Below are positions 1 to 54,610 of a stretch of 54,610 nucleotides of DNA, piece by piece. The DNA comes from a virus. Its lineage: Duplodnaviria; Caudoviricetes. The notes under the pieces were generated by a model. That model made no database searches. It was not told the DNA's origin and worked only from the letters and a program-made list of their open reading frames with translations. A program made the position numbers and the translations under genes. Position 1 is the stretch's first letter. Every line of letters begins with the position of its first letter. Where the stretch lies: positions 1 to 54,610 of the IMG/VR virus record IMGVR_UViG_3300011423_000010. One strand, written 5' to 3'.

Positions 1-173
1 ATCCACCAATGATTAAGGTGCCAATATAACCATCCAGATATATGGACTCCATTTATATTAACACCTCCCTTTATTTTCTCCTCTTCCCACTTGATGAGTT
101 GTTTAAATTCATCTGTTCCTGGTGGAGGTAAATTCTTTATGTTCTTGAAGAACTCTGTTGATTTAATTTCCAT
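1..173 (-). CDS. terL: Terminase large subunit, N-terminal part (runs off window)
   Basis: Not in ORF track. Manual translation from ATG at 173: MEIKSTEFFKNIKNLPPPGTDEFKQLIKWEEEKIKGGVNINGVHISGWLYWHLNHWW, matching the crAss-like TerL N-terminal pattern (W..E...G...G..I.G..Y.YLN). Context next to HU/IHF and RepL-like genes fits. Confidence 0.75.
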   Translation of the reverse strand, partial: MEIKSTEFFKNIKNLPPPGTDEFKQLIKWEEEKIKGGVNINGVHISGWLYWHLNHWW

Positions 174-507
174 TATTGTTGTTTTCTTTTAGAAAACCCT
201 CTATCTGTTTTATAATATATCCAGTTAGATAAGCTTGAGGTTCATCATTCTTAAGGTCCAGTTCAATGTGGCATTGTGAAAATATCATATTGACAACATG
301 AACAACTTCATGAGAGATAATAGACCAATTTATATTACTGATTACTATAACATATTCATCTTCACCTTCCACATCAAAAGAGAATCCTTCATAAGGTCTA
401 TCTCCTACCTTTACATCATATAATCTTTCTATCTCCTTATAATCATCTGTAATGATTAAAGTGACTTTAGCATAGTATATAGGAATATTGAAGTCTAATT
501 TTTTCAT
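163..507 (-). CDS. Zincin-like metallopeptidase-fold protein (HEXXH)
   Basis: SHEVVH plus downstream DEPQAYL; likely start at MKKLDF (ATG 507). Confidence 0.6.
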   Translation of the reverse strand: MKKLDFNIPIYYAKVTLIITDDYKEIERLYDVKVGDRPYEGFSFDVEGEDEYVIVISNINWSIISHEVVHVVNMIFSQCHIELDLKNDEPQAYLTGYIIKQIEGFLKENNNNGN

Positions 508-511
508 GTAG

Positions 512-820
512 TTATTGCATTCTATGAGGAACAGTAGATGAACCTCTTGCTTCTTTTTTAACTTCATCTTTCTCTCTCAGTTTATCTACCACTTCTAGAA
601 GAGCAAGATAGTTTTTCATTGTTTCCTGTATAAACTTTCCTTGGGCCTCTATGCTTGCTATTACCATTGGTAGCAACCCTCCTTTCGCTGTGGGTTTCCA
701 TTCTATTCTATCTTTCAGTTCATGCATAGGATTATCATTAACATATTGCTTCCAGGAAGACAATTGTTTTTCTGCCCAATCAAGTTCTGTATTTATATAG
801 TTGTTCTTTCTTACTGTCAT
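512..820 (-). CDS. Hypothetical helical protein, possible terminase small subunit
   Basis: 102-aa ORF two genes upstream of terL, ending KKEARG; function inferred from position only. Confidence 0.4.
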   Translation of the reverse strand: MTVRKNNYINTELDWAEKQLSSWKQYVNDNPMHELKDRIEWKPTAKGGLLPMVIASIEAQGKFIQETMKNYLALLEVVDKLREKDEVKKEARGSSTVPHRMQ

Positions 821-1074
821 ATTAAATCGTTTAGACTTTCGTCTGTTAATTTTGTATCTTCTGGTGCAGGAAGTCTTTTAATCTTAGCGTTCTTAGCTAC
901 CCATTCAGGATTCATATATTCATCCCTTGTTTGTATGATTAATTTATCCTGACCTACCTCCTTATTATCAGAGAATAAATCAATATAGTCTACACCACTG
1001 TCATATAGCTCTATCAACAAGTTAATTAAGCTATCTAATTCTAACTTTTCAACTTTAAATCTCTTTTTCATCAT
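817..1074 (-). CDS. Hypothetical acidic protein
   Basis: 85-aa ORF overlapping both neighbours in the minus-strand operon. Confidence 0.6.
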   Translation of the reverse strand: MMKKRFKVEKLELDSLINLLIELYDSGVDYIDLFSDNKEVGQDKLIIQTRDEYMNPEWVAKNAKIKRLPAPEDTKLTDESLNDLI

Positions 1075-1357
1075 TTCTGTCTATTTCTTTTTCTTGTTCT
1101 GGAGTAACAACAGGTCCCCATTTATCTTGGGGGCAAGAGCAAGAAAGACATTTCGATTTAGGGATAAGGCTACATCCACAATCTGTGCAATGTTCATCTG
1201 TACGTATGGTGTGATAATTGACAGCATTAAGGGAATTAAAAGGACAAGCTCTACATATGGCCAACCTTTCATCAGATACTTGCTGAATAACATCCTTCAT
1301 ATACTCATCAGGGAGTAGGTGATTCTTCCACCCTTCATAAATTTGTCTTAGGCTCAT
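1055..1357 (-). CDS. Cys-rich Zn-finger protein
   Basis: RLAICRACP...CTDCGC...KSKCLSCSCPQDKW pattern. Confidence 0.7.
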   Translation of the reverse strand: MSLRQIYEGWKNHLLPDEYMKDVIQQVSDERLAICRACPFNSLNAVNYHTIRTDEHCTDCGCSLIPKSKCLSCSCPQDKWGPVVTPEQEKEIDRNDEKEI

Positions 1358-1704
1358 TTTAGTTTTGGTTTTAAATGTTCTATGTTCTTATTAGTTGTGT
1401 TAATACGAAGTAATGTATTCCTAATGAGTTCCTCAGGGGATAAAGGATCATTTAAGAGTATATTATAAGCTTTCAACTGGGCATTATATTTCTCCATTTG
1501 TTTGTGGGCTTTTGTTTGGCTGAACACAAACTTTCCAAATCCTGACAACTCAATACTGTTGTGATGAGTGGTAGCATTTAATGCTTCTGTGAACTGAAAA
1601 TTAATAACAGAGGTGAGGATCTTCTCAGGAATGTTCAACTTCAGACTCAACTGCTTGATCAAATGCTCTTTCAAAGGCATGCTTATTGGCTGCTTGTTTA
1701 TCAT
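1354..1704 (-). CDS. HU/IHF-family DNA-binding protein
   Basis: N-terminal helices LIKQLSLKLNIP and signature IELSGFGKF. Confidence 0.75.
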   Translation of the reverse strand: MINKQPISMPLKEHLIKQLSLKLNIPEKILTSVINFQFTEALNATTHHNSIELSGFGKFVFSQTKAHKQMEKYNAQLKAYNILLNDPLSPEELIRNTLLRINTTNKNIEHLKPKLK

Positions 1705-2053
1705 TGTTGTTCATCGTTAGCGTTATCTGTAAAATAAGAGGTTTGGAAAAGTCAAGTACAATCATTGGATTAACAATAATCTGTTTCCCCTTCTTAATAA
1801 ATATGTGAAGTTTTTTAAGCTTCGAGATTATATTATTAATAGTAGGAAAAGATGAATGATACTTAGAACAAAATTCCTCTCTTACTGTAGCATAGGAAAT
1901 ACTCCCCCTAATGGTTGAAAAAGCAATGAGCTGAATTTCTCTCTCAGTCAGGTGTAGATTGTTTATTGTGGAAAGAATGCTGTAATAGCACTGTGCCACA
2001 TGAAAATTGTCCTGGCTGATCTTTTCTAATTTTTGTATAGTCACTGTTTCCAT
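1625..2053 (-). CDS. Winged-HTH / RepL-like DNA-binding protein
   Basis: LTEREIQLI...TINNIISKLKKLHIFIK...IIVNP; start likely METVT at 2053, not the GTG at 2164. Confidence 0.6.
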   Translation of the reverse strand: METVTIQKLEKISQDNFHVAQCYYSILSTINNLHLTEREIQLIAFSTIRGSISYATVREEFCSKYHSSFPTINNIISKLKKLHIFIKKGKQIIVNPMIVLDFSKPLILQITLTMNNNDKQAANKHAFERAFDQAVESEVEHS

Positions 2054-2070
2054 AATGTAATTGATTATAA

Positions 2071-2078
2071 CAAAGGTA
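2071..2078 (-). promoter_or_regulatory. Bacteroidota-type -7 promoter element (TACCTTTG)
   Basis: Matches TAnnTTTG about 18 nt upstream of the first minus-strand gene. Confidence 0.5.
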
Positions 2079-2226
2079 TGAAAAATAATGAGTTTAATTA
2101 TTTTTTTTTTTTGAAAATTGTTTGTGGGAACGAGATGGGTGACTACCTCCAATTCCAACCCCACCCAGAAATTGGGGAGTGGGAATGCCCCCCGACAAAC
2201 AATTTATAACCTTAAATTTTATAACG

Positions 2227-2601
2227 ATGCAAACAGAATTGATTATTTGGAAAGATGCTGTTAATAATAATAACATGCAAGAATTGGGTAAAGCTTTTGA
2301 ACTATTTAAAGGCTGTAAAACATTATTTGTTACTAAGAACGTTGACAAGCGTGTTGTTGTAATGTTTAAAAATGATAAAGAACAAGTTAGCACTGTAGTT
2401 ACTACTGCAACTGTTAACAGGTTATTTAGAGAAGGTAAAATTACTAAAGCACAAATGATTACTTTACCAGTGCTACGTAGTAGAATTACTGGTGCTGAGG
2501 AAGATACTTTGTGGTTAAGTTTACCAGCTACTGGTTGGCAAGATATGGTTAAACCTGAAGAGATTAGTGCTGAGAAATTTGAAGACTTTGCTGTTTTATA
2601 A
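2227..2601 (+). CDS. First early-arm protein, hypothetical
   Basis: ATG 2227 with A/T-rich leader; 124 aa; hairpin over stop codon (2581-2614). Confidence 0.7.
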   Translation: MQTELIIWKDAVNNNNMQELGKAFELFKGCKTLFVTKNVDKRVVVMFKNDKEQVSTVVTTATVNRLFREGKITKAQMITLPVLRSRITGAEEDTLWLSLPATGWQDMVKPEEISAEKFEDFAVL

Positions 2602-2908
2602 CAGCATTGTCTTCATATATAAGAGGTGGGATAAATGGGTGGGGCATTCCCCAAAAACTTCATTCAAAGACTAAAGTTATACCTATATATATAGGTACAA
2701 TTATCTAAATAGGCATTTATTGCATTATTCTTAGTAAATAAGATGAATTATTGAGAATAATGTAATAAATTAAACTTTCTACGGCGAGCACATTAACTTA
2801 TTCGCAATAAAATGGGTAGGAGAAAAGTGTTGAGATACACATCACAACTAATATTTGTCTTATTAAAAGTACAATAAACAATGAAATCATTTAAAATTAT
2901 ATAGCATT

Positions 2909-3163
2909 ATGTCTAGACAATTACTATTAAAGATAAAACAGGAAACTATTGATAAAGAAATAGAATTAGAATTATCTAAAGGGAGAACAATATATAGATT
3001 ATCTGGTAAACCTTATGATATTGATACAATATGTAGGATGAATAAACAACATTTTACTCAAATTGATAATAATCTTGTATCTATAGATAATAATGATTTT
3101 GATGCTTTATCTAGTTGTATGAGAGTACAAAATGTGAAAATGTTTCCTCTTATTAAGGTTTAA
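2909..3163 (+). CDS. Hypothetical early protein
   Basis: ORF with typical ATTATG start. Confidence 0.55.
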   Translation: MSRQLLLKIKQETIDKEIELELSKGRTIYRLSGKPYDIDTICRMNKQHFTQIDNNLVSIDNNDFDALSSCMRVQNVKMFPLIKV

Positions 3164-3247
3164 AAAAAGAAATAGATAGTATGTATATTTTTCCTTTATA
3201 TACATACTATTTCTTAGTGAAATAAAGGAATAACAAACAATTATATT

Positions 3248-3466
3248 ATGGGGAAGACAATTGTAATACCATTGAAAACTATTCATTTAGACAATGTTAA
3301 TAAGATAAGTAGTTTTATTAATATTAGTACTAAGGCTATTGCTTCTTATACATTTAAGAGTAGTCAAGATTCTGTTTATTCTTTAATTATTAATCATAAT
3401 AATAATGTAACTCCTGAGGATTTTATATTTATTGGGAGGATCATTGCTTTAAATGATAAAATATGA
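3248..3466 (+). CDS. Hypothetical early protein
   Basis: ORF with ATTATG start, coupled to next ORF by ATGA. Confidence 0.55.
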   Translation: MGKTIVIPLKTIHLDNVNKISSFINISTKAIASYTFKSSQDSVYSLIINHNNNVTPEDFIFIGRIIALNDKI

Positions 3467-3627
3467 AGAAGTTTATAGTTATTGTACTTATTATCTGGAT
3501 AGGTGGTAGTATATCTAATTGGTTAGGATATCATGCTGGTGCATTATTAGGGTTAATTGGGTATATTGTTACTCTTTTAATGATATTTTTTGTAGGGTGT
3601 GATGATTCATTATCATCAAAGAATTAG
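3463..3627 (+). CDS. Small two-TM membrane protein (54 aa)
   Basis: Manual translation MKKFIVIVLIIWIGG...LLGLIGYIVTLLMIFFVG; below ORF-track cutoff. Confidence 0.5.
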   Translation: MKKFIVIVLIIWIGGSISNWLGYHAGALLGLIGYIVTLLMIFFVGCDDSLSSKN

Positions 3628-3922
3628 AATATATTATTTAGGTGTATATGAGGAATAGTTTAAGTTAGATTATTCCTTTATATACTTATGATAATAGTAT
3701 ATTCATTGGGTTACAAGGATTAAAAAACAAATAACAACAACAAACAAACAAATAAAATAATGGCTAGAAAACATATAAAATTAGGATATTTAGTATGGAG
3801 TACTAATGAGAAACAGATGTCTTGTATTAGAATATTGAATATTGTTCAAAAGTCTGAAAGATTATCTAGTAGAAGATTGAGTAGAAATGTAGTAAAAGTT
3901 GAACCTGAAACTGTATAGCATT

Positions 3923-4177
3923 ATGAAGGAATTAAATGAAATACAGGTAAAGAACTTCCTAAAATTTGCATTAGCATTAATGGATAAACAAAATCAATGG
4001 TTAATAGATGGTAATAATGAAGAGTCTGTTAAAGCAGCTAATAATACTGTTCATGGTATAATGTTATTGTTAAATGATATTATTGGTGTAGAAGAGTTTA
4101 TTAAAACTTATGCTAATACTCCTGATGAAAAGCATTTATTTGCTATTATGTTGGTCTCAAGTAATTTTGTAATTTAA
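3923..4177 (+). CDS. Hypothetical protein, early paralog family A copy 1
   Basis: NEIQ.KN...KQ..WL...A.NT...LLN...V..F...P.E shared with 4183-4425. Confidence 0.65.
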   Translation: MKELNEIQVKNFLKFALALMDKQNQWLIDGNNEESVKAANNTVHGIMLLLNDIIGVEEFIKTYANTPDEKHLFAIMLVSSNFVI

Positions 4178-4182
4178 ATATT

Positions 4183-4425
4183 ATGAATGAAATTCAGAGA
4201 AAGAATATGGTTTGGATGTTGAATAAAACCATTAAGAAACAATATGAATGGTTACATAAAGAGGAAATTACTTCTGCTTTATTAGCTCATAATACTATTG
4301 CTGATATATGTAAATTGTTGAATGGTGAAATAACTGTTGATGCATTTATGTTGTTACCTAAAGCAATACCAGAAGAGAATGAACTCTATGGTATATTATT
4401 ATTTAGTAATAAAGAAATATCATGA
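4183..4425 (+). CDS. Hypothetical protein, early paralog family A copy 2
   Basis: Aligns by eye with 3923-4177. Confidence 0.65.
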   Translation: MNEIQRKNMVWMLNKTIKKQYEWLHKEEITSALLAHNTIADICKLLNGEITVDAFMLLPKAIPEENELYGILLFSNKEIS

Positions 4426-4846
4426 GAGTATTTGTTAGAATATTTGCAATATTAATGATTGGACATATGATAATTGATTATTGTATTAAGTATAATAGTC
4501 GTATTTCATGGCTTATTGTTATGTCAATAATAATATGTCTTGTATTATTGGTTTTATATTTCTCAGAAGAGAATTAAAAATACTTCCTGCATATATAGAT
4601 GATTTTATCGGAAATTTAATTGGTCTATATTATGCAGGTTTGTTTGATTTTTGTGTTGTTTTTTAGGAGTAGTTTAGAGAGTAATTTAGCTGTTACTCTC
4701 TTGCTATTTCGTTTAATGACATAAACAAACAAAAGGATTAAATGGCTGGTCACTCATCGGGTTAGTTAACCATTATTTGTATTTATTGATTATTTATACA
4801 GAGTGGCCAGTACATTTATTATTGTTTTACCTCAAATTATTAAATT

Positions 4847-5026
4847 ATGCACGGAATTATACTTTTAAAGGATTTAAAAGCTCAATATGAGCGTAGTAGT
4901 GAAATACAAGAGACATTTGGCTCTTTCAATAAATATGCATTATATGTATGTGAAGGAGATTATACTGTCTTTGATGAAACATCAGGAGAAATACATGAGA
5001 TATTACATCCTGAAGATGCTGATTAG
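4847..5026 (+). CDS. Small acidic hypothetical protein (59 aa)
   Basis: Manual translation MHGIILLKDL...EILHPEDAD; better start context than the overlapping 4887-5093 ORF. Confidence 0.5.
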   Translation: MHGIILLKDLKAQYERSSEIQETFGSFNKYALYVCEGDYTVFDETSGEIHEILHPEDAD

Positions 5027-5028
5027 TT

Positions 5029-5256
5029 ATGAAGTATATTGTTATACCTATAGCCATCATAATATATTTATGGTGGTTATTTCTTTCTATTAAGGATTTA
5101 AGAAAACGTTGGAAAGAACATAAAGCTGAAGTAGTTTATCCAGAAAATCTTAAAGACTATACTGTTATACTTTTTATACTTCATGGAGGATATATAGCAC
5201 TTATTATTATATATACTATTATATGTTTTTGTGATAAATATTGGGATGGTTTTTAA
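5029..5256 (+). CDS. Small two-TM membrane protein
   Basis: Two hydrophobic segments. Confidence 0.55.
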   Translation: MKYIVIPIAIIIYLWWLFLSIKDLRKRWKEHKAEVVYPENLKDYTVILFILHGGYIALIIIYTIICFCDKYWDGF

Positions 5257-5644
5257 TTAATTGTTTAATTTAATTTATATTATTATGAATTCACTTGAAA
5301 GAATGCGAGATTTTATTGATTGGATGGAAAATAAAATACAAAATGTTCATGCAGCTCAAAAAGAGCCTATGCTTAGAGCATTATTAATTGTTGCTAAAGA
5401 ATAATAACTATGATAAATTCAAAAGGAATATTATTTGTACTATTATCAATAGTAAATAAGTATATGGCTCATATTTGGTAATTCGTGTACACTAAGTCCC
5501 AATGAGAGCCATGTTTAAAAAACTCAATAACCTTGCAAGATGTTGAGCACACCAGTTTCTTATAGTATGGTAATTCTACTAATACAACTAGCGAACTATA
5601 AGTTTTAGGTGTAAAACACAAATAATAATTTAAAATTAAACAAC

Positions 5645-5878
5645 ATGAAAAAAGTTTTGTTAAGCAGTAGAGTTGGAGTAAATGGGAGATATACATTTAT
5701 ATCTAGAATTAGTGAGGATTATGTAATGCCTCAGAATACAGCAGAGGTTGAATTTGTACAGGGTACAATTGACAACAAGATTGTTGAGGGTGTGGAAATT
5801 GATGATTTGGTAATTATATTACCACACACTGATGAGGTTCTTATCTATGAAAGTGGATATGATTTTGTAGAACTTTAA
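5645..5878 (+). CDS. Hypothetical acidic protein
   Basis: A-rich leader, 77 aa. Confidence 0.6.
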   Translation: MKKVLLSSRVGVNGRYTFISRISEDYVMPQNTAEVEFVQGTIDNKIVEGVEIDDLVIILPHTDEVLIYESGYDFVEL

Positions 5879-5888
5879 TATTAGAGCT

Positions 5889-6197
5889 ATGAAATTTACA
5901 TTTAATCACAGTGCAAAAACATTTGGTGAAGCAACAGGTATGACTCATGAAGATGATGTTATACTAGATAGTAAGATTAAACAAACAGTTGCTGAGGAAT
6001 TAGAAAGTGAATTAGGTCTTAGTCAAGTGCTTGAGAATATGATTAATAGATGTTCTCCTGAAGAGTTAGCAATAATGGCTCTTGAACATGTTAAATATTT
6101 AGCCAAAACTCAAGCGGTTATGCAAATGTTGAGAGTTAAGAGTGTGGCAAAACCTCAAAAAGATGTTGAACGAGATAATAAAAAATCACACGAATAG
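5889..6197 (+). CDS. Hypothetical protein
   Basis: 102-aa ORF in operon. Confidence 0.6.
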   Translation: MKFTFNHSAKTFGEATGMTHEDDVILDSKIKQTVAEELESELGLSQVLENMINRCSPEELAIMALEHVKYLAKTQAVMQMLRVKSVAKPQKDVERDNKKSHE

Positions 6198-6199
6198 TT

Positions 6200-6625
6200 A
6201 TGCCTAAAGTAAAAATTAGATTAGATATATTGCATGAATTAATTCATAATTCAGTAAATCCAATAGTTGCATTTGATTTAATAGATAATAAATATATTGC
6301 TCCTGAGATTCCTCATAAAGCTATTAATTCTCAGAATGAAATAATGACTTTTACTTCATTTGATAGGTGGAGAGATAAAGTATATTATTTTATTCCCAAG
6401 TATAGATGGTATAAAGAAGATAATAGTGATTGGAATTCTGTTGAAACTGAGATATATAAAGTCAAAGTGGAATATGGAGTTAATAGATTTTCTATGTCAT
6501 TATTTGAATGGGAATTATGTTCTAAAGAATATGAAAAACAGATGACTGTTATTTCAGAAGGAGATTTACAAATTATCAATACGTCAGGAATTTCTGATCA
6601 AGAGATGAATCCATCTACAGATTAG
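6200..6625 (+). CDS. Hypothetical protein
   Basis: 141-aa ORF in operon. Confidence 0.6.
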   Translation: MPKVKIRLDILHELIHNSVNPIVAFDLIDNKYIAPEIPHKAINSQNEIMTFTSFDRWRDKVYYFIPKYRWYKEDNSDWNSVETEIYKVKVEYGVNRFSMSLFEWELCSKEYEKQMTVISEGDLQIINTSGISDQEMNPSTD

Positions 6626-6701
6626 TTCTAATACCTAAGCATGTGTTTAAACTGCTTACTATTAAAAAACAATTAAAAAACACAAACAAAAAATTATTAA
6701 A

Positions 6702-6977
6702 ATGAATCACCTACATTCAATTATTAAAGAAGAAGTTAGCAAGTTATTTAAAGCCATTTTAGAGGGCATGGATGGTCCAGATGATGATTGTATCCTTGTA
6801 GGGTATATTACTCGTTGTATGGACCTTATTACGCTCTATGAGGGTGGATTTACTGTTGATGGGTTCTTAGATAATGTATTAATCCCCGAAGAGAGAGAAT
6901 ATTATTCTAACATTTTAAAAGACGAAGAGTATGAATATACTGAACTTGAATACGAGAGTAGTTCTAATGGGTATTAG
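6702..6977 (+). CDS. Acidic hypothetical protein, possible distant family A member
   Basis: L..G..TVD.F....PEE.E.Y.IL resembles 4183-4425. Confidence 0.55.
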   Translation: MNHLHSIIKEEVSKLFKAILEGMDGPDDDCILVGYITRCMDLITLYEGGFTVDGFLDNVLIPEEREYYSNILKDEEYEYTELEYESSSNGY

Positions 6978-6989
6978 GAGTAATTTATC

Positions 6990-7235
6990 ATGAGAAATAT
7001 ATATAGAGTGGTATACTGTCTAAATTCTGACAGTATACCTTTATCATATCCTCATGAACGTTATTATGGTAGTATGAGAGCAGCTGAAGATGCTGTTAAA
7101 ATATTTGTAGATCTTCATCATTCACTACCTAATAAATTATTGGCTGAACGTGGTATTGCTATTGATATAACATCAGGAGAGCTCTTAATTAAAATAGAAC
7201 CTCTTAGATTTAATTCAAAAATCTATAGTCTATGA
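6990..7235 (+). CDS. Hypothetical protein
   Basis: 81-aa ORF. Confidence 0.5.
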   Translation: MRNIYRVVYCLNSDSIPLSYPHERYYGSMRAAEDAVKIFVDLHHSLPNKLLAERGIAIDITSGELLIKIEPLRFNSKIYSL

Positions 7236-7374
7236 ATATCTTCTTTAGACTATTACTCCTTATATCACTCATAGTATTTTTGAGTGGTATAATGGTTGAT
7301 GGTAATCATATTTATGGTGGGATAGGAATAATACTTTCCGTAATTTTGTCATATGTTTATAACAACTTTAAAAA

Positions 7375-7611
7375 TTGGAAATTATGGTAATTGAATCGTT
7401 AGTATGCATAGCTATAGCTGTATTGATATTCTTATGGGCTTATCATAAAATATTAAGTAATAAAGCAGGTTATGATAGATTTCATGACTATTTAGAAGCT
7501 AATCCTAAATGGAAATGGTTGATGATTGTGGATAGTCTATTAGCAGCAGTAGTATTTATTGGTACTATAATAGCTATTATATTTCTTATACAAAAAGTAA
7601 TAAGTTATTAA
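7375..7611 (+). CDS. Two-TM membrane protein
   Basis: Two hydrophobic helices; start possibly at ATG 7384. Confidence 0.55.
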   Translation: MEIMVIESLVCIAIAVLIFLWAYHKILSNKAGYDRFHDYLEANPKWKWLMIVDSLLAAVVFIGTIIAIIFLIQKVISY

Positions 7612-7614
7612 GCT

Positions 7615-7821
7615 ATGGTAATAGAAGCTAAAACAGGCATAGAGATAATCTATAAGAATATTGCAACTATCTCTCATATGGCTCTTAATGAAGAGCTTAG
7701 AGAGTATTTAGAGAAGAATCATTTGAAACAATCTAAGTATTATTTTGTGGATGATGGTTTACACTTCAATCTATATTTGGATAAGAAGGTACGAGTAAGA
7801 GTTAAACTTAATTCATTGTAA
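7615..7821 (+). CDS. Hypothetical protein
   Basis: 68-aa ORF. Confidence 0.5.
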   Translation: MVIEAKTGIEIIYKNIATISHMALNEELREYLEKNHLKQSKYYFVDDGLHFNLYLDKKVRVRVKLNSL

Positions 7822-7823
7822 TT

Positions 7824-8084
7824 ATGGCATATGTATTGGAAACAGATGTTTTTGTAAAGGAAACTAAACTAGTTGATGTCTCAGTTGAAGAATATATTAG
7901 TATTAAAATTAAGAGGTTGAGAAAATCTAAAAATTATTCTCAAGGAGATTTAGCTAATAAGTTAAAGATAAATAGAAGTTCAATTTCTAATATAGAAAAG
8001 GGAAAACAAAATTTAACACTTCAAAATTTAGAAGCTATTTGCAAGATTTTTGAGTGTAAATCTTCTGATATATTACCTTTTTAA
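7824..8084 (+). CDS. XRE/Cro-C1 family HTH transcriptional regulator
   Basis: IKRLRKSKNYSQGDLANKLKINRSSISNIEKGKQNLTLQNL. Confidence 0.9.
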   Translation: MAYVLETDVFVKETKLVDVSVEEYISIKIKRLRKSKNYSQGDLANKLKINRSSISNIEKGKQNLTLQNLEAICKIFECKSSDILPF

Positions 8085-8103
8085 ACTTAATTCATTGTAA
8101 ACT

Positions 8104-8130
8104 AAGAGAGTGTTAATAGCACTCTCTTTT
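8104..8130 (+). terminator. Intrinsic terminator
   Basis: AAGAGAGTGT-taata-GCACTCTCTT then TT. Confidence 0.65.
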
Positions 8131-8291
8131 AATTTTAAAGTGTATGGAACGTAGTATTATTTTTATATTGGGAATGATAGTAGGAGGTATAATTACTATA
8201 TCTGTTATGTTTAGTGGTAAAATTAAATCATCTGAACTTATAGTTCCAGAGATTGAATTAACAGTTCATAATAATGTAATAGATACATTAT

Positions 8292-8537
8292 ATGTTTATA
8301 AAGCCAAGTAATATGGTACTTAAAAAAACAAAGTGTTGGGTAACTCTTGAGGATTTGCTTCCAGGGAGTTTATTTTTATATAAAGGTACATTGGGTCTTA
8401 AAACAGAATATCGTACATCTGAAGGAGCTATTGAAGCTTTTATAGTGGGTAGTGGGGAAATGTTTTGGGGTGGAATTGATACTCCAGAACAACAACTTAG
8501 GTTGAGAGTAAGAAAAGTTAAACTAATAATTGAATAG
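8292..8537 (+). CDS. Hypothetical protein
   Basis: ORF; likely start at MVLKK. Confidence 0.55.
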   Translation: MFIKPSNMVLKKTKCWVTLEDLLPGSLFLYKGTLGLKTEYRTSEGAIEAFIVGSGEMFWGGIDTPEQQLRLRVRKVKLIIE

Positions 8538-8679
8538 TAATGGGAAGATCAAAAATTTCAAAGAATGGTATGCCACCTTATGAGAGAGATAAGAGTGGAA
8601 AGAATAGTTATTCAAGTGATAATCATGTATCATTTGTGCCTTTTAAAAGTAAATCAAAAAAATCTAGAAAAAAATAGTT

Positions 8680-9111
8680 ATGGAAGGTAAATTGTATACT
8701 AAGGAAGAGTTAAAAGAAGCTATGGAATATGGCTTTGATAGTGGATATCAATATGGATTTACTGATGCTTCAGAAGAAGAATCAGTTTATGCAATAGAGC
8801 CTTTTAAAAATAGAGATGAGACTATTTTTGAAGATTGGTTTAAAGAAAATAAAGCTGAATTTATGGTAACAGATAAAACTATAGATGAAGCCCTTGAAAG
8901 ATGGGATGAACATAATGAAGCTATTGGTAATACTAAAGCAGATAGACAAAGTTTTATTGATGGTACTAAAGCTCAAGCTGCATTAATGTTTACTGAGAAT
9001 CATTTGTTCTTCTTTGCTGGTTATTTAAGAGGAGCACAAGAAAAAGATCCTCTTGCAGATACAGGAGAGGTGTTTAAGGATTTTTTACAAATTAAACATA
9101 TGATACCATGA
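8680..9111 (+). CDS. Hypothetical phage protein
   Basis: YTKEELKEAM..GF..G and SFIDG.K.Q motifs common in Bacteroidota phage small proteins. Confidence 0.6.
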   Translation: MEGKLYTKEELKEAMEYGFDSGYQYGFTDASEEESVYAIEPFKNRDETIFEDWFKENKAEFMVTDKTIDEALERWDEHNEAIGNTKADRQSFIDGTKAQAALMFTENHLFFFAGYLRGAQEKDPLADTGEVFKDFLQIKHMIP

Positions 9112-9455
9112 ACAGCTGGAAAATAGGAGATGTGGCTATATGTGTAGATGTTAGTCGTATTGATATTCATCTTAGTAGTGGTAGTCCACCTCAATTGAGA
9201 TTAGATCATAAATATATTGTTGCAGGTGTAAGAACTTGTAGTAAATGTGGAAGAGTAACTCTTGATGTTGGTTTAGGAGCAGATGATATAATAACTAGAT
9301 GTGGTTGTGGGCAGCTTTCTAATGATATAGGTGTTCATTGGTGTAACTCTGCAAGATTTAGAAAAGAATATACTGAAGAGCATCTTAATGAGGCTGTTAA
9401 AGAAGAGAATTATGAATTAGCTAGTGTAATTAGGGATCAATTAAAAAATAAATAG
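9108..9455 (+). CDS. Zn-binding protein with C-terminal UVR (UvrB/C, ClpC/McsA-type) motif
   Basis: CSKCG, CGCG; C-terminal LNEAVKEENYELASVIRDQLK. Confidence 0.7.
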   Translation: MNSWKIGDVAICVDVSRIDIHLSSGSPPQLRLDHKYIVAGVRTCSKCGRVTLDVGLGADDIITRCGCGQLSNDIGVHWCNSARFRKEYTEEHLNEAVKEENYELASVIRDQLKNK

Positions 9456-9457
9456 TT

Positions 9458-9844
9458 ATGAATTGGAAAGCAGGAGATACTGCTCTTTGTATTAAAGTGG
9501 GTAGATTGGATGGTTATTCAGATAATGTTGGTAAGAAAATAACACATTCTCCAGCATTAAGATTAAATCTTAAATATCATGTAAATGATGTTCATCATTG
9601 TAATTGTGGTTGTGTATCATTAGATGTAGGTTTGGTTAGTCCTAATCCAGCTGTAGGAACTGAATGTGTATGTGGAGCTTATAGTGCTCCTGATGGTATA
9701 CATTGGGCTAATGCCATTAGATTTGTTAAGGAGAAGAGTGATAGTAATGAGGAAGAGAATGTAGAAGAACAACTTAGAGAGGCTGTTGAATCAGGTAATC
9801 AACAATTAGTTGATGAGCTATTAGATAAACTCAAATTAAAGTAG
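9458..9844 (+). CDS. Tandem paralog of 9108-9455 with degenerate UVR-like tail
   Basis: WK.GD.A.C...LRL...Y.V...C.CG.V.LDVGL...C.CG...G.HW.N..RF.KE; tail EEQLREAVESGNQQLVDELLDKLK. Confidence 0.7.
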   Translation: MNWKAGDTALCIKVGRLDGYSDNVGKKITHSPALRLNLKYHVNDVHHCNCGCVSLDVGLVSPNPAVGTECVCGAYSAPDGIHWANAIRFVKEKSDSNEEENVEEQLREAVESGNQQLVDELLDKLKLK

Positions 9845-9848
9845 TGTT

Positions 9849-10373
9849 ATGACTAATTATCAAATATTACAGGTTCCTCATAATGCTAGTAAGGAGGAGA
9901 TTAAAAAGGCTTATAGAAGATTAGCAAGGGCTTGTCATCCAGATGTGAATGATAATGATCCTATTAAGACTCTTGAGTTTATGTCTATCAACACTGCTTA
10001 TAAGAATCTTATGAGTGATGTGGGTTATACAATACCTGCTAAACCTTATATCAAAGTGACTAATGTTATGGAACATATTGAAACAGGTGGTTGTTTTATT
10101 GAGATAGTATGTGATCATATAGTTATGATGACTATTGAAGAACTAACTATTCTTGATTATCATTGGACTTTATTAGGTATTAAGGAAGGTAGAGTATATG
10201 TTTCTAAGAAACATTTAGAACAACTTAATTATAGTTTTGTATTGAGGGGTATTACTCGTAATGATGAGGTAGTAAGATATAACCTAACTGTTCAAAAACC
10301 TGTCATATCATTAACTAGGTTTCAAAAATTTGTAAAATTTATTAAATCGTTATTATCATGGAAAAAGAATTAA
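9849..10373 (+). CDS. DnaJ (J-domain) protein, type III
   Basis: YQILQV...ASKEEIKKAYRRLARACHPDVN...INTAYKNL with intact HPD. Confidence 0.9.
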   Translation: MTNYQILQVPHNASKEEIKKAYRRLARACHPDVNDNDPIKTLEFMSINTAYKNLMSDVGYTIPAKPYIKVTNVMEHIETGGCFIEIVCDHIVMMTIEELTILDYHWTLLGIKEGRVYVSKKHLEQLNYSFVLRGITRNDEVVRYNLTVQKPVISLTRFQKFVKFIKSLLSWKKN

Positions 10374-10540
10374 AAAAGCTGTTATACAGCTATGGTACAT
10401 TGAGTAGTCTTGAGAGACTAACTCTTAGAGAGGATATCCTTAATTTATATAAGGGTAAAAAGACCTCTATTATAGTTCAAACTGTAATTATTACAGTGTT
10501 TGCTATGTGTATGTTACGTATAATCTTTGGGCCCATATAA
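10358..10540 (+). CDS. Small membrane protein
   Basis: C-terminal hydrophobic helix. Confidence 0.45.
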   Translation: MEKELKKLLYSYGTLSSLERLTLREDILNLYKGKKTSIIVQTVIITVFAMCMLRIIFGPI

Positions 10541-10541
10541 C

Positions 10542-10946
10542 ATGAGGGCTTATGATTATGCTTTGGCTAAGAAGATTATAGATACATACTGTAGTCTTGG
10601 TAACTTGCATTCTGCTTTTATGGGTATGCATGAAGCTTGGTTCTTTACTGCTGAGAGAGTATTCTATGATGGTAAATATACTAAGAAGAAACTTGAGACC
10701 TATGAAGATGGTGATGAGCTTAAAATCTGTGGTATTCATCAAAGTAAATGGGCTACTCCTGTAATTTCAGTAGTGTTCAATGATGGAGAATCTCTTACTT
10801 TCAACTGTTATACAGGAGAATGTACTATGGATGTATTAGAGAGAATTACTTGGATGAATAAATGTCTTGAACAAGAGAAAAGTGATGCTTCAGGTATGGT
10901 TCAAAAAGAAAGAGAAGATTTATTAATAGAAGATTTTAAATTATGA
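10542..10946 (+). CDS. Hypothetical phage protein
   Basis: GMHEAWFFTAE...GIHQSKWATP; start likely MRAYD. Confidence 0.6.
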   Translation: MRAYDYALAKKIIDTYCSLGNLHSAFMGMHEAWFFTAERVFYDGKYTKKKLETYEDGDELKICGIHQSKWATPVISVVFNDGESLTFNCYTGECTMDVLERITWMNKCLEQEKSDASGMVQKEREDLLIEDFKL

Positions 10947-11152
10947 AAAAAATTATCTTATTAGGAATGATAGTATTATTATCCTCTTGTAATGCATACA
11001 GGATAACTGATGCACCATATTCTGTAGAGTGGGCTTGGAAAGTTGATAGTCCACATGGTAAATATAAATATCGTATGACACACAAAAATACATATTTTAT
11101 TTATTATAGTAACACATTGTATCAAGTGGGACAGATATTGTTTATCAATTAG
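10943..11152 (+). CDS. Small lipoprotein
   Basis: MKKIILLGMIVLLSSC lipobox. Confidence 0.65.
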   Translation: MKKIILLGMIVLLSSCNAYRITDAPYSVEWAWKVDSPHGKYKYRMTHKNTYFIYYSNTLYQVGQILFIN

Positions 11153-11359
11153 TAAAAAACAACAACAACAAAAACAAACAATTATGAATTCAGTCAGTAC
11201 AATAGTATTTTGGAGTGCTGCTTCTAATCCTAAAGGTGAAATACAATATCACCTTCATGTTGAAGAAGAAGACAAGATTGTTACTCCTAAGGAGTTAAAT
11301 CATATTATGGATATGGCAGAATTCAATGACATTCCTATAATATCTTTAAATTAATATAC

Positions 11360-11740
11360 ATGGAAACACAGCTAAAACAATTTAATATTTATCATCCAGT
11401 GGGTGGTAATATGAATCATGAGTGTAGTCTAGAGGGCTACACTTATGAATTTATAGGCTCTATTAAGAGCGAGAACTTAGTTAGAAGCTTTTATTTGAGC
11501 CAGAATAACTTTAATCCTGCATATGCTAAACTAGGTAAGAGGTCTACATCAGTGGGCGATATTGTTTCTGATGGTAAAACAGTGCATATGTATCAATCTA
11601 TGGGTACTAAAAAGGTTCCATCTAAGGAATCTTTATACACTATGATAATGGAATTAGAGAAGGATGTTATTGATATTCTTTCTATTCCACCTCTTGATGA
11701 TGAAACTATGGACCAACTACTAGATAACTGTTATGAGTAA
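11360..11740 (+). CDS. YodL-like domain protein
   Basis: RSTSVGDIV motif. Confidence 0.55.
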   Translation: METQLKQFNIYHPVGGNMNHECSLEGYTYEFIGSIKSENLVRSFYLSQNNFNPAYAKLGKRSTSVGDIVSDGKTVHMYQSMGTKKVPSKESLYTMIMELEKDVIDILSIPPLDDETMDQLLDNCYE

Positions 11741-12146
11741 TATGACAGAACAGCGAGTAAGTTTTGACACAGCTTTAACTATTAGAGAAATAGGTTTTAT
11801 AGGTTATAAATCTAATATGCACTATAGAATAAGTGATAGGAGTTTGATTAATGGATTAATAGAGGATTATACAGATCATAATTTGACTGAGAATTATTTA
11901 TCAGCACCTTCTCAATCAGTAGTACAACAATGGTTGAGAGAAGTTTATAATATTCATATAGTAGTTTGGTGGTATGATGTCCAAGATAAATTTTATTATC
12001 AAATAGGATTTAAAAAAGATAATGTAGTCAAAGTTCAAAGTGGAGATATTTCTCAATTATATGATACTTATGAATGTGCATTAGAACTAGGATTACAGGA
12101 AGCTTTAAGACTAATTGTAAAAAATAAAACAAATGAAAAAATTTGA
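11733..12146 (+). CDS. Conserved Bacteroidota-phage hypothetical protein
   Basis: VSF.TA....GF...SAP.QS..Q.WLRE...YDTYE.ALE.GL.EAL pattern. Confidence 0.65.
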   Translation: MSNMTEQRVSFDTALTIREIGFIGYKSNMHYRISDRSLINGLIEDYTDHNLTENYLSAPSQSVVQQWLREVYNIHIVVWWYDVQDKFYYQIGFKKDNVVKVQSGDISQLYDTYECALELGLQEALRLIVKNKTNEKI

Positions 12147-12306
12147 ATATCTATCTGTAGAGTCAGCAAAGTTTGTTGACTCAGACAGGCTAAATAACTT
12201 AGGAGCAGGAGGATGGGAACTAGTTTCTCATAATACTGTTACTCATGAAGAAGATAATACTCTTTATTATGAGCATTATTATATCTTTAAAAGAGAATTA
12301 TTATGA
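12133..12306 (+). CDS. DUF4177-like small protein
   Basis: Manual translation MKKFEY...LNNLGAGGWELVS...YIFKRELL. Confidence 0.7.
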   Translation: MKKFEYLSVESAKFVDSDRLNNLGAGGWELVSHNTVTHEEDNTLYYEHYYIFKRELL

Positions 12307-12578
12307 AAAAAGTAATAGCAATAAAACAGGATAATGTACCACATTGTCCTGTTTGTAATCATACTCTTGATTGTCATACTGGTACAAATCATAATCATCT
12401 TCCTAAAAATAATGATATAAGTATCTGTATTAATTGTATAAGTACTCTTATTTATGTTGTTACTAAAGATTGTTTTGATGTTCGTATTCCTACAGAAGAA
12501 GAACAGAAAGAGTTAGATGCTAATGAGGAAATCATTAGAATAAAACGAATAATGATGGCAGTAAAATCTGAGAAATAA
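12303..12578 (+). CDS. Zn-ribbon hypothetical protein
   Basis: CPVC...CINC. Confidence 0.6.
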   Translation: MKKVIAIKQDNVPHCPVCNHTLDCHTGTNHNHLPKNNDISICINCISTLIYVVTKDCFDVRIPTEEEQKELDANEEIIRIKRIMMAVKSEK

Positions 12579-12859
12579 TGAGTTATGCTGATGATTTTGG
12601 TCATGATATACCACCTGATGATTATCCAGGTGGTAGTGGCTATAAGATAAGTGCTTATGACTATATGAAAAAGAGCAATGATTCAATTATTATGAGCTTT
12701 ATTGCTATCCATAAGGATACTGATAAAGCTCTATTAGTTGAGTTTGATGATGGTAAAGTTTGGTTACCTAAGAGTAAGATTTGGTCTCTTAATAAAGAGA
12801 AGTTCAATATTATGATTCCTAGGTGGCTATCTGAGAATTTTAAATACATTAAAGAATAG
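12578..12859 (+). CDS. Hypothetical phage protein
   Basis: TDKALLV...VWLPKS...IPRWL pattern. Confidence 0.6.
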   Translation: MSYADDFGHDIPPDDYPGGSGYKISAYDYMKKSNDSIIMSFIAIHKDTDKALLVEFDDGKVWLPKSKIWSLNKEKFNIMIPRWLSENFKYIKE

Positions 12860-12863
12860 TATT

Positions 12864-13076
12864 ATGAATAGATTACTAGCAGTTCAAGTTCCTTTAGAAG
12901 CCATTGATATTTTTATTAATAATATAGGTTGTTTGCGATATAGCACAAAATCTTTTAGCCAATGTGTAGAACCACATGAAATGGGTGTGTATCTTGAGAA
13001 GGGAGTACATGATATTGTAGGAGATGTGATTATTGATGAGAAGAGATACATTATTATTGATGTAGAGAACTATTAA
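12864..13076 (+). CDS. Hypothetical protein
   Basis: 70-aa ORF. Confidence 0.5.
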   Translation: MNRLLAVQVPLEAIDIFINNIGCLRYSTKSFSQCVEPHEMGVYLEKGVHDIVGDVIIDEKRYIIIDVENY

Positions 13077-13186
13077 TCCTTATCTGATTGAAATGGATAT
13101 GAGGAGTATGAAATAAAAATACCCAACAGGTGGGTATGACTTTTTAAGGTCCCTGTTGGGTATAAATAGTACTTTTAGGTACTATA

Positions 13187-13330
13187 TTATTGTTTCTTTA
13201 GTTTCTTAAATGTATTGGGCTTGAATTTAGTACTTACATTTAAGTCTACTTGTTTAGCTTTTTTGTTAGTTCTACAAAAACTATATGTTTGAGTATCCTC
13301 ATCACATGGGATAAATTTTACTGTTGACAT
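13187..13330 (-). CDS. Small basic protein on antisense strand (47 aa)
   Basis: Manual translation MSTVKFIPCDEDTQTYSFCRTNKKAKQVDLNVSTKFKPNTFKKLKKQ with A-rich leader AGAAATTATG. Confidence 0.5.
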   Translation of the reverse strand: MSTVKFIPCDEDTQTYSFCRTNKKAKQVDLNVSTKFKPNTFKKLKKQ

Positions 13331-13638
13331 AATTTCTAAATTTTAATTTATTTTTTCATTTTAAGAATTAAAGGGTTTCCTACAAGATTTGCAATCTTGT
13401 AAGAAACTCTCTTATTGAGAGGGAAATTAAATTGTTTCTTGAAAGTCGTCATACCCTTAAAACCCTTAAGAATGCTCTCACATTCAACCCTCACATCTCT
13501 TATTTTCTCTAAGTAGTGTATAGTGAGGCAATCAATACTTTAATTTACTTTCCTTGTGCTTAGCACAAATAATGTAAGTAAAGATACTGAAAAATTTCTA
13601 ATTAAACTAATTATTTTTGTTTAATAACCCAGTAAAAG

Positions 13639-13899
13639 ATGAAAAAATCAACCCTTATAAAAGACCTCTATATAACAGTGAGAACTAAGAACATTCTTAT
13701 TGTTATGGGTATATATACCCTCGAAGACTTACACTTAGCTTATTTATTGGATACAATTCCAAAAATAGGTACTGTTGTAAGGCATTATCCTTATGTTAAT
13801 ATAGATTTAATCTATAGTAACAAGGTTAATGAGGAAGTTAAAGAATTATTGAGTCAGTATTCCTTTGGTGTACTTGATTTAGATGATGTAGGAGTGTAA
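13639..13899 (+). CDS. Hypothetical protein, possible RNAP alpha-CTD-like HhH fold
   Basis: IKDLYITVRTKNIL..MGIYTLEDL resembles alpha-CTD I.EL.LSVR..N.L...I.T..DL. Confidence 0.55.
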   Translation: MKKSTLIKDLYITVRTKNILIVMGIYTLEDLHLAYLLDTIPKIGTVVRHYPYVNIDLIYSNKVNEEVKELLSQYSFGVLDLDDVGV

Positions 13900-13926
13900 T
13901 CAATTATTAATTTTATATTTAAAACA

Positions 13927-14601
13927 ATGAGTTTATTCAAAAAACACACAGCAAGCAATCAGAAAAAAGCTAAAAAGGCTTTAAAGAAAGAGGCTATTAA
14001 AAATTCTTCAAAATTTGTACAAGCACAAAATGTAATGGCTGCAGTTTTGACTAGTGGTAAGGATGCTAAAACAGTTGCTAAAGCTGTTAGTAAAATCACA
14101 AAGGACATGGCTAAGTTTCACTATCGTACTCAAATGGTTATGGGTGCTTATGAGCTCCTATTTGACAAAGAGTTGAATATTGATGATGAGATGGATGCTG
14201 TTATTGAAAAGCATTATCCATTAATAATGGATGCAGTAACTCCAAAAGTTCCTGGTTCTACATTTAATGAAAAAGATATTGATGATAAAACAGAGCAACG
14301 TATTGCTAGAGCTGTATCTAAATCATTAGGTATTAAAACTGACTGTATCAAAGTATCAAAAAATGTAGCCAGTAGAGATATTCTTGCTAAGTTAAATCCT
14401 CATGATTATGGCAGTTTTGAAGAGTATATGGATGCTGTTCATGCAGCAACTGAGAAAGAAGCTGAATTATCTGGTAAATCAGGTGAGGATATCATCAAAG
14501 ATGCTGTTTTAAGTAAAGTGGAACATGATTCTACTGCTAAATCTATTAAGTCCAAAGCTTCTTCTAATGGAGAGGTGAAAAAACCAAAAACAGATGCTTA
14601 A
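13927..14601 (+). CDS. Hypothetical Lys/Ala-rich protein
   Basis: 224-aa ORF, basic N-terminus. Confidence 0.7.
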   Translation: MSLFKKHTASNQKKAKKALKKEAIKNSSKFVQAQNVMAAVLTSGKDAKTVAKAVSKITKDMAKFHYRTQMVMGAYELLFDKELNIDDEMDAVIEKHYPLIMDAVTPKVPGSTFNEKDIDDKTEQRIARAVSKSLGIKTDCIKVSKNVASRDILAKLNPHDYGSFEEYMDAVHAATEKEAELSGKSGEDIIKDAVLSKVEHDSTAKSIKSKASSNGEVKKPKTDA

Positions 14602-14863
14602 TAGAAATTTAACTTCAGTTAAGGCATTTGTTGTATTTTCATTAATACTGGTGTCTGGATTTACAGCAGGAGTAGCTTTGAGTTGTAATCCAATTCGTAG
14701 AGATACTCAGAATCTAGTATTTGTTACTGAGAGTGATGAGTATATTGAGATTGAGGTAGGACAAATGTTGTATGTCAAAGAAGCTAAAGGTGATACTATC
14801 ACTGTACGTGAAGTGTCAGATGATGATGCTAGAAGTTTACTAGAAGAACACGGACAAGGCTAA
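14594..14863 (+). CDS. Membrane-anchored or lipoprotein with SH3-like C-terminus
   Basis: Hydrophobic N-terminus ending ALSC. Confidence 0.5.
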   Translation: MLNRNLTSVKAFVVFSLILVSGFTAGVALSCNPIRRDTQNLVFVTESDEYIEIEVGQMLYVKEAKGDTITVREVSDDDARSLLEEHGQG

Positions 14864-14888
14864 TGTATGGCTAGAGGTGTCTATTTAT

Positions 14889-14912
14889 TCTCCTCAAGGG
14901 AACTTGAGGAGA
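14889..14912 (+). terminator. Stable GNRA-loop hairpin (terminator/processing site)
   Basis: TCTCCTCAAG-GGAA-CTTGAGGAGA; weak U tract. Confidence 0.45.
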
Positions 14913-15040
14913 TTAGAAAGATAGAGGAATCAATGCTATTGATTTTCTCTATGGAAAAGCCTACTAACGATAACTTAAAACTATACAAACAACTTTCATT
15001 GAGGTGGGAAAAACTAACAGGTTGGAAATCTTATTAAATT

Positions 15041-15727
15041 ATGGAAAATACAGAAAATAAAGCAGTTCAAACAGTACTAACAATATCCAATACGGACATT
15101 GTTACAATGTTGATGGTTCAACAGAAGAAAATATTAGAGGAAAGAATTCCTGATCTTAAAACTATTCTTAATGATATAGAGGAGATTTATAGATTAAAGG
15201 TAAAAGAAACTCTTAAGCTAAGAATTGCAGAGAATGAACATATTGTTCCTCTTAGAGAAGCAATATATACTATAAACAGAATCTATAATCCAGATGTGGA
15301 GTTCAGAGTAGAGTTTAATCAAACAATTGATGAGTTAGCTACTACTATTATTTTGAATACTTTTAACAGAGGCTTTTATTGTTCTGTTAATAGAGATGTG
15401 GAGATAACTTATCTCCCAAGCTTAGCTGTATATGTAGGAGCTTCAGGTATGGATGAAGAAGAAAAAAGTAGACTTGCAGATAGGTTTCATTGGGTTGTGG
15501 ATAATAATTGTTATGAGATTCCTCATAAACACAAAGATATTATTGTCATTACTCCAGAGCATAGAGATGCTTGGAAAGAAGCTCATGATAAACTAAATGA
15601 AATTCATAAGCTTATTAAAGATGACAGTAAATTGAAGGAACAAATTGTTGCTAAAATGACTGAGAAAGCCATAGCAGCTAATACAGAGCTTCAAACTATC
15701 ATTGGAGATATACTATTACTCGAGTAA
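15041..15727 (+). CDS. Hypothetical coiled-coil protein
   Basis: 228-aa ORF. Confidence 0.7.
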   Translation: MENTENKAVQTVLTISNTDIVTMLMVQQKKILEERIPDLKTILNDIEEIYRLKVKETLKLRIAENEHIVPLREAIYTINRIYNPDVEFRVEFNQTIDELATTIILNTFNRGFYCSVNRDVEITYLPSLAVYVGASGMDEEEKSRLADRFHWVVDNNCYEIPHKHKDIIVITPEHRDAWKEAHDKLNEIHKLIKDDSKLKEQIVAKMTEKAIAANTELQTIIGDILLLE

Positions 15728-15885
15728 ATTATTAACCCTTTAAATCGCACTATTATGGGACCTTAGAATAAGAATTATTTATTTATTACTTACTTACTTT
15801 TTTTACCAATCTAAAATATAGTTAACCTACTATCATTTAAACAAATTTAATCGAACAAAAAAATTTAATTTTAAAACACATTATT

Positions 15886-16239
15886 ATGTCAGATTTACAA
15901 AATGCATCAGGAACTCCAAAATTTCAAATGATTTTAGCTTCTAGCGGTCAAGGATTACTTGACAAAAGAGCAGAGCTTATCTACAAAAAAACTAAAGCTG
16001 CCCTTGAGGACAAGCTTACATCTTTAAATCGTAGAAAGGATTCAATTGAATATGAAATCTTAAACTTAACAGATTTGTCTGTTGAAACTAAAGATTCATT
16101 GCGTCCTGGAGATAAAAGTTACAATCCAGTTGCTTGGGTTGATAAGTTGTGTGATTTAACAATGCAACTTGAGTTGTTGGAAGTAGAAATTAGAGTGGCT
16201 GAAGAAGTTCAGGCAGAGTTCTTTTCAGTAACTGAATAA
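15886..16239 (+). CDS. Helical protein, paralog of 26677-26979
   Basis: KF..I..S...L..K.K..LE...YN...L...I..A..V..EFF. Confidence 0.7.
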   Translation: MSDLQNASGTPKFQMILASSGQGLLDKRAELIYKKTKAALEDKLTSLNRRKDSIEYEILNLTDLSVETKDSLRPGDKSYNPVAWVDKLCDLTMQLELLEVEIRVAEEVQAEFFSVTE

Positions 16240-16241
16240 GC

Positions 16242-16898
16242 ATGTGCAACAAAAAAGTCTATCTAGCTAAGTCTAACTTAGCTAGTGGACTTGATGTTGA
16301 ATATGTCAAGTCCAATTTATCCCGTATTGAAGGAATTGATATTGTTGAATATGGGATGGGTGTAAGTCCTTCTGCATGTGCAGCTCTTGTGATTGTTACT
16401 AAGACAGATGATTTATTAGATAGTGATGAGATATATGTAAATAAACACATAGCTACTATTCTTGTTGAGTTCTTAGAGAACGAAGATGAAAATATGGAAG
16501 AACCTGGAGATCATGTTTATATATATGCAGGTAAAGGCTCTTCAGCTGGTACTTCTGATATTGAAAAAAGTACTCCTCTTGCAGTAATGTTTACTGATTT
16601 TTGGGAGGTTGAGGAAGAAGATGCTAGTTTTGATAAACATACTGTAATAGAATATGATAATGATTCAACAGAGTTGTTATCACATATTAGTGCAGATCTT
16701 GATGCTCCATTTAATAGATGGAAAAAAGTATCAAGACACTATCAGCCTGAACCAGAATTTGCAGTACCTAAACTTGAAGATTTAAACAGGTGGAAATGTT
16801 CTCATCCTATTCATAATCATGAAGAGAAAGCAAAACCAGAAAACATTAGCTCTTTTCAAGGTGACTTGAGAATGCTTCTTATTGGAAGAATGAAATAA
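16242..16898 (+). CDS. Acidic hypothetical protein
   Basis: 218-aa ORF; N-terminus KVYLAKSN suggests a Rossmannoid/TIR-like beta-alpha start (weak). Confidence 0.65.
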   Translation: MCNKKVYLAKSNLASGLDVEYVKSNLSRIEGIDIVEYGMGVSPSACAALVIVTKTDDLLDSDEIYVNKHIATILVEFLENEDENMEEPGDHVYIYAGKGSSAGTSDIEKSTPLAVMFTDFWEVEEEDASFDKHTVIEYDNDSTELLSHISADLDAPFNRWKKVSRHYQPEPEFAVPKLEDLNRWKCSHPIHNHEEKAKPENISSFQGDLRMLLIGRMK

Positions 16899-16901
16899 AA
16901 T

Positions 16902-16936
16902 AAAACTCTCCTCATATACAATTGAGGAGAGTTTTT
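16902..16936 (+). terminator. Intrinsic terminator
   Basis: AAAACTCTCCTCA...TGAGGAGAGTTTTT. Confidence 0.75.
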
Positions 16937-16975
16937 AAATTAGAAAGCAATTAATAAAACAACAAATTTTAAAAA

Positions 16976-18121
16976 ATGACGAATTCAGAAATCGAACAAG
17001 AAAATTTTGTCCTAACAGATAAGTATGTCTTTATGGATAAAGCTATGGCTATTCTTGATGTTGCATTAAAGACTGAAAAGAATGTTATATTATATGGCCC
17101 AGGAGGTCATGGAAAATCAGAGCTTAGTTATGATTTTCTAGTTGAGAAAGGAATTATTCCTTATGTATTAACTTTTGGTACAGGTATGACCGCTGATAGG
17201 TTATTTGGTGGATTGAATATTCCTGTTCTTCAAAATGATGGTAAGATTGAGTATTTAGTGGAGAATAGTTTTATGAACCATGAATATGTAATCTTTGAGG
17301 AAATGATGGATGGTCAAGACCATTTGTTAGAACAATTGAAAGATATTTTATCTTCAGGGTATTTCAGAAATGGTACTCAGGTATTCAAGATTAAAACTAA
17401 GCTTATTATTGGGTGTACCAATAAAACAAGAGCAGAGTTTTCTAAGAATAATTCATTGAGAGCTTTAATGGAAAGATTTCCATTAGAATTGAATGTGATG
17501 TGGGATAACTACACTGAAACTGCTTATAGAACTTTGCTTGAAAAAAGATTTGGAGAAATTGACCCAATGATGCCTTTTCTTCTTCAGGAGTATTCAAGGA
17601 ATAGTATAGTTATCAGTCCAAGGATTGCTTTAGATAGTTATGAAATCTTTGAAGTATGTGGGCCAGATTCTTTAATGTTTATTGCTGAATTTGTGCAGAA
17701 ACCAAACTTAATTAAGGACTCTTTGAAGAAATTTGAAGCTACTATTAAGTTTAAACAAGCAGGAGCTGAGGTTGAAGAGCTAATTGCTAAGTTAACAGCA
17801 AATGATAATAGAACTGTTGATAAAAAGAGAATATTTTTAGAAGATTATAAAGCACTTAATAGTGCATATTCTAAAATTAAATCTTTTGTGGTAACTGATG
17901 ATTTAGCTGCTACTCATGCTTTAATGGTCAAAAAGATTTCTGATGAAATTGGTAATAATTCTGAAAGAAAGCAAAACTGTGAAATTAAAGTAAGAGAACA
18001 TGAAACAAAATCTCTTAATAAGAAACAGAGAGCTGCTATTGTAGATGTTATAGGTTCAGTACAAGCACAAGCTGAACAGCTTAAAGATGCTTTAGTAAAT
18101 GATAAAGACTATCCTTTCTAA
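16976..18121 (+). CDS. MoxR/RavA-like AAA+ ATPase
   Basis: Walker A GPGGHGKS, Walker B VIFEEM, sensor CTN, ALMERF arginine finger, ISPR. Confidence 0.85.
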   Translation: MTNSEIEQENFVLTDKYVFMDKAMAILDVALKTEKNVILYGPGGHGKSELSYDFLVEKGIIPYVLTFGTGMTADRLFGGLNIPVLQNDGKIEYLVENSFMNHEYVIFEEMMDGQDHLLEQLKDILSSGYFRNGTQVFKIKTKLIIGCTNKTRAEFSKNNSLRALMERFPLELNVMWDNYTETAYRTLLEKRFGEIDPMMPFLLQEYSRNSIVISPRIALDSYEIFEVCGPDSLMFIAEFVQKPNLIKDSLKKFEATIKFKQAGAEVEELIAKLTANDNRTVDKKRIFLEDYKALNSAYSKIKSFVVTDDLAATHALMVKKISDEIGNNSERKQNCEIKVREHETKSLNKKQRAAIVDVIGSVQAQAEQLKDALVNDKDYPF

Positions 18122-18123
18122 TT

Positions 18124-19635
18124 ATGGGAGGGCGTTCTAAACCTTGGTTCTCACCAAGGGCAGTAGTGGGTCCTATTAAGACAGGACCTAATTCTTATCG
18201 TTATGAAGCTAGGAAGAACTTTGACAATGAACTAGATGAATCTGAAGACATTAATAGTGACTTCTATGCTAGTAAGTTTGAGTATCCTAGTCATGTATCT
18301 TGGAGAGAGAAAAGAAAAGCTGATAGAGAGAAAACTTATAATCATGCTTTACAAGCTAAACCTAAGTTTGCTTGGACTCCTACAAGATGGTCAACTTTCT
18401 CTTTTGATTCTTTTCTAGGTACAAATGTTGATGATAATTCTAATTTGTTTGTGAAAGAGCCTGAGAGTTATGTAACTCCAACTGTTTCAGAGATTAGGGC
18501 TAAAACTAACTATTGGACTGATACGGATATTAGGAGAATTAAAGAAATAGCAAGAGCTTGTTATCTAAAAATGATTGATGACAAAGATTATATTGCTGAA
18601 AAGTTCAAAAATCAAGAAGATTCTGGTTTATCTGAAGAAGCTTGGAATGCAAGAAAAGCAATCATTGATAATGTGTATGAAGATTTTATTCCTGGAATTA
18701 GTCCTTTAGAACAAGCTTTAGCTGTTAACACTCGTATTAGAGATGCTGATGCTGCTAATCATAAGCGTGAATATAAAGCAGATAAATATCAATCTACATA
18801 TTTCAGATTTAGAAGAGAGAACTATGCTGATCCTGTATTAAACAATCAACTTGAAAAGAATGCTTTGAGTGGTAAAAACAAATTGGAAATTCTGGATAAG
18901 ATTTCTATTATTGGAGAGCTTGGTACTCAATTCAAGGTTGAAAAAGAATGTGGAGAAACAGAAGTTGATAATTCTAATCATTTCAAGATGAAGGTTATGA
19001 GAGATTATGACCAGCTTCAGAGAATTGAGATTTATCAGAGGTTATTTCCTAATTTTGATCAGAAGTTCTTCACTAAGAATCTAATTGTTAATGTTCCTGT
19101 TAAGACTAGTGAGTTAAAACAGAAGATTATATTGATAGTTGATTATTCTGGTAGTATGGACTATGAGAACAAGCAAAAATGGGTAAATGCTCTATTGATT
19201 GACAGATTTAGATATGTTATAAAAGGAGAGGCTGAAATTTTCTTTAGTTTCTTTGTATCTAGTCCTAATCAATTACATTTTACTCATCTTAAGAATGAGG
19301 AAGATGTTAATGAATTCTGGAAAAAGTTCTCTAATCATCCTTGTGGTTCATTCACTGATATGGGTAGAATTGTGACTCATATTAGTGATGAGATAATTAA
19401 GAGAAAGAGGTTATGTAATCTTGACATTGACTTATCTGCAGAGAAACCTGAAATTCTAATCATTAATGATGGTCAAGATGAGGTAGGATACAAATCATTT
19501 CCTTATAAAGTGAATGCTATTAGCTTAATGTCTTATAGTAGTGAACTTCGAAAACTGTGTGTAAACTCAGGAGGTAAACAAGTAAGGATATATGAAGATG
19601 GTAAAATCAAAACCTATGCTAAAGAAGTAGCATAG
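18124..19635 (+). CDS. VWA (MIDAS) domain protein, MoxR partner
   Basis: IVDYSGSM, GSFTD, IINDGQD at C-terminus; adjacent to MoxR. Confidence 0.85.
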   Translation: MGGRSKPWFSPRAVVGPIKTGPNSYRYEARKNFDNELDESEDINSDFYASKFEYPSHVSWREKRKADREKTYNHALQAKPKFAWTPTRWSTFSFDSFLGTNVDDNSNLFVKEPESYVTPTVSEIRAKTNYWTDTDIRRIKEIARACYLKMIDDKDYIAEKFKNQEDSGLSEEAWNARKAIIDNVYEDFIPGISPLEQALAVNTRIRDADAANHKREYKADKYQSTYFRFRRENYADPVLNNQLEKNALSGKNKLEILDKISIIGELGTQFKVEKECGETEVDNSNHFKMKVMRDYDQLQRIEIYQRLFPNFDQKFFTKNLIVNVPVKTSELKQKIILIVDYSGSMDYENKQKWVNALLIDRFRYVIKGEAEIFFSFFVSSPNQLHFTHLKNEEDVNEFWKKFSNHPCGSFTDMGRIVTHISDEIIKRKRLCNLDIDLSAEKPEILIINDGQDEVGYKSFPYKVNAISLMSYSSELRKLCVNSGGKQVRIYEDGKIKTYAKEVA

Positions 19636-19654
19636 GTTTTTAATTCTTTTTATT

Positions 19655-19888
19655 ATGACTAGAGAACAATTTAATAGTTTGCAAACTGGAGACCATCTTT
19701 TGATGTATAATGCTAGAGTTAGAGAGGTATTAAAGGTAACTCAATGTTGGAATCATTGGGTACAATTAAAACCAAGAACTTCTATTACATTGAAAAAAGT
19801 TGGTGGAAGATATAATACTACTTATGTTTATGGTGACATGAAGAATAAGGTAGTAGGAGTTTTTAGGGTTAAAAAAAATCCCCATTAA
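19655..19888 (+). CDS. Small basic SH3-like hypothetical protein
   Basis: LQTGD.L pattern, 77 aa. Confidence 0.5.
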   Translation: MTREQFNSLQTGDHLLMYNARVREVLKVTQCWNHWVQLKPRTSITLKKVGGRYNTTYVYGDMKNKVVGVFRVKKNPH

Positions 19889-20247
19889 TAGTGGGGATTA
19901 CCTTTATGTTTACCAGGGTTATCTTTAACTTTCTTTCGTCCTTGAGTACCTTCTTTATCATTGTCACGTTCTTTTTTATTCTTGTATACGTGAACATCTT
20001 TATGTTGAGAGTATACTACTCTTACATGATTATCAAAGTCATCACCATTTACCCATTCTTCTCTATTATTAATGTATCTAATGTGGATACGAGTATTGGT
20101 AACAGCTAGGATATATACCTTATATGAGTTATACTCATAGTAATCACCCACACAAATATGGTGGTTATAACATTTTATAGGGCCTTCAGTGTGTACTGCA
20201 CAAGAGGCAACAACCATAAACATCAATAGTAAGATTAGCTTTTTCAT
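19885..20247 (-). CDS. Lipoprotein, lone antisense gene
   Basis: MKKLILLLMFMVVASC lipobox; charged tail ending NPGKHKGNPHY. Confidence 0.7.
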   Translation of the reverse strand: MKKLILLLMFMVVASCAVHTEGPIKCYNHHICVGDYYEYNSYKVYILAVTNTRIHIRYINNREEWVNGDDFDNHVRVVYSQHKDVHVYKNKKERDNDKEGTQGRKKVKDNPGKHKGNPHY

Positions 20248-20264
20248 TTTATTTAGATTTTAAA

Positions 20265-20272
20265 CAAAGTTA
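20265..20272 (-). promoter_or_regulatory. Bacteroidota -7 promoter element (TAACTTTG)
   Basis: TAnnTTTG about 18 nt upstream of the lipoprotein ATG. Confidence 0.55.
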
Positions 20273-20302
20273 CGTAAATTTATTAACCAAAAAAAAACAA
20301 CA

Positions 20303-20770
20303 GTGAGAACGAACGAAGAAATTTTAGAAAGACATGCATCTGAAGATTCATTTGATATTTTCAATGCACAAAGAACAGCTCTTTTATGTATGTTACCATA
20401 TGAAATAGCTAAACCTCATCTGGACCCAGTCTATGTACAAAAACATGAAGATGGTACTCTGCAAGATGATGAGAAATGGAAGGAAGGTTGGGATGTTAAA
20501 GACCAAATCATTGATTATCTTCCTCATATGTATAAAGCTATGAGAGCTCATAATGATTTTGAAATCAGTGTGGGTGTATGTTATCTTAGAATCTGGGTAT
20601 GGACAGAAGACTCAAGCTTCTATGATGTAATTGACCATATGTTTGAAAGCGAAATGCTTGATGCAGGATTACTAACTAATGCCATAGCTAAACATTATGG
20701 ATATGAGGATTCTATAACTGACATTCCTTTTGAGGAAATAAATACTGACGAAGATGAAACTACTACTTAG
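20303..20770 (+). CDS. Acidic hypothetical protein
   Basis: 155-aa ORF, GTG start after A-rich leader. Confidence 0.65.
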   Translation: MRTNEEILERHASEDSFDIFNAQRTALLCMLPYEIAKPHLDPVYVQKHEDGTLQDDEKWKEGWDVKDQIIDYLPHMYKAMRAHNDFEISVGVCYLRIWVWTEDSSFYDVIDHMFESEMLDAGLLTNAIAKHYGYEDSITDIPFEEINTDEDETTT

Positions 20771-20954
20771 AATAATCGTAAGTGTATTATCATTATTTGG
20801 AGCTGTGCTCTCAGTAATGAATTTGTTTAAGGCACTCAATAAAGGAAATCTCTTTGTGAGTGCTGTTTCAATAACCTGTTTAATTATAATTGTTTATTTT
20901 ACTATAAAAACGAAACTGTTCACTGAATTTAAATCTAAAAAAGAAGAAGAATGA
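20754..20954 (+). CDS. Two-TM membrane protein
   Basis: Hydrophobic helices. Confidence 0.55.
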   Translation: MKLLLRIIVSVLSLFGAVLSVMNLFKALNKGNLFVSAVSITCLIIIVYFTIKTKLFTEFKSKKEEE

Positions 20955-21193
20955 TGATCATTTATTTAATTATTACGTTTTTAGTTACCTATTTTGCTAT
21001 TAAAAAGTGGAGTGATGAGATGTTAAAGAAGGTTAAAACTTCTAAATATCGTGAATGGGCAGATACACCAGAATTCTGGTATATAGTTCTTACAATAGTA
21101 TTTTGGCCTGTAGTTGTCCCAGGCTATTTTCTATGGAAATTAATGGACAAAATAACAAACAAAATTAAAAAAAAAGATGAAGAAAGTCTTTAG
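20951..21193 (+). CDS. Two-TM membrane protein
   Basis: Hydrophobic helices, FWP motif. Confidence 0.55.
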   Translation: MMIIYLIITFLVTYFAIKKWSDEMLKKVKTSKYREWADTPEFWYIVLTIVFWPVVVPGYFLWKLMDKITNKIKKKDEESL

Positions 21194-22010
21194 TATTGCC
21201 TTATTCGGAGCATTGTTAGCAATGTCTTCATGTACAACAGCTGATTCGGGAGAAGTAGCATTGATTGTAGATCAAATTGGAAACTCGAAAGGTATCCCAA
21301 ATGTCCAGATGGAATCAGGATTCATTATGTATTTTCCACCAACCCAGGATGTGTTTACCTATCCTACAAGCGTGCAACATGTTGAGTGGCTCAAAGAAAC
21401 AACTTCACAAATTGATGTTACCTCAGCAGATGGAGCATCCTTTGGGCTAGATGTAGCCCTAAATGTAAGATTGGTAAGAGATAGAGCTGCAGAACTATTC
21501 ATTAAGTACAGAGTTCCAATGGAAGATTTAATAAAAACTCGAATTAGAGCCCTGGTTAGAAAGGAACTTGTTGATAATTCCGTTAACTTTGCATCAGATA
21601 GTTTGTTGCAACATAGAAATATCTATGAAACAAATGTATCAAGAACATTAGCTGTAAGGCTAGAGAAAGAAGGTTTTCTTCTTGATAACTTATCTATTTT
21701 GAAGATGGACTTACCAGAATCATATAGAAATGCTATCAATAAGAAGATTAGGGTTATACAGGAAACAGCAACTATTAGAAGCCAAACTGAACAGGCTACT
21801 CAAGAAGCTCTAAGAAAGGTAGCAGTAGCTAAAGGTAATTATGAAGCTGCTCAATATGATGCTAAAACTAAAGAAGTTATGTCAGCACCTAAAATGTTAG
21901 AACTATATAGAGCTGAAACAGAAAGAATTTGGGCTGAAAAAGGTACAAGTCCTTATGGAGCAAACAATGTATTTGGTACTTCTTCAGGATTAATTCTGAA
22001 TAGGTCATAA
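21177..22010 (+). CDS. SPFH/band-7/prohibitin family protein
   Basis: N-terminal anchor/lipobox MSSC; YPTSVQ, TSADG..LDV, LPESYRNAINKK, AVAKG.YEA coiled tail. Confidence 0.88.
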   Translation: MKKVFSIALFGALLAMSSCTTADSGEVALIVDQIGNSKGIPNVQMESGFIMYFPPTQDVFTYPTSVQHVEWLKETTSQIDVTSADGASFGLDVALNVRLVRDRAAELFIKYRVPMEDLIKTRIRALVRKELVDNSVNFASDSLLQHRNIYETNVSRTLAVRLEKEGFLLDNLSILKMDLPESYRNAINKKIRVIQETATIRSQTEQATQEALRKVAVAKGNYEAAQYDAKTKEVMSAPKMLELYRAETERIWAEKGTSPYGANNVFGTSSGLILNRS

Positions 22011-22025
22011 AATTAAAATCTAAAC

Positions 22026-22230
22026 CCTGATAGAAACTATATAGTAATATATAGAATGGATATAGCTGTATGAGATATGCTATTATATACCATTGGGAGC
22101 TCTCAGCAGTGATTCGAAAAGCTATGCAGTTTTAAAACTCTTATAGAGCCTTACAAACTAGAATCGCGTGACCTTACCTCTTATACAAGCTCCGTAACTG
22201 ATAACTCGGTAAGCTATAAGAAAAGGTGCT
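22026..22230 (+). ncRNA. Candidate structured RNA (multi-stem, pseudoknot), family unknown
   Basis: Stems GTGATTC(22109)/GAATCGC(22161), ACCTT..TCTTATA/TATAAGA.AAGGT, and GGAGCT(22096)/AGCTCC(22188) crossing the latter; G-U pairs favour the plus strand. Confidence 0.5.
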
Positions 22231-22255
22231 AATTTTTAATTTAAAAATAAATGTT

Positions 22256-22657
22256 ATGAAAAAGTTACTTTTGGGGCTTATGCTCCTGGTCTGTTTGTCT
22301 GGTTTCAGTCAAACTAAAATTCTTGGAGTGTACAACACTGGTAATTCTACTGGTGCTGAAGCTATTTTTTCTTTTAAACCTTTAGAAGAACGTGTGTATT
22401 CTTTAGGAGCAGGTATTACTGGAGGTAATAACTTCAAAACTGAGTATGGTATCCTTACTCAGGATGTTACCAAAAACTTCAGTATTGGTGGAAAAGTAGG
22501 TGGATGGAACCCATGTGGTCATGGGCAAAATAATACCTATCTGTACTATGGAACAGTTGCTTATCTTCAATTTACAGGAAAAGATAAAGGCTGGGTATTA
22601 GGTACAGAATATGATAATCTTAAACATTTTAGTTTTGGTTTAGGTTATAAATTTTAA
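22256..22657 (+). CDS. Small outer-membrane beta-barrel protein
   Basis: Sec signal ending GFS-Q; alternating Gly/aromatic strands; C-terminal FSFGLGYKF beta-signal. Confidence 0.7.
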   Translation: MKKLLLGLMLLVCLSGFSQTKILGVYNTGNSTGAEAIFSFKPLEERVYSLGAGITGGNNFKTEYGILTQDVTKNFSIGGKVGGWNPCGHGQNNTYLYYGTVAYLQFTGKDKGWVLGTEYDNLKHFSFGLGYKF

Positions 22658-22676
22658 GCATAGATTACAAAGTTTT

Positions 22677-22710
22677 ATACCCACTCCTGAAAAGGGGTGG
22701 GTATTTTTTT
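22677..22710 (+). terminator. Intrinsic terminator
   Basis: ATACCCACTCCT-GAAA-AGGGGTGGGTAT then T6. Confidence 0.85.
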
Positions 22711-22740
22711 AATATAAATGGAACACAAAATCGAACAAAA

Positions 22741-23496
22741 ATGAAAAAATTAGAAATTAAAACATTGGGAGCTAACTCAAAGAAAGGATTTTCTTTATTA
22801 GCAGGCATAAACAGACCTGTAGTGCCTAGTCATGTTACACGAATGGCTAAATCAATTGAACGTATGGGTGTTATTAGACCTGTAGTGGTGGCTAAAGCTG
22901 ACTTTTTAGGAGTTAAAGATGCTTTGTATATAATAGATGGTCAACATTTATTTCATGCTCTATTGAGACTTGGAATTGATATTCCTTATACCGAAATAAA
23001 TGTTTATGATCATATAGACTTAGTGGATAATATCTCCCTGCTAAATAGTTCTTCTAAATCATGGTCCATGAGAGATTATATACAAGCTTGGTCATCAATT
23101 AGTGAAGACTATGATAAATTGCAGAATTATTTCAATATTTATGACATTGAATTACAGCAATTGGCAGAAATCTTAATGGAGAACAGTTCTAATGCTAGAG
23201 CTGGAGGTAATAGTAATATAACCAGAGTGATTAAAAAAGGTCAATTTTCAATTGAAGATGAAGATTTGGGTGTATCATTGTTAAATAAGGCTACTGATGC
23301 TATGAAAGTAATTCCTAGATTAGATAGATCTTCTAATAGAATGTTTATTTCTAGTTATGTAAATTTTGTTACAACAGAAAAAGGTTATAATCATTCTGAG
23401 TTCTTGAAAGCTTTGATAGCTAATAAAGATAAATTTAAGCTATCAACACAAGACCCAGATGAGTTTAAAAAATTATTTAAAATCATTTTAAAATGA
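22741..23496 (+). CDS. ParB/Srx-like N-terminal domain protein (DGQH type)
   Basis: NRPV..SHV..MAKSI...G..RPVVV...YIIDGQHL..AL; LNSSSKSWS..DY. Confidence 0.75.
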   Translation: MKKLEIKTLGANSKKGFSLLAGINRPVVPSHVTRMAKSIERMGVIRPVVVAKADFLGVKDALYIIDGQHLFHALLRLGIDIPYTEINVYDHIDLVDNISLLNSSSKSWSMRDYIQAWSSISEDYDKLQNYFNIYDIELQQLAEILMENSSNARAGGNSNITRVIKKGQFSIEDEDLGVSLLNKATDAMKVIPRLDRSSNRMFISSYVNFVTTEKGYNHSEFLKALIANKDKFKLSTQDPDEFKKLFKIILK

Positions 23497-23774
23497 AAAC
23501 TGAACAAGATGGAATTTTAGAAAGCTTAGGAATGACTGCAGAACAACTCTCAGAGAGATGTTCTGAGTTTCCTATGTTTATTGCCAAAAAAGCACTACAT
23601 AAAGAAGAAATAGTGCCTTTAGACCTTGTAGAATTTATTAAAAATTTTTATACCTATAATGAATTGATCTACTTTTCTCTTACCTATTTGGTGGAGAAAA
23701 GTTCTAAAATCATGGAAGACCCTATGGCTCAACAACTTCTTAAAGAGTGGGGTAGAGCTAACAGAAATAAGTAA
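23493..23774 (+). CDS. Hypothetical protein
   Basis: 93-aa ORF, ATGA-coupled. Confidence 0.55.
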   Translation: MKTEQDGILESLGMTAEQLSERCSEFPMFIAKKALHKEEIVPLDLVEFIKNFYTYNELIYFSLTYLVEKSSKIMEDPMAQQLLKEWGRANRNK

Positions 23775-23793
23775 CAATTTTAAATCAAATATT

Positions 23794-24696
23794 ATGTCAA
23801 GTTCAAAAACAAATTCAGAATTATTGCACTCTCTAAAACAATCAAACAAGATTGCAAGAGAAAGCAGAGCTAAAAAGTTAGGTTTTAGCTCTTACAGTGT
23901 GTTATTAGCTTTTCTTGAAGGAGCTATATTTAGTGGGAAAGGGAATGTTCTCTATTCCTCACCTGTTAGTGGTAGTAGTAGCTCTACTAGCTCTAGTAAG
24001 CCTAGCACTAGTAAGACTAGTAGTAGTACTAGTAAGTCAAGTAAATCTACTGCTAAAGTAGAAACTAAAAAGTCTTCCAGTAGCAAACGTATAACTATAC
24101 ATGTTGTAGATGTATTGGATGCTAGTGGGTCAATGAGTGGTGGTAAGTTTGTTTCTGCCATTAAGGGTATTAACATGGGTATTAAGCAAATGAAAGAGGA
24201 TATTATTCCTGTAGATTATACTTACACTCTATGTGATTTCTCTGATGATATTATCTTCAGAAATATTAAGACTCCTATTAAAATTGTTGAATCTGTGAAA
24301 GGAGAAACAAGAGGAAGTACAGCTTTATTTGATGCTATTGGTATGTCTATTGATCATATAAAAAGTGGTCTTAAAAGTGATGAGAAAGTATTGGTAAATG
24401 TTTATACTGATGGCCAGGAGAACTCTTCAAGACATTATAAAGGAGCTCAAATTGCCAGTGCTATTAAAGAATTATCTACTCAAGGGTGGACATTTACATT
24501 CATAGGTACTGATGTAGATGTTAAATATGCTCAAAGTATCCTACATTTTCACGAATCTAATACCTTGGTTCATGATAATACTGCACAAGGTATGGAAAAA
24601 TCATTTACTGCAAACAATCTATCAAGAAGTGCATACTCTTCTAAGGTTTCTAAAGGAGAAGATGTTAGCATAGGCTTCTACAAAGACATTAATTAA
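23794..24696 (+). CDS. VWA domain protein with Ser/Thr/Lys-rich linker
   Basis: DVLDASGSM, GSTALFDAIG, YTDGQENSS. Confidence 0.9.
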   Translation: MSSSKTNSELLHSLKQSNKIARESRAKKLGFSSYSVLLAFLEGAIFSGKGNVLYSSPVSGSSSSTSSSKPSTSKTSSSTSKSSKSTAKVETKKSSSSKRITIHVVDVLDASGSMSGGKFVSAIKGINMGIKQMKEDIIPVDYTYTLCDFSDDIIFRNIKTPIKIVESVKGETRGSTALFDAIGMSIDHIKSGLKSDEKVLVNVYTDGQENSSRHYKGAQIASAIKELSTQGWTFTFIGTDVDVKYAQSILHFHESNTLVHDNTAQGMEKSFTANNLSRSAYSSKVSKGEDVSIGFYKDIN

Positions 24697-24715
24697 TCTT
24701 TAAATTTTTAATATT

Positions 24716-25315
24716 ATGACTTCAAAAACAGCAAAAGCTCCTTCAACAACAACAGGAGTAAGCAAAGGTTCAATCCTTAGTGAAACTTCTTTCTATGTAG
24801 TGAAAGAGGTAAAAAGTGATGTGGTTATTGTGACAGATGATTTTGGTCACGAAATTACATTAGGTAAAAAATATGTAGACCAAATTACAGTGTCTGCAGA
24901 TTGGTATGATTCTGAGGAACCAAAATCAATGACTGAATTGGCAGAGATTTTTATTAACAGCCCTCGTATTGCTATGTCTGTATCTTTCATTACGAAATCT
25001 ACAGAGAAAAGTAAGAAAGAGTTTGAATCTGAAAAAGCATCTAAAATTCAAGAAATTCAAAACGCAAGTTTGAGTAGTGCTTCAGCATTGTTAAGTGATT
25101 TGATTGAAAATCCTATTACTAAAATAATTCCTGGACATTTGAGAGTTATCAAAGGTCGTCATTATGGAAAAGTTGATGATTTAGGAAGAATTCATTTCAT
25201 TGATATGGAACTTGGTCGTGATGCAACTAAAACTTATGATACACGTTCCAGACAAGTGGATCCAAGAACTCTTCAATGGTTAATCGTAAATGGGGTGAAG
25301 TATTTTCTAAAGTAA
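24716..25315 (+). CDS. Conserved phage hypothetical protein
   Basis: LSETSFY...KGRHYG..DDLGR..F.DME...RQVDPRTL.WLIVNGVKY. Confidence 0.7.
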   Translation: MTSKTAKAPSTTTGVSKGSILSETSFYVVKEVKSDVVIVTDDFGHEITLGKKYVDQITVSADWYDSEEPKSMTELAEIFINSPRIAMSVSFITKSTEKSKKEFESEKASKIQEIQNASLSSASALLSDLIENPITKIIPGHLRVIKGRHYGKVDDLGRIHFIDMELGRDATKTYDTRSRQVDPRTLQWLIVNGVKYFLK

Positions 25316-25316
25316 A

Positions 25317-26813
25317 ATGCCAACAATTGAAGAGGCTCAAATAAGAGGCTTTCTTACTGCCAAAAGGATTAAATTACCTCATATTGATAGAACTATTGAA
25401 CTTCCTGATGATATTATATTAAAGAAACAAGGATGTGGTAATATAATTCTTGAAGATATTAATGGAATTTCTTCTTTTAAGGAAAGTAAAGAAGATTCTT
25501 TTTCTTGGACAGCAATAGTTTATTTTGCTGGTAGTAAGAAATGGGCAACTATCACTCAACACAGAGAACTTATGAAATACAAAGAGCATTGGTTAGATGG
25601 AAGATATCTCAAGGTAATTGATGACAGCTGTATACAACATTATCATTTAAAAAATGGTGATTATTTATTATTTTCACATGTGGATTCTGCTGATAATGAA
25701 CATTGGGGAGATTCTACTTATAAAGAGGGACACTATTATGGTGGTAAGGCTCATAATAAAAATATGTTTGAACTTATGCCTGAAGGTTTTGTGCCTCCTA
25801 AAGTAAGTGTGTTTCCTGTATTGAAAAAGTTTCCTGAAAGAGGAGTATGTTGGAATCCAACTCCAGAATTAAAAAGCTATTTGGAGAAAAATCGTCAGTA
25901 TTCTAGTGGTATAATTAAAGGTTACAGAGGAATAGCTTGGAACTTAGATAGTGTATGGGGAGTAACTTCAAGTAGTAGTCAATCATTATATGACATTTCT
26001 CAATTACAACCATTTATAACTACTCCTGTAGAACCATCTAAAATAGGATGGGGGTATTTTAAAGCACCAACTATTGATAATTTTGAAATAGGTAGGTATT
26101 ATTATGTTAGGTTTATTGATGATTCTACTAAATTCATGGTTACAAAATGTACAGGATTTAATACTAATGATAAAGAACGTATTAATGGACCATATTTATC
26201 TAATATGAAAGGTAAATTTAATTTTGAGCCAAGGAATACTCCTTGGATTAAAGGTGGTAGAGAAGTACGTTTAGCATCAGAGGAGGAAATAACTTGGTTA
26301 GATGCTTGTATTGAAGCAGGGAAATTTATAGAGCTGGAAAATGTCAAAAGAAATCCAGAGCCTCTACCTGCATATGTGAAGGAATATCCTTTAACTCCAG
26401 ATGATTGTTATTTTCCTGATAAATGGGCTTTAAAAGTTGGTCAGCATAATAGAGCTATTATTGCTGAATTTCTTAGAGACCATAGTTATGAATGGTATCA
26501 TTATAAAGAAACTTGGGAAGTTAGTCCAGGACCAGAGAATGGTAGGTATAATAATTATTTTCATTATCCACCAACAGGAGAACCAATGCATTCAGATTTG
26601 AAGGTACAAGAAGGTTATACATTAATTACAACGGAACAATTTAAACAATTTTATAAAACAAAAAATTTTAAAGAAGATGAAAAAAGATCAGGAAGTACCA
26701 GCACAGGGAGCATCATTAAAATATGCAGACCTAATTTCGAAATCAGACACTCAGATCCAATCAGAGCAGTTAGCATTAGATGTACAAAAAGCAAAATCTC
26801 AGTTGGAGGTTAA
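25317..26813 (+). CDS. Large mosaic hypothetical protein
   Basis: 498-aa aromatic-rich multi-module ORF; 3' end overlaps next gene by 137 nt. Confidence 0.7.
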   Translation: MPTIEEAQIRGFLTAKRIKLPHIDRTIELPDDIILKKQGCGNIILEDINGISSFKESKEDSFSWTAIVYFAGSKKWATITQHRELMKYKEHWLDGRYLKVIDDSCIQHYHLKNGDYLLFSHVDSADNEHWGDSTYKEGHYYGGKAHNKNMFELMPEGFVPPKVSVFPVLKKFPERGVCWNPTPELKSYLEKNRQYSSGIIKGYRGIAWNLDSVWGVTSSSSQSLYDISQLQPFITTPVEPSKIGWGYFKAPTIDNFEIGRYYYVRFIDDSTKFMVTKCTGFNTNDKERINGPYLSNMKGKFNFEPRNTPWIKGGREVRLASEEEITWLDACIEAGKFIELENVKRNPEPLPAYVKEYPLTPDDCYFPDKWALKVGQHNRAIIAEFLRDHSYEWYHYKETWEVSPGPENGRYNNYFHYPPTGEPMHSDLKVQEGYTLITTEQFKQFYKTKNFKEDEKRSGSTSTGSIIKICRPNFEIRHSDPIRAVSIRCTKSKISVGG

Positions 26814-26979
26814 CATTGCTCAAACAGCTTTTGATTTAACCAAAGCTACACAAAAGTATTATGATTGTATGCGTGCTAATCCTTATAACTTGCAAAGAGA
26901 GATTGAGGCTTATCAAGAGGTGAATAGACTTAGTGAAGGATTGGAGTATGCTAAAAAGGTTTTGGAGGAACGATTCTGA
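26677..26979 (+). CDS. Helical protein, paralog of 15886-16239
   Basis: KY..LI..S...L..QK.K..LE...YN...L...L..A..V..ERF. Confidence 0.7.
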   Translation: MKKDQEVPAQGASLKYADLISKSDTQIQSEQLALDVQKAKSQLEVNIAQTAFDLTKATQKYYDCMRANPYNLQREIEAYQEVNRLSEGLEYAKKVLEERF

Positions 26980-26983
26980 AACC

Positions 26984-27256
26984 ATGATACTCACATATAG
27001 CGATGAAGGACTTCCTATTGAGTTAGATGAGAACAATTCTTTAATTATGTATAAAGACACTTCGGTGTCTTTTTACATTATTAAAAAAGCTTTTGAGAGT
27101 GATTTAGATAGAGTACAATTAACAAACACATTAGAGTTAACAAAAAAAAATGGTTTTGTAACCTTAGGGTGCTTAACATTAACGGAAAACAAAGTAAAAC
27201 AATTAATTAAATTAGTATGGAAGCAATTAAAATCGTACAACAAAGTTGGGAAGTAG
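26984..27256 (+). CDS. Hypothetical protein
   Basis: Start likely MILTY at 26984. Confidence 0.55.
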   Translation: MILTYSDEGLPIELDENNSLIMYKDTSVSFYIIKKAFESDLDRVQLTNTLELTKKNGFVTLGCLTLTENKVKQLIKLVWKQLKSYNKVGK

Positions 27257-28617
27257 AGAAAAAAGCTGAATTGGTAAAACTTGGTCAAAGTACCAAACCT
27301 TACAATGAGATTCTAGCTCATTTAGAAAGTGAAATTGAAAATGCTGGTCGTATGACCAATTTCGATTACAAAATTCCATGTTTCATGAATGATGGTATCT
27401 ATCAGTTGAATAGAGCTATTGAGGAAATTATTGGTGTGGCTCATGTTCAAGCAGGTAAACAACCATCAGGTGGTGGGGACAGACCTATGGACACAATTGA
27501 TATTCAATTGGCAAACGGTACTCGTAAAAAAGTTCCTTATGGTAATATTGATTTACCAGACATGGGAGAAGGTGCTATTATCCAAATTGGATATGCTAAT
27601 AACTTAAAAGTTCTTCATGTGAGAGGAAAATGTCAATTCAAATTTAATCCTTTGATTGACAAGATTATTGCTAGAACTAAAGAATTGTTAAACACTGATA
27701 GTATCTACAAAAATCAAACTTTTGAAATCAATGCCAGTATTGATGGTGGTCAGCCACAAATTGTGGATTTGAAAGGATTGGATAAAGAAATCATGATTCT
27801 TTCTCAAGAAACTGAAGGAGCATTGAGTCCTTTATATGCAAGAATTCTTCATGCAGAAAACTGTAAAAAAGCAGGTATTCCAATGAAATTTGGTGCAATC
27901 CTTGAGGGACCATATGGTACTGGTAAAACTTTGTTAGCATTTAAGCTGGCTCAATTGGCTAATGAGCATAATTGGGCAGCAATTTATTTGAAATCTCCAG
28001 AGTTGCTTGCTGACACTTTGAGAATGGCTAAAACTTTGGACAAAAATGGTAATGGTATCATTGTTTTCACTGAAGATATTGACCAGGTTACCAGAGGAGA
28101 GAGAACTGTTGCTCTCCAGGATATTCTTAATACCTTAGATGGTGGAGATACTAAGGACATGAATGTAATTGCTTTGTTCACTACTAATCACTTGGAGCAA
28201 ATTGATCCAACTTTCCTAAGAGGAAAAAGAATTGGTACAATTATCAGCATGTCTTATTTGGATGCTTTTACAGCAGAGAAATATGTTGCTGCATTCTGCA
28301 AGAAAATCAATCTTGAAGGAAACTTTACTCCTGTATATGAATTGATAGGTAGTAGTAACATTGCTCCAGCCTTTATGGCAGAGATTATTGAAAATGTTAA
28401 GTCTACAATGGTTATCCGTGGAGACAATACTGTTGGTGCAGATGAATTCTTAGGTTGTGTTAAATCTTATTTGAGACAAGTTGCTTTGTCAAGAACTAAA
28501 GATAATTATGTAACCAATGAACTAGCTTTGGCTAACTCTTTGAAAGCTGTACTACATGATGTAGGATATTTCACTGAGGTTGAAAAAGTTGTAAGCGATG
28601 TTTTAAGTAATTCTTAA
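27217..28617 (+). CDS. Classical AAA ATPase (no TM or protease domain)
   Basis: Walker A GPYGTGKT, Walker B VFTEDID, ILNTLDG, TTNHLEQIDPTFLRGKRI second region of homology. Confidence 0.9.
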   Translation: MEAIKIVQQSWEVEKKAELVKLGQSTKPYNEILAHLESEIENAGRMTNFDYKIPCFMNDGIYQLNRAIEEIIGVAHVQAGKQPSGGGDRPMDTIDIQLANGTRKKVPYGNIDLPDMGEGAIIQIGYANNLKVLHVRGKCQFKFNPLIDKIIARTKELLNTDSIYKNQTFEINASIDGGQPQIVDLKGLDKEIMILSQETEGALSPLYARILHAENCKKAGIPMKFGAILEGPYGTGKTLLAFKLAQLANEHNWAAIYLKSPELLADTLRMAKTLDKNGNGIIVFTEDIDQVTRGERTVALQDILNTLDGGDTKDMNVIALFTTNHLEQIDPTFLRGKRIGTIISMSYLDAFTAEKYVAAFCKKINLEGNFTPVYELIGSSNIAPAFMAEIIENVKSTMVIRGDNTVGADEFLGCVKSYLRQVALSRTKDNYVTNELALANSLKAVLHDVGYFTEVEKVVSDVLSNS

Positions 28618-28628
28618 TTATTTCCAGT

Positions 28629-28660
28629 AAATAGGAAGGGATAAAACCCTTCCTATTTTT
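28629..28660 (+). terminator. Intrinsic terminator
   Basis: AAATAGGAAGGG-ataaaa-CCCTTCCTATTTTT. Confidence 0.8.
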
Positions 28661-28685
28661 ATTAAAAAACAAAGTATAAAAAGAA

Positions 28686-29216
28686 ATGAATTGGCATCAA
28701 AAATATAAGGACAATAGAACCTTTTCTGAAAAGTTAGCTGATAATGTAGCCAGTATTATGGGTAGTTGGAGATTTATTATTATTCAAACAATTATTGTAT
28801 TTTTATGGATGGTAATGAATATCTTAGGTATAATGTATGAATGGGATAAATATCCTTTTATTCTCTTAAATCTATTATTCAGCACTCAAGCTGCTTACGC
28901 AGCACCTATTATTATGATGTCTCAAAATAGACAGAATGCAAGAGATAGAGTTAAAGCTGAAGCAGATTATGAAACTAATAAGGAATCAAACTTTGAAATA
29001 GGAGAAATCCTTAAGAGACTAGAAAGAATTGAAACTGAGAAGTTAGACAAGATTATGAATAAATTGGATATACAGGAACCTGAACAAACAGATGAAGATC
29101 CAATGGAAGCTTTTGAAGCAGCAAGTAAAATTTATTTTAAATCTAATGAATTTATGGAAAGATTAGCTTTTGAAGAAGGGGCTAAATGGCAGGCTAAACA
29201 ATTTAAAAAACAATAG
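28686..29216 (+). CDS. DUF1003 family membrane protein
   Basis: RTF.EKLAD.VA...GSW.FI...D.YPFILLNL.FSTQAAYAAPIIMMSQNRQ..RDR. Confidence 0.88.
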   Translation: MNWHQKYKDNRTFSEKLADNVASIMGSWRFIIIQTIIVFLWMVMNILGIMYEWDKYPFILLNLLFSTQAAYAAPIIMMSQNRQNARDRVKAEADYETNKESNFEIGEILKRLERIETEKLDKIMNKLDIQEPEQTDEDPMEAFEAASKIYFKSNEFMERLAFEEGAKWQAKQFKKQ

Positions 29217-29218
29217 TT

Positions 29219-29494
29219 ATGAGAAGAGCATCATTTTGGTTTATGACAGACGCACAGACTTTTATTAAACCTAAAGGAAATAATTTACAAGAAATTGTAG
29301 ATGACTTACATAGAATATCAAAAGATAACAAATTTGGTATGATATGTCCTGTAATTATTTTAGATAAAAAAGGAAAAGAACTTAAAAGAGTTGGTCAATA
29401 CTGTCATGTTGATGGTATGGGAAATGTAGATACTACAAAATGGCTTTCTGAAATAAAAAAAATAAAATGTGTTCGTGAATATAAAGATGAATAA
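29219..29494 (+). CDS. Hypothetical protein
   Basis: 91-aa ORF. Confidence 0.55.
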   Translation: MRRASFWFMTDAQTFIKPKGNNLQEIVDDLHRISKDNKFGMICPVIILDKKGKELKRVGQYCHVDGMGNVDTTKWLSEIKKIKCVREYKDE

Positions 29495-29511
29495 TCTAAA
29501 AAACAATAATT

Positions 29512-29892
29512 ATGAAAAAGTTATTTTTAGGGTTAGCCTTGATGCTAACTATGGTGCTAACAGCACAAGTTGAAGAACTAAGAGAGTATACTGCAATTTA
29601 TACTACTAAAAAAGGTGAGGAACCTGTATTTAAATTAAAGAATACTACTACTTATTTGTATTATGAAAATAGAAATATTGTTAAGACAAAGGAAGAAGGA
29701 GGTAAATTTAGTTATTTTGATCTAGCTGATGAAATGAAACATAGTTATGATGATGCTGGAAATGGTTATACAATGGGTATGTATAATTTTATAGATTATA
29801 ATACTTTAGTAGGTATTCAAATTTATGATGATACTAAAAAAGGAATTAGATTCATTTTCCCTATTACAGGAACAATAATTCAATATTATTAA
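29512..29892 (+). CDS. Secreted protein, tandem pair copy 1
   Basis: Signal MKKLFLGLALMLTMVLTA-Q. Confidence 0.7.
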   Translation: MKKLFLGLALMLTMVLTAQVEELREYTAIYTTKKGEEPVFKLKNTTTYLYYENRNIVKTKEEGGKFSYFDLADEMKHSYDDAGNGYTMGMYNFIDYNTLVGIQIYDDTKKGIRFIFPITGTIIQYY

Positions 29893-29894
29893 TT

Positions 29895-30278
29895 ATGAGA
29901 AAGTTATTTTTAGTAGTAGCTCTTATGCTAACTGTAGTGCTAACAGCACAGGAAACTAGAGAGTATCACAATCAATTAGGGTATTATTCAGGAATGCCAG
30001 CTACTCCTGTAAAAGCAAATATGAAATTTGTTATTTCCTCTGATAAAACCATTATTAACCTTTATCCTGCACCTACAGAAGGGAGTATGTCTATTTTTGA
30101 GTTAATGCCACCATTTATTCTTACAAAGAAAACTGACGCTGATGGAGAAGAATATTATACTGCTATGTATATAAGAAAAGAAGATGGTCTTAAGTTATTA
30201 TTTGATATATATACAAAACCTAAATTAGGAATATCTGTTACACTAATGGATGGAAAAACTACACTTTTATATCAATAG
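29895..30278 (+). CDS. Secreted protein, tandem pair copy 2
   Basis: Signal MRKLFLVVALMLTVVLTA-Q; REY and D..G..Y...Y shared with copy 1. Confidence 0.7.
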   Translation: MRKLFLVVALMLTVVLTAQETREYHNQLGYYSGMPATPVKANMKFVISSDKTIINLYPAPTEGSMSIFELMPPFILTKKTDADGEEYYTAMYIRKEDGLKLLFDIYTKPKLGISVTLMDGKTTLLYQ

Positions 30279-30443
30279 TTATGCAGCTTAAAACTTGTCA
30301 CGTATGTTTTGATCCCAAGCCCTTGTGTATGTTTAAATTAACATCTAAAGGGCTTTTTACACATCAGTGTGATGATTGTAGAGCTGAATATCATAGGCTT
30401 TATAAAGCAAGAAAAAAAGAAGAATTATTAAAACAAAAATAAT

Positions 30444-30695
30444 ATGGATTTTTTCAAAAGAATAGGAGAACAAAAACTAAATAAGTTATCTACTGTTACA
30501 GATCCTTTTAGTAAAGACTGTATTAAAGATATTACTGTTTATTGTAGAGAAAAAATGTTTGATAAAGGTGTATGGTATGCAAAAGGATGTGTACAATTTA
30601 AGAGAGGAAATACAACTGGAAGTCAAGATTTTGAAGGAGATACTTTTGATGAAGTAGTACTAAAAATTAAAAACTTTATAGAGAATGAATTATAA
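30444..30695 (+). CDS. Hypothetical protein
   Basis: 83-aa ORF. Confidence 0.55.
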   Translation: MDFFKRIGEQKLNKLSTVTDPFSKDCIKDITVYCREKMFDKGVWYAKGCVQFKRGNTTGSQDFEGDTFDEVVLKIKNFIENEL

Positions 30696-30705
30696 ATAAA
30701 ACAAC

Positions 30706-30963
30706 ATGAAAAAAGGACAGAAATTAACAACAGGAAAGATTAGAAGAGAATTAGCTATTCTTATTGAGGAAAAGAAAAAATCTTGTACTACAGAAAAAGA
30801 AGAAAATCATGCTATAAATATGGCAAGAAAAGAGATTAATCTTAAGTATGGTAAAGATTGGAGAGATAAATATAACTCTGATAATCAAAGTTATGATAAG
30901 TGGTGGGGAGAATGTAATATGGATGGTTCATTTGCTTATAACGGTGTAACTGATGATTTTTAA
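30706..30963 (+). CDS. Hypothetical protein
   Basis: 85-aa ORF. Confidence 0.55.
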   Translation: MKKGQKLTTGKIRRELAILIEEKKKSCTTEKEENHAINMARKEINLKYGKDWRDKYNSDNQSYDKWWGECNMDGSFAYNGVTDDF

Positions 30964-30965
30964 TT

Positions 30966-31190
30966 ATGGACACACTACAAGCATTTATACAATGGTATCA
31001 TAGAATGGGAGGAAAGTATAATGAGAGTTATAACGAACAAATTAAATCTAAACTTATGGAAACTAAAGTAAAAAATAGTTCTTTCAAAGAGAGAGCTGAA
31101 GAAGTTAAAAGGAAATATAATCATAAATTTTGGAAGAATGTCTTGAAAAATGTTCCAGACATTAGTAAACTTAAATTTGAGAAAAAGTAA
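30966..31190 (+). CDS. Hypothetical basic protein
   Basis: 74-aa ORF. Confidence 0.5.
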   Translation: MDTLQAFIQWYHRMGGKYNESYNEQIKSKLMETKVKNSSFKERAEEVKRKYNHKFWKNVLKNVPDISKLKFEKK

Positions 31191-31191
31191 T

Positions 31192-31410
31192 ATGCCAGAA
31201 TCACCTAAATCACCATATAAAGGAGTCTTTTGGGTTCCAGTTACTAAAAAGTTTAAATCTTGTGTTACATATGAAGGAAGAACTCATCATTGTGGATATT
31301 ATGATAGTCCTTTAGAAGGTGCTAAAGCAAGAGATAAACTAATAATGAGAATGGGACTAAAAATTGAATTACAAATATTTAAACCAATAAAAAACAACCA
31401 CTATGAATGA
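31192..31410 (+). CDS. Stand-alone AP2 DNA-binding domain protein
   Basis: SPYKGVFW...KFKSCV...THHCGYYDSPLEGAKARD. Confidence 0.75.
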   Translation: MPESPKSPYKGVFWVPVTKKFKSCVTYEGRTHHCGYYDSPLEGAKARDKLIMRMGLKIELQIFKPIKNNHYE

Positions 31411-31849
31411 AACATATTTATTAGAAGGAGAACTTGCTTTTGTAAGTTATATGCCTTTAGAATTAGAAATAGGAATGCATTTTCTAAGTAAAATTACTGT
31501 AGGGGTTATAGAACCCATATCTTTATTTTTTACATTAGAACATATTCCTGAAGAACCAGAATTATTTATGAGCCTTTATGGGGCACCAGTGAAAATGGTA
31601 ATTACCATTCCAGGAGATGATGAAGAAATATTAGCAGAAGAAAATGAGATTGGATGGTTTGATGAATGTCCAGAATGTGATGAAGGAGAATTAGTTCCTC
31701 TTTCAGATGTTCACATTAACATTATCATCAATGAATATGATGGTATGGTAGATTTAACGTGTGATGAAGATGGAGATATTGCTACAACTGATGGAAAAGT
31801 AATTCTTTCATATGTAGAAGAAGAAGAGGAGGATGATAATGGAGAATAA
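31403..31849 (+). CDS. Highly acidic hypothetical protein
   Basis: About 40 D/E versus 3 K and no R in 148 aa (manual count). Confidence 0.65.
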   Translation: MNETYLLEGELAFVSYMPLELEIGMHFLSKITVGVIEPISLFFTLEHIPEEPELFMSLYGAPVKMVITIPGDDEEILAEENEIGWFDECPECDEGELVPLSDVHINIIINEYDGMVDLTCDEDGDIATTDGKVILSYVEEEEEDDNGE

Positions 31850-32105
31850 TTATTTTTTACTAGATGCTAGAGCAGGATTTCTTGCTTTAGGGAATGATGG
31901 TGTATTAGACACTGAAGACAATGGTAAATACATTCTTCTGGTTGGAACACTAGAAGAATGTTGTAGTGCAGCTAACAGACCAGATGCTATTCTGTCTGTA
32001 GTGAGTGATGATAAATATAATATCCTTTGGGAGTGTCTTAATCAATGTGGCCATTGGTCACTTAAACATTTAAAAAATGAGCATAGTAAAGATCAAAGTC
32101 TGTGA
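31833..32105 (+). CDS. Hypothetical protein
   Basis: 90-aa ORF. Confidence 0.5.
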   Translation: MIMENNYFLLDARAGFLALGNDGVLDTEDNGKYILLVGTLEECCSAANRPDAILSVVSDDKYNILWECLNQCGHWSLKHLKNEHSKDQSL

Positions 32106-32286
32106 GGTATGTGAATCTCCTTCTGTTATAGATAAAAATTGTACATGTGTATGGAATCGTAATTATCCTGTAATAGAACTTGAATTTGAACAGTGTGATT
32201 GTTGTGGACATATAGAAGACCAACCTATTGATAGTGAGTTTAATGATGTTCAAAGAGGTTGGACTCCAGATGATTTAGAACAGTAA
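32077..32286 (+). CDS. Small Cys-rich Zn-ribbon protein
   Basis: CEVC, CTC, CDCCG. Confidence 0.55.
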   Translation: MSIVKIKVCEVCESPSVIDKNCTCVWNRNYPVIELEFEQCDCCGHIEDQPIDSEFNDVQRGWTPDDLEQ

Positions 32287-32290
32287 TTCG

Positions 32291-32298
32291 TATATTTG
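32291..32298 (+). promoter_or_regulatory. Bacteroidota -7 promoter element upstream of DNA polymerase
   Basis: TATATTTG = TAnnTTTG, 24 nt before ATG. Confidence 0.55.
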
Positions 32299-32321
32299 TA
32301 TAATACTAAAATCAACTACAT

Positions 32322-34325
32322 ATGAATTATATAATCACCAAACACCCTGAATTCTTCTCTAAAATAGGGGAGTATAATTTCTGTAATTTGGAAGACATGG
32401 AACTTCCTGATAAGATTGCTATAGATACAGAAACCACAGGTTTAGTAGCAAGGCATAATGATATATTCTGTACTCAAATTGGTACTGGAAAGGATAATTA
32501 TATAATTCATATGTATGATGATAATTATCAGTTTGAAGATCTTATTCCTTATATACAAGACAAGGTTCTTGTAGGTCATAATATCCTGTTTGATCTTGGG
32601 TTCTTCTATAAACATGACTTTTGGCCTAAGGATGTGCGAGATACAATGCTTGCAAGCAAGATATTATACAATGGAGACCCTACACAAAGACATGATTTTG
32701 GATTTGTTATGAACCGAGAGCTTGGCGTAAAGTATGATAAAACAGAACAAAAGAACATTCATATTGTCAAGCTTAGTCAATCTAGTACTATAGAATATTC
32801 CTTTAATGATGTTGATAGGCTTATAGAACTTGAAGAGTATATGTGGAATAAAATCTATCATGGAGGATTCTTGCCTACTTACCAACTTCACTGTAAATAT
32901 GTCAGAGCTCTTGCATATATGGAGCAATGTGGTCTTCCTATTTCCCCCACTAAGTGGAAAGCTAAAATGGAGCAAGATATTCTTGATTCTGAGAAATGGA
33001 AGAAAACTGTTGTAGAATATATCTTTGACAATCTTCCTTTCTATGCCAACAGACAAATGGATATGTTTGAGAATGTAAAGAGAATAACTGTTTCAGTTAG
33101 TTCTCCTATACAGATGCTAAAGATATTCAGAGGGTTTGGTATTCCAACGTTAGATAAGTATGGAAAAGACAGCATCAATGAAGATGTTATAAGCAAATCC
33201 AAACATCCTTTTGTAGAGATGTGGCTTAACTTTCAAAATGCTAATCATAGAGTAAGTACATTTGGAGAAGGTATATATCAAAGGATTGAGAATGAAAGAA
33301 TATATACTAATTTCAATCCAATGGTAGATACAGCAAGACTCTCAACCAGAAGAAAAGAGATAAATTTCTTAAATTTCCCTGCAGATCATGCCACAAGAGA
33401 TTGTTTTGTTGCTAATGAAGGTAATAAAATAATTGTTTGTGATTATAGTGGTCAGGAAACTGTTGTAGCAGCTGATTTATCAGGAGATGCAGCAATGACT
33501 AAATCAGTTCTTGAAGGAGCAGATTTGCATTGTTTATTAGCTAGAGTGCTCTACCCAGAGATTGAATCACTTACTGATGAGGAGATTGTGAAAGATCACA
33601 AAGATAAGCGTAATGCCTCTAAAGCACCAAGATTTGCTATGTCTTATGGAGGAAATGCTTTTACCATCCATATGAAAGAAGGTATCCCTTTAAAACGAGC
33701 TCAAGAAATTGAGAATGGTTTTAAAGAGCTACATTCAGGACTATATGAATGGGGTGAGAAAGTATTTCAACAAGCCATAAAAGTAGGATATATTGAATCT
33801 GCAGATGGTTGGAAGCTGAAACTTCCTTTCTTTGATGAGTTTCTCTCATCAAAAGCTAAGGTTGATGCTATTACAAGAAGTGAGTGGACACAATATAAAA
33901 TTGGTAAAACTGATTATAAAAAGTTCATAGATGAAAAGGAGAAGGGCAATAAGTATGCCATTCAACATCCTTCAGCTGTAGAATTGTATAAGGAGAAGAA
34001 GAAATTTGTTTCTAAGTACTTCAAAATGAAATCTGAGTATCAAAGACTCTGCTTAAATAATCCTGTTCAATCACGCTCAGCTCATCAGATTAAGTTAGCT
34101 GCTCTAATTCTATTTGATTGGATAGTAGATAATAATCTACAATGGATAGTCTTAATGTGTAATTCTGTTCATGATGAACTTGTTGTTGAAGCACCAGAAG
34201 AGTATTCAGAACTTGCAAGAGATCAAGTACAAAGTGCTATGCTTGAAGCAGGAAATCATTATTTAACCAATTTAACTATTAAAGCTGATGCCAACATAGG
34301 TAATTCTTGGGGTGAAGCAAAATAA
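32322..34325 (+). CDS. polA: Family A DNA polymerase with 3'-5' exonuclease
   Basis: ExoI DTETTG, ExoII HNILFD, ExoIII YSFNDV; motif A DYSGQE, motif B RNASKAPRFAMSYG, motif C VHDE. Confidence 0.95.
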   Translation: MNYIITKHPEFFSKIGEYNFCNLEDMELPDKIAIDTETTGLVARHNDIFCTQIGTGKDNYIIHMYDDNYQFEDLIPYIQDKVLVGHNILFDLGFFYKHDFWPKDVRDTMLASKILYNGDPTQRHDFGFVMNRELGVKYDKTEQKNIHIVKLSQSSTIEYSFNDVDRLIELEEYMWNKIYHGGFLPTYQLHCKYVRALAYMEQCGLPISPTKWKAKMEQDILDSEKWKKTVVEYIFDNLPFYANRQMDMFENVKRITVSVSSPIQMLKIFRGFGIPTLDKYGKDSINEDVISKSKHPFVEMWLNFQNANHRVSTFGEGIYQRIENERIYTNFNPMVDTARLSTRRKEINFLNFPADHATRDCFVANEGNKIIVCDYSGQETVVAADLSGDAAMTKSVLEGADLHCLLARVLYPEIESLTDEEIVKDHKDKRNASKAPRFAMSYGGNAFTIHMKEGIPLKRAQEIENGFKELHSGLYEWGEKVFQQAIKVGYIESADGWKLKLPFFDEFLSSKAKVDAITRSEWTQYKIGKTDYKKFIDEKEKGNKYAIQHPSAVELYKEKKKFVSKYFKMKSEYQRLCLNNPVQSRSAHQIKLAALILFDWIVDNNLQWIVLMCNSVHDELVVEAPEEYSELARDQVQSAMLEAGNHYLTNLTIKADANIGNSWGEAK

Positions 34326-34333
34326 CTAAAGCT

Positions 34334-34666
34334 ATGAGTGGACTATATATTTTAAATGGTAAAGAACCTGTAATGGTTAATGATGTAATTGAGTGGGCTA
34401 AAGGCTTTGAAATAAATAATAGAATAGTTAAACAGGATTATATAGGAGAGATTTTTGTTTCTACTGTATTCCTAGGGATAGATCATTCATATGGAGATGA
34501 GCCACCATTATTATTTGAAACAATGATATTTGGAGGAGTACCTGATCAATATCAAGAGCGTTATTCTACTTGGGACGAAGCTGAAGAAGGACATAAGAGA
34601 GCAATAAAATTTGTAAATGATGGAAAAGAAAATCAACAGGGAGAACATAACCAGACATCTGATTGA
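34334..34666 (+). CDS. Conserved phage hypothetical protein
   Basis: VSTVFLGIDH...PPLLFETMIFGG...RYSTWDEA..GH. Confidence 0.7.
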   Translation: MSGLYILNGKEPVMVNDVIEWAKGFEINNRIVKQDYIGEIFVSTVFLGIDHSYGDEPPLLFETMIFGGVPDQYQERYSTWDEAEEGHKRAIKFVNDGKENQQGEHNQTSD

Positions 34667-34877
34667 AAAAGAATTAGAAATGGTTGGGAAAACAATGATG
34701 GACACGCTTGACGATGATAATTGGTACTTTAATAATACCATGACTCTAGTTCAATATGAGGAATTTAAAAAATATTCTGTAACTCTTATCAAAAAGATTT
34801 TTAAATGCAATTCTAAGAGAGCTTCAGATACATTCGAATGGTTTAATTTGGCTTTCGGTTTGAGAATTAAAAATTAA
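34617..34877 (+). CDS. Hypothetical protein
   Basis: 86-aa ORF. Confidence 0.6.
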   Translation: MMEKKINRENITRHLIEKELEMVGKTMMDTLDDDNWYFNNTMTLVQYEEFKKYSVTLIKKIFKCNSKRASDTFEWFNLAFGLRIKN

Positions 34878-34881
34878 TATT

Positions 34882-35184
34882 ATGAAAAATATTGTAGGTA
34901 AAGTACGAGTTACTAATACCGAATCTAGAACAGGATTAAGATTTTATTTGAATAAAGATTTTACAGAATTATTAGGGGATAGTATTATTTTTCTAGTTAG
35001 TACTATGATAATAAAAAGACCTAACATAGATAGTCATCATACTTATTCTATTAAAAACAAACAATTTTCTTTCCCTATGAATACTGATGAAGTATCAAAT
35101 TTTGTTGGAAGTTATAAAGTTATTCAACAAGATGAAGATACTTTTAAACTTAAAAAAATCAAGAACAATGCACCATACAATTAA
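34882..35184 (+). CDS. Hypothetical protein
   Basis: 100-aa ORF. Confidence 0.55.
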   Translation: MKNIVGKVRVTNTESRTGLRFYLNKDFTELLGDSIIFLVSTMIIKRPNIDSHHTYSIKNKQFSFPMNTDEVSNFVGSYKVIQQDEDTFKLKKIKNNAPYN

Positions 35185-35227
35185 TTTTGTTGATTTATTT
35201 GATTGGGAAAAAGAGAGCGATTTTTAA
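35168..35227 (+). pseudogene. Truncated 5' duplicate of the 35815-36018 gene
   Basis: MHHTINFVDLFDWEKESDF* versus MTDYSVNFIDLFDWSLESDR. Confidence 0.7.
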
Positions 35228-35260
35228 CTAGGAATAAGAACTTTTTTGTATATTTATAGT

Positions 35261-35803
35261 ATGAAAACATATATTTATATACTAATAGATCCTATTACTC
35301 AACATGTTAGGTATGTAGGAAAAACTAATAAACCTAGATCTAGGTTTAACGAACATATTTCTAAATGTTCTAAATATAATAATTATAAAGATAATTGGTT
35401 AAATTCATTAAAGAAGAAAGGATTAGCTCCAGAAATGGTAATAATAGATGAAACTTTAGATGAAGACTGGGAATTTTTAGAGCAATGGTATATTGAGTTA
35501 TTCAGATCATGGGGATTTAAATTAACTAATGCTGCTAAAGGTGGGAAAGGTGGTGCAGGTATAGTTAGTAGAGAGCATGCTAAAAAAGTTTCTGTAAAAC
35601 TACAAGGTTTAAAACGTTCTCCTGAATTTTGTAAAAAGGTTTCAGAAGCCATGAAAAATAGAATTATCTCAGACGAAACCAGGGAGAATATGAGAATTGC
35701 TGCCAAAAAAAGATCTATAAGTAAAGAAACTAGAGAAAAAATGGTTAAATCTAGATTAAAGAATGGTAATTATACTAATTGGCAGAAGAAAAAATCAACT
35801 TAA
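35261..35803 (+). mobile_element. Free-standing GIY-YIG homing endonuclease with NUMOD3 repeats
   Basis: YIYILIDP...RYVGKT...RF.EH, LEQWYI, LTN...GG.G; SDETRENM and SKETREKM repeats. Confidence 0.88.
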
Positions 35804-35814
35804 TTAAAATTATT

Positions 35815-36018
35815 ATGACAGATTATTCAGTTAACTTCATAGATCTTTTCGATTGGTCCTTGGAGAGTGATAGACATTATTTCCAACTAATAAATGGGTA
35901 TGAAGAACATTTATATGAACAAAAACCAGCTAAAGTAATAGTTAAACATAAGAAAAATGATAATAAAATTAACAAAAGAGCATTGGCAAGAGCTATCAAA
36001 AAAAGGTTTCACCCTTGA
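35815..36018 (+). CDS. Small hypothetical protein
   Basis: ATTATG start at 35815. Confidence 0.6.
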   Translation: MTDYSVNFIDLFDWSLESDRHYFQLINGYEEHLYEQKPAKVIVKHKKNDNKINKRALARAIKKRFHP

Positions 36019-36583
36019 CCATATATTTCTTCTTATGCTTATTAAGGAGGGTCACATCATAGACCCACTTATTACAGACAGTATGAAGCTAGATGCTTTA
36101 CATCAGAGCTTAATACGAAAAGGTTTAATTACTGACACTAATGTAATTACTCTTATTGGACAAGATTTGCTTGATTTTATGGCTACTAAGGTTGCTAAAG
36201 CTATTGTGAAGAAGAAACCATCTACAAAGGAATTTGATGAATGGTGGGAGTCTTATCCATCTACTGACCACTTTGAATATAAAGGAAGAGTCTTTACAGG
36301 TAGCAGAGGTATGAGAGTACAAAAAGAGAAATGTAAGCTCAAATTTAATGCCATTCTTAATGAAGGAATTTATACAGCTAAAGATATAATTGAAGCAACA
36401 AAGTATGTTGTAATGCTTAAGAAAGAAGCTTCTTTAAAGAAAAAATCTAATGAGCTTACTTATCTTCAGAATAGCTATACATTTATCAATGATGGTCATT
36501 ATATTCCTTTTGTAGAATTAGCTGAAAAAGGAATTCCAATTACAAACAGTGTGTCTAATACAAGCGGTGGAACAGATATTTAA
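35957..36583 (+). CDS. Replication initiator/helicase-loader-like protein (wHTH plus DnaD-like C-terminus)
   Basis: SLIRKGLI wHTH; EFDEWWESYP...YLQNSYTFIN. Confidence 0.55.
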   Translation: MIIKLTKEHWQELSKKGFTLDHIFLLMLIKEGHIIDPLITDSMKLDALHQSLIRKGLITDTNVITLIGQDLLDFMATKVAKAIVKKKPSTKEFDEWWESYPSTDHFEYKGRVFTGSRGMRVQKEKCKLKFNAILNEGIYTAKDIIEATKYVVMLKKEASLKKKSNELTYLQNSYTFINDGHYIPFVELAEKGIPITNSVSNTSGGTDI

Positions 36584-36594
36584 AAATTAAAATT

Positions 36595-37086
36595 ATGAAT
36601 TATACGAAATTATTTTATTGGTTAACAGTAGCAGACAATGCTAAAATATTTTTTATTGTGTTTATGTCAATATTCTCACTAATCTCATTTATATCAACTA
36701 TATGTTACTTTACTCTAGGTGATGAAGGTGATAAAGAAGCACAAACTATGGCTAGAAAATGGATGTGGTGGTCATATCCTTTTATGATGTTTTTCTGGAG
36801 TCTATTTATATTTACTCCTAATAAGAAAGATGCACTTCTTATTGTAGCAGGAGGCCAGACTTTAAATTACTTAACTACAGATAGTATATCTAAGCAAATT
36901 CCAAGAGAATTAAGCAGCTTTGTAGTTACACAATTGAAAAGTATGGCTAAAGATGCAGCAGTAGATTTGAATATTTCTGATCAGAAAGATAAAATGCTTG
37001 AGAAAGCTAAAACTATGACTGCAGAACAGTTAATGTCTGAGATGAAGAAAGATACTTCATTTGCAAGAGTAATACTTGATAAATAA
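36595..37086 (+). CDS. Membrane protein
   Basis: Two TM helices then TPNKKDALLI. Confidence 0.65.
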   Translation: MNYTKLFYWLTVADNAKIFFIVFMSIFSLISFISTICYFTLGDEGDKEAQTMARKWMWWSYPFMMFFWSLFIFTPNKKDALLIVAGGQTLNYLTTDSISKQIPRELSSFVVTQLKSMAKDAAVDLNISDQKDKMLEKAKTMTAEQLMSEMKKDTSFARVILDK

Positions 37087-37091
37087 ATATT

Positions 37092-37295
37092 ATGATAAAG
37101 TTCATTAAAAATAGTCCACTTACCTTTCTTTTTCTATTAATATTAGTAGATATAATTATTGGTGCTATTGGTATGGAATATCCTAACTTAGATTTCTTAA
37201 GACTTATAAGTGTAGGATTAGCATTTGTACTAATAATAGTGCTCTTCGTAGGATTTTTTATAGCGATTAGAACAATGTTAAAACATGGAGTATGA
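37092..37295 (+). CDS. Two-TM membrane protein
   Basis: Hydrophobic helices. Confidence 0.55.
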   Translation: MIKFIKNSPLTFLFLLILVDIIIGAIGMEYPNLDFLRLISVGLAFVLIIVLFVGFFIAIRTMLKHGV

Positions 37296-37456
37296 GTAGA
37301 ACGAATAGAAAACCTTATACCAGATCTAAGAGATTTGATAAGAAATGTAGATGTCATGGAGGTTGTGCATGGTGTTTAGGAAACAGAATGCATAAACACA
37401 TTAAGAAGATTCTAAGAATGAGAGATCAATTAAAAGATAGAAATTATGAAACCTGA
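37292..37456 (+). CDS. Small basic Cys/His protein (54 aa)
   Basis: Manual translation MSRTNRKPYTRSKRFDKKCRCHGGCAWCLGNRMHK... Confidence 0.6.
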   Translation: MSRTNRKPYTRSKRFDKKCRCHGGCAWCLGNRMHKHIKKILRMRDQLKDRNYET

Positions 37457-37555
37457 AGAGAAACAAAGCTTTTTTAGAGGCTGTTATGTAGTAGTAGGAG
37501 TAGCACTTATATGTTTTTTAGCACTAGGATATATTCTTAGACTGAAAGGATACTT

Positions 37556-38620
37556 ATGAGCTCCTTTGATGTATTAACTGATGAAGTTAATAAAGGGCGT
37601 GATGGTAGAAATCGTGGAATACCAATGGGCTTTAACAGGCTTAATCATTATATAGGAATAAGAAAAAGTATGTATTATCTAATAGGAGGTCTTACTGGAA
37701 GTGGTAAGACTTCCTTTGTAGATGATAGTTTCATACTAAATCCTTGTGACTGGTATATTGCTAATAAGGGCAAGACAAACATAAAACTCAAAATCATTTA
37801 TCGTTCTATGGAGAGAAGTAGAACTTATAAGATTGCTAAATGGGTGGCTAGGAAGATATTCTTAGATCATGGAATTAGTATCCCTGTAAATAAGCTTCTC
37901 GGTTGGAATGATAAGATGAGTGATGAGGAGTATAAATTGTATCTATCCTATTCTGGCTATATTGAGGAGCTTGAAAAGATTATTACTATTATTGATGGGC
38001 CTGAGAATCCTGTAGGTATTGCAAAAGAACTAAAAGAATATGCTCTTGAGAATGGTCATATAGAACAGATTGATCAGTATAATAAACGTTACATTCCCAA
38101 CGATGAAAATACTATTACTCTTGTAATTATTGATCATATTGGTTTGTTGAAATCAACGAAAGATCTTAACACTAAAAAAATGCTCATAGACAAGATGTCT
38201 GATGAACTGCGATATGCAAGAGATTTTTTTGGTTTCAGTCCTGTAGTTGTGAGTCAATTTAATAGAGACATTTCCAATATTGTTAGAATTAAGAATGGAG
38301 ATGTTGAGCCTCAATTGGATGATTTTAAAGATAGCAGCACAACTCAGGAAGATGCTGATGTTGTTATGGCTTTATTTGATCCAATGAGATATAAAGTACC
38401 TGATCCTTCAGGGTATGATACAGGAAAGCTTGTTGATACGAGTGGAGCTAAATTCTTTAGAAGTCTTAGGATTATTAAGAATAGCTATGGTAGTGATGAT
38501 ATTAGAATTGGATTAGCTTTCTATGGTGAAATTGGTATGTTCAAGGAATTGAACAAGAAAAAGGATATGACAGATGCAGATTATGCTTCTGTTATTGATA
38601 AATCTTGGTTTTTAAGATGA
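37556..38620 (+). CDS. dnaB: DnaB-like replicative helicase (SF4)
   Basis: GLTGSGKTSF, SMER, IIDHIGL, VSQFNR, DFKDS...EDADVV, KNSYG. Confidence 0.9.
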   Translation: MSSFDVLTDEVNKGRDGRNRGIPMGFNRLNHYIGIRKSMYYLIGGLTGSGKTSFVDDSFILNPCDWYIANKGKTNIKLKIIYRSMERSRTYKIAKWVARKIFLDHGISIPVNKLLGWNDKMSDEEYKLYLSYSGYIEELEKIITIIDGPENPVGIAKELKEYALENGHIEQIDQYNKRYIPNDENTITLVIIDHIGLLKSTKDLNTKKMLIDKMSDELRYARDFFGFSPVVVSQFNRDISNIVRIKNGDVEPQLDDFKDSSTTQEDADVVMALFDPMRYKVPDPSGYDTGKLVDTSGAKFFRSLRIIKNSYGSDDIRIGLAFYGEIGMFKELNKKKDMTDADYASVIDKSWFLR

Positions 38621-38907
38621 TATATGATGCTTATTTACCACCCAGACAGAAAGTGTTTGAGGAAATTAAGAAAGCTTGTGTAGACATGTGGAAAACATAT
38701 GATAACAGCTATGGTTATGTAGATGAGAAAATAGAAAGAGTTGAACAGATACGTAATGAAGGAGCAGATGTGATGTTCCTATTAAATATGTTTCATCACA
38801 CTATGAAAGAGTATATTATTAGTACTCTAAGCCCAGAAGCTAAGGATTATATTAAATATTATAACAAAATCAATGAAGAAGGACTTAATCCAGAGAGAGA
38901 TAATTAA
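38617..38907 (+). CDS. Hypothetical phage protein
   Basis: P.Q.VFEEIK.A...W.TYD..YGY..EK pattern. Confidence 0.6.
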   Translation: MIYDAYLPPRQKVFEEIKKACVDMWKTYDNSYGYVDEKIERVEQIRNEGADVMFLLNMFHHTMKEYIISTLSPEAKDYIKYYNKINEEGLNPERDN

Positions 38908-39976
38908 TCTAATTTTGCAAGCAAAATTTAGAGGTATTGTACTCTCCAGTGTTAGAAGTGGAAAGACTAGAATTCTCTTAGAAGCAATTAGAGAAGATTG
39001 GAAATCTGATAGTATGCCTAGTGTATTGGTATGTTATCCTAATATTGATATTAGGAATGCTTGGGAAGCTGAATGTGATAAAATTCTATATCATCCTGAT
39101 GTTTCTTATTGTACTTATGCTTCTTTGCATAAAATGGTGGACACTATTTGGGATTATGTTATTTTTGATGAAGCTCATCTTATTCCTGAAGAACACAAAC
39201 TACCTATTGCTGGTCAAATGGCTAAGAGTAATAAGAAGGTGATATTTGCATCAGGTACTTACAATGATATTACTTTAGCAAATATTCAGATTGCAACAAG
39301 TTTACCACTTATTGTAAACTATACTACAGAAGATGCAATTAAGGATGAATTAATTAGTGATTATACTGTATATATTCATCAGTATGATTTAGATCCTCTT
39401 CAGAAGAGAGAGTTTGGTAGTAAGAATAGGAAATGGTGGTCTACTGATGTAAAGGAATTAGCTAGGCTTACTAATAGAGTTGAGAATAGTTATGGTGAGA
39501 ATAAGATGTTGGCAGCATTGTCAAGAATGAGATTCATCAACACAAATACTTCTTTATATCATGCTGTGAATAAGTGGATATTAGCTAATCTTGACAAGAG
39601 ATTCATACTCTTTACAGAGAATGAGGAATTTGGCAAGAGGTTTCATCTTCCTATGTTCAATAGCAAGAGTAAGGATGATGTTGTTATGCAGGAATTCATC
39701 AATCAGAAGATTAATAGACTCTGTCTAATTAAAAAAGGTAGTAGTGGAATCACATACCCTAAATTAGACAACATTCTAATCACTTCAATTAATTCTAATG
39801 GAGAAAATTTAGAACAAATGTTAGGAAGAGCACTACTCACAGACACTGAACATTCTGATATTCATATCTTTGTTTCACGTAAAGAATTTCAGTTAAAGTG
39901 GTTAGAATCAGCACTTTCGAACATCAATAAGGATAAAATTATTTGGATAGATCAGGTAAAAAACGTATCTTTATAG
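38873..39976 (+). CDS. SF2 (DEAH) helicase
   Basis: VRSGKT, FDEAH, ASGT, QMLGR. Confidence 0.85.
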   Translation: MKKDLIQREIINLILQAKFRGIVLSSVRSGKTRILLEAIREDWKSDSMPSVLVCYPNIDIRNAWEAECDKILYHPDVSYCTYASLHKMVDTIWDYVIFDEAHLIPEEHKLPIAGQMAKSNKKVIFASGTYNDITLANIQIATSLPLIVNYTTEDAIKDELISDYTVYIHQYDLDPLQKREFGSKNRKWWSTDVKELARLTNRVENSYGENKMLAALSRMRFINTNTSLYHAVNKWILANLDKRFILFTENEEFGKRFHLPMFNSKSKDDVVMQEFINQKINRLCLIKKGSSGITYPKLDNILITSINSNGENLEQMLGRALLTDTEHSDIHIFVSRKEFQLKWLESALSNINKDKIIWIDQVKNVSL

Positions 39977-40006
39977 TCCAAAAATAACTAAATAAATTAG
40001 AAATTT

Positions 40007-40843
40007 ATGAAAACAGCGGAACAAGAGAAATTTAAATTACCAGACGAAATTAGTCAAGTAACAAATACTAACCCTAGAGATTTGGTTATTGTATCAATTC
40101 CAAAAATGGGTAAAGGGACAATTTTAGGATCAATGACTAGAGAAAGAAATGCAATTGTATTAGATTTGGAAAAAGGCGGATATGAGTATATTCCTGCAAG
40201 AAAACTTTCCACATATACAAATGATAGTACTACTCAATGGGAGAGTTTTCAGAATTACATTAAGTACAGAAATGCTTTACTTGAACAAAAAGGAAAGTAT
40301 GATTATCTGGTAATTGATGGACTTTCTGATTTAGATGCTTTATCTGAGATAGGAGGAACCCTAGCTTATATGAGTTCTATTCAAGGAAAGAAATTTAATA
40401 GAGAAGGAGGAACTGAAGTAGGAAGAAAGTATGTACCAAGTGAATCAGAATTTAAATCTGTAAGTACCCTGCCCGAAGGATATGGATACAGACACACAAG
40501 AGAATGGTTTTTACAGCAAATTGATTTCTTCAGACAAATTTCTCCTTATAGAATTTATGCAGCACATATCACTGATAAATACATCAAAGATAATGGTAAA
40601 GAAGAAGTAACAGGAAGTGAGATTGCTCTAACAGGACAGTTAAAAAGAATTTTTGCATCAAAAGTAACAGCCCTAGCTAAATTAGTAGCTGAAGGGAATG
40701 AAAGATATTTAAACTTTGATGTATTAAATGACTCAATAGTTGCTGGTTCCAGAGCTCCACAATTAGAAGGTAGAATATTAATTTCAAAACATGACCCAGC
40801 AACTAAGGAAACTGAAACTTTCTGGGATTCCATCTACAAGTAA
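40007..40843 (+). CDS. AAA_24/Sak4-like P-loop ATPase
   Basis: PKMGKGT, LDLEKG, LVIDGL, AAH, AGSR. Confidence 0.8.
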   Translation: MKTAEQEKFKLPDEISQVTNTNPRDLVIVSIPKMGKGTILGSMTRERNAIVLDLEKGGYEYIPARKLSTYTNDSTTQWESFQNYIKYRNALLEQKGKYDYLVIDGLSDLDALSEIGGTLAYMSSIQGKKFNREGGTEVGRKYVPSESEFKSVSTLPEGYGYRHTREWFLQQIDFFRQISPYRIYAAHITDKYIKDNGKEEVTGSEIALTGQLKRIFASKVTALAKLVAEGNERYLNFDVLNDSIVAGSRAPQLEGRILISKHDPATKETETFWDSIYK

Positions 40844-40849
40844 TGATTT

Positions 40850-41497
40850 ATGGAAACAAATAAAACATATTATGTATACAGACATATAAGATTAGACACT
40901 AATGAAGTGTTTTACATAGGTGTAGGTACTAAATCCAATAAATATACAGAACTTACTGAATATTATAGAGCACACTCTAAACACTATCGTAACTCATTTT
41001 GGAAGAGTATAATTAGAAAAACTGAATATATAGTAGAAATTTTATTTGAAACAGAAGATCATAAACTTTTACAACAAAAAGAAATAGAGTTTATAGCTTT
41101 ATATGGGAGAAGAAATCTTGGTAAAGGTACTTTAGTAAACCTAAATGATGGTGGAGGTTGTAATACAAACATGATAGTTTCAGATGAAACTAGAAAAAAA
41201 CAATCTCTGGCTAAAAAAGGTATTTATAAAGTTTCTCAAGAAAATAAAGAGAAGTTAAGTAAATTATATAAAGGAATAAGACCATGTAAATTAGCTCAGG
41301 AAAATTCATTAAAAGCTAGATTAACTCCTATTTCTCAGTTTACTTTGGAAGGAATATGGATTAGGGATTTTAATAGTTTAAAAGAAGCTAGAGATTTTTT
41401 AGGTTTAAAAACACATTCACCTATATCCTCAGTTCTGTCAAATAAATATAAAAGTTGTAGAGGCTTTAAATGGGAATATAAACAAATAATTAATTAA
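40850..41497 (+). mobile_element. Free-standing GIY-YIG homing endonuclease with NUMOD3/NUMOD1
   Basis: YYVYRH..LDTNEVFYIGVG, KEIEFI..YGR, LVNL.DGG, SDETRKKQS, QFTLEG..IR.FNS..EA. Confidence 0.88.
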
Positions 41498-41519
41498 CAA
41501 ATAATAAAAATTTAAAGTT

Positions 41520-42404
41520 ATGTCAAATATTGGAGGTAAAAAAAGAGAGTCACAAGGAGAATTTACTAAGAAAGTAGGATTGTTCAGTGCAAATGTTTTG
41601 TGTGTAAATCCAAGTGAGAAAGAGTATAAAGAAATCCTTGGAATGGAACTAAAGGAAGACAGTAAAGCTACTGAGTATATTAGTGAAAGAGATGGAAACA
41701 CAGTGTTGAGAATTGATTTTTGGTTGGAAAATACCAAATCAGCAGGAGATGTTACAGATAAGTTCAAAGTGTCCTTCTTCTTAGAGGATAAGGATAGATG
41801 GAACAAAGATGATACCAAACAACAATTTATCAATAGTATTGGTAATTGTGCCTGGGCTTCAGATGAAAATGATTTACCAGATTGGTTCAAGAAACGTGAT
41901 TATAGAAAAGCTAAATCAGGAGAAGAAGACCTATATGAATTCATGAGAGCTTGGTTAAACAAACTTGATTATCGTGATGCAGAAACTGCACTTGATATTG
42001 AGTGGAAAAAACTCATGAAGGGTAATATTAAAGATATTAAAGACCAAGTTGGTGGAGAATGGGCTGGTGAAGTTGGTTGTTTAGCAACAGTTATTGTAAA
42101 AGATTCTGAAGGAGAAACTAAAGAATATCAAGGAATATATAATAGAGCTTTTGTACCTACTTATTCCCTAAAACACTTCAGACTTATTGATTATAATGAT
42201 GAAGTTGTATTATCAGCATTGAAACAAAAAGCTGAAAAATTCCCTAAGGACCTAAAACCTTATGAAAGATTCGTACTAAAAGTGACAGGAGAATATGGTT
42301 GTAAAGACTTCTTTAGGTTAAGTGAACTTAAAGAGTATGATGCAACTGAAAATCCTGTATCTACAGATGCACCAATAGCAGAATCAGGAGGAGCAGATTA
42401 TTAA
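41520..42404 (+). CDS. Probable ssDNA-binding/annealing protein
   Basis: Position between AAA_24 and primase, aromatic-rich core, acidic tail ending GADY. Confidence 0.55.
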   Translation: MSNIGGKKRESQGEFTKKVGLFSANVLCVNPSEKEYKEILGMELKEDSKATEYISERDGNTVLRIDFWLENTKSAGDVTDKFKVSFFLEDKDRWNKDDTKQQFINSIGNCAWASDENDLPDWFKKRDYRKAKSGEEDLYEFMRAWLNKLDYRDAETALDIEWKKLMKGNIKDIKDQVGGEWAGEVGCLATVIVKDSEGETKEYQGIYNRAFVPTYSLKHFRLIDYNDEVVLSALKQKAEKFPKDLKPYERFVLKVTGEYGCKDFFRLSELKEYDATENPVSTDAPIAESGGADY

Positions 42405-42410
42405 ATAATC

Positions 42411-42446
42411 AAAACCCCTATCTGATAAAGGTAGGGGTTTTATTTT
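42411..42446 (+). terminator. Intrinsic terminator
   Basis: AAAACCCCTATCT-gataa-AGGTAGGGGTTTTATTTT. Confidence 0.8.
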
Positions 42447-42457
42447 CACTCTACAAA

Positions 42458-43465
42458 ATGATACGAGGGCAAAAAAGATTAGAACTTACTCCTGAAACCC
42501 TTTTTCAAAGAATTACCCAATATGATATATTTAGGTTTTATATGCCTAATAAAGATTGGAAAATCAATCAAGTTACTCGCTCACCATTTCATGAAGATAA
42601 AGATCCCTCTTTCCTAATAGGAAATAGAGGAGGAAACTTGACTTTCATTGATTTTGCTAATACAGCATGGAAAGGAGATTGTTTCACATTTGTTAAACTT
42701 CTTTATGGATTAAGTTCCATGAATGATGTTCTTATGATGATTGATAAAGATTTTGGATTAGGATTAGTAAATCAGAGTACTAATACTTCTGTATATAAAC
42801 AAATTAAAGCAGAGTATAAGCAGCCTGAAGAACTTGGGAAGAGATATGCTAATGTCCAAGTAATAACCAGACCATTTCTTAAAGAAGAATTAACTTATTG
42901 GAGTGAGTATCATCAGGATATTCAGGACTTAAGAGATAATGATATTTTCTCAATTAAGAGAGTTTATCTCAATAAGCAAATATTCAGTATTAAGGAAACA
43001 GATTTGAGATTTGGTTATTATTATAATGGTCATTGGAAAATCTATAGACCACATTGTTGTAAAAAAGAGAAATGGGTTCCTAATAATGTTCCTATCCATA
43101 CAATGGAAGGATTAAGCAATATAAAGGATTCTAAGTACGCTTTTATCAATAAGAGTAAGAAAGATTACATGGTGGTTAAAAAGCTCTTAGAAAGCACCTG
43201 TGCAGTCCAGAATGAGGGTATAGCATGTTTTACTGAAGAGAATGTGAAGTATCTGAAGGAGAATAGTAAAAGACAAATATTAAGTTTTGATAGTGATATT
43301 ACAGGAGTAACTAACTCTCAGCAGATAACAAAGATATTTGGATTTGATTATTGCAATGTTCCTAGAGAATACCTTATTCATGGTATAAAGGATTGGGCAG
43401 ACTTAGCTAAAAAGTATGGTATGGAAAGAGTTGAACAAATTTTTAAACAAAAAGGATTATTATGA
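42458..43465 (+). CDS. dnaG: DnaG-type primase (crAss-like)
   Basis: Degenerate Zn ribbon SPFHEDKDPSF...GDCFTFV; WKIYRP; TOPRIM FDSD..G; KDWADL. Confidence 0.85.
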   Translation: MIRGQKRLELTPETLFQRITQYDIFRFYMPNKDWKINQVTRSPFHEDKDPSFLIGNRGGNLTFIDFANTAWKGDCFTFVKLLYGLSSMNDVLMMIDKDFGLGLVNQSTNTSVYKQIKAEYKQPEELGKRYANVQVITRPFLKEELTYWSEYHQDIQDLRDNDIFSIKRVYLNKQIFSIKETDLRFGYYYNGHWKIYRPHCCKKEKWVPNNVPIHTMEGLSNIKDSKYAFINKSKKDYMVVKKLLESTCAVQNEGIACFTEENVKYLKENSKRQILSFDSDITGVTNSQQITKIFGFDYCNVPREYLIHGIKDWADLAKKYGMERVEQIFKQKGLL

Positions 43466-43610
43466 GCACAGAAGATTTGATTAAAGTCATTCAGGATAAT
43501 ACTGAATGGTTAGAAACCTCTGAAGGGGATTTAGTTGAATGTATTGGTATTGAGAATCTTGAAACGATATTAGAAATAGCTTTAGGAGTTCCTATTAAAA
43601 TATCTCAATC

Positions 43611-43805
43611 ATGAAAGAAGCAGTAGAAGAACTAATAAAAAGTTATGAGGTTAAAATTAGTTATCTTAAACAACTAATGATAAATAGACAACTAATTGGG
43701 AAACTTTATGTTGTAGAGAAACAAAAATATACAACTCAAATAGAAGGTTATAATCAAATGATAGATGATTTAAAATTATTAAAAAATGACAACAAAGAAA
43801 ACTAA
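43611..43805 (+). CDS. Small coiled-coil hypothetical protein
   Basis: 64-aa ORF. Confidence 0.45.
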   Translation: MKEAVEELIKSYEVKISYLKQLMINRQLIGKLYVVEKQKYTTQIEGYNQMIDDLKLLKNDNKEN

Positions 43806-44523
43806 GTTAGATTGGAAAAAATTTGAACCACTTTTTGGTACATGGGCTTCTAAGATTAAGCCTTTTTTTGATAATGGGGGTTTTGATCCTATATATGAAT
43901 TCCTAAGAGGAGAAGCTAAAAGGGGTAAGCAAATAGCACCTGCATCAATTAATACCTATAGAGTGTTCAAAGAAACAGATATTAGGGAGTTGAAAGCAGT
44001 GATAGTTTGTCAAGATCCATATGCAAAATTCATTAATAAACAACCTATAGCTTCAGGTGTTGCTATGGATTGTAGTATTACTGCCAGAGTTCAACCAACT
44101 TTGCAACAATTCTATAATGGAATTGAAAAAGAGTTATATGATGGACTTAATTTAGAGTATATCAACACACATGATTTAAGCTATTTAAGTAAACAGGGAG
44201 TGTTATTATTAAATACAGCACTAACTGTAGAGAAAGATAAACCAGGAAGTCATAGTAATATATGGGAGAACTTTACAATCTTTCTATTGAAAGAAGTAAT
44301 TGCTCCTACAGGAGTACCAGTACTTTTCATGGGTAAGGAAGCAGGAAGTTTTGAACCTGCAATATGTTTAACAAACCCAACATTCACTGTTAAACATCCA
44401 GCTTCTGCTAGTTATAGTGGAAAGATGTGGGACACAGAAGGAGCATTTACATTTATAGATAAACATATATGGGATAGTAATCAGGAAACTATTTTGTGGC
44501 TTCCTGTGGAGGTTCCTTTTTAG
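43786..44523 (+). CDS. ung: Uracil-DNA glycosylase family 1
   Basis: VIVCQDPY, QGVLLLNTALTV...PGSH...W..F, HPAS. Confidence 0.92.
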   Translation: MTTKKTKLDWKKFEPLFGTWASKIKPFFDNGGFDPIYEFLRGEAKRGKQIAPASINTYRVFKETDIRELKAVIVCQDPYAKFINKQPIASGVAMDCSITARVQPTLQQFYNGIEKELYDGLNLEYINTHDLSYLSKQGVLLLNTALTVEKDKPGSHSNIWENFTIFLLKEVIAPTGVPVLFMGKEAGSFEPAICLTNPTFTVKHPASASYSGKMWDTEGAFTFIDKHIWDSNQETILWLPVEVPF

Positions 44524-44550
44524 AGTTAATAACAAATAAAATTAGAAATC

Positions 44551-44748
44551 ATGACTGAAGAAGAAAGAAAAGAAGAGTCTGCAATGAGACAAATGTATGC
44601 AGGTATAGCTCTACCAGGTTTAATTATGAAATCATCTAGCTATTTAAGACATATGGATATAGCTCAAGAAGCTTTTGAAATAGCAGAAGCTATGATTGAA
44701 GAGAGTAGAAGAATAGACAAATTAAATGAAGAAGAAGATGAAAATTGA
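44551..44748 (+). CDS. Small conserved phage protein
   Basis: R..YAG.AL.GL...A..AF.IA.AMI pattern. Confidence 0.6.
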   Translation: MTEEERKEESAMRQMYAGIALPGLIMKSSSYLRHMDIAQEAFEIAEAMIEESRRIDKLNEEEDEN

Positions 44749-45061
44749 AGTTAAAGATTTACAGAAAGGAGATGTTGTAATCCTATGTGCAAATGGGAGT
44801 TTGTTTGAGGCTAAACTATTAAGACAACCTAAACACTCAATAACAAAGAAACCTCTCAATTGGAAAGGTAGTCAGAAATGGTGTAGTATCCCTTGTCAGG
44901 TTAGACAGGAGAGTTTTACCTATCAGGTAGGATGGTCACCTAACACTAGAGCTTGGACTCAGACAAGATATGTTATAGCTGATGGTAAAGACTATAATCA
45001 AGAAAAGAGAATAAATTTCACAGATAGAGATTGTTGGTTAATTAAAAGAGAAGAATTATGA
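44738..45061 (+). CDS. SH3-like hypothetical protein, tandem paralog 1
   Basis: DL..GD...K.LR.PK.S...WLIKR. Confidence 0.65.
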   Translation: MKIEVKDLQKGDVVILCANGSLFEAKLLRQPKHSITKKPLNWKGSQKWCSIPCQVRQESFTYQVGWSPNTRAWTQTRYVIADGKDYNQEKRINFTDRDCWLIKREEL

Positions 45062-45324
45062 GAGTTTATTTAAATGATTTAGAAGAAGGAGATGAAATAC
45101 TGGTTCCTGTTGTTAATGAATTTAGAAGATACAAAATATTAAGAACACCTAAAATCAGTACAAAGAATCCTAGTAATTATGTTCCAGTGAAAGTTGCATT
45201 TCATAACTCCTCTATAACAAGTAAATGGAGAAGTTTTGATCCTTCAAAAGAGGATTTTAATGATACTCATTCTTTTGATTTGAATTACAAAATGTTATGG
45301 TTAATTAAAAAAGGAGAGAAATGA
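45058..45324 (+). CDS. SH3-like hypothetical protein, tandem paralog 2
   Basis: DL..GD...K.LR.PK.S...WLIKK. Confidence 0.65.
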   Translation: MRVYLNDLEEGDEILVPVVNEFRRYKILRTPKISTKNPSNYVPVKVAFHNSSITSKWRSFDPSKEDFNDTHSFDLNYKMLWLIKKGEK

Positions 45325-45710
45325 GCAAGCTAAAATTAAATATAGGAGGAGAATTAGAAACAGGAGATGTAGTAGGTGTAGCATATAATAACTGTGTTAC
45401 ATTTGGTTGGTATGTTGACCAAGGAGTGAATGGTTCTTTGAAATTTATAACATTAAATAAACCTAAATACACAGAAGATCAATATAAAGATTTTCTTAAT
45501 GGTAAAAATGTTAACTGGTTAGCAAAGAAATTTGCTAATGGATTACAATTTAAGAATATTGGAAAAGACTATATCATAGCTTTTGGGCCTCATGATAATA
45601 GAGCTTTTAAGATAGCAGATCCAGAAGAATTCTTTAAAGACAGTGCACAAGAAAATATGTATAAGGACAGCAAGAGAATATTAACGAACTTAAAATTTCC
45701 AGCAAAATGA
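45321..45710 (+). CDS. Hypothetical protein (LETGDVV SH3-like start)
   Basis: 129-aa ORF coupled to rIIA. Confidence 0.6.
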   Translation: MSKLKLNIGGELETGDVVGVAYNNCVTFGWYVDQGVNGSLKFITLNKPKYTEDQYKDFLNGKNVNWLAKKFANGLQFKNIGKDYIIAFGPHDNRAFKIADPEEFFKDSAQENMYKDSKRILTNLKFPAK

Positions 45711-47992
45711 TTCAAGAACGAATAGCACAATCAACAATTTTAGAAGAGGGTAAATCCCAAGGAACAATCGGTATGAGCTTAGACATGGATAGTGCTCAAG
45801 TACTGATGCAAATGCTTAGTAAGAATTTATATTCTGATCCTATAGGTTCATCTGTGAGAGAGTGTGCAAGTAATGCTTTAGACAGTCACAGAAGAGCGGG
45901 TGTAACAGAAGCTATTATTGTTTCTCTTAAAGTAAATGATGAGAGTAACTATGAATTTTCTGTAGAGGATTTTGGTACAGGTCTAGATGCTGATGATGTG
46001 GAGAACATCATCAGCAAATATGGAAAATCTACCAAGAGAGAAAGCAATACTGAAATTGGAATGATGGGACTGGGCTTTAAAAGCCCTTTAGCTTATAGTT
46101 CATCTTTCTACTTTATTTGTAGAAAAGATGGGATAGAGCGAAAATATATGATGTATGAAGGAGAGGATGTGAATACTATTGATTTACTTTTTGAAATTCC
46201 TACAGAAGAGAGAAATGGAGTTAAGGTTATTATTCCTGTGAAATTTCAAGATAGATGGGTATTTCATGAAAAGATTCAAGAGCAACTTTCTTATTTTGAG
46301 AGTGTTTATTTTGATGTGAATGTTCAGAACAATATTATTACCAATGAATTTAATATTCATAGAGCTGAACACTTTCAAATATCAGAAATGAATCAAGATT
46401 CTAGCATACATATCTGTTTGGATAATGTTTATTATCCTCTTGATTTTGCTAAGTTAGGTATTGTTGTAATTAATCTTCCTATTGGTTTAAGATTTGGTTT
46501 GGGTGATGGATTATTTCCAACTCCAAATAGAGAGCAATTAATCTATACCTCTCAAGCAAAGAAAACTATTGTTGAGAAATTAGCTTTAGTTGCTACAGCT
46601 TTGGTAGATAAGTATAATGAAACCAATTTAGATTGTAAAGATATTCATGAGATTTTCAATTATTATAGTGGTACTATCCGTAACATTACTATTGGTAATA
46701 CAATCATTGATACTTTTAAACTAAAAGGACATTCTACTTCTCAGTTTCAAAAACCAACTTATGCTAATTATACTCTTACTAACTTTGATTTACTTTATAA
46801 AAACAGAGATTATTTGTTTTATGAATATAAAGTTCAGCAACACTATGTGAGAGGACAATTCAGACAAGTTAATACTTCTTGGGAATCTACTTTACAATAT
46901 AATTCTGCTAGAAATATCCATAGAATATTCACTTATGATGAAGGGTTTGTGGGAAATAAGAAATCCTATATAAAATCTCTATTGCCTCTTAATAGCTATG
47001 AGGAAGTTAAGTTTATGAGGAAAACTAAAGAGTTCAGCCTTTTCAACAAGGATAGAAATCACACTCATGATAATTATATGACTCTTTTAAATCTAAGAGC
47101 TTATCCTAAAGATACTTGGAGAGCAAGAATCAAAGAGTTTCAGGATATAATTCATGAATTGACTAAAGATTATAAACATGTTGATTCTATCACCATTCCT
47201 CAAGCTTGGTTAGATGCAAGAAAGAAAAAAAGAGTATCTACAGCTAATGGTGGAACAAGGAGAGTAAAACTTCAGGGAGAGATTAGTGGTAAATTTGCAG
47301 ATGAACTACAGAGATATGTAAATGGTAAGAGCAGTAAACTAACTCCTACTGTTATAAAAGTAGCAGAGATTAGTTCTCAGCCTCTATTACAGGTTTATGG
47401 TAGATCAAAAGATGAAACCCTAATTGACCAACTCTATTCTGTTAATGGTAAACAAAAGATTAAATATTTTGTTCTATCTGAAAGAGAATATAAAGTAGCA
47501 GAATCTTTAGACTTACACAATTTAATTTCAATTGAAACTTTTATGGCTGGTAAAACTAAACCATTCAGAAGAATAGTTACAGGATGGTTAATTCACAAAA
47601 TGATGAAACAGTATCGTTTCACTTTTGAAAAACTTGCTCTTTTATCACCAATTAGTAAATCTTTATATGATGATTTAAAAGCATTGGAGGACTATAGAAA
47701 CAATAACTATGTTTCTACTGGTGGTACAGAAATATTTGATGCTATGGAAGTAATAGCAGAGAAACATAACTTGTATGATGAAACAGTTTATCCCGAATAT
47801 AAACACATTAAAGAGTTATTAGATGGTTTTCCTTTTATTAATACAATACTAGGAATGATGCCTTATGTTGGTAGTGATGCTGATAAACTTAAAAATAAAG
47901 AAGTTTTGACAGACTTGTTTAAGTATCACAAGATTAGAATAGACTATACCAATTACAAATTAGTATTGAACACGGAAGAAGTAACTATTTAA
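45707..47992 (+). CDS. rIIA: rIIA-like protein with N-terminal GHKL/HSP90-type ATPase
   Basis: LYSD...VRE..SNALDSH, EDFGTGL, YGKSTK...IGMMGLGFKSPLAY, TPNREQL; followed by rIIB-like gene. Confidence 0.85.
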   Translation: MIQERIAQSTILEEGKSQGTIGMSLDMDSAQVLMQMLSKNLYSDPIGSSVRECASNALDSHRRAGVTEAIIVSLKVNDESNYEFSVEDFGTGLDADDVENIISKYGKSTKRESNTEIGMMGLGFKSPLAYSSSFYFICRKDGIERKYMMYEGEDVNTIDLLFEIPTEERNGVKVIIPVKFQDRWVFHEKIQEQLSYFESVYFDVNVQNNIITNEFNIHRAEHFQISEMNQDSSIHICLDNVYYPLDFAKLGIVVINLPIGLRFGLGDGLFPTPNREQLIYTSQAKKTIVEKLALVATALVDKYNETNLDCKDIHEIFNYYSGTIRNITIGNTIIDTFKLKGHSTSQFQKPTYANYTLTNFDLLYKNRDYLFYEYKVQQHYVRGQFRQVNTSWESTLQYNSARNIHRIFTYDEGFVGNKKSYIKSLLPLNSYEEVKFMRKTKEFSLFNKDRNHTHDNYMTLLNLRAYPKDTWRARIKEFQDIIHELTKDYKHVDSITIPQAWLDARKKKRVSTANGGTRRVKLQGEISGKFADELQRYVNGKSSKLTPTVIKVAEISSQPLLQVYGRSKDETLIDQLYSVNGKQKIKYFVLSEREYKVAESLDLHNLISIETFMAGKTKPFRRIVTGWLIHKMMKQYRFTFEKLALLSPISKSLYDDLKALEDYRNNNYVSTGGTEIFDAMEVIAEKHNLYDETVYPEYKHIKELLDGFPFINTILGMMPYVGSDADKLKNKEVLTDLFKYHKIRIDYTNYKLVLNTEEVTI

Positions 47993-48003
47993 AAAAAGAA
48001 ATT

Positions 48004-49374
48004 ATGAGCAAAGATTGGATGAGCCTAGATTGGTTCAAAAAGAGAGTAGAAAATTCGGTAGACAGAGTGCTAGATGAAAGAATTGCTAAAAAGGTTGATA
48101 AGGTTTTGGATAAGCTTATGGAATCAAAAGTAGAAAAACCTTATTCTACTTTAAAAATGGTGAATAATAATTTGACTGTAGTTCTTTCAAATGGAAGTAT
48201 TCTAACTAAACCTGAAGCCACAGAAGAGCATTATAACAGGATTAAAGAAGCTACCAGTAAAGAAGAAATATTAGCTATTATTCAGGACAAAGAAGTTGCT
48301 AAAGAGAAAGAAGATCAAGTTAGAGAGGCTAAGAAAATAAGCCACCTAATTGATGGATTCAAACTCTTAGGCACACTTAAAGACTTTACTGTAGAAGATA
48401 GCACTGTTTATCTTAAAGGCACAAGTAGAAGTATACCACCTTTATTGGTTGATAAGTTTACAGAGGTTATTGGAAGATATGCCTCAGAAGCAGATATAGA
48501 GGATTCTTTGAGCAAGGATGATGAATATCAAGGGCTTAAGAATTTCTTCATGTGGTGTTGTCTAAATCCTAGAGCTGAAGTAGCTAAAGAATTGTATAGA
48601 TTCTTAACTGATAATAGCTTTAGAATTACTAAACAAGGTTTCTTTGTAGCTCTTAGAAATGTTGTGACAGTAGAATCAGATAATACTGTTGTAGATTTTG
48701 TTAGTAATACCTATAACAAAGTTAAAGCTGTTTGGAAGAAGAATCCATATGACTATATTGTATTAAAACTAGACTCAGGAGGGTTTGAATTACATCCAAA
48801 AACTAATGAATCTAAAGTTTTAGGAATAGGGAAATCTCTAGGAGTTCTTACAGATTTATATCTGGATTTGCCTAATATGAAGGAGAATAGATTCACAGAT
48901 GCTTGGACAGGTACTTTTGATATTAGAGTGGGACAAGTTGTAAGTATGCCAATGAAATCTTGTAACTGGAGTACACAAGATTGTGCTGCAGCAGGATTGC
49001 ATTTCACAAGTGATCAGATTCATTATGTAGGATGTGGAGATACTTCAGTATTAGTACTGATTAATCCAATGAAAGTAGTGGGAATTGGTAAACATAAAGG
49101 TAGATGTTATGAGTATCTTCCAATAATGACAGTTCCTAGATATGAAGCAACAAGTATCTTACATGATATTGCTTTTGATACTTTGGAACTAGATGAAGAT
49201 TATGCTGTTAATGAATTAGAATCTCTTGCTGAAAAAGCTAAAGAAGGATTTACTGCTGAAGCAAGTAAGTATGATTTTAATTTCCCTAGTATATCTTCTG
49301 TAGAAATCAACAGTATAGTATTATCCTTAAGTGAGATGAAAAAAACTATAGATCACAGGGTTATAAATTGGTAG
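48004..49374 (+). CDS. rIIB: rIIB-like protein
   Basis: NP......LY.FL....F.IT..G.F.A, TD..TGTFD..VG.VV.M...C......C.AGLH, INP..VV, KGRC.EY. Confidence 0.85.
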   Translation: MSKDWMSLDWFKKRVENSVDRVLDERIAKKVDKVLDKLMESKVEKPYSTLKMVNNNLTVVLSNGSILTKPEATEEHYNRIKEATSKEEILAIIQDKEVAKEKEDQVREAKKISHLIDGFKLLGTLKDFTVEDSTVYLKGTSRSIPPLLVDKFTEVIGRYASEADIEDSLSKDDEYQGLKNFFMWCCLNPRAEVAKELYRFLTDNSFRITKQGFFVALRNVVTVESDNTVVDFVSNTYNKVKAVWKKNPYDYIVLKLDSGGFELHPKTNESKVLGIGKSLGVLTDLYLDLPNMKENRFTDAWTGTFDIRVGQVVSMPMKSCNWSTQDCAAAGLHFTSDQIHYVGCGDTSVLVLINPMKVVGIGKHKGRCYEYLPIMTVPRYEATSILHDIAFDTLELDEDYAVNELESLAEKAKEGFTAEASKYDFNFPSISSVEINSIVLSLSEMKKTIDHRVINW

Positions 49375-49384
49375 TGGATTAATT

Positions 49385-49413
49385 AGGGAGTACCTAGTGC
49401 TCCCTTAATTTTT
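49385..49413 (+). terminator. Probable intrinsic terminator
   Basis: AGGGAGTAC-cta-GTGCTCCCT-TAATTTTT. Confidence 0.65.
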
Positions 49414-49419
49414 AATTTT

Positions 49420-50109
49420 ATGAAAAAATTAAAATTATATCATATAAGTGATACACATAGTTATCATGGTTTACTAACTATTCCTAATGGTATAGATATT
49501 ATAGTACATAGTGGTGATTTTTCTAATTACTATGATATTTATAAGAATGAGCCAGAAGCTTTAAATTTTCTCTATTGGTATGGAAGTCTTGATATTAGGT
49601 ATAAAGTATTGATTGCAGGAAATCATGATGCATTTGCCTTTCATAGAGGTAAAGAACTAAGAGAATTGTGTCAACAATATAATATTATCTATCTGGAGAA
49701 TGAATCTGTAACTATTGAAGGATTTAAATTTTATGGTTCACCTATTACTCCTGAATTTCATAATTGGTATTTTATGAAATCAAGACATAAATTAGATGAA
49801 TTTTGGAAAAATATACCTAATGATACAGATATTTTAGTAGTGCATGGACCTCCTAAAGGTATTTTAGATTTATCTTACAGTAAAGGAAATGCCTTAGAAT
49901 TTTGTGGAGATAAATCATTATTAAATCATTGTTTAGGTAGATTAAATTTAAAATTATGTCTATTTGGTCATATTCATAATAATGATGGAATTATAAATGC
50001 TGGAACAACTAAATTAAGTGTAAAAGATACTATATTTAGTAATGGATCAGTAGTAACAGATGGTAAATTTGGAATCTTGACAAGTCAAGGTAATGTATTT
50101 GAGTTATGA
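49420..50109 (+). CDS. Calcineurin-like metallophosphoesterase
   Basis: SDTH, HSGD, AGNHD, HGPP, FGHIH. Confidence 0.93.
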   Translation: MKKLKLYHISDTHSYHGLLTIPNGIDIIVHSGDFSNYYDIYKNEPEALNFLYWYGSLDIRYKVLIAGNHDAFAFHRGKELRELCQQYNIIYLENESVTIEGFKFYGSPITPEFHNWYFMKSRHKLDEFWKNIPNDTDILVVHGPPKGILDLSYSKGNALEFCGDKSLLNHCLGRLNLKLCLFGHIHNNDGIINAGTTKLSVKDTIFSNGSVVTDGKFGILTSQGNVFEL

Positions 50110-50504
50110 AAAAGCCAACTAAGAGAGTAAGCAAGATAGTAAAGCTAAGAAATGCTGGTACTATGTCAGAAGCTACATTTTGGCAGTTTATAAGAAATTC
50201 TCTAAGAAGAAGAAGCATAGTATGGAAACCTATATCACTCTGTAAAGAGAGATGTAAACGTAGATATACAGGAGTAAATAAAAGACAGAGATTTGAATAC
50301 CAATGTAATGTTTGCAAAAACTATTTCAAGGGTACAGAAATTGATGTAGATCATGTAATTCCTGTGGGAAGTTTGCAAAATGCAAACGATTTACCTCACT
50401 TTGTAGAAGCACTATTCTGTGAAGTAGATAACTTGCAATGTATATGTAGGAGCTGTCATGATGCAAAAACTAAGATTGACAATGTTAATACTAAGAAGAA
50501 ATGA
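50106..50504 (+). CDS. HNH endonuclease
   Basis: CNVC...DVDHVIP...NLQCICRSCHDAKT. Confidence 0.88.
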   Translation: MKKPTKRVSKIVKLRNAGTMSEATFWQFIRNSLRRRSIVWKPISLCKERCKRRYTGVNKRQRFEYQCNVCKNYFKGTEIDVDHVIPVGSLQNANDLPHFVEALFCEVDNLQCICRSCHDAKTKIDNVNTKKK

Positions 50505-50644
50505 TGTGTCTATATCAATATTGTGATCATTGTAAAACAGAACGCAACTTTGATCCAGAAACTCTTAAATGTAAAACTTGTAAAAATACAAACAATGGGA
50601 GTAAAAACAGTAATACACGTAAACCAACACAACATAAAAGCTAA
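50501..50644 (+). CDS. Small Zn-ribbon peptide (47 aa)
   Basis: Manual translation MMCLYQYCDHCKTERNFDPETLKCKTC...; ATGA-coupled to the HNH stop. Confidence 0.4.
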   Translation: MMCLYQYCDHCKTERNFDPETLKCKTCKNTNNGSKNSNTRKPTQHKS

Positions 50645-50831
50645 TAAGGATGGAAAGAATAGACCTGTGCTCACATGTAAGACCTATAAATCAAATGTAT
50701 ATGCTCATGAGGCTATTATATATGGTCAGGATGGTTTAATCGCAGCTAAAGTCATTTATTCTCCTAATAAGCCATTAAGTTGTGGTGCTAAAGTTTGGAT
50801 TGAGACTAATAATGTAATTAAAACTATTTAA
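50595..50831 (+). CDS. Conserved phage hypothetical protein
   Basis: IHVNQHNI.AN...P.LT.K....N.YAHE...YSP.KPLSCGA.VWIET. Confidence 0.7.
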   Translation: MGVKTVIHVNQHNIKANKDGKNRPVLTCKTYKSNVYAHEAIIYGQDGLIAAKVIYSPNKPLSCGAKVWIETNNVIKTI

Positions 50832-50833
50832 CT

Positions 50834-51895
50834 ATGGCGATTAAGGGAGTAAACAAAACAGCAGAAGAACGTAAGTATAGAACTATTGAGAAAGATTCTT
50901 CTTCCAGTCTAAAAGATTTCAGTATAGACAGAAGAAAGTATTATCGAAAGTATATACTACAGGAGAAAGTAGAAGATAAAGATAATCTTGCTATTTTAAT
51001 GGGTAAATTGGTTGAGACACTTTTGTTTGAACCAGAAGAATTTGATAACAGATTCTATATGTCATCCTCAGTAAACATACCTACAGGATTGATGTTAGAA
51101 TTTGTAGAGGGGTTGTATAAGTATTCTAAAGAAGCTACAGATGGATTTGGTGTAGTAACCAGACCATTTGATGAAATTGTAGAAGATGCTTATATATATT
51201 CAGGATTTAAAATTAGTAAAGTAGCTGTATTAGGTAAATTTATTGGCAGTGATGCTGAAATCTATTACAGAGAGATTAGAGAGGTTAGAAGTAAAAACTT
51301 AACAGTTATCACTAACCAAGATGTAACAAATGCTGAGAAGATAGTGGAAGAACTTCAAACAAATGAGTTTACTAAGGAGATAATTAATTGTGTCACCAGT
51401 AATAGGTTCACTGTACTAAATCAGTTTAAAGTTGATGGTTATGAACTATTTGGACTTGAATTTAAGTCCATGCTAGACAAAGTAATTATAGATCATGAAA
51501 AGAAAATAGTTCATATCTATGATTTAAAATGTACTTGGTCTGTAGAGAACTTCTATAAAGAATATTATCTGTATAGAAGAACCTATATCCAAGCCTTTCT
51601 ATATCACACAGCTATGATTTGGTATGTTCAACAACCAGGTAGTCCTTGTTTTGGATATGTTGTTGAGTATCCACAGTTCATAGTTTGTGATAGTATCAAT
51701 TACTACAGTCCTTTGATTTACACATTAGAAATGGATGATATGGCTGATGCTTATAATGGTTTCACTGCAGGAGATAAAAACTATCCAGGGGTTAGATCTC
51801 TTATTAGGGAACTTAAATGGGCAAAAGACAATGATATATGGAATATCAGTCAAGCTAATTATGAAAGCAAAGGGATTGTAAACATTAAAACGTAA
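50834..51895 (+). CDS. PD-(D/E)xK exonuclease (RecE/DUF3799-like)
   Basis: SSSSLK, G.LV..LL.EP, FKSMLDKV...IYDLKC...YIQAFLY. Confidence 0.8.
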   Translation: MAIKGVNKTAEERKYRTIEKDSSSSLKDFSIDRRKYYRKYILQEKVEDKDNLAILMGKLVETLLFEPEEFDNRFYMSSSVNIPTGLMLEFVEGLYKYSKEATDGFGVVTRPFDEIVEDAYIYSGFKISKVAVLGKFIGSDAEIYYREIREVRSKNLTVITNQDVTNAEKIVEELQTNEFTKEIINCVTSNRFTVLNQFKVDGYELFGLEFKSMLDKVIIDHEKKIVHIYDLKCTWSVENFYKEYYLYRRTYIQAFLYHTAMIWYVQQPGSPCFGYVVEYPQFIVCDSINYYSPLIYTLEMDDMADAYNGFTAGDKNYPGVRSLIRELKWAKDNDIWNISQANYESKGIVNIKT

Positions 51896-52446
51896 TGGAA
51901 TTAAAGAAAACAATAACCACAATTTTCATGGTTCCAACTTTAAAGATTCCTAAGGACAAACTAAGAGAAAATGGGTTTATAAATGGTTATGAATATGATA
52001 CTGAACATGAAGTTCCTTATCCTAATTCAGTCTATTTATTGTTTAAACCCAAAGATTTAGTTGTTTTTAGAGAATTTTTAGATGATGAATATGAAAGAAC
52101 AACCAATATTATAGAAGATTATGACTATAATAATGGTTTTGTAATTGTTGTTTACAAACTTAATAGTCAATATATAGAGGACTTTAACCTGATAAAACAG
52201 GGTAAATATTCTAAAACCTCTAAAAAGTTTCAAGCAGAATTTAGTAAAACAACAAGGATAGCAAAAGATGGTGTAAGTAAAGATGAGATTTCCTTACAAT
52301 ATAGAATTTTCAATAAGACCCAAGATTTAGTTGATTTTTGGGAAAATAAGTTAGGAGTAGTATTTGAACCAAATCAAGAGGTTTGGGAGACTTATCAGGA
52401 AGAAAGAGAAATATTAACGAGTACTAAATTAAAAGAATATGTATAA
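51895..52446 (+). CDS. Conserved crAss-like hypothetical protein
   Basis: F..P.L...GFIN.Y...YLLF.P...DF..I..GKYSK.S. Confidence 0.65.
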   Translation: MELKKTITTIFMVPTLKIPKDKLRENGFINGYEYDTEHEVPYPNSVYLLFKPKDLVVFREFLDDEYERTTNIIEDYDYNNGFVIVVYKLNSQYIEDFNLIKQGKYSKTSKKFQAEFSKTTRIAKDGVSKDEISLQYRIFNKTQDLVDFWENKLGVVFEPNQEVWETYQEEREILTSTKLKEYV

Positions 52447-52639
52447 TCAAGAGATTTTTAATAAGCTTGTGGAAAAATATGGTCCACATAAAGCAATTGA
52501 AGTATGTGATGTAGTAAGTGAGTTGTACAATATTAAGTATGAGAACTGTAAAACTCAAGAATGCTTAGAAGAGTATGCTTATGAGCGTGAGTGGTGGGCT
52601 GAAACTGCAATTAGCCTAAAACAACAACAACTTACCTAA
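52439..52639 (+). CDS. Hypothetical protein
   Basis: 66-aa ORF. Confidence 0.5.
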   Translation: MYNQEIFNKLVEKYGPHKAIEVCDVVSELYNIKYENCKTQECLEEYAYEREWWAETAISLKQQQLT

Positions 52640-52641
52640 TC

Positions 52642-52926
52642 ATGGAAGAATTGTTTGAACTATTTAAAGGAATGAAAATGACTTATCCAAAACATGAAGG
52701 AATTGTTTGTGGTTATAATGAAGATAATTTCATCATTGCAGTTGAAACTAAAAGTTTAGATTTCTTCAGAGCCATAAAAAAAGATGATGATTGCTTCATG
52801 TTGGATGAGTATAAAGACCTTAAATATAGATATGCATTAGAAGATGAGAGTGCTATAATGAAACAATTTAAAAAAGAAACTAATAATGGCAGCACCAAAG
52901 AAACAAGCAAAGGCTACATCAAGTAA
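52642..52926 (+). CDS. Hypothetical protein
   Basis: 94-aa ORF. Confidence 0.5.
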   Translation: MEELFELFKGMKMTYPKHEGIVCGYNEDNFIIAVETKSLDFFRAIKKDDDCFMLDEYKDLKYRYALEDESAIMKQFKKETNNGSTKETSKGYIK

Positions 52927-53941
52927 GCTTGAGGAAGCTATGGAAAAATTAAATAAGTCCTATGGAGAAGGAACTGTTCTTTCATTGAACAGTAAGGCAG
53001 CAAGTTATTATGAAATAATTAGTACAGGTTCTATAGGATTTGATTATATTGCTCTGGGAACAGGAGGATTTGTTGCTGGTAAAATCTATGAACTAATGGG
53101 TTGGGAAGGAACAGGAAAATCAACTATTTGTGGACATGCTTCTGCAAATTGTCAAAAGAAAGGTGGAAAAGTAGTTTATATTGATGGTGAACATGCTGTT
53201 GATAAGAATTATTTTGAAGCTCTGGGAGTTGATACTGATAGTATGATTTTTGCTCAGCCTAGTAATGGTGAAGAAGGTTTTCAAATTGCAATAGATTTAG
53301 CCAAAACTGGAGAGGTAGATTTAATTATAATAGATAGTGATTCAAGTCTAATGCCTAAGAAGGTAGTAGATGGTGATATGGGAGATAGTGCTATTGGTAA
53401 GAAAGCTGTTCTGAATAATGGTGCTTATCCTAAACTAAAAAATGCTTGTTCTGAGAACAATGTTTGTTTAATTGTAATTTCACAATTCAGAGAAAAGATT
53501 GGAGTAATGTTTGGTAATCCTACCACAACTCAAGGAGGACATGCTTTAAAGTTCTATTCAGATTGTAGAATGGAAGTAAGTAAAACCTTGGCTAAAGAGG
53601 GAGATGTAACTGTAGGTAATATTACCAAAATTAAGGTTGTGAAGAATAAAATGTCACCTCCTTTCAGACTAGCAAGTTTCAATATCATTTATGGAGAAGG
53701 GATTGATGTAATATCAGAGATCTTTGAACTAATGAATGAATATGAGTTAGGTAGAAAGTATGGACAGACTTTTACCTATGATGGAACTAAATATTCCTTA
53801 GAAGATTTCACAGATTTACTATCTGAAGAATCTTTTTATAATAAAATAAAGCAGGATATTATAACTGCAATAAAAGAGAGAAATAACAAAAACCCTAAAA
53901 TTTTAGTAGAAGATGAAAGTGAAGATCAAAAGATTGTCTAG
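52886..53941 (+). CDS. recA: RecA recombinase
   Basis: ISTGS, GWEGTGKST, YIDGEHA, IIIDS, QFREKIGVMFGNPTTTQGGHALKFY, VVKNKMSPPF. Confidence 0.96.
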   Translation: MAAPKKQAKATSSKLEEAMEKLNKSYGEGTVLSLNSKAASYYEIISTGSIGFDYIALGTGGFVAGKIYELMGWEGTGKSTICGHASANCQKKGGKVVYIDGEHAVDKNYFEALGVDTDSMIFAQPSNGEEGFQIAIDLAKTGEVDLIIIDSDSSLMPKKVVDGDMGDSAIGKKAVLNNGAYPKLKNACSENNVCLIVISQFREKIGVMFGNPTTTQGGHALKFYSDCRMEVSKTLAKEGDVTVGNITKIKVVKNKMSPPFRLASFNIIYGEGIDVISEIFELMNEYELGRKYGQTFTYDGTKYSLEDFTDLLSEESFYNKIKQDIITAIKERNNKNPKILVEDESEDQKIV

Positions 53942-54461
53942 TGAAGCAGTGCTCCCTAGATATATGAAAGCAGATGATAGTGGAATGGATTTAGTGGCTA
54001 CATCAAGAATCTTTGATGAAGACGGTTGTGTGGTTTATGGCACATCCTTAGCTATGGAAATCCCAAAAGACTATGTAGGTCTAGTATTCCCTAGAAGTAG
54101 TAATGCTAAGAAAGATTTAATTCTTAGCAATAGTATAGGAGTAATTGATCCTGGTTATAGAGGAGAAATAATGCTCAAGTTTAAACCTTCAGGATTCTTT
54201 GCAACAGATTTACCAGAAGAATTACCTTCTACAGCTACAGATGTTTATGATTTCATTTGTTTTCCAAAAGAAACTCCTGAAGATCCACAATGGGCTGAAG
54301 TGTATCAAATAGGTGATAGAATAGGGCAAATACTTATTGTTCCTCGTCCTTATATAGAATGGGAAGAAGTATATGATCTTTCTGTTACTGAGAGAGGTGA
54401 GGGAGGTTATGGTAGTACTAATACTAGTAATGGAGGGTTTGAAGGCCCTACAATAATGTAA
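53913..54461 (+). CDS. dut: Trimeric dUTPase
   Basis: SGMDL, PRSS, GVIDPGYRGEI, GDRIGQ, RGEGGYGST. Confidence 0.95.
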   Translation: MKVKIKRLSSEAVLPRYMKADDSGMDLVATSRIFDEDGCVVYGTSLAMEIPKDYVGLVFPRSSNAKKDLILSNSIGVIDPGYRGEIMLKFKPSGFFATDLPEELPSTATDVYDFICFPKETPEDPQWAEVYQIGDRIGQILIVPRPYIEWEEVYDLSVTERGEGGYGSTNTSNGGFEGPTIM

Positions 54462-54610
54462 TGAAAACTTGTAATGTGATAGGGTGTAATAACCCTGTCT
54501 GGGGAAAGGGAGTATGTTCTAAGCATACTCCCAAAACTCCACTTAAGAAAACATCATTTACTGTAAATAAGGCTAAAGTCTATGTTAATATATTTCCAAA
54601 TACAGTGGAG
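54461..54610 (+). CDS. Zn-finger-starting protein, truncated by window end
   Basis: MKTCNVIGCNNPVWGKGVCSKH (C-x4-C...C-x2-H). Confidence 0.5.
   Translation, partial: MKTCNVIGCNNPVWGKGVCSKHTPKTPLKKTSFTVNKAKVYVNIFPNTVE

Follow-up and report, generated by a model that had tools for sequence, protein, structure and literature searches.

The window analysed here is an IMG/VR fragment of 54.6 kb from an uncultured phage, and the region of interest (15886–28617) belongs to its mosaic early part. The parent phage is about 110–120 kb in size, and the region lies on its early/replication side. A gene pair coding for a MoxR-class ATPase and a VWA protein (VWA1) is surrounded by small early-type ORFs; genes for PolA, a helicase, a primase, rIIA/rIIB, and UvsX are located downstream, and no structural genes were found in these 54.6 kb. 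All genes listed in a preliminary description of this DNA were recovered as plus-strand ORFs, at or near the positions reported. The membership in the Crassvirales and the Flavobacterium host proposed in that description were not established; the PolA is merely 28–30% identical to those of crAss-like phages.

The MoxR-class AAA+ ATPase (381 aa; 16976–18121, plus strand) displays Pfam matches to bpMoxR (49.6 bits, cut-off 27; 3.4e-13) and AAA_5 (27 bits, cut-off 22; 5e-6). Its nearest solved relative in a PDB profile search is RavA (E 1.5e-8), in agreement with the MoxR-type identity suggested earlier. The Walker A motif is GPGGHGKS, and residues E108 and E109 are conserved in the alignment of homologues. 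The Walker B motif reads by eye as F-E-E instead of the usual D-E, and ATPase activity is only predicted from the sequence. VWA1 (503 aa; 18124–19635, plus strand) comprises a disordered segment (residues 1–101), a helical domain (residues ~102–270), and, at the C-terminus, a VWA domain in which the MIDAS motif is complete. Pfam gave no VWA match for this protein; its earlier assignment as a VWA is borne out by the MIDAS residues D340, S342, S344, T411, and D449, which are invariant in all 45 aligned homologues, and by its AF2 model (pLDDT 77.7). The latter resembles VWA domains, among them NorD of NorQD complexes (9qhd_G, 9qh6_G), as well as the Rea1 MIDAS domain and, in BFVD, viral VWA proteins such as ORF892 of Acidianus two-tailed virus (ATV; E 1.6e-7) and CobT-like proteins.

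The proposed MoxR–VWA pair is genuine and strongly conserved. VWA1 is located directly 3' of MoxR (start within -120 to +200 nt of where MoxR ends) in 76 of the 80 viral loci related to the window's MoxR, an IMG/VR set seeded on MoxR in which counts are not independent because some loci are near-duplicates. The four loci without this adjacency are three contig ends and one fragmented locus. Synteny and its loss are partly due to descent because the relatives are for the most part related phages with a common genome layout. Several loci end at contig edges, so that absence of a gene within a flank is weak evidence, and firm absences are based on five complete genomes (G002, G005, G007, G008, and G009). 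The pair is retained in G002 (136 kb), whose replication proteins are just 24–33% identical to those of the window.

Upstream of MoxR, on the plus strand, lie the genes for helical protein 1 (117 aa; 15886–16239) and an acidic protein (218 aa; 16242–16898), the acidity of which was confirmed by a computed pI of 4.71. The alignment of 28 close homologues of helical protein 1 shows two long helices flanking an invariant loop (L59 L61 T62 D63 L64 S65 V66 ... S71 L72 R73 P74); no Pfam or PHROG family was found for it. The helical-1 family comprises 468 representatives (E<=1e-3), the best 150 of which are all 86–167 aa long. This family is far larger than the MoxR-adjacent set and may have its own function apart from MoxR. 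The acidic protein is strongly conserved in its N-terminal ~50 residues (KKVYLAKSxLASGxDVEYVKS...), matched nothing in Pfam, PHROG, NCBIfam, PADLOC, or PDB profiles, and yielded a poor Atlas model (pLDDT 0.32). The close helical-1 family adjoins the acidic–MoxR–VWA1 genes in all six IMG/VR contigs holding that family, and the acidic protein occurs only alongside helical protein 1. Together they accompany MoxR–VWA1 in just 6 of the 80 loci; in their place, 29 of 83 MoxR ORFs carry an N-terminal extension of ~85 aa (KYRFKT...W). A 13-bp terminator- or attenuator-like hairpin followed by a U-run (16902–16935, plus strand; dG -19.5 kcal/mol, z -6.7; equal folding in 0 of 200 shuffles) sets these two genes apart from MoxR–VWA1. 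A hairpin and U-run of different sequence are found there in all six relatives as well (7 of 7 including the window). Helical protein 1, with its invariant acidic loop, and the acidic protein would most likely represent a lineage-specific client or adaptor, probably produced in excess over the MoxR–VWA1 enzyme.

Downstream of VWA1, a basic ORF (77 aa, pI 10.3; 19655–19888, plus strand), without homologues among the relatives examined, is followed by a minus-strand ORF of 120 aa with a lipoprotein-like signal recognised by eye (19885–20247). A two-way hairpin (19877–19899) delimits the latter. An acidic 155-aa protein (20303–20770, plus strand; phrog_5706), to which no function was assigned, is also present in G001 and L101–L104. 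Two small ORFs for membrane proteins (66 and 80 aa, hydrophobic by eye; 20754–21193, plus strand) lie directly 5' of a gene for an SPFH/Band-7 lipoprotein (277 aa; 21177–22010, plus strand), identified, as in the preliminary description, by Pfam Band_7 (69 bits, 6.7e-19) and phrog_200 (1.2e-35). Homologues of these small ORFs precede SPFH in L044/L050 and L051/L053. A secreted protein of 143 aa with a signal peptide and the C-terminus ...GYKF (22226–22657, plus strand) is beta-rich as judged by eye only, and its gene is followed by a strong terminator (22677–22704; dG -20.4 kcal/mol). The ParB-like protein (251 aa; 22741–23496, plus strand) was recognised as such by phrog_12305 (6.1e-17), with no Pfam match; its gene occurs in 6 of the 80 MoxR loci at varying positions. 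The stretch from ParB to the classical AAA gene is bounded by two terminator-like hairpins, that at 22677–22704 and the one already described 3' of the AAA gene (28629–28658, plus strand, with a U-run; dG -17.3 kcal/mol, z -3.9).

Within this stretch, VWA2 (300 aa; 23794–24696, plus strand) consists of a short N-terminal domain, a Ser/Thr-rich linker, and a VWA domain with DASGSM. Its identity as the second VWA was verified by PF00092 (27.2 bits, cut-off 23.8; 5.1e-6) and phrog_7371 (4.8e-28). The neighbouring 199-aa protein (24716–25315, plus strand) is modelled by AF2 (pLDDT 87.7) as tandem beta-barrels, the N-terminal one Tudor/KOW/SH3-like and the C-terminal one WYL/Sm-like; VIA-align Z scores of this model reach at most 7.0, and Foldseek returned no matches at E<=1e-3. 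The two genes are directly adjacent in 10 of 15 loci seeded on the 199-aa protein, flank MoxR–VWA1 in two, and are fused in one phage (L115:9050-10306).

A 498-aa protein without an assigned fold class (25317–26813, plus strand) has homologues in L004, L045, L101, L102, L104, L107, and L108. Helical protein 2 (100 aa; 26677–26979, plus strand) overlaps it by 137 nt, namely by the last 45 codons of the 498-aa ORF in another frame, and was always found 3' of, and overlapping, a 498-aa homologue (L004, L045, L101, L102, and L104). The small ORF that follows had been listed with a GTG start at 26933; the ATG at 26984 is the most likely start, giving an ORF of 90 aa (26984–27256, plus strand) that matches the 86–90-aa homologues. 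This ORF is paired in L007, L045, and L101–L105 with the gene of the classical-clade AAA ATPase (466 aa; 27217–28617, plus strand; PF00004 50.2 bits, 4.7e-13; phrog_10440 9.2e-56), the class of which had been correctly named. The latter displays the Walker A motif GPYGTGKT, an unusual invariant Walker B motif E-D-I-D, and the second region of homology; its nearest solved relatives are Cdc48/p97 and Rpt.

The genuine and conserved pairing of MoxR and VWA1 makes an ATP-dependent chaperone or remodelling function reasonable by analogy. RavA–ViaA, which remodels respiratory complexes, NorQ–NorD, CbbQ–CbbO, and CoxD–CoxE share the same order, that is, an AAA+ protein and then one with a helical N-terminal part and a C-terminal VWA domain with complete MIDAS. 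RavA is the system matched by the MoxR profile, and NorD of NorQD that matched by the VWA1 model. Unlike RavA, the window's MoxR carries neither LARA nor other RavA-specific domains (NCBIfam RavA score 31.7, cut-off 681). The window's pair also differs from these four systems in being phage-encoded and in having helical protein 1 and an acidic protein of no known family as partners; no cellular relative was found by a pattern scan of genome contigs. On the model of NorQ–NorD, RavA–ViaA, CbbQ–CbbO, and ATV p618–p892, the MoxR ATPase would assemble into a ring, onto which VWA1 would dock via its helical N-domain. With its metal-ion site, VWA1 would then hold a client protein by one of the latter's acidic side chains, and ATP hydrolysis would remodel this client by assembly, disassembly, or cofactor loading.

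MoxR–VWA chaperone pairs are already known from other viruses, and the window's pair belongs to that kind; a chaperone and co-chaperone are likewise combined in ATV p618/p892, group 2.2 jumbo phages (PMC7824862), and Bacillus phage 0305phi8-36 (PMC2147016). Passages in Iyer et al. 2021 (PMC7824862) and PMC7159879 link ATV p618/p892 to tail development and propose a virion-assembly chaperone for group 2.2 jumbo phages. The same role is unlikely for the pair studied here. It would fit the match of the VWA1 model to ATV ORF892 and a weak similarity of MoxR to MoxR-like ATPases of Sulfolobus monocaudavirus (tblastn E 2e-3 to 4e-2); no MoxR of a cultured virus gave a better sequence match than E 2e-3. 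However, the window's pair is located not amid structural genes but in the early/replication region, upstream of the replication genes. In addition, VWA1 lacks the N-terminal metallopeptidase reported in passages of PMC7824862 for the vWA protein of group 2.2 jumbo phages (no HExxH by eye, no Pfam match).

An action of MoxR–VWA1 at the host membrane, jointly with the SPFH cassette and aimed at remodelling a membrane complex of the host or the phage in the service of host takeover, superinfection exclusion, or counter-defence, is of similarly low probability. PMC9489729, PMC3893208, and PMC10585395 describe a membrane association of RavA–ViaA, and the window has its two small membrane ORFs and SPFH lipoprotein 1.5 kb downstream. 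SPFH occurs within 10 kb in 16 of the 80 MoxR loci, in 13 of which it begins 1.6–2.8 kb past the MoxR end, just after VWA1. Against this stand the 64 loci without SPFH inside 10 kb, the two-way hairpin and minus-strand gene between VWA1 and SPFH in the window, the lack of predicted membrane segments in MoxR and VWA1 (by eye), and the absence of any PADLOC match.

The reading that we favour for the whole region, with a probability of roughly 0.6, is that of a mosaic composed of five or more gene units, each inherited separately, as opposed to a single machine built of two modules. These units are MoxR–VWA1 (A); VWA2 and the 199-aa protein with tandem beta-barrels, which pair independently of an ATPase (B); the 498-aa protein and overlapping helical protein 2 (C); the 90-aa protein and the Cdc48-like classical AAA unfoldase, which occurs alone in many cultured phages (D); and the SPFH membrane cassette (E), to which the ParB-like gene is added as a further element. 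The preliminary description had instead seen one ATP-driven remodelling or counter-defence apparatus with two AAA+/VWA modules and paralogous helical adaptors, which we consider very unlikely. The genes are indeed co-oriented and densely packed, and the order VWA2–199–498–helical 2–90aa–AAA(–SPFH) is preserved in L101, L102, and L104; these are, however, the closer relatives, and only they retain it. MoxR and VWA1 stay syntenic, but across relatives the region falls into units that assort independently. The conserved partner of VWA2 is the 199-aa protein and not an AAA, four 100%-complete genomes carry VWA2–199aa without MoxR or the classical AAA (in a search with a positive control), and VWA2 relatives in cultured phages stand alone. 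Also, G002 has MoxR–VWA1 without the classical AAA, which is located within 10 kb of MoxR in just 2 of the 80 loci. The alleged paralogy of the helical proteins, aligned by eye, was not supported beyond chance: BLASTP gave E 0.58, and hhalign probabilities were 0.87%, 1.5%, and 2.0% with increasingly large profiles. The hhalign alignment is nevertheless co-linear from end to end, and just 3 of 200 column shuffles equalled its score. Some units do remain near each other, as in L045 (498–helical 2–SPFH–90aa–AAA–MoxR), L079/L081 (VWA2–MoxR–VWA1–199aa), and the 13 loci with SPFH after VWA1, and therefore some of them may be functionally coupled.

A precedent for a larger assembly is given by the bacterial MoxR–vWA ternary conflict systems of Kaur et al. 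2020, which comprise a beta-propeller type and an FtsH type; to the latter, that study ascribes a second AAA+ protein and several helical proteins. As in the window, bpMoxR is the best Pfam family, the vWA protein is helical in its N-terminal region, and extra helical proteins and a second AAA of FtsH type are found nearby. Of the ternary-system Pfam domains, however, only bpMoxR was matched in the window, which lacks a beta-propeller after the VWA and a TPR/propeller third component. The P-loop has the standard form GPGGHGKS and not GXXXTAKS, and the window's AAA has one AAA domain (Pfam) and rarely co-occurs with MoxR. Least probable of all, a CobS/CobT- or BchI/BchD-type metal-chelatase or cofactor-insertion module of auxiliary metabolic function would share the arrangement of an AAA+ followed by a C-terminal-VWA protein and agree with BFVD matches to viral proteins called CobT (ranks 22 and 33), but no Pfam or NCBIfam match to CobS, CobT, or Mg-chelatase was obtained, the best ones being bpMoxR, AAA_5, and RavA, and no gene for a third, substrate-binding subunit is evident nearby.

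In agreement with a mosaic region, the classical AAA family is represented in 75 GenBank phage records, and two of its neighbourhoods inspected in cultured phages have no annotated VWA or MoxR nearby. The window's AAA aligns over 85–96% of its length, at 29–31% identity, with the orphan AAAs of phrog_10440 (Pseudomonas phage Littlefix gp69, KPP25 ORF048, and a Gordonia phage 'AAA-ATPase'), and has in common with them the second region of homology along with both Walker motifs, the invariant A motif and the E-D-I-D form of B. The window's lineage differs from these orphans by adding the conserved 90-aa ORF, to which the similar-sized ORF upstream of the KPP25 gene is dissimilar (BLASTP E 2.9).

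All open reading frames (ORFs) named in the preliminary description are present in the window. The gene at 16976-18121 (+ strand) encodes a 381-aa protein, which is a MoxR-type AAA+ ATPase as proposed: it exceeds the Pfam cut-offs for bpMoxR (49.6 bits; cut-off 27) and AAA_5 (27 bits; cut-off 22) and contains a Walker A motif; by eye, its Walker B motif appears to be F-E-E. The nearest solved relative of the MoxR profile is RavA (E 1.5e-8). The RavA equivalog model of NCBIfam gave only 31.7 bits (cut-off 681), and the match covered the AAA core alone (residues 30-200). No relatives of MoxR were found in GenBank phages at E ≤ 1e-5, and a pattern-limited scan of genome contigs with the MoxR alignment, which does not prove absence, revealed no cellular relative.

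The 503-aa protein encoded downstream (18124-19635, +), here termed VWA1, has no Pfam match, and its profile yields only weak VWA matches among PDB profiles (E 0.026-0.73). Its earlier assignment as a VWA protein is nevertheless confirmed by the MIDAS residues D340, S342, S344, T411, and D449, which are invariant in all 45 aligned homologues, and by the fold of the AlphaFold2 model (pLDDT 77.7). The latter comprises a disordered segment (residues 1-101), a helical domain (~102-270), and an alpha/beta domain (320-503). Foldseek matched this model to VWA domains in PDB (E down to 1.8e-5), including those of NorD from NorQD complexes and the Rea1 MIDAS domain. In BFVD, many viral VWA proteins match it over long stretches, including ATV ORF892 and CobT-like proteins.

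The gene neighborhood was examined by using an alignment of five MoxR homologues as a seed. As a result, 82 IMG/VR stretches were retrieved, of which 80 loci were kept, and gene content was determined by iterated HMM searches that covered every ORF up to 10 kb from MoxR on either side. In these 80 loci, whose counts are not independent because some loci are near-identical, VWA1 was located directly 3' of MoxR in 76 cases; the misses are three contig ends and one fragmented locus. SPFH was detected in 16 loci, in 13 of which it starts 1.6-2.8 kb past the MoxR end. The other genes were much rarer: helical protein 1 together with the acidic protein, 6/80; ParB-like protein, 6/80, in varying positions; VWA2 and the 199-aa protein, 3/80 each; the 498-aa protein, helical protein 2, and the 90-aa ORF, 2/80 each; and the classical AAA, 2/80 within 10 kb of MoxR. 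A related complete 136-kb phage genome with terminal repeats, G002, retains the four-gene block from helical protein 1 to VWA1 and lacks the classical AAA; the identity between its replication proteins and those of the window is only 24-33%. At the end of one contig (L101:3-551), the VWA1 homologue consists of two ORFs (3-221 and 333-551), which may be due to a frameshift or deletion.

Established precedents are RavA-ViaA, NorQ-NorD, CbbQ-CbbO, Rea1-MIDAS, and ATV p618/p892, which are cited in PMC7159879 and PMC7824862. The identification of MoxR and VWA1 as a chaperone and co-chaperone pair is supported. By analogy, the MoxR ATPase would assemble as a ring, VWA1 would serve as the adaptor and bind, through its metal site, an acidic residue in a client, and the client would be remodelled by ATP-driven action. 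Candidates for the client or adaptor are the acidic protein and helical protein 1, the invariant loop of which includes D63. The position of the MoxR-VWA1 genes argues mildly against a role in virion assembly.

Archaeal viruses and jumbo phages are known to carry MoxR-VWA pairs, and we know of no bacteriophage for which the client has been established. Such pairs were noted by Iyer et al. (2021; PMC7824862), for Bacillus phage 0305phi8-36 (PMC2147016), and in papers on haloviruses and Staphylococcus jumbo phages. A limited literature search retrieved no paper on this particular family. The MoxR-VWA1 pair is a new version of an already known viral pair, which resides within a mosaic of independent cassettes. 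The family is common in uncultured phages of ~110-135 kb, and its putative adaptors are interchangeable. If found, a cultured member would be a convenient system for addressing why a phage needs such a chaperone.

Helical protein 1 (15886-16239, +) and the acidic protein (16242-16898, +; 218 aa) are, in the six MoxR loci that have them, always encoded together and immediately upstream of MoxR. Helical protein 1 has homologues in 42 clusters of 90% identity, with an invariant central loop LxLTDLSV...SLRP; in IMG/VR, its close family was found only in the six contigs that possess helical protein 1, the acidic protein, and MoxR. An exhaustive profile search extended the family to 468 representatives of ~110 aa, and the best 150 of these are all 86-167 aa in length, none being fused to a large protein. 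One distant member of this wider family used as a query retrieved no viral contig, and tblastn searches of GenBank phages with two members gave nothing. Matches of 35 wider-family members to Pfam and PHROG were dismissed as noise (small terminase, 1/35; Mu Gam/Gp157-like, 1/35; ABC_trans_N, 2/35). The acidic-protein profile gave only noise at E ~0.8 against PDB profiles. For the acidic and 498-aa proteins, the ESM Atlas offered poor models (pLDDT 0.32 and 0.46, respectively) and no usable feature match, all structural rows having TM < 0.5. Complex prediction for VWA1, the acidic protein, helical protein 1, and Mg scored 0.00 in two runs without controls, and carries no weight either way. A 127-aa protein from one locus lacking MoxR-VWA1 within 10 kb (L102:6338-6718) aligns to the helical-1 profile in the C-terminal half of the latter (hhalign probability 95%), without the invariant loop.

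In 29 of 83 MoxR ORFs, all from other loci, the place of this upstream pair is taken by an N-terminal extension of ~85 aa (KYRFKT...W), and the loci with extended MoxR contain neither helical-1 nor acidic genes. The extension follows the pattern KYRFKTxEEF...W...MN...GQDVPD...W.F, as in L044:9647-10987 and L068:9653-10987. The fused domain would represent the same client or adaptor part in other lineages.

Strong terminator-like hairpins on the + strand were located at 16902-16935, 22677-22704, and 28629-28658. The first of these is located, with a U-run after it, in the gap that separates the acidic gene from MoxR and looks like a terminator or attenuator. Its position, though not its sequence, is kept in six of six relatives (L004, L005, L006, L007, L024, and L025), which points to production of helical protein 1 and the acidic protein at higher levels than MoxR-VWA1, or separately from it.

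VWA2 (23794-24696, +) is a second VWA protein, as had been stated (PF00092, 27.2 bits; cut-off 23.8). Its proposed place in a second AAA-VWA module parallel to the first is not supported by its gene neighborhood. Among 15 loci seeded on the 199-aa protein (24716-25315, +), VWA2 was immediately 5' of the 199-aa gene in 10, separated from it by one small ORF in one (L102), located beyond MoxR-VWA1 in two (order VWA2-MoxR-VWA1-199aa), and undetected in one (L113). In the one further locus, a single 419-aa ORF (L115:9050-10306) combines a VWA2-like domain (LDTSGSM) with the 199-aa beta-barrel protein, and this fusion is a Rosetta-stone link between the two genes. Five further phages with VWA2-199aa, of which four are 100% complete, were searched over their whole records, and MoxR was found in none; the same profile found MoxR in four of five known carriers, the fifth being cut at a contig end. 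Relatives of the classical AAA were not found in the four complete phages, and the fifth possessed only a distant AAA (32% identity) elsewhere in the record. VWA2 thus comes with a partner of its own and does not depend on either ATPase. The model of the 199-aa protein (pLDDT 87.7) displays two small beta-barrels linked by helices. Foldseek found nothing at E ≤ 1e-3, and VIA-align gave middling scores (Z ≤ 7.0) to WYL, Tudor, KOW, and Sm-like barrels; since these Z values fall in the range which the tool calls common, the protein was given no family.

The second claim on which the two-module picture relied, paralogy of the two helical proteins, was not supported either. Helical protein 2 (26677-26979, +) has five homologous 90%-identity clusters plus five copies in related loci; as a single query, it retrieved no IMG/VR locus. 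BLASTP aligned helical proteins 1 and 2 at E 0.58 over 10 residues. The hhalign probability was 0.87% with five helical-2 sequences, 1.5% with 10 (99 co-linear columns), and 2.0% after widening the helical-1 profile to 35 diverse members. Of 200 column shuffles (mean 11.4, sd 2.1), three attained the observed score of 17.2, and the reversed profile scored 9.9. The resemblance noted by eye is real in being co-linear, but marginal. True homology usually gains strength with broader profiles. Because the similarity is marginal and showed no such gain, paralogy is unsupported at the sequence level.

In six of six phages, the ORF of the 498-aa protein (25317-26813, +) shares 137-185 nt with that of helical protein 2, which is read in another frame (window 26677-26813; L004:17119-17270; L045:6146-6285; L101:6750-6889; L102:11962-12131; L104:9015-9199). 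In this shared stretch, conservation of the basic C-terminal tail of the 498-aa protein exceeds that of its body. Stop codons in that relative frame occur elsewhere at 0.159 per codon, so that 45 open codons would be expected by chance with a probability of ~4e-4. The overlap has the appearance of genuine dual coding. An A6 run is present at the ATG of helical protein 2 (26677); a programmed frameshift joining the two ORFs there was set aside because every helical-2 homologue has its own ATG.

The classical AAA (27217-28617, +) was correctly recognized (PF00004, 50.2 bits; cut-off 21.2). It contains one AAA domain by Pfam (residues 228-346), with Walker A and the second region of homology, the motifs being invariant in nine of nine sequences. 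In its family, to which Littlefix gp69 and KPP25 ORF048 belong, Walker B invariably reads E-D-I-D (residues 286-289) and not the usual D-E-x-D. The protein is nearest to Cdc48/p97 and proteasomal ATPases, belongs to phrog_10440, and has relatives in 75 GenBank phage records. The two AAA neighborhoods inspected, those of Littlefix and KPP25, contain no annotated VWA or MoxR. In the lineage of the window, an ORF of 86-90 aa (here 26984-27256, +; 90 aa) always precedes the AAA gene; the KPP25 ORF upstream of its AAA was rejected as a homologue (E 2.9).

The SPFH protein (21177-22010, +) was likewise verified (Band_7, 69 bits; cut-off 23.6), and its recurrence near MoxR hints at a membrane link in a minority of phages. 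The ParB-like protein (22741-23496, +) matches PHROG ParB-like families (6e-17 to 8e-4) and has no Pfam or NCBIfam match. The announced terminator after the AAA gene was identified as a 12-bp hairpin with a U-run (28629-28658). This hairpin and that at 22677-22704 flank the ParB-to-AAA stretch, which may be co-transcribed; co-transcription would explain the gene packing without one machine.

The genes and the MoxR-VWA pair of the preliminary description thus stand, while the parallel second module and the helical paralogy are unsupported. A single integrated remodelling apparatus is not supported by the neighborhoods, which reveal independent cassettes in a mosaic region. The order VWA2, 199-aa, 498-aa, helical protein 2, 90-aa, and AAA followed by SPFH is kept in three loci (L101, L102, and L104); another, L103, is devoid of the 498-aa/helical-2 pair. 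The negative result is equally useful: the picture of two modules with paralogous partners is a product of gene packing in a mosaic region.

Bacterial MoxR-vWA ternary systems were also considered. In the systems of Kaur et al. (2020), the third component of the beta-propeller type contains TPR and beta-propeller regions, and that of the FtsH type has a pair of FtsH-type AAA domains, of which the N-terminal is inactive. In the window, no beta-propeller follows the VWA domain, with which the VWA1 model terminates at residue ~500, no TPR or beta-propeller Pfam domain was detected in the 19 ORFs scanned, and no conserved three-component co-occurrence with the AAA was seen. On these features, the MoxR-VWA1 pair does not qualify as a member of either system. 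PADLOC defence models matched none of 10 proteins, apart from a match between the AAA and IetA that is confined to the P-loop (residues 188-246).

A broader reading, which we regard as improbable, is that the phage possesses its own version of these bacterial conflict systems, made up of helical protein 1, the acidic protein, MoxR, and VWA1. The abundant helical/acidic pair would act as a decoy or sensor-adaptor, the metal site of VWA1 gripping the invariant acidic loop, and the ATPase would then use the pair to take apart a host defence or membrane complex at an early stage of infection. In other lineages, the KYRFKT domain fused to the N-terminus of MoxR would replace this adaptor. The same toolkit would include other exchangeable adaptors, namely VWA2 together with its beta-barrel partner, and the 498-aa/helical-2 pair with its dual coding.

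The window, an IMG/VR virus record of 54,610 bases, is estimated to be 46% complete, with ~31% G+C and nearly all genes on the + strand. Genes 3' of the studied region encode PolA, a DnaB-like helicase, primase, a Sak4-like protein, rIIA/rIIB, an exonuclease, and a UvsX-like recombinase; no structural genes were found among the window ORFs examined. The nearest cultured relatives of PolA are crAss-like phages and a Leptolyngbya phage, and because identity is only 28-30%, assignment to the Crassvirales is not established. The rIIA- and rIIB-like genes (45707-49374) are kept in two related phage genomes, G001 and G003 (50-66% identity). A DUF1003 membrane protein (28686-29216; Pfam 4e-36) is encoded 3' of the AAA terminator, and homologues occur likewise 3' of the AAA-SPFH stretch in L102 and L104. 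The sole sizeable minus-strand ORF of the region (19885-20247) encodes a 120-aa lipoprotein-like protein and has a two-way hairpin at its 3' end (19877-19899). Finally, the 143-aa ORF at 22226-22657, directly 3' of which lies the strongest terminator of the region, encodes a beta-rich protein with a signal peptide and a C-terminal ...GYKF; judged from these features, it resembles a small outer-membrane barrel, which is a hint of a Gram-negative host.

Follow-up and report, generated by a model that had tools for sequence, protein, structure and literature searches.

Large folded RNAs that combine invariant junctions with pseudoknots are seldom found; the known ones are usually ribozymes, ribonucleoprotein cores or self-assembling cages. 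Among phage RNAs, the stable RNAs C and D of phage T4 (species 1 and 2) are small, lie among tRNA genes and are released by tRNA-processing enzymes, and conserved genes of phages can be split or invaded by free-standing homing endonuclease genes in what is called T4-type intronless homing. Two larger RNAs are GOLLD, which we take to be Rfam RF01998, and ROOL, which we take to be Rfam RF03087. Both are described as large, ornate and pseudoknotted, and they are encoded in phage or prophage genomes, in many cases close to tRNA islands (Kretsch et al. 2025, PMC12286853).

Here we propose, with a probability of roughly 70%, that positions 22015-22234 (plus strand) of a viral DNA fragment encode a reduced member, about 220 nt long, of a widespread family of structured phage RNAs that is not in Rfam. 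Judged by the available parts of the account of GOLLD and ROOL, the family resembles them in having a conserved core with variable parts and in being a phage RNA near tRNA genes; GOLLD sometimes embeds tRNAs, and some members of the new family carry strings resembling a tRNA T-arm in their peripheral stems. By the same parts of that account it differs from them in length (210-517 nt here against about 580-800 nt) and in a strong tie to tmRNA genes, which belongs to the new family. The Rfam models of GOLLD and ROOL gave no match in the window, in the related loci L003 and L016 (E up to 10) or in Cellulophaga phage phi14:2 (E up to 1). The T4 RNAs C and D, likened here by description only, are of the same kind in being stable phage RNAs among tRNA genes, but they are much shorter. 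By analogy, we regard this as a new family that is closest in kind to GOLLD, ROOL and the T4 RNAs C and D and a member of none of these groups. With more than 100 members in uncultured phages, strong covariation, a tie to tmRNA and tRNA genes and a predicted role as homing endonuclease target, it adds to the small number of such RNAs.

Identification and distribution of the RNA family

The window, by which we mean the whole 54.6-kb stretch of DNA that was analysed, is a fragment of an uncultured virus record with a completeness estimate of 46%. It has a gap of 245 nt (22011-22255) between an SPFH/Band 7 gene, whose stop lies at the same place as in its homologues, and a gene whose 133-aa product has a signal peptide. 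In this gap a first-pass annotation made from the letters alone had drawn a structured RNA of about 200 nt, and all of the sequences that it quoted were found where it had placed them. Using the SPFH protein as query, we obtained 20 related viral loci (viral loci and contigs are given here by L numbers), and blastn of the gap against them matched L016 only, over window positions 22017-22108 with 95.7% identity. By alignment, 22100-22235 of the window is homologous to the 3' part of the RNA of L003, L016, L014 and L017, with compensatory differences, and the RNA stretch seen in L003 and L016 has a 72%-identical counterpart in L014 and L017.

The pattern first used for collecting further copies, TCTCAGCA..CGTGACC with 15 fixed bases, was rejected as too loose, as it returned 120 stretches with 8 members by blastn. 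These 8 members exposed an invariant 17-mer, AAUGAGUUCUCAGCAAG, which matched at least 120 stretches of viral contigs. Among the matches listed, 91 loci have both end motifs, and 76 of these are unique, with lengths of 210-517 nt; this count leaves out stretches that lack both end motifs or run into the end of a contig. At least five viral matches of the 17-mer (L177, L200, L218, L229 and L231) are coding sequence without the other motifs and were set aside as chance occurrences. Prokaryote genomes (596 billion bases) held the 17-mer in 45 stretches, where about 70 are expected by chance according to our own arithmetic. Other family motifs accompany it in five of these stretches and partly in two more, all on MAG contigs, and since their count is at about chance level, the prokaryote matches were rejected as evidence for a host. 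With 5 to 7 real copies out of 45 prokaryote stretches, we regard the RNA as one that belongs essentially to phages.

The first-pass annotation had not recognised the family, and this was borne out by Rfam 15, which gave no match in the whole window at the gathering score and, in a permissive scan (E up to 10) of 21900-22800, nothing relevant in the gap, where it returned noise only. No Rfam 15 family matched the full members in L003 and L016 (E up to 10) or in phi14:2 (E up to 1), and a DNA search with 21177-22740 of the window against GenBank phages found no match. The available parts of the literature hold no description of the family's structure or distribution; PMC10690425, with its 10,006 candidate RNAs, could list it, as could the tables of the phi14:2 preprint discussed below. 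The RNA family is uncatalogued and in no Rfam 15 model, and its region in phi14:2 has already been reported as a long non-coding RNA.

Architecture and covariation of the family

A full member begins with hairpin P1, which carries the conserved loop CUAAACAUUGAA, followed by the variable helix P2 and the junction AUAAAGAUA. Its middle consists of hairpin P3 with the loop AGUAAU and of helix P4, which is arranged around P5 (loop CUUGAGAAA) and the variable hairpin P6, while the 3' part comprises the invariant junction AAAUGAGUUCUCAGCAAG, the variable hairpin P8, CGUG, P9 and the end GCUAAA. P9 of the family is ACCCUACUCUUAU/AUAAGAAAGAGGGU with a variable tip. The alignment of the 5' domain was restricted to domains of at most 215 nt (37 of the 40 qualifying) and that of the 3' domain to domains of at most 175 nt (51 of the 55 qualifying among the 76 unique copies listed).

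The first-pass annotation had named covariation among homologues as a way to check its fold, and both domains covary, namely five helices of the 5' domain and the stems of the 3' domain. In the 5' domain (37 sequences), 96.4% of the cells are paired and 24 of 31 pairs have changed on both sides; for the 3' domain (51 sequences) the corresponding values are 90.2% and 13 of 21. None of 500 shuffles reached the observed values in either domain, and slid partners were paired in 34-48% (5' domain) and 35-47% (3' domain) of cells. Hairpin P3 is paired in 100% of the cells, and all five of its pairs have changed on both sides. In addition, the P5 loop has UGAGAA and the junction its complement UUCUCA, both invariant in the sample, which suggests that the two form a pseudoknot.

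A fold energy better than that of shuffled controls, the lack of which the first-pass annotation had named as refuting its claim, was not obtained: on the plus strand, z is -1.40 and 24 of 200 shuffles fold as well, which is not better than chance (minus strand, z = -1.00). The minimum-free-energy fold recovers most of the hairpins that had been drawn by eye. Because fold energy alone fails the shuffle test, the case for a structured RNA rests on the homologues.

Model matches and parts of the window copy

Two covariance models were used, R1 for the 3' domain, built from 51 sequences, and R2, a shorter model that spans P3-P4-P5-junction, from 41 sequences; the 5' domain as a whole was tested by an nhmmer profile. 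The alignments to R1 and R2 thus show the window copy as a reduced RNA made up of P3, a long hairpin, the junction, P8 and P9. Its parts and its neighbours are as follows.

21177..22010, plus strand: SPFH/Band 7 gene directly upstream of the RNA (Pfam Band_7, E 6.7e-19)
22015..22036, plus strand: start of the reduced 5' module, AAAAUCUAAACCCUGAUAGAAA; from here on homologous to L016, L074 and two RNA-library contigs
22037..22054, plus strand: hairpin 1, loop AGUAAU, aligned to family P3 by R2
22056..22093, plus strand: hairpin 2, a single long hairpin that replaces the P4/P5/P6 three-way junction; R2 places AUGG/CCAU on outer P4
22094..22108, plus strand: core junction UGGGAGCUCUCAGCA, from the R1 alignment and the 17-mer scan (consensus AAAUGAGUUCUCAGCAAG)
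22109..22167, plus strand: stem B (P8), GUGAUUC/GAAUCGC, closing a variable insert common to L051 and L171
22171..22227, plus strand: stem C (P9), base ACCUU/AAGGU plus UCUUAUA/UAUAAGA, a module common to L221, L193, L214, L167 and L171
22228..22234, plus strand: conserved 3' end, here GCUAAUU against GGGUGCUAAA in the family; other phages have the start of a tRNA or tmRNA gene a few bases further on
22256..22657, plus strand: downstream gene, 133-aa protein with signal peptide, outside the conserved context of the RNA family
22677..22704, plus strand: strong intrinsic terminator 3' of the downstream gene

The sole match of R1 in the window is 22085-22234, covering model positions 1-149 with 60.5 bits (E 1.3e-16), the next score being 11 bits, and the nhmmer match of the 3' domain in the window has an E value of 1.6e-11. 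The window copy is a clear match to the 3' domain of the family (junction GAGUUCUCAGCAAG, stem B, CGUGACC, stem C and the GGUGCUAA/GGGUGCUAA end). For comparison, full members score 109-113 bits with R1, and copies linked to an endonuclease gene (see below) score 74-80 bits. The best R2 match in the window, 22029-22109, reaches 14.7 bits with an E value of 0.27 (54.6 kb, both strands), which is not significant at the scale of the whole window; on the same reduced module, R2 gives 26.9 bits (E 2.8e-4) in L074 and 24.2 bits (E 1.2e-3) in L016. The two 5' hairpins of the window RNA correspond to the family helices P3 and P4.

As the 5'-domain nhmmer profile has no match in the window (best E 3.8), P1, P2 and P6 are absent from this copy. 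The sequence AAACATTGA, used as a test for the P1 loop, is absent from both strands of the window. Within 22015..22036 the conserved loop CUAAACAUUGAA is not intact, and what is left over is CUAAAC..CCUGAUAG at 22020-22033; compared by eye with P1 and P2, the family's first two hairpins, this segment may be their collapsed remnant. The loop of hairpin 2, UGUAUGAGAUAU, retains UGAGA (22071-22075) and resembles the P5 loop AUGUGAGAUAU of L250 (three close copies compared), and this UGAGA could pair with UCUCA (22101-22105) in a tertiary contact. The junction of the window copy deviates at two positions from the 17-mer that is identical in more than 100 members, with one U-to-C change and one missing A against the consensus AAAUGAGUUCUCAGCAAG.

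Most of the helices drawn in the first-pass annotation are supported by the homologues. Hairpin CUAUAU-AGUAAU-AUAUAG (22037-22054) reads CUAUAC/GUAUAG in L074, with the closing pair changed on both sides, and the AGC/GCU helix inside the stem AUGG...CCAU (22056-22093) is AGU/ACU there. The pairing GUGAUUC/GAAUCGC (22109-22115 with 22161-22167) is found as GUAGUUC/GAACUAC in L051, where two pairs have changed on both sides within a module that is otherwise 89% identical. For the 3' stem ACCUU..UCUUAUA/UAUAAGA..AAGGU (22171-22227), the consensus is ACCCU/AGGGU, the pair in question being CG in 44, UA in 5 and UG in 2 of the 51 sequences. Overall, every helix of the window copy has been kept paired through compensatory changes relative to the nearest modules, these changes being few in the reduced module because its three DNA copies are 89-96% identical. 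The window RNA is a mosaic in this respect, having its P8 in common with L051 and L171 and its P9 tip in common with L221, L193, L214, L167 and L171. The assignment to the plus strand is likewise borne out, both by the model matches and by the orientation that the family shares with tRNA and tmRNA genes.

The long-range pairings fared less well. A pseudoknot between GGAGCU (22096-22101) and AGCUCC (22188-22193) is unsupported, because GGAGCU is the junction, aligning to the family's invariant UGAGUU, and AGCUCC belongs to a local covarying helix with 22207-22215. This local extension of P9 (22188-22194 with 22207-22215) appears as AGCCCCG/CGGUAGGCU in L171 and L214 and as AGCUCCA/UGGUAAGCU in L221, so that a U-A pair has become C-G in the first two and a G-C pair A-U in the last, and the P9 tips of other members hold no complement to the junction. 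The alternative pairing CUUACC/GGUAAG found no support either, GGUAAG being part of the same local P9 helix. As for the RNA of about 200 nt as a whole, it is structured as claimed but is not a free-standing unit, being a shortened version of a larger RNA.

Locus and transcription setting

The RNA ends about 21 nt 5' of the ATG of the downstream gene. The protein encoded there has no relatives in the viral contigs searched and matched no Pfam family, and its single-sequence fold is poor (pLDDT 37.5); of the outer-membrane beta-barrel label given to it in the first-pass annotation, the signal peptide and the C-terminal ...GLGYKF alone agree. From the SPFH gene to the strong terminator at 22677-22704 no convincing terminator was found, the other match being a weak 5-pair stem at 22273-22286 inside the downstream ORF. 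Because no convincing terminator separates them, the window RNA is probably co-transcribed with the SPFH gene and the downstream gene. ARAGORN found no tRNA or tmRNA gene in the whole window, and Rfam likewise none.

Contigs from two metatranscriptome runs of two studies carry 22015-22106 and 22015-22108, with 2 and 1 mismatches to the window, respectively, and with other flanks. Altogether, RNA-library contigs cover 22015-22163 together with short unrelated pieces, a lack of cover elsewhere being uninformative, and X23 matched short pieces only, with identity below 95%. These metatranscriptome contigs are a weak hint at transcription of the reduced module, DNA carry-over being possible.

Association with HNH homing endonuclease genes

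In two phages, L016 and L074, the RNA is interrupted by an HNH gene that lies directly upstream of the same reduced 5' module as in the window. The endonuclease gene of L016, whose product matches Pfam HNH_3 (E 4.1e-9), lies within the long non-coding stretch that separates the SPFH gene from a tmRNA gene; the window-like piece follows directly after the HNH stop codon, and the old 5' domain breaks off after P3. L003 is almost the same as L016 except that it has no endonuclease gene, its non-coding stretch being uninterrupted. The cassette of L074 lies within the 17-mer between copies of a 9-nt repeat, GAGUUCUCA, with a complete old 5' domain upstream and the reduced module and 3' domain downstream. 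Identity of positions 22008-22108 of the window to the stretch just after the HNH stop is 93-96% for L016 and 89% for L074, and a pattern for hairpin 2 occurs in only two other viral contigs, again L074 and L016. The window itself has no endonuclease gene (tblastn best E 4.1).

Apart from the window, the reduced module was found in four contexts, namely L016, L074 and contigs of two RNA libraries. One of these RNA-library contigs has the reduced module after a different conserved RNA module, from where it runs into a consensus P8; because of this other upstream module, with no endonuclease gene in view, the reduced module is not strictly tied to the endonuclease gene.

We infer from these arrangements that resident RNA copies are attacked by the endonuclease at their conserved junction and that it brings a short replacement 5' module with it, and the window allele would then be a descendant of the cassette-bearing form that has lost the endonuclease gene and the old 5' half. 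The parallel to T4-type intronless homing is that an HNH_3 gene sits in the most conserved stretch of the RNA (L074, L016) and that flanking sequence travels along with it; the difference is that the putative target is a non-coding RNA gene and that the cassette would bring a short replacement 5' module.

The same history can be read less favourably. A cassette may have invaded a full-length RNA gene, after which a deletion took the endonuclease gene and the 5' half, leaving a decaying remnant that is transcribed by read-through as non-functional debris. The high identity of 22008-22108 to the stretch after the HNH stop fits such a course, as does the lack of both an endonuclease gene and a 5' domain in the window; the upstream RNA copy in L016 is itself truncated after P3, the window junction departs from an otherwise invariant 17-mer, and the R1 score is about half that of full members. 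Against decay speak helices that all still pair, with compensatory changes where they differ from the nearest modules, and a reduced module that retains the family's AGUAAU loop and the UGAGA loop. Moreover, this module recurs in five contexts, in at least one of which it follows another RNA module and no endonuclease gene can be seen. We consider a decaying remnant unlikely, though it deserves to be kept in mind, and prefer to read the window copy as a reduced member that has kept its fold.

Genomic context and proposed role

Among the matches listed, ARAGORN placed a tRNA or tmRNA gene on the same strand and no more than 1.5 kb away for 29 of the 76 unique copies; a tmRNA gene accompanies 12 of the 76, and in 8 it starts no more than 100 nt downstream. 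These counts are an undercount, because ARAGORN missed the tmRNA of L003 that Rfam finds. Several loci have either the start of a tRNA a few bases past GGGUGCUAA or the end of a tRNA just ahead of P1. The census of protein neighbours over the 76 loci among the matches listed gave no universal partner: the commonest downstream protein cluster occurs at 17 loci (median distance 508 nt), the SPFH gene lies upstream of the RNA at 9, and the three commonest neighbour proteins that were tested matched no Pfam family. The family RNA has a conserved, covarying and pseudoknot-prone fold and is independent of any one downstream gene.

The invariant unpaired junction, the likely pseudoknot and the hypervariable peripheral stems of the family are typical of ribozymes, and with RNA ends that abut tRNA and tmRNA genes the RNA might process itself or act on tRNA or tmRNA precursors. 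With an HNH gene inside the RNA in two phages, and with the 9-nt repeat of L074 preceded by U and followed by G, which by eye is compatible with splice-site rules, it might also be a group I-like intron in a degenerate state, with the endonuclease gene as its cargo. Against both stands the Rfam result: at E up to 10, ribozyme, self-cleaving and group I models were without a match in the window, in L003 and in L016. For a group I intron, furthermore, the order of helices (two hairpins inside one closing pairing) is unlike the P7-P3-P8 layout, no host gene is interrupted, and the non-coding flanks of the endonuclease gene amount to about 200 nt in total. A ribozyme or intron of this sort appears improbable to us.

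That the RNA is a cis-acting leader or riboswitch controlling the downstream signal-peptide protein gene, as the first-pass annotation had offered, is very improbable indeed: the RNA does end about 21 nt before the ATG with no convincing terminator between, and the full-length member in L014 and L017 ends about 25 nt before a signal-peptide protein gene, but over the 76 unique members listed the downstream neighbour varies (tmRNA, tRNA and many unrelated proteins), an expression platform is missing (no terminator or anti-terminator, nothing that sequesters the ribosome-binding site), the downstream gene is without relatives in viral contigs, and no Rfam riboswitch matched.

Among the roles that the first-pass annotation had listed (leader, ribozyme, trans-acting phage non-coding RNA), the last thus fits best, and the leader does not fit. 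On the preferred reading, the family RNA would be a stable folded RNA that acts in trans and works through its conserved unpaired loops and its junction, and the window copy would not be a switch for the gene downstream of it. Where the RNA abuts tRNA or tmRNA genes, it would be freed from polycistronic transcripts by tRNA-processing enzymes. Because the RNA is tied to tmRNA and tRNA genes, its partner is probably translation-related, with translation or ribosome rescue as the most plausible setting, an assignment drawn from gene neighbourhood.

A bolder proposal, which we offer as a speculation that is more likely wrong than right by a wide measure, is that the family constitutes a new class of functional RNA that acts together with phage tmRNA and tRNAs on host translation or rescue, either as a catalytic RNA or as the core of a particle. 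The window copy would then be a minimal working core, consisting of P3, P4, the pseudoknotted junction, P8 and P9, and the endonuclease would spread this core by replacing the 5' halves of resident copies. In any case, the window copy as a naturally shortened form shows which parts can be lost and is useful for the design of a minimal construct.

A full-length member in the cultured phage phi14:2

Cellulophaga phage phi14:2, a cultured crAss-like phage, carries a complete member of about 450 nt at about 2911-3363 on the rightward strand, between g004 (2194-2904) and the former g005 (3590-3910), which scores 110.3 bits with R1 and 73.2 bits with R2. The g004-g005 junction has been reported as the site of an abundant long non-coding RNA, with rightward transcription above that of most genes, an early onset and persistence through infection (Drobysheva et al., bioRxiv 10.1101/2020.03.07.982082). 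In the available parts of the preprint, these statements concern both the g004-g005 and the g005-g006 junctions, and no structure, family or distribution is given for the long non-coding RNA (10.1101/2020.03.07.982082). It belongs to the same RNA family as the window copy; the difference is that the phi14:2 RNA is full length, with P1, P2 and P6, whereas the window copy of about 220 nt lacks them. As far as the available parts of the preprint go, the family RNA is abundant and persistent in one phage, phi14:2. By the same parts, the region is among the most abundant transcripts, and in this cultured, genetically approachable phage the function of the RNA is directly testable.

The family is also of use for annotation. 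In the GenBank record of phi14:2, three tiny minus-strand ORFs for "hypothetical proteins" had been called across the RNA gene, and these were later dropped by RefSeq. At the neighbouring g005-g006 junction of phi14:2 we observed an unannotated tmRNA gene (ARAGORN 4031-4500), to which Rfam gives 46 bits against a cut-off of 47.

Non-coding elements near and within the family RNA

In the crAss-like Cellulophaga phage phi14:2, the g005-g006 gap is the site of an unannotated tmRNA gene, for which ARAGORN predicted the tag peptide GSSVQKLAMVA* and the Rfam tmRNA model gave 46 bits, slightly below its 47-bit cut-off. The phi14:2 preprint (Drobysheva et al., bioRxiv 10.1101/2020.03.07.982082) describes this gap as the phage's second abundant 'long non-coding RNA'. 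The family RNA gene of phi14:2 was itself overlaid by small ORFs in the original GenBank record, which RefSeq dropped in 2020.

L302 (NC_021806.1) 4031-4502, plus strand: tmRNA gene (ARAGORN and Rfam tmRNA model)
L301 (KC821624.1) 3106-3431, minus strand: three 'hypothetical proteins', gp007-gp009, 34-39 aa (original GenBank annotation)

Comparison of the viral-contig loci revealed further non-coding elements by sequence conservation and Rfam searches.

L003 3850-3935, L014 4042-4128 and L066 3710-3801: conserved ~90-nt non-coding module
L003 4664-4800 and L066 about 3560-3700: conserved non-coding stretch
L003 and L016, 2769-2801, plus strand: DUF805b RNA motif (Rfam)
L016 5324-5434, plus strand: 111-nt Rfam tRNA match
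L051 about 4090-4150, L224 about 6990-7020, and L210: T-arm-like strings in peripheral stems

The module (AGUGGUCCUACAUCCAC...GGUCUCUGAUGUUAGGGAAC...GAGUUGCAA...AAACUCUCAAAC), for which Rfam gave no match, lies immediately 5' of the family RNA in some phages, stands on its own 3' of a tRNA in L066, and is also present in the loose end of an RNA-library contig at window position 22015. The second stretch (CAGCAGUUGCUUGA...GAAUGUUAAGUCCUUUCCAC.CAGAGAAGGAGUUGAGUACUUA), located immediately 3' of the tmRNA or tRNA and followed by a terminator, may represent another small RNA. The Rfam tRNA match directly 3' of the L016 tmRNA was not called by ARAGORN; it may correspond to a tRNA interrupted by a long insertion. 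Within some family members, the tRNA T-arm-like strings (GGUUUGAAUCC, GGUUCAAAUCC) are reminiscent of the tRNAs embedded in linkers of GOLLD, a large phage/prophage RNA.

Genomic context

The DUF805b motif (38.3 bits in L003, 36.7 bits in L016, both exceeding the 35.6-bit cut-off) precedes the gene for a 60-aa membrane protein, homologous to a small ORF at window 20754-20954, where Rfam reported no match. Downstream of the RNA, three family loci (L242 and two others) carry a ParB-like 251-aa gene ~130 nt 3' of it, homologous to window 22741-23496; the window's signal-peptide protein gene (22256-22657) and its terminator (22677-22704) look like an insertion separating the RNA from the ParB-like gene.
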